DNA of 16,897 nt from Myxococcales bacterium (GTDB lineage: Bacteria > Myxococcota_A > UBA9042). Numbering within the stretch: the stretch's first letter is position 1; each line of letters begins with the position of its first letter. Below the pieces are notes generated by a model. That model had not been told where the DNA came from. It saw only the letters and a program-made list of their open reading frames with translations, and searched no databases. Positions 1-16,897 of the stretch are shown one piece after another. The translations under genes were made by a program, and so were the position numbers. The stretch is from the NCBI GenBank assembly GCA_037441385.1, contig JBBISH010000129.1, forward strand, positions 1-16,897, read 5' to 3'.

Positions 1-932
1 GCACCAACTTTGCGGTGTCGAATCAAACCTGCGGCGCGGGCAATCAGGTCGTGGGCATCGACGCCGCCGGCAAGGTCACCTGCGCGGCCGAAAAGGATAC
101 CACCTACAGCGGCGCCAACTTCGTGATCTCGAACCAGGGCTGCCCGGGCGGCCAGTACGTCAGCGGCTTCAACGCCAGCGGCGGCGTGAGCTGCGCGCTG
201 GACACCAACACGCTCTACTCGGGCACCAACTTTGCCACCTCGAACCAGGCCTGCGCGCCCGGCCAGCACGTGCTCGGCATCAGCGCGACCGGCGCGGTGA
301 CCTGCACTGCCGACGCCAACTCGGGCGGTACGGTCACGTCGATCACCGCCGGCACCGGCCTGAGCGGCGGCACCATCTCGACCAGCGGCACGATCGCGGC
401 GGATACCTCCTACCTGGCCACCCTGGGCACGGCGCAGACCTTCACGGCGGCCAAGACCTTCAATCTCAACACGTTGACCACGACCGGCATCTACTACCTC
501 AACAGCGGCAGCAGCAACTTCACGGTCGCCGGCTCCAAGTACGTGGTCGGCCAGACCAACGCCGCTGGCTACCAATACACCAAAGCGTTGGATACGCCCA
601 CGTTGGCCAACCTGTGCGGCGATCCCGACGGCTGCTTTGTCACCATCGCCATGTACAACTGGGACGGCACCGGCGAGACGGCCTCGCGCGGCCCGTACAA
701 GTGGTTCTACAACACCAGCAACAACCGCTGGCGCTTGAGCGACACCGACTCTGCGGGGATCGACGGCAACGGCGCGACCCAGCACATCATCAACGCCTGG
801 TCCTGCTACTTTACCGATAGCTTCTACGTCGCTGGCACGGATAGCAACGACACGGCGCTGGGCTTTGGCCTGCTCAATTGGAACCAGTACCCGGCGTCGA
901 CCACTGAGTGTCGCCTCATTTTCGAGGACTGA
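1..932 (+). CDS. 5'-truncated extracellular fibre/adhesin-like protein: 37-aa Cys-pair repeats, fibre-type motifs and a C-terminal globular domain
   Basis: The frame is open from nt 3 (TNFAVSNQTC), so the true start lies upstream of the window and GTG 15 is internal. Three 37-aa repeats are followed by GTVTSITAGTGLSGGTISTSGTI and AQTFTAAKTF, motifs typical of tail-fibre-like proteins. Stop TGA at 930-932. Confidence 0.75.
   Translation, partial: TNFAVSNQTCGAGNQVVGIDAAGKVTCAAEKDTTYSGANFVISNQGCPGGQYVSGFNASGGVSCALDTNTLYSGTNFATSNQACAPGQHVLGISATGAVTCTADANSGGTVTSITAGTGLSGGTISTSGTIAADTSYLATLGTAQTFTAAKTFNLNTLTTTGIYYLNSGSSNFTVAGSKYVVGQTNAAGYQYTKALDTPTLANLCGDPDGCFVTIAMYNWDGTGETASRGPYKWFYNTSNNRWRLSDTDSAGIDGNGATQHIINAWSCYFTDSFYVAGTDSNDTALGFGLLNWNQYPASTTECRLIFED
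3..320 (+). repeat. Intragenic tandem repeat, 111-nt/37-aa period, about 3 copies visible (G[TA]NFxxSNQxCxxGxxVxGxxAxGxVxC)
   Basis: Equivalent codons fall at nt 3, 114 and 225, exactly 111 nt apart. Each unit has two Cys. Confidence 0.9.
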
Positions 933-968
933 TATGCACCCCACCTGATTCACGCCTGTACGGTCTTC

Positions 969-995
969 TTGACTTGTCGCGCAACTGGCTAGAAT
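969..995 (+). promoter_or_regulatory. Sigma70-like promoter TTGACT-N15-TAGAAT in a convergent intergenic region
   Basis: Both hexamers match consensus at 5/6 in GC-rich DNA. The 15-nt spacer is short, and no credible + strand CDS follows. Confidence 0.35.
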
Positions 996-997
996 CA

Positions 998-1075
998 GAC
1001 CGGGATCCCGGTTCGGGCCGGAAGAATGGCCGGGTTCTCCGAGCCGATTCAGGCGGATTCCGTCTGATCCTGGTC
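998..1075 (+). ncRNA. Candidate structured RNA (three-way junction) or complex terminator
   Basis: Hand-derived stems: 998-1007/1066-1075 (10 bp), 1009-1016/1039-1046 (8 bp), 1051-1056/1060-1065 (6 bp). Each contains one G-U pair that works only on the + strand. Confidence 0.3.
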
Positions 1076-1100
1076 CCCGCCCGCGACTGGAGCATCGCGC

Positions 1101-2141
1101 CTACAAACAACCCTGCTTTTGCGCGCAGTTGTAGATGTTCAGCAGCGCGGGATCCACGTTGGTACCGGCCGGCACGCATCCCTGCAGGCACTGGTAGCTG
1201 TTGGAGCATTTCTGAGCACAGTTCCATACTTGCGAGCAGACCGTGTTGGCAAGGCACGCGGCGAGCTCGTTGGGGCAGCTCTGCTTGACGCACGTGGTGG
1301 TGTCTTGCTTGCAGTCCTTTTGGCAGTAGAACTGCTCGCCCAGGTCGCATTTGCCGTCGCCGCACACCCAAAGTCCGCTGTTCTTGCAGTCCTTGGCGCA
1401 GTTGGTGGCGGTCTCTAGGCCTTCGCACTTGCCGTCGCCGCACACGGGGCCGGGGCAATCGACCGCGCAATAGAACTGCTCGCCGATGTCGCACTTGCCA
1501 TCGCCGCAGGTCCAGGTGTTTGGGCCGCCCTTGCAGTCCGCTGGGCAGGTGGCCGTCGACTCGCCCGCGTCGCAGGTGCCGTTGCCGCAGGTTGGGCCGG
1601 TGCTCGTGTCGCTGGGCGGTGGGACGTCGGGCGCCACAGGCACATCGGCTGGCGGGGCGACGTCGGGCTGGGTCGTGTCGACCGGTGCGGTATCCACCAG
1701 TTGTGCGTCCGCGGGTGAGGCCCCATCCGGTGCGGCGTCGGCGGCCACGTCGGGCGGGCCGCTGTCGATGGCAACAGTTGCGTCGGGCCCGGCGGAGTCC
1801 GCAGAAGTCGCGTCGATGGCAGAGGAATCTGCGACAGTCGTGTCTGTGGATGCGGTCTCGGGCGCGGTGGTGTCGGCGGTCTGGCTGTCGGCCGGAAGTG
1901 CGTCGGCCGGAAGTGCGTCGGCCGGCGCGGCGGTGTCGTCGCCTGCAGTTGCGTCGAGCGTCGCGGCGCTGCCATCGCCGGGGTCGGTCGCCGAATCGGA
2001 CCCCAGGACAGCGTCGCCGCCCGCGTCATCGCCGCCCGCACTGCCGAAACTCAGCGAGGGGCTCACCGCGGCGTCGGAACAGGCGGCCAGGCCCGCCATG
2101 GCTATGACCACCCACACCAGCCTGCAGCATCGCGCGGTCAT
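1101..2141 (-). CDS. Cys-rich lipoprotein (346 aa): lipobox, Asp/Ala/Pro/Thr linker, four CG[DN]GxC repeats, C-terminal 10-Cys domain
   Basis: ATG at 2141 gives MTARCCRLVWVVIAMAGLAAC (lipobox LAAC). A long low-complexity linker is followed by CGNGTCDAGESTATCPADC-type repeats. The ORF-track extension to 2252 looks non-coding. Confidence 0.8.
   Translation of the reverse strand: MTARCCRLVWVVIAMAGLAACSDAAVSPSLSFGSAGGDDAGGDAVLGSDSATDPGDGSAATLDATAGDDTAAPADALPADALPADSQTADTTAPETASTDTTVADSSAIDATSADSAGPDATVAIDSGPPDVAADAAPDGASPADAQLVDTAPVDTTQPDVAPPADVPVAPDVPPPSDTSTGPTCGNGTCDAGESTATCPADCKGGPNTWTCGDGKCDIGEQFYCAVDCPGPVCGDGKCEGLETATNCAKDCKNSGLWVCGDGKCDLGEQFYCQKDCKQDTTTCVKQSCPNELAACLANTVCSQVWNCAQKCSNSYQCLQGCVPAGTNVDPALLNIYNCAQKQGCL
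1311..1589 (-). repeat. Four Cys-rich repeats CG[DN]GxCxxxEx3-4CxxxC in an alternating A-B-A-B pattern
   Basis: CGNGTCDAGESTATCPADC / CGDGKCDIGEQFYCAVDC / CGDGKCEGLETATNCAKDC / CGDGKCDLGEQFYCQKDC. Confidence 0.85.
1887..1925. repeat. Perfect 15-nt tandem repeat (GTCGGCCGGAAGTGC x2.6) encoding PADAL-PADAL-PAD in the linker
   Basis: Read directly; units start at 1887, 1902 and 1917. Confidence 0.9.
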
Positions 2142-2288
2142 CGGCGCCCTTTTTCGTTCTGCGCCAGCGTGCGGCGCCCCTACACTATGCCGCCTGCCGG
2201 CCCAAGCCTCAAGAAGCCCAGCGGAGGTGACGCTAATTACGCAAAAGGACACAGCTACTCCGAGCCGCGGCCGGTCTTGGGACCAGCA

Positions 2289-2316
2289 TTGCCACTCGGG
2301 CGAGCGGTGGTATGCT
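2289..2316 (+). promoter_or_regulatory. Sigma70-like promoter TTGCCA-N16-TATGCT with extended -10 (TGg) for the 2334/2903 gene pair
   Basis: -35 at 2289-2294, TG at 2308-2309, -10 at 2311-2316, then GGAGG RBS at 2323-2327 before ATG 2334. Confidence 0.5.
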
Positions 2317-2333
2317 GAAGTGGGAGGTCAGCC

Positions 2334-2906
2334 ATGCGTGCGACGGACCGACGGCGATTTTTCAGGGTTCTCTTGGCCCTGGGCGGTTTGCAGTGCGCGC
2401 TCGCCGGTTCCGGTGGCGCGGCAGCTTGGGCGGCGGGGGCACCAGCGGGCGGCGTCACGGGCCGGTTCGCCGCGCCCCAGGGCTGGTCGGTCGCAATACC
2501 ATCTGGAATGTTTGGATATTGGCGGCCGTTGGCCGGGCCGGTCGCCAGTGGCCAACTGGCCGCGAGCTTGGTGGTGGCCCAAGACGGCGCCGAGGTCGTG
2601 CGGCTGGACTTGTACGCTGCGGCAGATGCCCGAACCCCGCGCCAATGGGCCGAAAACGACGCTGCACCGTGGCTGGCCGGGGGCCGCGGCAGCGCGGTGG
2701 CGGCGACGCGCCAGCGACTCCCGGCGTGGCAGGTTGACCTGGACAAAACTTCGCAGCGCTTTGCGCAACGGCATGTCCTGGTGAGATTGGGCAATCAGAT
2801 GGCGCACTTGGTTTGCCAAGTCGGCGCGGGGAATGCCGTCGCCGTAGCTTGTGCGGCCATGGCCGACGACCTGCAACCGCCCGCCGGCAAGGCGAGGCAG
2901 CCATGA
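2334..2906 (+). CDS. Exported hypothetical protein (190 aa), possible Tat signal, possibly PsbP/DcrB-like fold
   Basis: Strong GGAGG RBS. DRRRFF is followed by a hydrophobic stretch and an AxA site. FAAPQGW motif. The stop overlaps the next start (ATGA, 2903-2906). Confidence 0.65.
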   Translation: MRATDRRRFFRVLLALGGLQCALAGSGGAAAWAAGAPAGGVTGRFAAPQGWSVAIPSGMFGYWRPLAGPVASGQLAASLVVAQDGAEVVRLDLYAAADARTPRQWAENDAAPWLAGGRGSAVAATRQRLPAWQVDLDKTSQRFAQRHVLVRLGNQMAHLVCQVGAGNAVAVACAAMADDLQPPAGKARQP

Positions 2907-5656
2907 GCGCGCGCCGGCGGATCGCCTTGGCGTTGTGCGCCGCGGCGTGGCTGTTGGCCGCTGCGCCGGCCTGGGCTGTGTACCAGTGCGGCAACGTCAA
3001 AGACGACTGCCAGTGCGGCTCGAACAACCCGTATCCATGCTGCGACAACGGCAGCAATTGCACGTGGTGGGCCTGGGAAGCCGCGTGCTGCCACTGGGGC
3101 GTAGGGCTGCCCGGCTGGGGCAACGCCAATACCTGGGCCAGTTACGCCAGCAAAAACGGTAACTACCAAGTCCTCGCCAACCCGGTGCCCGGCTCGATCG
3201 CCACCAGCACCAAGGGCGGCTATGGCCATGTCGCCTGGGTCGAGTCGGTCAACGGCAACAAGATCACCGTTAGCGAGATGAATTGCTGCGGTTCGTGCCC
3301 CTACGGCAAGCGCATCTGGAACTACGACAAGAGCTACTTCAACTCGGGCTTTGTGGTCAAAAAAGGCCTGCCGCCGCCTGGACCCGTGTGCCCCAACGGC
3401 CAGTGCGAAGGCGGCGAGAACTGCGCGACCTGCCCCCAGGACTGCGGAGGGTGCTGCGGCAACGGCGCCTGCGACAACGGCGAGAACTGTTCGAGCTGCC
3501 CCAAGGACTGCGGCGGCTGCTGCGGCAACGGCGCCTGCGATTTTGGCGAGAACTGCAGCACCTGCAGCAAGGACTGCGTGTGCTTGCCGCAAGGCGCGCT
3601 GGAAAAGGCCACTTGTACGCAGATTTCGGGGTGGGCCAAAGACCCCGACACCGCCGCGCCGGTGCCCGTTACGCTGATGGACGCGGGCAAGTCGCTGGCT
3701 TCGGGCAAGGCCGACCTGCCGCACCCCAGCCACGACGGCTACGGCTTCTGGTGGGTCACGCCCAAGTCACTGAAAGACAACACGGTTCACTCGGTCAGCG
3801 TTCAGGCGGCCGACGATGCGCACCCGCAGCTGGCGACGCTGGGGCCCTCGGAATTCATCTGCAACAACGGCCCGTTGCCCAGCGACGCCTGGCAGACCGA
3901 GCAGCAGGACCACGCGGGCTGCGGCGTGCAGGTGCCCGACGCCGATGGCTGGGTGGTGCGCCACGAGCATCAGGCCGGTTTCAAGCTGCCGCTGGCTGGC
4001 GTGTTGAGCTCGTGCCTGACGCCCCTGCCGGGCGGTTTTGTAGAAGGTTTTGCCGAACTGAGCTGGAGTTTTGGCGCCATGCCCTTTGCCGCGGCGATGC
4101 GCCTGGACGGGGCGCACCTTGGCAACTGGACCGGGCAAGGTCAGACGCGCGTGGAGTTTGGGCCGGGGAACACGCTGTGCCTGGACACGTTGACCCTGCA
4201 AGAAGTGCCCGTCGGGGTTGCCACCGAGTCGCAGCTGGGACCCGTGTGGGTGCGGCAAGGGCCGTGGTGGTGGGTGGCGACCAGCCACGAGCGCGGTTGG
4301 CGGGGCGCGGCTATCCCGCCCGATGGCTTGGAATTTACTGCAGATTCCGAGGTTGCTGGCGGTCTGCGCGCGACCCTGGGCGTGGGGCAGCCCTATGACC
4401 AGCTGACTTGGGACGTAAACGAGCTGAAGCTGCCGCAGGGCGGCACGGTGCACCTGCGCACGGGCACCTACGAGATGGCCGTCGTGGAACGTGGTCTTTA
4501 CGATTTCAAGGGGTTGTGGGGTCAAGAGCTGGCCGTGCAGGTGGCCGTGCCGGTGCCAACCGCCGCTGGCTCAGATGTACAGGTGCGGCTGAGCCACGTG
4601 CGCGTTCGGCAGAATGTAGAGCGCAAGCAAGGACCTTGGACCATCACCCAAGTGGGGAGCTATGGCCTGTACGCCGACGCTTCGCCCACCGCCACGCTGC
4701 CTGGTCTGGACTTGGCACTGCTGCACCGCGACGCGGCGTGGTGGACGACCGGTCAACTGCGGGCGACCGCGCATGTCACCCACGACCAGATCGACGCGTT
4801 CAAGGCGCGCCTGGCGGGCAACCTGGCCGAGCCGGGCTTGGAAGTTCGCCTGGAGGCGGCTGGCGTTGCGGTGTGGCAGCTGGCCGGGGGCAGCCCAGTG
4901 CCGCCGATCTTGGAGGTCAACTTGCCGCGGCCGGCCACCGACGGCACGCTGGTCTGGACCATCCAGGCGCTGCAGGACCGCTGGCACGGCCAAGACGGGA
5001 TGGTGCGGCTGTACGGACTGGAGTGGCGATCGCGCGGCTGGTGGACAGTGCCCAGCTTTGACGTGCAGGGCTGGCGCGATCGGCGGTTGCCGGGCGGCGG
5101 CGCACGCATCGACGCGGGAGCGCTGGTCCTGGCGGGGCAACTGGCGGTGCGGGCACCGCTGCCGTTCGAGGCCAAGGGGGTGCGGATGCACTACGCCCAA
5201 GACCTGCGGCCCATCGAGGCAGAGGCCGAAATCCGCTTTGGCGGCAAGCTGGTCCACACCGTCCACGCCGTGGGCCCCTACGAGCGCGACCTGGACCTGC
5301 CGGGGCCGGCGACTGAAGTCACTCTGCAGGTGGTGACCAACGGCGACTTGGTGGGTCTGGCCGACGCGACCACGCCCACCGACGCCGAAAGCCCGCGCTG
5401 GGTCGAGGTGAGCAACGTGGAAGTGCAGGCGCCCGATGGCCAATGGCTCAAGCTGGAGCACCTGGAAGGCTGGTCAGCCAAGGCGCTGGGGGCCGACGCG
5501 AGCGGGACGGCGGCCCCCAGCAACAACCACTCGGGCGCCCGGGACGAGGGCTGCTCGAGCGCGCCCACCGGCTCGGCCGGGACCCTTTTTGCTGCGTTGG
5601 CGGGCGTTTGGACGGCGGTGGTGTTGCGGCGGCGTGACAATCGCCGTTGCATCTGA
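2903..5656 (+). CDS. Surface-anchored CHAP-domain (cysteine/histidine amidohydrolase/peptidase) protein, 917 aa, with Cys-rich repeats and a MYXO-CTERM-like tail
   Basis: Signal peptide ending AWA. CHAP motifs NCTWWAW, WGNANTW, YGHVAWVESVNG and ITVSEMN. Three CGNGxC repeats and a GWAKDPD module follow. The C-terminus is GCSSA, a hydrophobic helix and RRR. Confidence 0.85.
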   Translation: MSARRRIALALCAAAWLLAAAPAWAVYQCGNVKDDCQCGSNNPYPCCDNGSNCTWWAWEAACCHWGVGLPGWGNANTWASYASKNGNYQVLANPVPGSIATSTKGGYGHVAWVESVNGNKITVSEMNCCGSCPYGKRIWNYDKSYFNSGFVVKKGLPPPGPVCPNGQCEGGENCATCPQDCGGCCGNGACDNGENCSSCPKDCGGCCGNGACDFGENCSTCSKDCVCLPQGALEKATCTQISGWAKDPDTAAPVPVTLMDAGKSLASGKADLPHPSHDGYGFWWVTPKSLKDNTVHSVSVQAADDAHPQLATLGPSEFICNNGPLPSDAWQTEQQDHAGCGVQVPDADGWVVRHEHQAGFKLPLAGVLSSCLTPLPGGFVEGFAELSWSFGAMPFAAAMRLDGAHLGNWTGQGQTRVEFGPGNTLCLDTLTLQEVPVGVATESQLGPVWVRQGPWWWVATSHERGWRGAAIPPDGLEFTADSEVAGGLRATLGVGQPYDQLTWDVNELKLPQGGTVHLRTGTYEMAVVERGLYDFKGLWGQELAVQVAVPVPTAAGSDVQVRLSHVRVRQNVERKQGPWTITQVGSYGLYADASPTATLPGLDLALLHRDAAWWTTGQLRATAHVTHDQIDAFKARLAGNLAEPGLEVRLEAAGVAVWQLAGGSPVPPILEVNLPRPATDGTLVWTIQALQDRWHGQDGMVRLYGLEWRSRGWWTVPSFDVQGWRDRRLPGGGARIDAGALVLAGQLAVRAPLPFEAKGVRMHYAQDLRPIEAEAEIRFGGKLVHTVHAVGPYERDLDLPGPATEVTLQVVTNGDLVGLADATTPTDAESPRWVEVSNVEVQAPDGQWLKLEHLEGWSAKALGADASGTAAPSNNHSGARDEGCSSAPTGSAGTLFAALAGVWTAVVLRRRDNRRCI
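3389..3577 (+). repeat. Three 22-aa (66-nt) Cys-rich repeats C[PG]NGxCxxGENCxxCxxDC(GGC)
   Basis: Units start at 3389, 3455 and 3521. Confidence 0.9.
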
Positions 5657-5675
5657 AAATGAAAATCATTATCAT
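5647..5675 (+). promoter_or_regulatory. Sigma70 promoter TTGCAT-N17-TATCAT overlapped by a Fur box (5655-5673)
   Basis: GAAAATGAAAATCATTATC matches the Fur consensus GATAATGATAATCATTATC at 17/19. It is an AT-rich island covering the spacer and -10, about 40 nt upstream of the barrel gene. Confidence 0.8.
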
Positions 5676-5713
5676 CTTGGCCGTCGCCCGCTCCGGGTGC
5701 TCGGCGAGTTGTG

Positions 5714-6517
5714 ATGAAGCCCCTGTCTCTGTTGACGAAAGTTGCGCTGGCCGCCATCGGTGTGGGGCTGCCGCAGGCCGCCTGGGCCATCGACCGCCAC
5801 GAGGTGCAGGTCTACGAAGATGACCTGAACGACCCCGGCCAATTCGCCTTTGAGCTGCACAGCAACTACGCCATCGGCGGCCGCAAGACGCCCGAGTACC
5901 CGGGGGAATTGGCGCCCCGCGGCGTGGCGCGCTTTACGCTGGAGCCGGCCTACGGTCTGAGCGAAAACGTGGAGCTGGGGGCCTACCTGCAGATGGCCGT
6001 GGGGCCTGACGCCCAGGCGCGCTGGGCCGGCGCCAAGGTGCGGGTCAAGCTGCGTGCGCCGCAAAAGCGCTGGAATCTTCCGGTATTTCTTGGGCTGAAC
6101 ATCGAGATCGGCGCTGTGCCCAAGGCCGTGGAGCAAGAAGGCTGGGCCAACGAGTTCCGGCCGTACGTGGGCTGGCGCAATCAGTGGTTGTTGTTGGCGT
6201 TCAACCCGATTTTCGGCTACGCCTTGTCGGGCAAGGACGCCTTCAAACCGGACCTTGAGCCGGCCGGCAAGGTCAGCGTGGACACCCAGCACGGCGTGGC
6301 GGTGGGCGTGGAGTACTACGCGGGCATTGGGCCGATTGGCTCGACTTTGCTGCCGATCGCGCAGCAAGAACACTTGCTGATGGGCGTGCTGGACCTGGCG
6401 GTGCCCGAGGGCTCGGCGCTGTCGGCTTGGGAAGTCAACGTGGCGGTGGGCAAATCGCTGACGCAGGCCCTGGGCGAGGACTGGCTGGTCAAGACCATCA
6501 TCGGCCGGTCGTTCTAG
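5714..6517 (+). CDS. Putative small outer-membrane beta-barrel protein, probably iron/metal-regulated
   Basis: Signal peptide ending AWA, alternating hydrophobic beta-strand pattern, C-terminal Phe (KTIIGRSF) typical of BAM substrates, N-terminal HEVQVY/ELHSNY. Start is GTG 5711 or ATG 5714. Confidence 0.7.
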   Translation: MKPLSLLTKVALAAIGVGLPQAAWAIDRHEVQVYEDDLNDPGQFAFELHSNYAIGGRKTPEYPGELAPRGVARFTLEPAYGLSENVELGAYLQMAVGPDAQARWAGAKVRVKLRAPQKRWNLPVFLGLNIEIGAVPKAVEQEGWANEFRPYVGWRNQWLLLAFNPIFGYALSGKDAFKPDLEPAGKVSVDTQHGVAVGVEYYAGIGPIGSTLLPIAQQEHLLMGVLDLAVPEGSALSAWEVNVAVGKSLTQALGEDWLVKTIIGRSF

Positions 6518-6520
6518 CCA

Positions 6521-7855
6521 CTACGGCTGTGTCGCCGCCGGCCACGAGTAGAGCTGAGGCAGCATCGCGGTATAGCTGATAATCGGTGTGGAACCGTCGG
6601 CGCCGCCGTTGGGGCCGATGATGAACACCTTGTCTTTGGGCAGGCCCGCGGCGTAGTAGGCGCCGATGTCGGTGGTGGCGTTGCCAAAGCCGGCGTTCCA
6701 CTTGACCTTCACCGTCGTCTCTAGCTCGTTCAACAAGTCGCCCTTGAACTTCTGCACGCCTTGGACCGTGGGCATGGTCTGCGCCACATCTTCGGTCAGG
6801 AACAGCGGCCCCAGCGGAAAATCGTGCTCGGCCAACCACGTGCGCGAGTAGCGGTTGACGATCTGCGGCCGGCCCGTGATGTAGACGATGCGGTAGTCCT
6901 TCTTGCCGAATTGTTGCATGGCGGTGTTGGCGTCGGGGTACATGGCGGCCGAGGCGCCGAAGATGACGTCTTGGAACAGCTCCCAGTCGCTGGTGGTCAG
7001 CGTGCCGTCGATGTCGGTGACGATGGCTTGCATGCCGGCGGGCCACGCGGCGATCACGCCATCGGCCACGGTCTGGTCGCCCAAAAGCACCATCTTGACG
7101 CGGTAGTCGCCCGCCGGCAGCGAGGCGGGCACGTCGAAGTAGACGATGCCATTGCTGTCGGTGGACAGGGCGCCCCACTTGACCCAACCGGGGCAGGTCT
7201 GGACCCACAATTCCACGGTCTCGTCGCCCAGATCGCTGTCCAGGGTGCCGTAGGTGAAGTGGCCGCGCAGCTTGCCGGTACCGCCCAGGGGCAGGATCAG
7301 GTCGCGAATCCGGTGGTTCGGGCCGCCCTGGATGGTGACCAGCGGCGAAGCGATGCTGTGCTTCCAATCTTGCTTGGCGGGCAGGGCAAACGGGGCGTCG
7401 CAGTGACCGCCCGTGACCGTGGACGGCGGCGGCGGGCCAGTATCGTTGCCCGCATCTGCAGTTGCGTCACCTGCGCCGGAGTCGCTGGCGGCTGCGTCTG
7501 CTGCAGCGCTGTCGGCCCCACCCGCGTCACCGATGCTTGCGTCTGATGCAGCCGTGTCTGGCGCCGATGTATCCGGTGCGGCAGTATCTTGGGCGACCGT
7601 GTCCTGGGGCGCGCTGTCTTGCGCCGCGACGTCGGCGGGTTCGATGTCGGCGGCAGCAAGGTCTTGCGGTGCTTCGGCATCGGCCGACTCGGCTCCGTCT
7701 GGCGATCCGTCGGCCGTGGTCGCGCCGTCGCCGCCGCCGTCCAGGCCGCCTGCGCCGTCGGTATAGCCGGCGTCGGCCTTTTGCTGCGACTTGCTGTCGA
7801 GCGGTGGATCGCCACACGCCACCAAAAGAAGGACTGCCAGCCAAACCATGCGCAT
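6521..7855 (-). CDS. Lipoprotein (444 aa) with acidic linker and LNS2/PITP-type HAD phosphatase domain
   Basis: ATG 7855 with GAGGG upstream gives MRMVWLAVLLLVAC (lipobox). HAD motifs IVTDIDGTLT, YITGRP, FK and GFGNATTDIGAY. Confidence 0.85.
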   Translation of the reverse strand: MRMVWLAVLLLVACGDPPLDSKSQQKADAGYTDGAGGLDGGGDGATTADGSPDGAESADAEAPQDLAAADIEPADVAAQDSAPQDTVAQDTAAPDTSAPDTAASDASIGDAGGADSAAADAAASDSGAGDATADAGNDTGPPPPSTVTGGHCDAPFALPAKQDWKHSIASPLVTIQGGPNHRIRDLILPLGGTGKLRGHFTYGTLDSDLGDETVELWVQTCPGWVKWGALSTDSNGIVYFDVPASLPAGDYRVKMVLLGDQTVADGVIAAWPAGMQAIVTDIDGTLTTSDWELFQDVIFGASAAMYPDANTAMQQFGKKDYRIVYITGRPQIVNRYSRTWLAEHDFPLGPLFLTEDVAQTMPTVQGVQKFKGDLLNELETTVKVKWNAGFGNATTDIGAYYAAGLPKDKVFIIGPNGGADGSTPIISYTAMLPQLYSWPAATQP

Positions 7856-8015
7856 CGGGCCCTCGCGAAGGCGCGCGATTGGCCCGCGCACCGGAGCGCA
7901 GCATACTCGGCCGGGTGGCAGCGAATCCAGTGCGATTCGTCTGGCTCCCAGAGAGCACGGCCAAGACGACAGGATGGGCCAGAACATGCGGCACCATGCC
8001 GCCAAGGAAGGCGCG

Positions 8016-8381
8016 ATGGGGTGGTTGAGCAAGCTGCTGGGGGGCACGCCGGCGCCGATGCCGGTGCGGCTGGACGACAGCAACTTTCAACAAGAAGTGC
8101 TGCGCAGCGACGTGCCGGTGCTGGTGGATTTCTGGAGCGCGACCTGTGCGCCGTGTCGGCAGCTGGAGAGCGTGATCCTGAACCTGGCGAAAGAGTACGA
8201 CGGCAAGGTCAAGATCTGCGAGGCCAACGTGGAGACGGCGGCCAAGGTGTGCAACCAGCTGGGCATTCGGTCGACGCCGACGGTGGTGTACTTTCGCCGC
8301 GGCGCCGAAGTGGAGCGGGTCATCGGCTTTCGCGGCTCGCTGTACCATCGCGACCTCATCGAGAACGAGCTGCTGAAGTAA
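8016..8381 (+). CDS. Thioredoxin-family protein (121 aa), active site CAPC
   Basis: AAGGAAGG RBS. Motifs NFQQEVLRSDVPVLVDFWSATCAPC and GIRSTPT (cis-Pro loop). Confidence 0.9.
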   Translation: MGWLSKLLGGTPAPMPVRLDDSNFQQEVLRSDVPVLVDFWSATCAPCRQLESVILNLAKEYDGKVKICEANVETAAKVCNQLGIRSTPTVVYFRRGAEVERVIGFRGSLYHRDLIENELLK

Positions 8382-8509
8382 CTGGCGCGAATTGACCTGC
8401 GGTGGCGATTGTCACCAGTGCGTCTTGGCGGCGAACCCCAGCGCAGAACCATCGGCTCCCATTGGACGAGCCCCACCGCAAGCCGGTGCGGCACCAGTGG
8501 AGCAAGGCG

Positions 8510-10708
8510 ATGGCGATGCAACGACGCGAATTCATCAAGATAACCGGGATGACGGCCCTGGGCGTGGCGGCGGCCAGCTCGGTGGTGCTGCCCAAGGCCA
8601 GCCAAGCCGCGGTGGACCCGGGCACCGACGGCGACCACACCGTGGCGACCTTCTGCGAACTGTGCTTTTGGAAGTGTGGCGTGCTGGCGCACGTCAAAGA
8701 CGGCAAAGTCACCAAGATTGTGGGCAACCCCGACCACCCGCTGTCGCGCGGGGCGCTGTGTCCGCGCGGCACCGGCGGCACCGGGCTGCTGTACGACCCC
8801 GACCGCCTGAAGAAGCCGATGATCCGCGTGGGCGAGCGCGGTCAGCAGAAGTTCAAGGAAGTGGAGTGGGGCGAGGCCCTCGATTTTGTCGCGGCCAAGC
8901 TGAAGGACATTGCGGCCAAGCACGGCCCTGAGTCGGTGGCGATGTTTGCCCACGGCTTTGGCGGCTCGTTCTTCAAGCACCTGCTGAATGCCTACGGTTC
9001 CGACAACGTGGGCGCGCCGTCGTATGCGCAGTGCCGCGGCGCCCGCGAGGTGGGCTTCCAGCTGACCTTTGGCTCGGCGCTGGGTTCGCCCGAGGTCATC
9101 GACCTGGAGAATTCGCGGGCGATCGCGCTCATCGGCTCGCACCTGGGCGAAAACATGCACAACACCCAGGTGCAGGAGTTTGCCAAGGCCATCGAGCGCG
9201 GCGCGCAGTTGATCGTGGTGGATCCGCGCTTCTCGACGGCGGCGGGCAAGGCGCGGCACTGGCTGCCGATCAGGCCGGGCACGGACCTGGCGCTGTTGCT
9301 GGCGTGGATCCACGTGATGCTGAATGAGGGCTTGTACGACCGCGACTACGTCGAGAAGTACGCCGTGGGCCTGGAGCAGCTGAAGGCGCACGTGGCCGAC
9401 AAGACGCCGGAGTGGGCGTCGCTGGAGACGGGCCTGGAGGCGGCGCAGATTGTCGACTCGATTCGGGTTCTGGCGGGCGCGCGGCCGGCGGCGCTGCTGC
9501 ACCCGGGCCGCCACACCGCCTGGTACGGCGACGACGCGCAGCGGGCGCGGGCGATGGCGATCGTCAATGCGCTGCTGGGCAGCTATGGCCGGCGCGGCGG
9601 CATCTACTACCCCACCAAGCTGGGCGTGCCGAAGTATCCGGGCATCCCCGACTACGGCCACAAGTTCAAGCCGGCGCCGGATCGGCCCAAAGGCAAGGCG
9701 TTTCCGTTTGCCGACGAGTCGCTGGCCCACGGTCTGCGCGATGCGAGCATCCCGGGCACGGCCGAGTACGACATCAAGGCGTGGCTGGTCTACGGCACCA
9801 ACCTGATGCAGGCGCTGCCGGAGCCCAAGAAAACCATCGAGGCCATCCAGCATTTGGACCTGCTCGTGGCCATCGACGTGCTGCCGGCCGAGATCGTGGG
9901 CTACGCCGACGTGGTTCTGCCCGAGGCGACCTACCTGGAGCGCTGGGACGACGTGGTGGTGACGCCGTACAAGGAGCAGTACATCGCGGTGCGCCAGGCG
10001 GCGGTGAAGCCCCTGTACGACAGCAAGCCGGGCTGGTGGATTGCCAAAGAGCTGGCCAACCGCATGGGCCTGGCGGCCTTCTTCCCGTGGAACGACGCGG
10101 CCGAGATGGTCAAAGCCCGGTTGACCGCAGGGAAATTCGACGTAGAGTCGGTGCTGAAAAAGGGCGTGGCGCTGGGTGCGCGCAAGCCGGTGTTCATCGA
10201 AGACGGCGCCCCGGCGGTGTTTGCCACGCCCAGCAAGAAGATCGAGCTGTTCAGTCAGCAGTTGGCCGACGCCGGCCTGGATCCGCTGCCCAAGTACACG
10301 CCGCCCGAAGAGCCAGGGCCGGGCCAGTTCCGCCTGCTGATGGGCCGCACGCCGACCCACACCTTTGGGCGAACCACCAACAACCGTTTCTTGTCCGAGA
10401 TCTACAGCGAGAACGAGCTGTGGCTGAACGCGCAGGTGGCACGCGAGCTGGGGCTGGAGAACGGCGCGCAAGTGCGGGTGGTGAATCAGGACGGCGTCAA
10501 GTCCACGGCGCTGCGCCTCAAGGCGACCCAGCGCATCCGCCACGACTGCGTGTTCATGGTCCACGGCTACGGCCACAGCGCGGCGGGGCTCAACTTCGCC
10601 AAGGGGCGCGGCGCCGACGACGCAGCGCTGGTGACCCGCACCAAGGTGGACCCGCTGTTTGGCGGCACGGGCATGAGCGTCAATTTCGTCGCCGTCGAAC
10701 GCGTGTAG
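8510..10708 (+). CDS. psrA: Polysulfide/thiosulfate reductase-type molybdopterin catalytic subunit (PsrA/PhsA family), Tat-exported
   Basis: Tat motif QRREFIK. FS0 motif CELCFWKC...LCPRG. Putative Mo-ligating Cys in SYAQCRG (9032-9034). VVDPRFS and ADVVLPEATYLER motifs, plus a C-terminal Molydop-binding domain. Start is ATG 8510 or 8516. Confidence 0.88.
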   Translation: MAMQRREFIKITGMTALGVAAASSVVLPKASQAAVDPGTDGDHTVATFCELCFWKCGVLAHVKDGKVTKIVGNPDHPLSRGALCPRGTGGTGLLYDPDRLKKPMIRVGERGQQKFKEVEWGEALDFVAAKLKDIAAKHGPESVAMFAHGFGGSFFKHLLNAYGSDNVGAPSYAQCRGAREVGFQLTFGSALGSPEVIDLENSRAIALIGSHLGENMHNTQVQEFAKAIERGAQLIVVDPRFSTAAGKARHWLPIRPGTDLALLLAWIHVMLNEGLYDRDYVEKYAVGLEQLKAHVADKTPEWASLETGLEAAQIVDSIRVLAGARPAALLHPGRHTAWYGDDAQRARAMAIVNALLGSYGRRGGIYYPTKLGVPKYPGIPDYGHKFKPAPDRPKGKAFPFADESLAHGLRDASIPGTAEYDIKAWLVYGTNLMQALPEPKKTIEAIQHLDLLVAIDVLPAEIVGYADVVLPEATYLERWDDVVVTPYKEQYIAVRQAAVKPLYDSKPGWWIAKELANRMGLAAFFPWNDAAEMVKARLTAGKFDVESVLKKGVALGARKPVFIEDGAPAVFATPSKKIELFSQQLADAGLDPLPKYTPPEEPGPGQFRLLMGRTPTHTFGRTTNNRFLSEIYSENELWLNAQVARELGLENGAQVRVVNQDGVKSTALRLKATQRIRHDCVFMVHGYGHSAAGLNFAKGRGADDAALVTRTKVDPLFGGTGMSVNFVAVERV

Positions 10709-10717
10709 GGGGGCAAC

Positions 10718-11263
10718 GTGAACCGCGAGAAACGCTATGTGATGGTGGTCGACACCCGCTTGTGCGTGGGCTGCAAAGCCTGCGTGCTGGCGTGCAAGGC
10801 CGAGAACAACACCCCCGACGGCTACTGCCGCGACTGGATCGTCGAGGACATCTGGGGGCTCTTCCCCAACCTGCGCGCCGAGATCCGCTCGGAGCGCTGC
10901 AACCACTGCAGCAACGCGCCGTGCGTGGACGCCTGCCCGACCGGCGCCAGCCACAAGGTCGACGGCGGCATCGTGCTGGTGGACCACGACCTGTGCACCG
11001 GCTGCAAGGCCTGCATCGCCAGCTGCCCCTACGACGCCCGCTACGTGCACCCCGACGGCTACGTGGACAAGTGCACCTTCTGCGCGCACCGCGTCGCCGA
11101 CGGCAAGACCACCGCGTGTGTGGCGATCTGCCCGACCAAGACGCTGCACTTTGGCGACGCCAACGACCCGCAGAGCGAAGTGGCGCAGCTCTTGGCTAGC
11201 CGCCGCCACAAGGTGCTGCACCCCGAGACGGGCTGCGAGCCCAACCTGTATTTCCTGACGTAA
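10718..11263 (+). CDS. psrB: 4x[4Fe-4S] electron-transfer subunit (PsrB/NrfC/DmsB family)
   Basis: CVGCKACVLAC, CNHCSNAPCVDACP, CTGCKACIASCP and KCTFC...CVAICP. Confidence 0.92.
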   Translation: MNREKRYVMVVDTRLCVGCKACVLACKAENNTPDGYCRDWIVEDIWGLFPNLRAEIRSERCNHCSNAPCVDACPTGASHKVDGGIVLVDHDLCTGCKACIASCPYDARYVHPDGYVDKCTFCAHRVADGKTTACVAICPTKTLHFGDANDPQSEVAQLLASRRHKVLHPETGCEPNLYFLT

Positions 11264-11275
11264 TGAGAGGTTGCG

Positions 11276-12229
11276 ATGCTTCCGACCCTGCTCGAACACA
11301 CCACCACCCGCATCAACGCTGAGATCGACCCGGCGCTGCACATCTGGGGGTGGGAGATTGCCGTGTACTTGTTCTTGGGCGGCCTGGTGGCCGGCCTGCT
11401 GATCCTGTCGTCGCTGCTGCTGTGGAAGCCGCGCGAGCAGACCCCCAGCCGGATCCTGCAGTTTGCGCCCCTGCTGGCCCTGGTGCTCCTGAGCCTGGGC
11501 ATGGGCGCGCTGTTCTTGGACCTGGCCTACAAGCTGCACGTGTTCCGCTTCTACACCGCGTTTCGGCCCACGTCGCCGATGTCGTGGGGCGCGTGGATCC
11601 TGGTGCTGATCTACCCGGTGGCGGCGCTCAGCGGGCTGCTGGCGCTGGGGCCTGACGCGCGGGCGTGGCTGTTGAAGAAGCTGCCCTTGGCCAAGGTGCT
11701 GGCTTGGGCCGAGCGCAAGCGACAGGCGCTGCTGGGGGCAACCCTGGCGGGCGGCGTGGGCCTGGGCATCTACACCGGCCTGCTGCTGGGCACGCTGACG
11801 GCGCGGATTCAGTGGAATACCGCGGTGTTGGGGCCCCTGTTCCTGACTTCGGGGCTGTCGTCGGGCGCGGCGTTTCTGTTGCTGTTCAAGCTGGACGAGG
11901 TGGACCGCCACCGCCTGGTGCGCTGGGACATGCTGGCGCTGGTGGTGGAGGCGGTGCTGATCGCCGCGATGCTCCTGGGGTTTGCCAATGCCGGCGCGGC
12001 CGGGCAGCTGGCGGCCGACGCGCTGCTGGGCGGGGCCTGGACGGCCAGCTTCTGGTCGCTGGTGGTGGTGATGGGCATCGCGGTGCCGCTGCTGCTGGAA
12101 GGGATTGAAATCAAGAAGCATCTGCCGCTGGTGGCCGTCACGCCCACGCTGGTGCTGCTGGGCGGTTTGGCGCTGCGGGCGGTGCTGCTGGCGGCGGGCC
12201 AAGACAGCGGCTTCCGGATGCTGCCGTAG
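11276..12229 (+). CDS. psrC: NrfD/PsrC-family membrane anchor, quinol-interacting subunit
   Basis: WGWEIAVYLFLGGL, LFLDL and TSPMSWGAWIL motifs, about 8 hydrophobic segments, GAGAGG RBS. Confidence 0.9.
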   Translation: MLPTLLEHTTTRINAEIDPALHIWGWEIAVYLFLGGLVAGLLILSSLLLWKPREQTPSRILQFAPLLALVLLSLGMGALFLDLAYKLHVFRFYTAFRPTSPMSWGAWILVLIYPVAALSGLLALGPDARAWLLKKLPLAKVLAWAERKRQALLGATLAGGVGLGIYTGLLLGTLTARIQWNTAVLGPLFLTSGLSSGAAFLLLFKLDEVDRHRLVRWDMLALVVEAVLIAAMLLGFANAGAAGQLAADALLGGAWTASFWSLVVVMGIAVPLLLEGIEIKKHLPLVAVTPTLVLLGGLALRAVLLAAGQDSGFRMLP

Positions 12230-12250
12230 TTGAACGAGTTGGAGGGTGAG

Positions 12251-12778
12251 ATGGAGAACAAGACAACGAACGAAGCGCCGTTCTGGAATCCGTACTTGGC
12301 CGGCATCGTGCTGGGCCTGGTGCTGCTGGGCAGCTTTGTAGTGATGGGCAACGGCCTGGGCGGCTCGGGCGCGGCCAACCGGGTGGCGATTGGCGCGGCC
12401 CACATCGTCGCCCCGCACGCCATCGAACAGAACGCCTACATGGGCCCGATGGTCGCACCCGGACAGCACATTTTGGACGATTGGCTGGTCTGGGAAGTGC
12501 TGGGCGTATTCCTGGGCGGCGCGCTGGCGGCGTATTCCGCCGGACGCATGAAGTTGGTGCTGCTGCGCGGGCCGCGGGCAACGGTGGCGTCGCGGCTGGC
12601 GATGGCGATCTTGGGCGGCCTGGTGATGGGCGTGGCGGCCCGGCTGGCGCGAGGTTGCACGTCGGGTCAGGCGCTGACCGGCGGTGCGGCGCTGGCGGCA
12701 GGGTCGTGGGTGTTCATGTTCGCGGTGTTTGGCGGCGGCTACGCGGTCGCGCCCCTGCTGCGGAGGTACTGGAAATGA
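12251..12778 (+). CDS. YeeE/YedE-family sulfur-compound transporter half (175 aa)
   Basis: GGAGG RBS before ATG 12251. Motifs FWNPYLAG, GNGLGGSG and ARLARGCTSGQAL. Confidence 0.88.
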   Translation: MENKTTNEAPFWNPYLAGIVLGLVLLGSFVVMGNGLGGSGAANRVAIGAAHIVAPHAIEQNAYMGPMVAPGQHILDDWLVWEVLGVFLGGALAAYSAGRMKLVLLRGPRATVASRLAMAILGGLVMGVAARLARGCTSGQALTGGAALAAGSWVFMFAVFGGGYAVAPLLRRYWK

Positions 12779-13959
12779 TGCTGCCTCTTTATCCCAATGA
12801 ACTCTTTGGTCGCGCCACCGGCATGGTGGTGGGGACGCTGACGGGCATCGCCTTTGGCTTTGTGCTCGAGCGTTCGGGCTTTGGCCGTGCGCCGATGCTG
12901 GCCGCGCAGTTCTACGGCACCAACATGCGTGTGTTCAAGGTCATGTTCTCGGCCATCGCCACGGCGGCGGCGGGACTGGCCGTGCTGGCGGGGCTGGGCA
13001 TGCTGGATTTGGGCCAGCTCACCTTCCCCGAGACCTACTGGTGGCCGCAGCTCGCCGGCGGCCTGCTGCTGGGCGTGGGCTTCATCGTGGCCGGCTACTG
13101 CCCGGGTACCGCGTGCGTGGCGGCGGCCTCGGGCGACGTGGGCGGCATGCTTACCTACCTGGGCGTGATGGTCGGCTCGCTGGTGTTTGGCTTTGCGTAT
13201 CCGGCCTTTGCGGACCTGTACGTGGCCGGCAAGGCGGGCGTGCTGCGTCTGGACACGCTGCTGGGCCTGCCCTACGGGGTAGTGGCGGCGGCGGTGGTGG
13301 CGATGGCGGTCGGCTGCTTCTTTGGCGCCGAGGCGCTGGAACGCTACTTTGCCAAGCGCGCTCACCAAGACGCCCCTGATACCGTGGCGCGGCCGCGCAA
13401 CCGCAGCTTTGTCGCGCTGGCGGTGCTGGCGCTGGCGGCGGTGGCGACGATGGCGATCCCGCAGCCGGTGCAATCGGCGGTGGTGCGCACGCCGAGCGCG
13501 ATCAAGGTGCTGCCGGTGGTCGATGCGGCGCTGCGCACGCCCGAGGCGGTGTGGCTGGTCGACGTGCGCGACGCCAAGCTGTGCAAAGAGAAGACCTTGC
13601 CGCGGGCGGTGTGCTTGGCAGACCTGCCCAAGGGTGCGGCCGCGGCGGCGCCAAGCTACAAGCGCCTGGTGCTGGTCGGTGCCGACACCGTCAAGGAAGT
13701 GCCGGCCGCGCTTGCGGAGTTCCCCGGAGAGGTCGCCAGCCTGCAGGGTGGCTACCCGGCGTTTGCTGCCGAGCTGCTGGCGGACTTGCCGGCCGAAGCG
13801 ACCCAGACGATGACGCCGGCACGGCTCGCCGAATACCGCTTGCGTGGAGCCCTGCACGCCCGCTTGACGGGTGCAGCGGCGCCAGTGGCGGCGCCGGCCC
13901 CGGTGGTCGCGCCGGTTGCCCCGTCCGGTGCCCCGGCCAAGAAGGGTGGTGGCTGCTAA
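12775..13959 (+). CDS. YeeE/YedE-family transporter half fused to a degenerate rhodanese-like domain and a Pro/Ala tail ending GGGC (394 aa)
   Basis: ATGA overlap with the previous gene. Motifs GIAFGFVLERSGF and GYCPGT. The C-terminal WLVDVRD...TLPRAV...SLQGGYPAF matches rhodanese signatures. Stop TAA. Confidence 0.85.
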   Translation: MMLPLYPNELFGRATGMVVGTLTGIAFGFVLERSGFGRAPMLAAQFYGTNMRVFKVMFSAIATAAAGLAVLAGLGMLDLGQLTFPETYWWPQLAGGLLLGVGFIVAGYCPGTACVAAASGDVGGMLTYLGVMVGSLVFGFAYPAFADLYVAGKAGVLRLDTLLGLPYGVVAAAVVAMAVGCFFGAEALERYFAKRAHQDAPDTVARPRNRSFVALAVLALAAVATMAIPQPVQSAVVRTPSAIKVLPVVDAALRTPEAVWLVDVRDAKLCKEKTLPRAVCLADLPKGAAAAAPSYKRLVLVGADTVKEVPAALAEFPGEVASLQGGYPAFAAELLADLPAEATQTMTPARLAEYRLRGALHARLTGAAAPVAAPAPVVAPVAPSGAPAKKGGGC

Positions 13960-14032
13960 GGGTGTCAGGTATTGCCACTTGCCACATAGCTTCCCCCTGC
14001 CGCTCGGGCAGCCGCTCTGGTAGGCTCGCGGG

Positions 14033-15793
14033 GTGCGCCGACTCCTTCCCGCCGTTGCTGTAGCCTGTGGCACGCTCGCCTTGCTTGGCGCCGCGTGGTG
14101 GGGCAGCCGGCGACCGTCGGTCCCGCCGCCCCCTGACCAATGCCTGCCTTGCCATCTGCGCGAAAACCCTGGGGGTGTCCACGACGCCCTGGCCATGGGC
14201 TGCGCCACTTGCCATCTGGGCGACCGCAATGCCACCGAGAAGGTCGCGGCGCACCGCGGCATGACTCGCGACGCCGGCGATTTGGCTGTGGCCGGGCAGA
14301 CTTGCGGCAAGTCCGGCTGCCATCCCGGCGAACACGCGCGGGTTGCAGACTCGCTGATGGCCACGGCACGCGGCCTGGTCGCTGTGGATCGCTGGGCCTG
14401 GGGCCTGGCCGAGCAGCCAACGGGCACGACCACCATCCGTGAAGTGCTTGCAGCGCATGGACAAAGTGACGCAGATCGCCACCTGGCCAAGCTCTGCGCG
14501 GGCTGCCACCTGAGGGCGCCGCGGGCCAACCGCGACGACGCCTTGCAGGGACAGGGCGTGGGTTGCGCGGCCTGCCACACACCGGTGCGCACCGAAAAGG
14601 TGCAACCGGGGCACCCCAGCCTGGACAGCCGGCCCGACGACCGCCGCTGCCTGGGCTGCCACAGCCGCAGCAGCCGGATCAGTTTGACGTATCAAGGCCT
14701 TTACGAGCCGGCGGAGTGGGCCAAGTGCCCGGAGCCAGTGTCGCTGCCCGACGGGCGCACCGTCTGCCAGGCCGAGGCCGACGTGCACCTAGCTGCGGGG
14801 ATGGCCTGCATCGATTGCCACGGCTACAGCGACCTGATGGGGCGCAATGTCGGAGAATTGAGGGAGTTTCAGGCGGTAGAGGTCCGCTGCGAGTCGTGCC
14901 ACGGCCCGGTGCCGCGGGCCGAGCAGGGCCAGTGGCCGGCGGTGCTCCCCGAACCGCTTCGCCATCTGGCGGCTCTGCGCGCGCATCCACGCCAACCCGG
15001 CGAGCCCGCGCGTCTGGGCAAGAAGGGTGGACTGCTGTGGAACGTGGTGCCGGCTGGGCCTGGTAACCCCGCTCAGCTGCTCCGTAAAGCCGGCGGCGCG
15101 CCCTGGACGATCAAGCCGACACCGCTGAACGCGGACCATCGCCGGCCCGGCCACGAGCGTTTGAGCTGTCAGGCCTGCCACAGCGCGGTGGCGCCGACCT
15201 GTCCCACTTGCCACACCAGCCAGAACCCCGCAGGCCAACAGTGGGATTTTGCCGCCGGCGAAGTCACGGCTGGGCAGTTCGTGGAGCACGGCCCTTCGCA
15301 GGGGCTGCAACCGCCGGCACTGGGCGTGGCGCCCGATGGCCGCATTCTGCCGGCGATTCCCGGGATGCTGGCCCAGCTGCAGGGGGCGGACGGCGCGACG
15401 CGGGCACTGCACTTGTTCTCGACGCTGGACCCGCACGCCACCCGCAAGGCCGCGCGGACCTGCAGCGACTGCCACCGCCAGCCGCGCGCGATGGGCCTGG
15501 GCCAAGGTCAGCTGGACGTGGACCGGCAACCGCCCCAATTTGCGCCGCTGGTTCCGCAGCCAGGGGCCCCGGAGCGCGCTGCCGATGGTTGGACGGGGTT
15601 GGCCGACGCGCAGCCGGGTCAGAGCTCGCAGCCGGGGGCGCGGTCGCTCCATGCCAAGGAACTGCAGGCGATAGTCGAGGTTGGGCGCTGCCTGGGCTGC
15701 CACGACGCACGCGAAGAGCTGATCTTTGGGGATTTTGCCAAGGCCCGCGAGCGGGTGCAGCAGCCGGGAACTCGCTGCCGCGGCGCAAAGTAG
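14033..15793 (+). CDS. Multiheme cytochrome c (11 CxxCH + 1 CX4CH) with N-terminal signal/anchor
   Basis: CLPCH, CATCH, CGKSGCH, CAGCH, CAACH, CLGCH, CIDCH, CESCH, CQACH, CPTCH, CSDCH, CLGCH. Hydrophobic N-terminus. GTG start with no clear RBS. Confidence 0.9.
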   Translation: MRRLLPAVAVACGTLALLGAAWWGSRRPSVPPPPDQCLPCHLRENPGGVHDALAMGCATCHLGDRNATEKVAAHRGMTRDAGDLAVAGQTCGKSGCHPGEHARVADSLMATARGLVAVDRWAWGLAEQPTGTTTIREVLAAHGQSDADRHLAKLCAGCHLRAPRANRDDALQGQGVGCAACHTPVRTEKVQPGHPSLDSRPDDRRCLGCHSRSSRISLTYQGLYEPAEWAKCPEPVSLPDGRTVCQAEADVHLAAGMACIDCHGYSDLMGRNVGELREFQAVEVRCESCHGPVPRAEQGQWPAVLPEPLRHLAALRAHPRQPGEPARLGKKGGLLWNVVPAGPGNPAQLLRKAGGAPWTIKPTPLNADHRRPGHERLSCQACHSAVAPTCPTCHTSQNPAGQQWDFAAGEVTAGQFVEHGPSQGLQPPALGVAPDGRILPAIPGMLAQLQGADGATRALHLFSTLDPHATRKAARTCSDCHRQPRAMGLGQGQLDVDRQPPQFAPLVPQPGAPERAADGWTGLADAQPGQSSQPGARSLHAKELQAIVEVGRCLGCHDAREELIFGDFAKARERVQQPGTRCRGAK

Positions 15794-15799
15794 GCCCTT

Positions 15800-16348
15800 C
15801 TACTTCTTGTAGATTTCGCCGCGGCGCAGCTGACGGTACATGTCCAGCGACTCGCGCAGGATGTTCAGCGCGTCGGCCGGGCCCAAGAAGTTTTCCACGA
15901 CGACTTGCTTGTTTTCCAGGACCTTGTAGTCCTCGAAGAACCGCTTGATTTGCCGCAAGGTGTGGCCGGGCAGCTGGTCGTGATCGGTATAGTCGACGAA
16001 GGCTGGGTCGTGGACGCTGACGGCGATGATCTTGTCGTCGATGCCCTTGTCGTCGCGCATCCGCATGACGCCGATGGCGCGCGCCATCACGATGGTCATG
16101 GGGTACACGGGCTCTTGGCTGAGGACCAGCACGTCCAGGGCGTCGCCGTCGTCGCAGTAGGTGCGCGGGATGAAGCCGTAGTTGGAGGGGTAGTAGACCG
16201 CGCTGTGCAGCAGGCGATCCAAGCGCAAGAAGCCGGTCTCCTTGTCGATCTCGTACTTGTTCGAGCTGCCTTTGGGGACTTCGATGACCACGGGGAAGGC
16301 GGTTTCGATGACGGTTTCGTCGATGTAGATGTCGTGCCAGGCGTGCAT
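15800..16348 (-). CDS. ppa: Family I soluble inorganic pyrophosphatase
   Basis: VIEVPKGSSNKYEIDK, LDRLL, YPSNYGFIPRT, DGDALDVLV, DDKIIAV and FFEDYKVLE. Confidence 0.96.
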   Translation of the reverse strand: MHAWHDIYIDETVIETAFPVVIEVPKGSSNKYEIDKETGFLRLDRLLHSAVYYPSNYGFIPRTYCDDGDALDVLVLSQEPVYPMTIVMARAIGVMRMRDDKGIDDKIIAVSVHDPAFVDYTDHDQLPGHTLRQIKRFFEDYKVLENKQVVVENFLGPADALNILRESLDMYRQLRRGEIYKK

Positions 16349-16499
16349 GGGGTTGCTTCTGGCGCGCCGGGGATTGGCGCGGCGGGCGCACGATACAAGC
16401 CACCGCGGGGGGGTGCAAGTTGCCTGGGCGACGCATTGAGTTGGGCTCGGTGGGATTGCCGAAGTGAGTTCTGGGGTTCTGCGCGCCGTGCGCGCCGGT

Positions 16500-16691
16500 C
16501 TACTTGTCGCATCGGTTATTCAAGACCGCGCCGAGCACGGCCGCCACCAGCAGCGCCACCAACGCGCCGGCCATGAAGCCGCTGGGGATGGCGGCCAGCC
16601 ACGACCAGCCGTGGTGGCGGGCCAGGTGCCAGACCAGGGCGGGGCTGGCGATCCAGAAGGTGAGGTTGGCGGCAAGGTCGCTTGGGCGCAT
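16500..16691 (-). CDS. Small putative membrane protein (about 63 aa; alternative start 16721)
   Basis: MRPSDLAANLTFWIASPALVWHLARHHGWSWLAAIPSGFMAGALVALLVAAVLGAVLNNRCDK has two hydrophobic segments and GC-rich third codon positions. Confidence 0.5.
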   Translation of the reverse strand: MRPSDLAANLTFWIASPALVWHLARHHGWSWLAAIPSGFMAGALVALLVAAVLGAVLNNRCDK

Positions 16692-16806
16692 GGGGTAGGG
16701 TAGATCAGGGCGGGCTCCCATTGCCACTTGGCCATTTCGCTTGCACGGGCCCGCGCCGCCCTGGCAAACTGCCGATGGCCCAAGTGCGGCCACGCCCCAG
16801 GTGCCC

Positions 16807-16897
16807 ATGCCCGCCCCCAAACCCGTACATGCTCCCTACACCTACACCGATTACCTGGCCTGGGACGACGGCCAGCGCTGGGAAATCATCGACGGCG
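16807..16897 (+). CDS. Uma2/DUF820-family putative endonuclease, 3'-truncated
   Basis: Own translation: MPAPKPVHAPYTYTDYLAWDDGQRWEIIDG. The YTYxDYLxW...RxEIIDG N-terminus is characteristic of Uma2 proteins. AGGTG lies upstream. Absent from the ORF track because it is truncated. Confidence 0.8.
   Translation, partial: MPAPKPVHAPYTYTDYLAWDDGQRWEIIDG

Follow-up and report, generated by a model that had tools for sequence, protein, structure and literature searches.

Why should one half of a YeeE-type membrane channel, encoded beside a Psr-type respiratory reductase, end in a rhodanese-like domain that has no catalytic cysteine and, beyond it, in a flexible tail whose very last residue is a cysteine? 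The question is raised by a 16,897-nucleotide stretch of DNA from a Myxococcales bacterium (contig JBBISH010000129.1 of assembly GCA_037441385.1, positions 1 to 16,897; hereafter the window). The original prediction, made from the letters alone, was that the terminal cysteine shuttles sulfane sulfur or selenium on a Pro/Ala tether between the PsrA active site and the YeeE channel, replacing a separate carrier. The analysis described herein partly supports this swinging-arm reading.

Obligatory linkage to a Psr-type operon

The fusion gene is the fifth of six co-oriented genes in this part of the window:

8510–10708, plus strand: psrA-like molybdopterin catalytic subunit with the Tat signal MAMQRREFIK (Pfam Molybdopterin, Molybdop_Fe4S4 and Molydop_binding)
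10718–11263, plus strand: psrB-like four-cluster ferredoxin subunit (Pfam Fer4_11, E 6.5e-24)
11276–12229, plus strand: psrC, an NrfD-type membrane quinol subunit (Pfam NrfD, E 3.2e-41)
12230–12778, plus strand: yeeE1, a half-size YeeE/DUF395 gene of 182 amino acids as listed, its true start uncertain (PF04143, E 3.7e-20)
12775–13959, plus strand: yeeE2-rhodanese-arm gene, 394 amino acids, product P0001 (translation, Pfam and structural model)
14033–15793, plus strand: multihaem c-type cytochrome, ExtM-like, with 11 CxxCH motifs and one CxxxxCH (NCBIfam NF040943)

The first three products have the composition of PsrABC, PhsABC or SrrABC, namely a Tat-exported bis-PGD subunit of the PsrA lineage, a four-cluster ferredoxin and an NrfD-type anchor. 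The catalytic subunit, in which the Tat motif is present and PsrA's own cysteines are invariant, matches a Thermus thermophilus chain deposited as thiosulfate reductase (2vpw_A; E 1.7e-213, 714 bits). With the NCBIfam PhsA model it scores 480 bits, below the cut-off of 694, and its sequence cannot tell the substrate class of the enzyme.

The stop codon of yeeE1 overlaps the ATG of the fusion gene, and yeeE1 lies directly 5' of it in 73 of 73 loci. Furthermore, in every one of the 56 loci with enough upstream DNA, which come from several phyla, the fusion gene follows psrA, psrB, psrC and yeeE1 in the same orientation within 6.5 kb. The linkage of the fusion gene to psrABC and yeeE1 is thus obligatory. 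The multihaem cytochrome is a facultative neighbour of the module, with a relative in 28 of 80 loci. A family of 360-amino-acid open reading frames downstream in 27 loci was taken for a shadow frame; it has no Pfam match and does not resemble the FadL-like gene that it overlaps.

At least 563 stretches belonging to the family were found among representative genomes of 185,579 species. At E ≤1e-30 there are 471 representatives, an upper bound since other YeeE-type relatives are included. Among the matches listed, members occur in uncultured Myxococcota, Acidobacteriota, Gemmatimonadota, Planctomycetota and Bdellovibrionota. When short proteins related to residues 235–394 alone were sought, a single match was obtained, itself a fragment of the same family, and a search for longer fused forms, which is weak evidence, gave none. 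In the ESM Atlas, sub-threshold leads were obtained to rhodanese clusters of 180–210 amino acids, with scores of 0.86–0.87. The residue counts given below refer, unless stated otherwise, to 121 family members of 44–81% identity.

Anatomy of the channel-fused protein

The features of the two half-channel proteins needed for the argument are as follows, with residue numbers of the fusion protein unless yeeE1 is named:

12656–12658, plus strand: Cys143 of yeeE1, motif RGCTSGQ, counterpart of Cys293 of StYeeE as counted along the profile alignment
12811–13359, plus strand: membrane part, residues 13–195, counterpart of YeeE helices H1–H7 (PF04143 and superposition)
13099–13101, plus strand: Cys109, motif CPGT, channel cysteine matching StYeeE Cys91 (superposition and weak profile match)
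13387–13458, plus strand: basic cytoplasmic loop ending in RPRNR and extra transmembrane helix, residues 205–228 (model helix 205–227)
13486–13782, plus strand: rhodanese-fold domain without catalytic cysteine, residues 238–336 (structural and profile matches)
13582–13614, plus strand: Cys270 and Cys280, which probably form a structural disulfide (all-or-none occurrence)
13666–13686, plus strand: degenerate active-site stretch LVLVGAD, residues 298–304, with Gly302 at the position of the catalytic cysteine
13813–13872, plus strand: conserved helix 3' of the rhodanese domain, residues 347–366, ending in a near-invariant TG (model helix 348–365)
13873–13938, plus strand: flexible linker rich in Ala, Pro and Val (composition, length and low pLDDT)
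13939–13956, plus strand: terminal KKGGGC, with Cys394 as the last residue (stop codon 13957–13959)

Both half-channel proteins pass the gathering score of PF04143 (27 bits), the fusion protein with 63.7 and YeeE1 with 73.1 bits, and they cover complementary parts of the family. In the fusion protein, residues 33–229 align to profile positions 1–197 (E 2.7e-17), and residues 13–214 of the AlphaFold2 model superpose on residues 1–197 of StYeeE (8j4c_B; Z 8.8, rmsd 3.6 Å, 174 residues aligned). Its membrane part thus corresponds to the N-terminal half of YeeE plus the topology-reversing helix. YeeE1 matches the C-terminal half (profile positions 176–309 of 310), and its family profile aligns to StYeeE residues 239–329 with an E value of 7.1e-7. 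This equivalence is taken from the sequence profile, the model of YeeE1 alone being poor (pLDDT 67, pTM 0.38); a fold search with that model returned generic helical matches, the best at Z 5.4.

Each half carries a conserved channel cysteine. Cys143 of YeeE1 is invariant (76/76 sequences); its counterpart in StYeeE, Cys293, faces the periplasm at the periplasmic indentation and contacts thiosulfate (PMC7449682). Cys109 of the fusion protein is a cysteine in 120 of 121 family members, and its equivalence to StYeeE Cys91 is supported by the superposition and by a weak profile match to 6leo_A residues 5–113 (E 0.11). No counterpart of StYeeE Cys22 is found in the sequence of the fusion protein. 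Two adjacent half-size genes, one resembling the N-terminal and one the C-terminal half, with one conserved cysteine each, are the arrangement of the PmpAB-type split YeeE. The single polypeptide with nine membrane helices that defines the TsuA/YeeE and YedE equivalogs is, by contrast, divided here over two genes, and the NCBIfam equivalog models score far below their cut-offs (NF041049, 24.3 versus 645; NF033796, 22.5 versus 350; TIGR04112, 18.2 versus 200).

The membrane topology decides on which side the remainder of the protein lies. In StYeeE, the N-terminus lies outside and the C-terminus inside, with the topology reversed by H7 (PMC7449682). The model of the fusion protein consists of a part resembling StYeeE 1–197 and then one further helix, which would return the chain to the periplasm. 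The motif RPRNR spans residues 206–210 (13390–13404) and the last membrane helix residues 211–228 (13405–13458). Lys plus Arg average 4.88 in residues 190–210, compared with 0.10 at the N-terminus and 0.12 in the loop 74–88, a bias that obeys the positive-inside rule. In addition, Cys270 and Cys280 are both present in 34 sequences and both absent in 87, and neither ever occurs singly. From these three independent lines (YeeE topology with the extra helix, charge bias and cysteine pair), we infer that the rhodanese domain and the tail are periplasmic, as had been proposed for the C-terminus from the basic motif before the last helix.

For this single sequence, Pfam indicates the rhodanese fold weakly (PF00581: E 0.17, 12.8 bits, below the gathering cut-off of 22.2), and phmmer with the single protein found no match in the PDB, but the fold is solid by model, superposition and family profile. 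Many homologues carry a precomputed PF00581 match, and the family profile matches solved rhodaneses, 1yt8_A with an E value of 6.1e-11. The AlphaFold2 model has a mean pLDDT of 82, with means of 88–96 for the ten-residue blocks of residues 241–340. In VIA-align, its residues 238–336 superpose on Escherichia coli GlpE (1gn0_A) with Z 12.4 and rmsd 2.6 Å over 97 of 108 residues, and dozens more rhodaneses follow at Z 8–11.5. A Foldseek search with the model gave no match at E ≤0.001; every match listed, the best with an E value of 4.5e-3, is a rhodanese domain or a chain that contains one.

This domain has lost its catalytic residue. The cysteine that starts the active-site loop in the catalytic rhodaneses GlpE, Sud and TST is absent from the family: position 302 is Gly in 57 members, Ala in 45, Ser in 8, Asp in 6, Thr in 4 and Glu in 1, and Cys in none of the 121, so that the absence first noted in a single protein extends to the family as a whole. 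A loop of the Cys-x4-Arg type is found in only two of the 150 listed representatives (CRTQRR and CPKGRR), both of which keep the tail too, a combination that would fit an ancestral relay from loop to tail. The dead rhodanese domain is probably a docking or scaffold module.

Beyond the domain, the conserved helix leads to Gly366, which is nearly invariant in the alignment of full proteins, its counterpart being invariant in the alignment of the rhodanese-arm part. From here to the stop codon (13870–13959) the protein reads GAAAPVAAPAPVVAPVAPSGAPAKKGGGC. The linker is composed of 33% Ala, 22% Pro and 11% Val, and residues 377–394 fall below a pLDDT of 50 and are thus disordered in the model. Its length is conserved, with 25–28 residues between Gly366 and the cysteine in 117 of 121 members (range 25–32). 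The last six columns have a mean share of the commonest residue of 0.96, compared with 0.45 in the 22 linker columns before them. Gly392, Gly393 and Cys394 are invariant. As judged from the alignment, the conservation of the tail is higher than expected by chance; the back-translated KKGGGC motif occurs once in the 6.63-Mb genome.

The terminal cysteine is present in all 121 aligned sequences and is the sole cysteine past residue 232 in 87 of them. Close homologues end in GGC (119/120) or GGGCS (1/120), and the cysteine is kept at 77 of 78 genome loci with a frame readable to the stop. Of 123 distant representatives in which the rhodanese part is present, 114 carry a cysteine within the last four residues, the commonest endings being GGC (42), GGCG (25), EGC (13), GGCS (7) and GGCGG (5), besides rarer forms. 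Six of the nine representatives without the tail cysteine form one clade with 100% local support in a FastTree tree, and the other three are scattered singletons. A terminal sorting signal was rejected as an identity for this end, as no helix follows it.

The features named originally (RPRNR, the last membrane helix, LVLVGAD and the cysteine-tipped end) are all found in the 394-amino-acid translation. Conservation of a basic GGC end among psr-linked YeeE homologues had been proposed as a check; the end is conserved, and the placement of the tail on the periplasmic side leaves the idea standing on both counts that sequence can address. The likeness to SoxY that it invoked is closer than had been supposed, given the GGCG and GGCGG endings of distant relatives.

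A candidate tethered carrier and its rivals

On balance, it is somewhat probable that the fusion protein acts, in the manner of SoxY and Sud, as a membrane-tethered swinging-arm carrier serving the molybdoenzyme and the channel cysteines, between which it passes sulfane sulfur or selenium. Under this proposal, the protein would be the subunit that supplies the N-terminal half of a split YeeE-type channel, with one extra membrane helix leading into the periplasm. There, the dead rhodanese would dock or scaffold an Ala/Pro arm of 25–28 residues that ends in a Lys-flanked Gly-Gly-Cys. The terminal thiolate could bind sulfane sulfur, as one atom or as a chain, in a persulfide or polysulfide adduct, with selenium as the alternative cargo. 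The path of the arm with this cargo would run between two points, the active-site funnel of the PsrA-type molybdoenzyme that neighbours it in the periplasm and the mouth, on the periplasmic side, of the channel to which the arm belongs. At this mouth, Cys143 of YeeE1 and then Cys109 could relay the cargo across the membrane. Either direction may apply: delivery of substrate, as by Sud, or capture of product followed by import. Contact of the arm or the domain with PsrA is suggested by the gene neighbourhood.

Several observations sit less easily with the carrier. No cytoplasmic acceptor for imported sulfur is evident, since TusA, DsrC and SoxY (PF13501) were not found in the source genome, which is 90.9% complete. 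The role of the rhodanese domain is left unexplained, because its loop commonly holds Asp (position 305 in 87 of 121 members) and not the cationic residues that stabilize a persulfide. The periplasmic indentation of StYeeE is positively charged (PMC7449682), and a tip flanked by two lysines might be repelled by an indentation of this kind, which would count against the carrier. Finally, the tail-less sister clade of six representatives indicates that channel and rhodanese can work without the arm.

A bolder and rather doubtful extension of the carrier treats the five-gene module as a self-contained machine. Cys394, YeeE1 Cys143 and YeeE2 Cys109 would form a bucket brigade physically wired to the respiratory molybdoenzyme, with the dead rhodanese as the adaptor that docks the arm on PsrA. 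Chalcogen atoms produced or used at the Mo site would thereby be passed through the membrane one at a time, and at no point would they be released into the periplasm. If so, respiration would be coupled to the import or export of sulfur, or the module could be the device, so far missing, that handles Se(0) in selenite respiration.

The nature of the cargo gives rise to the closest alternative, in which the same device belongs to an Srr-type respiratory selenite reductase. The arm cysteine would capture nascent Se(0) as an S–Se adduct, which would prevent precipitation at the Mo site, and would pass it on to a YedE-like channel. SrrA is placed in the PsrA/PhsA lineage (PMC7331816, PMC10100899), selenite reducers are said to be recognizable by rhodanese-like genes adjoining SrrA (PMC8528874, citing Wells 2019), and srrF, possibly srrE, encodes a rhodanese-domain protein, the wording of the review being ambiguous (PMC12481199). 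The best NCBIfam match of the adjoining cytochrome is ExtM of a 'selenite/tellurite reduction operon' (E 2.3e-62), although at 211 bits it falls well short of the cut-off of 800, and the cytochrome is missing from 52 of 80 loci, some of them short. Weak matches of both half-channels to the selenium YedE/FdhT model (E values of 5.5e-5 and 2.3e-9) are likewise far below its threshold. SelD is encoded in the source genome (368.8 bits), but it is common and points to nothing specific. Taken together, a dedicated selenium function appears unlikely.

The arm may instead serve the channel alone, as a periplasmic 'zeroth cysteine' or lid that mirrors the 'fourth cysteine' of YeeD (PMC11073785), capturing or gating thiosulfate or sulfane sulfur at the mouth and never entering PsrA. 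PsrABC would then be co-regulated, and would supply or consume the transported species in solution. The covalent fusion partner is indeed a channel half and not a Psr subunit, Cys143 of YeeE1 is invariant, YeeD provides a precedent, and the failure to find fusions to a longer protein is weak evidence in the same direction. Nevertheless, an arm of conserved length together with a folded spacer exceeds what a mouth formed by the protein itself would need, and co-regulation would not call for a linkage to psrABC as tight as that seen in 56 of 56 loci, so that this reading is quite unlikely.

A structural or regulatory cysteine, which would form an intermolecular disulfide (in a dimer or as a tether to a Psr subunit) or a redox switch without any cargo, is very unlikely. 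A lone exposed cysteine in the oxidizing periplasm readily makes disulfides, and in 87 of 121 members the periplasmic part has no cysteine other than Cys394. Yet a disulfide needs neither an invariant Gly-Gly nor flanking Lys or Arg, a distance of 0–3 residues from the C-terminus or a long floppy linker, and the convergence of some members on GGCGG, the sequence reported for SoxY (PMC6067878), points to insertion into an active site. A role of the tail cysteine as a Mo ligand was rejected, as PsrA keeps its own invariant cysteines.

Sulfur carriers that end in Gly-Gly have Cys-extended precursors, and to these the GGC end bears a superficial likeness. It could thus be imagined as a processing or attachment signal, from which the cysteine is removed to expose Gly-Gly for the thiocarboxylate chemistry of ubiquitin-like carriers, or to which a lipid or cofactor is attached. 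This seems hardly credible: the inferred periplasmic location offers no ATP for adenylation, the fold is a rhodanese and not a beta-grasp, and no recurrent E1-like or JAMM gene was seen in the neighbour families of at least six loci (eight representative reading frames scanned against Pfam). Moreover, the cysteine itself is invariant, not Gly-Gly alone, and one to three trailing residues are tolerated. The ubiquitin-like thiocarboxylate precursor was rejected.

Comparison with known carriers and channels

Cysteine-tipped arms are central to the movement of reactive sulfur in microorganisms, and SoxY and DsrC illustrate the principle. The flexible C-terminal arm of DsrC, which enters DsrAB, bears the cysteines that carry the substrate sulfur. 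The Ala/Pro-rich linkers of the lipoyl domains of 2-oxoacid dehydrogenase E2 are swinging arms as well, and the linker described here resembles them in composition. For both, folds, compartments and chemistry are unrelated to those of the fusion protein, and the analogy is one of principle only. To our knowledge, the Cys-tipped swinging arms described so far (SoxY and DsrC) are all soluble and belong to oxidative or dissimilatory pathways.

SoxY is the nearest parallel for the tip, in that both proteins have, on the periplasmic side, a cysteine within a flexible peptide at the carboxy terminus, next to Gly residues, GGGC here and GGCG or GGCGG in distant relatives. The arm of the fusion protein measures about 26 residues, against the short tail of SoxY. 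It has no PF13501 match at E ≤1, its scaffold is a rhodanese fold, it is membrane-anchored and fused to a channel where SoxY is soluble, and it is linked to a Psr-type reductase where SoxY is linked to Sox enzymes. The resemblance is thus one of motif, not of descent. GGCGG is reported as the sulfur-binding sequence at the carboxy terminus of SoxY, where its cysteine binds the sulfur substrate (PMC6067878); a hand-over from this cysteine to those of the YeeE-like SoxT has been called conceivable (PMC11582611).

Sud of Wolinella succinogenes (1qxn) shares with the fusion protein a periplasmic rhodanese fold beside a polysulfide reductase, and superposition of the model on 1qxn_B gives Z 8.0 and rmsd 3.3 Å over 97 residues. 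Sud is a periplasmic polysulfide-sulfur transferase that works with polysulfide reductase and binds sulfur on the cysteine of its rhodanese loop. In the present family, by contrast, that loop never has a cysteine, and the only conserved cysteine of the rhodanese-tail part is the one that tips the tail. Moreover, Sud is a soluble homodimer, the fusion protein an integral membrane protein. As described (PMC12481199, PMC8528874), SrrE and SrrF of the Bacillus selenitireducens selenite reductase operon likewise pair a rhodanese-domain accessory with a reductase of the PsrA lineage.

Among channels, the YeeE–YeeD (TsuA–TsuB) fusions also join a YeeE-type channel to a small domain whose single cysteine extends the channel relay, there across a linker of about 40 residues (PMC11073785). 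YeeD, however, is TusA-like, lies on the cytoplasmic side and holds its reactive cysteine within the fold, whereas here a rhodanese fold on the periplasmic side, past the extra helix, carries it on a tail, and the channel is split over two genes. PmpA and PmpB are encoded by adjacent half-channel genes, have four membrane helices and one conserved cysteine each (Cys91 and Cys293 of StYeeE), lack a Cys22 counterpart and are proposed to form a heterodimer (PMC11582611). The corresponding cysteines here are, in that order, Cys109 and Cys143 of YeeE1, and Cys22 has no counterpart in either system. PmpA and PmpB are proteins of about 130 amino acids without H7 or a soluble domain, compared with the H7-like helix, extra helix, rhodanese and arm of the fusion protein, and the order of the genes differs, the C-half-like gene being first here.

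In searches of open-access PMC and bioRxiv full text, neither a rhodanese that lacks its Cys and bears a terminal Cys arm nor a YeeE–rhodanese fusion beside psr was found to be described. The channel-fused, cysteine-tipped arm is probably an undescribed built-in shuttle for sulfur (or selenium). What is known from soluble carriers would reappear on a different scaffold and in a new combination, a dead rhodanese fused to a YeeE-type half channel, with a Psr-type respiratory reductase alongside in every locus examined. If this holds true, it would explain, in a way that can be tested, how Psr-type enzymes are presented with sulfur or selenium species that are insoluble or reactive, and it would assign a role to the YeeE-type half channels that adjoin them. 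A Cys-less rhodanese with a basic GGC end would then serve as a sequence marker for the annotation of such operons in metagenomes.

Gene neighbourhood

The forward strand of the window (G+C 67.7%) carries psrA, psrB, psrC, yeeE1, the gene of the 394-aa arm protein (P0001) and a cytochrome gene.

Genes of the row in the window, followed by one gene of the related locus L025
8510–10708, forward: PsrA-type molybdopterin subunit, Tat-exported
10718–11263, forward: PsrB
11276–12229, forward: NrfD/PsrC anchor
12230–12778, forward: YeeE1, half-size YeeE protein, 182 aa
12775–13959, forward: arm gene, 394 aa, its own ATG overlapping the YeeE1 stop
14033–15793, forward: multihaem cytochrome, 11 CxxCH and one CxxxxCH
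L025, 9269–10519, forward: FadL/TodX-type gene (PF03349, E 9.1e-24)

PsrA is closely related to the Psr/Phs structure of T. thermophilus (2vpw_A, E 1.7e-213), and its NCBIfam PhsA score of 480 lies below the cut-off of 694. The family that the cytochrome matches best is ExtM, from the "selenite/tellurite reduction operon" (E 2.3e-62); its 211 bits are far under the cut-off of 800.

Relatives of the arm protein are encoded in at least 563 stretches of species-representative genomes, and the best 80 of these loci all belong to MAGs (Myxococcota, Acidobacteriota, Gemmatimonadota, Planctomycetota, Bdellovibrionota and others). Among these 80, the yeeE1 gene lies directly upstream of the arm gene in all 73 loci with room for it, and PsrA, PsrB, PsrC and YeeE1 are encoded on the same strand within at most 6.5 kb in all 56 with enough upstream DNA, in the order ABC-E1-E2 in 49 and AB-E1-E2-C in seven. 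Other neighbours are facultative: an ExtM-like cytochrome (28/80; upstream or downstream, on either strand), a sigma-54 activator upstream (24/80) and, immediately after the arm gene, a gene encoding an outer-membrane channel of the FadL/TodX type (28/80); in the window this position is taken by the cytochrome gene. Speculatively, this channel might serve as outer-membrane entry for a hydrophobic substrate, e.g., elemental sulfur.

A small thioredoxin with a CAPC active site and no evident signal peptide is encoded just upstream of psrA (8016–8381, forward; PF00085, E 1.4e-21); since L001 and L002, the closest two loci, were the only ones in which it was seen, it falls outside the conserved module. 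The window also encodes a protein of about 917 aa (2903–5656, forward) with an N-terminal CHAP domain (PF05257, E 2.1e-15), followed by Cys-rich repeats (CGNGxCDxGENCxxCxxDC) and a long stretch without Pfam match. On the reverse strand, a 520-aa protein (6521–8083) combines a low-complexity Asp/Ala/Gly-rich region with a C-terminal lipin/PITM-type LNS2 phosphatase domain (PF24694, E 1.1e-24; PF08235, E 1.3e-16), belonging to families described mostly from eukaryotes, and 15800–16348 encodes an ordinary inorganic pyrophosphatase (PF00719, E 1.7e-56).

The rhodanese domain and its terminal cysteine

The original prediction was of a Cys-less rhodanese with a terminal-Cys arm shuttling sulfur (or selenium) between PsrA and the YeeE channel. 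Its structural elements are present in the translation at the places assigned to them: RPRNR, the final membrane helix, LVLVGAD and the ending APAKKGGGC-stop. By Pfam alone the rhodanese match is weak (E 0.17); a family profile matches solved rhodaneses at the sequence level (1yt8_A, E 6.1e-11), and the AlphaFold2 model (mean pLDDT 82; block means 88–96 over residues 241–340) superposes on GlpE (Z 12.4, rmsd 2.6 Å, 97 residues) and on many further rhodaneses, including Sud at Z 8.0. The tail is disordered in the model from residue 377 on.

A word-index search with the arm protein yielded 314 proteins at E ≤1e-3, the best 120 of which (383–399 aa, 44–81% identity) were aligned with it. No sequence of the 121 has Cys at the rhodanese active-site position (G57/A45/S8/D6/T4/E1), which together with the fold bears out the degenerate rhodanese, while the terminal Cys is kept in all 121; the end is GGC in 119 of the 120 homologues and GGGCS in one. 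In 87/121 it is the sole Cys beyond residue 232. The commonest residue has a mean share of 0.96 in the last six columns versus 0.45 in the 22 linker columns (A 33%, P 22%, V 11%), and Gly366, which is conserved, and the Cys are 25–28 residues apart in 117/121, i.e., length is constrained. Among the best 80 loci, the Cys is last or followed by one or two residues in 77 of the 78 with an ORF readable to the stop, L070 being the exception, so the predicted conservation holds among close homologues. The 6.63-Mb genome contains KKGGGC-stop a single time.

When 1.84 billion representatives were searched with a profile, 4173 matched at E ≤1e-3 (471 at E ≤1e-30). The rhodanese part is present in 123 of the 150 representatives listed, and 114 of these 123 have Cys within the last four residues (GGC 42, GGCG 25, EGC 13, GGCS 7, with rarer forms). 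Of the nine Cys-less tails, three are scattered singletons and six form one clade (P0245, P0248, P0256, P0271, P0269 and P0240; 368–680 aa; 100% local support, FastTree only) with the GWCPGT channel motif and the rhodanese part, providing a natural tail-less control. Two distant members, P0207 and P0161, combine a canonical rhodanese loop (CRTQRR and CPKGRR, respectively) with a terminal GGC tail, and may be living intermediates in a shift of the reactive cysteine from the loop to the tail.

The split channel and the side of the membrane

YeeE1 corresponds to the C-terminal half of YeeE (Pfam positions 176–309; profile versus the reference structure StYeeE 239–329, E 7.1e-7). Its Cys143, invariant in 76/76, aligns with StYeeE Cys293, which faces the periplasm and contacts thiosulfate according to PMC7449682. 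The membrane part of the arm protein matches Pfam Sulf_transp positions 1–197 and superposes on StYeeE residues 1–197 (174 residues, Z 8.8, in itself middling for a helical bundle); its Cys109, kept in 120/121, is the counterpart of StYeeE Cys91. With one Cys in each half, the pair thus resembles the split YeeE halves PmpA/PmpB, which also carry one Cys per half (PMC11582611), although here the gene order is reversed and the N-half-like subunit has added parts. That the arm-bearing domain is covalently joined to a channel half argues for joint action of arm and channel.

In YeeE the N-terminus is outside and the C-terminus inside, H7 reversing the topology between its two halves (PMC7449682). 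Since the arm-protein model has one further helix (205–227) after H1–H7, the chain would return to the outside, and the charge distribution is consistent with this: K+R averages 4.88 in the loop preceding the extra helix, as against 0.10 N-terminally and 0.12 in loop 74–88. Cys270 and Cys280 occur together in 34 of the 121 aligned sequences, are both missing in 87 and never occur singly, a pattern that would be that of a structural disulfide and suits the periplasm. Topology, charge and Cys pair thus all point to a periplasmic rhodanese domain and arm, in agreement with the predicted periplasmic C-terminus; as PsrA is Tat-exported, enzyme and arm would occupy the same compartment.

A proposed tethered sulfur carrier and its precedents

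Judging from sequence, we lean towards the arm protein being a swinging-arm carrier of sulfane sulfur between PsrA and the split channel. This reading draws on a reactive, Gly-flanked thiol preceded by Lys/Arg, on its position at the tip of a flexible Ala/Pro arm whose length is fixed, on the mounting of that arm on a folded domain anchored beside the channel mouth, and on the invariably co-encoded putative periplasmic chalcogen reductase. Sulfane sulfur could move in either direction, as substrate to PsrA, by product capture and import, or both. No TusA, DsrC or SoxY was found in the organism's own genome (90.9% complete), which does encode SelD; hence, no cytoplasmic sulfur-oxidation route is evident. 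The reading is weakened by the acidic rather than cationic rhodanese loop (Asp305 in 87/121), by the tail-less sister clade and by sequence searches that returned no fused or stand-alone relatives.

The main variant, with selenium instead of sulfur as cargo, appears unlikely. Sud works together with Psr. The proposed chemistry of the swinging arm is made plausible by three precedents: the GGCGG Cys of SoxY carries the sulfur substrate (PMC6067878), SoxY handing its cargo to the cysteines of SoxT, which is YeeE-like, has been called conceivable (PMC11582611), and YeeD is described as contributing, through its Cys, a "fourth cysteine" at the inner face of YeeE (PMC11073785).

A full-text search of open-access PMC and bioRxiv literature found no description of the arm-protein family. 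In five of the 123 representatives that have the rhodanese part, the tail reads GGCGG, the same letters as in SoxY. We would place the protein with the cysteine swinging-arm carriers, a known class.
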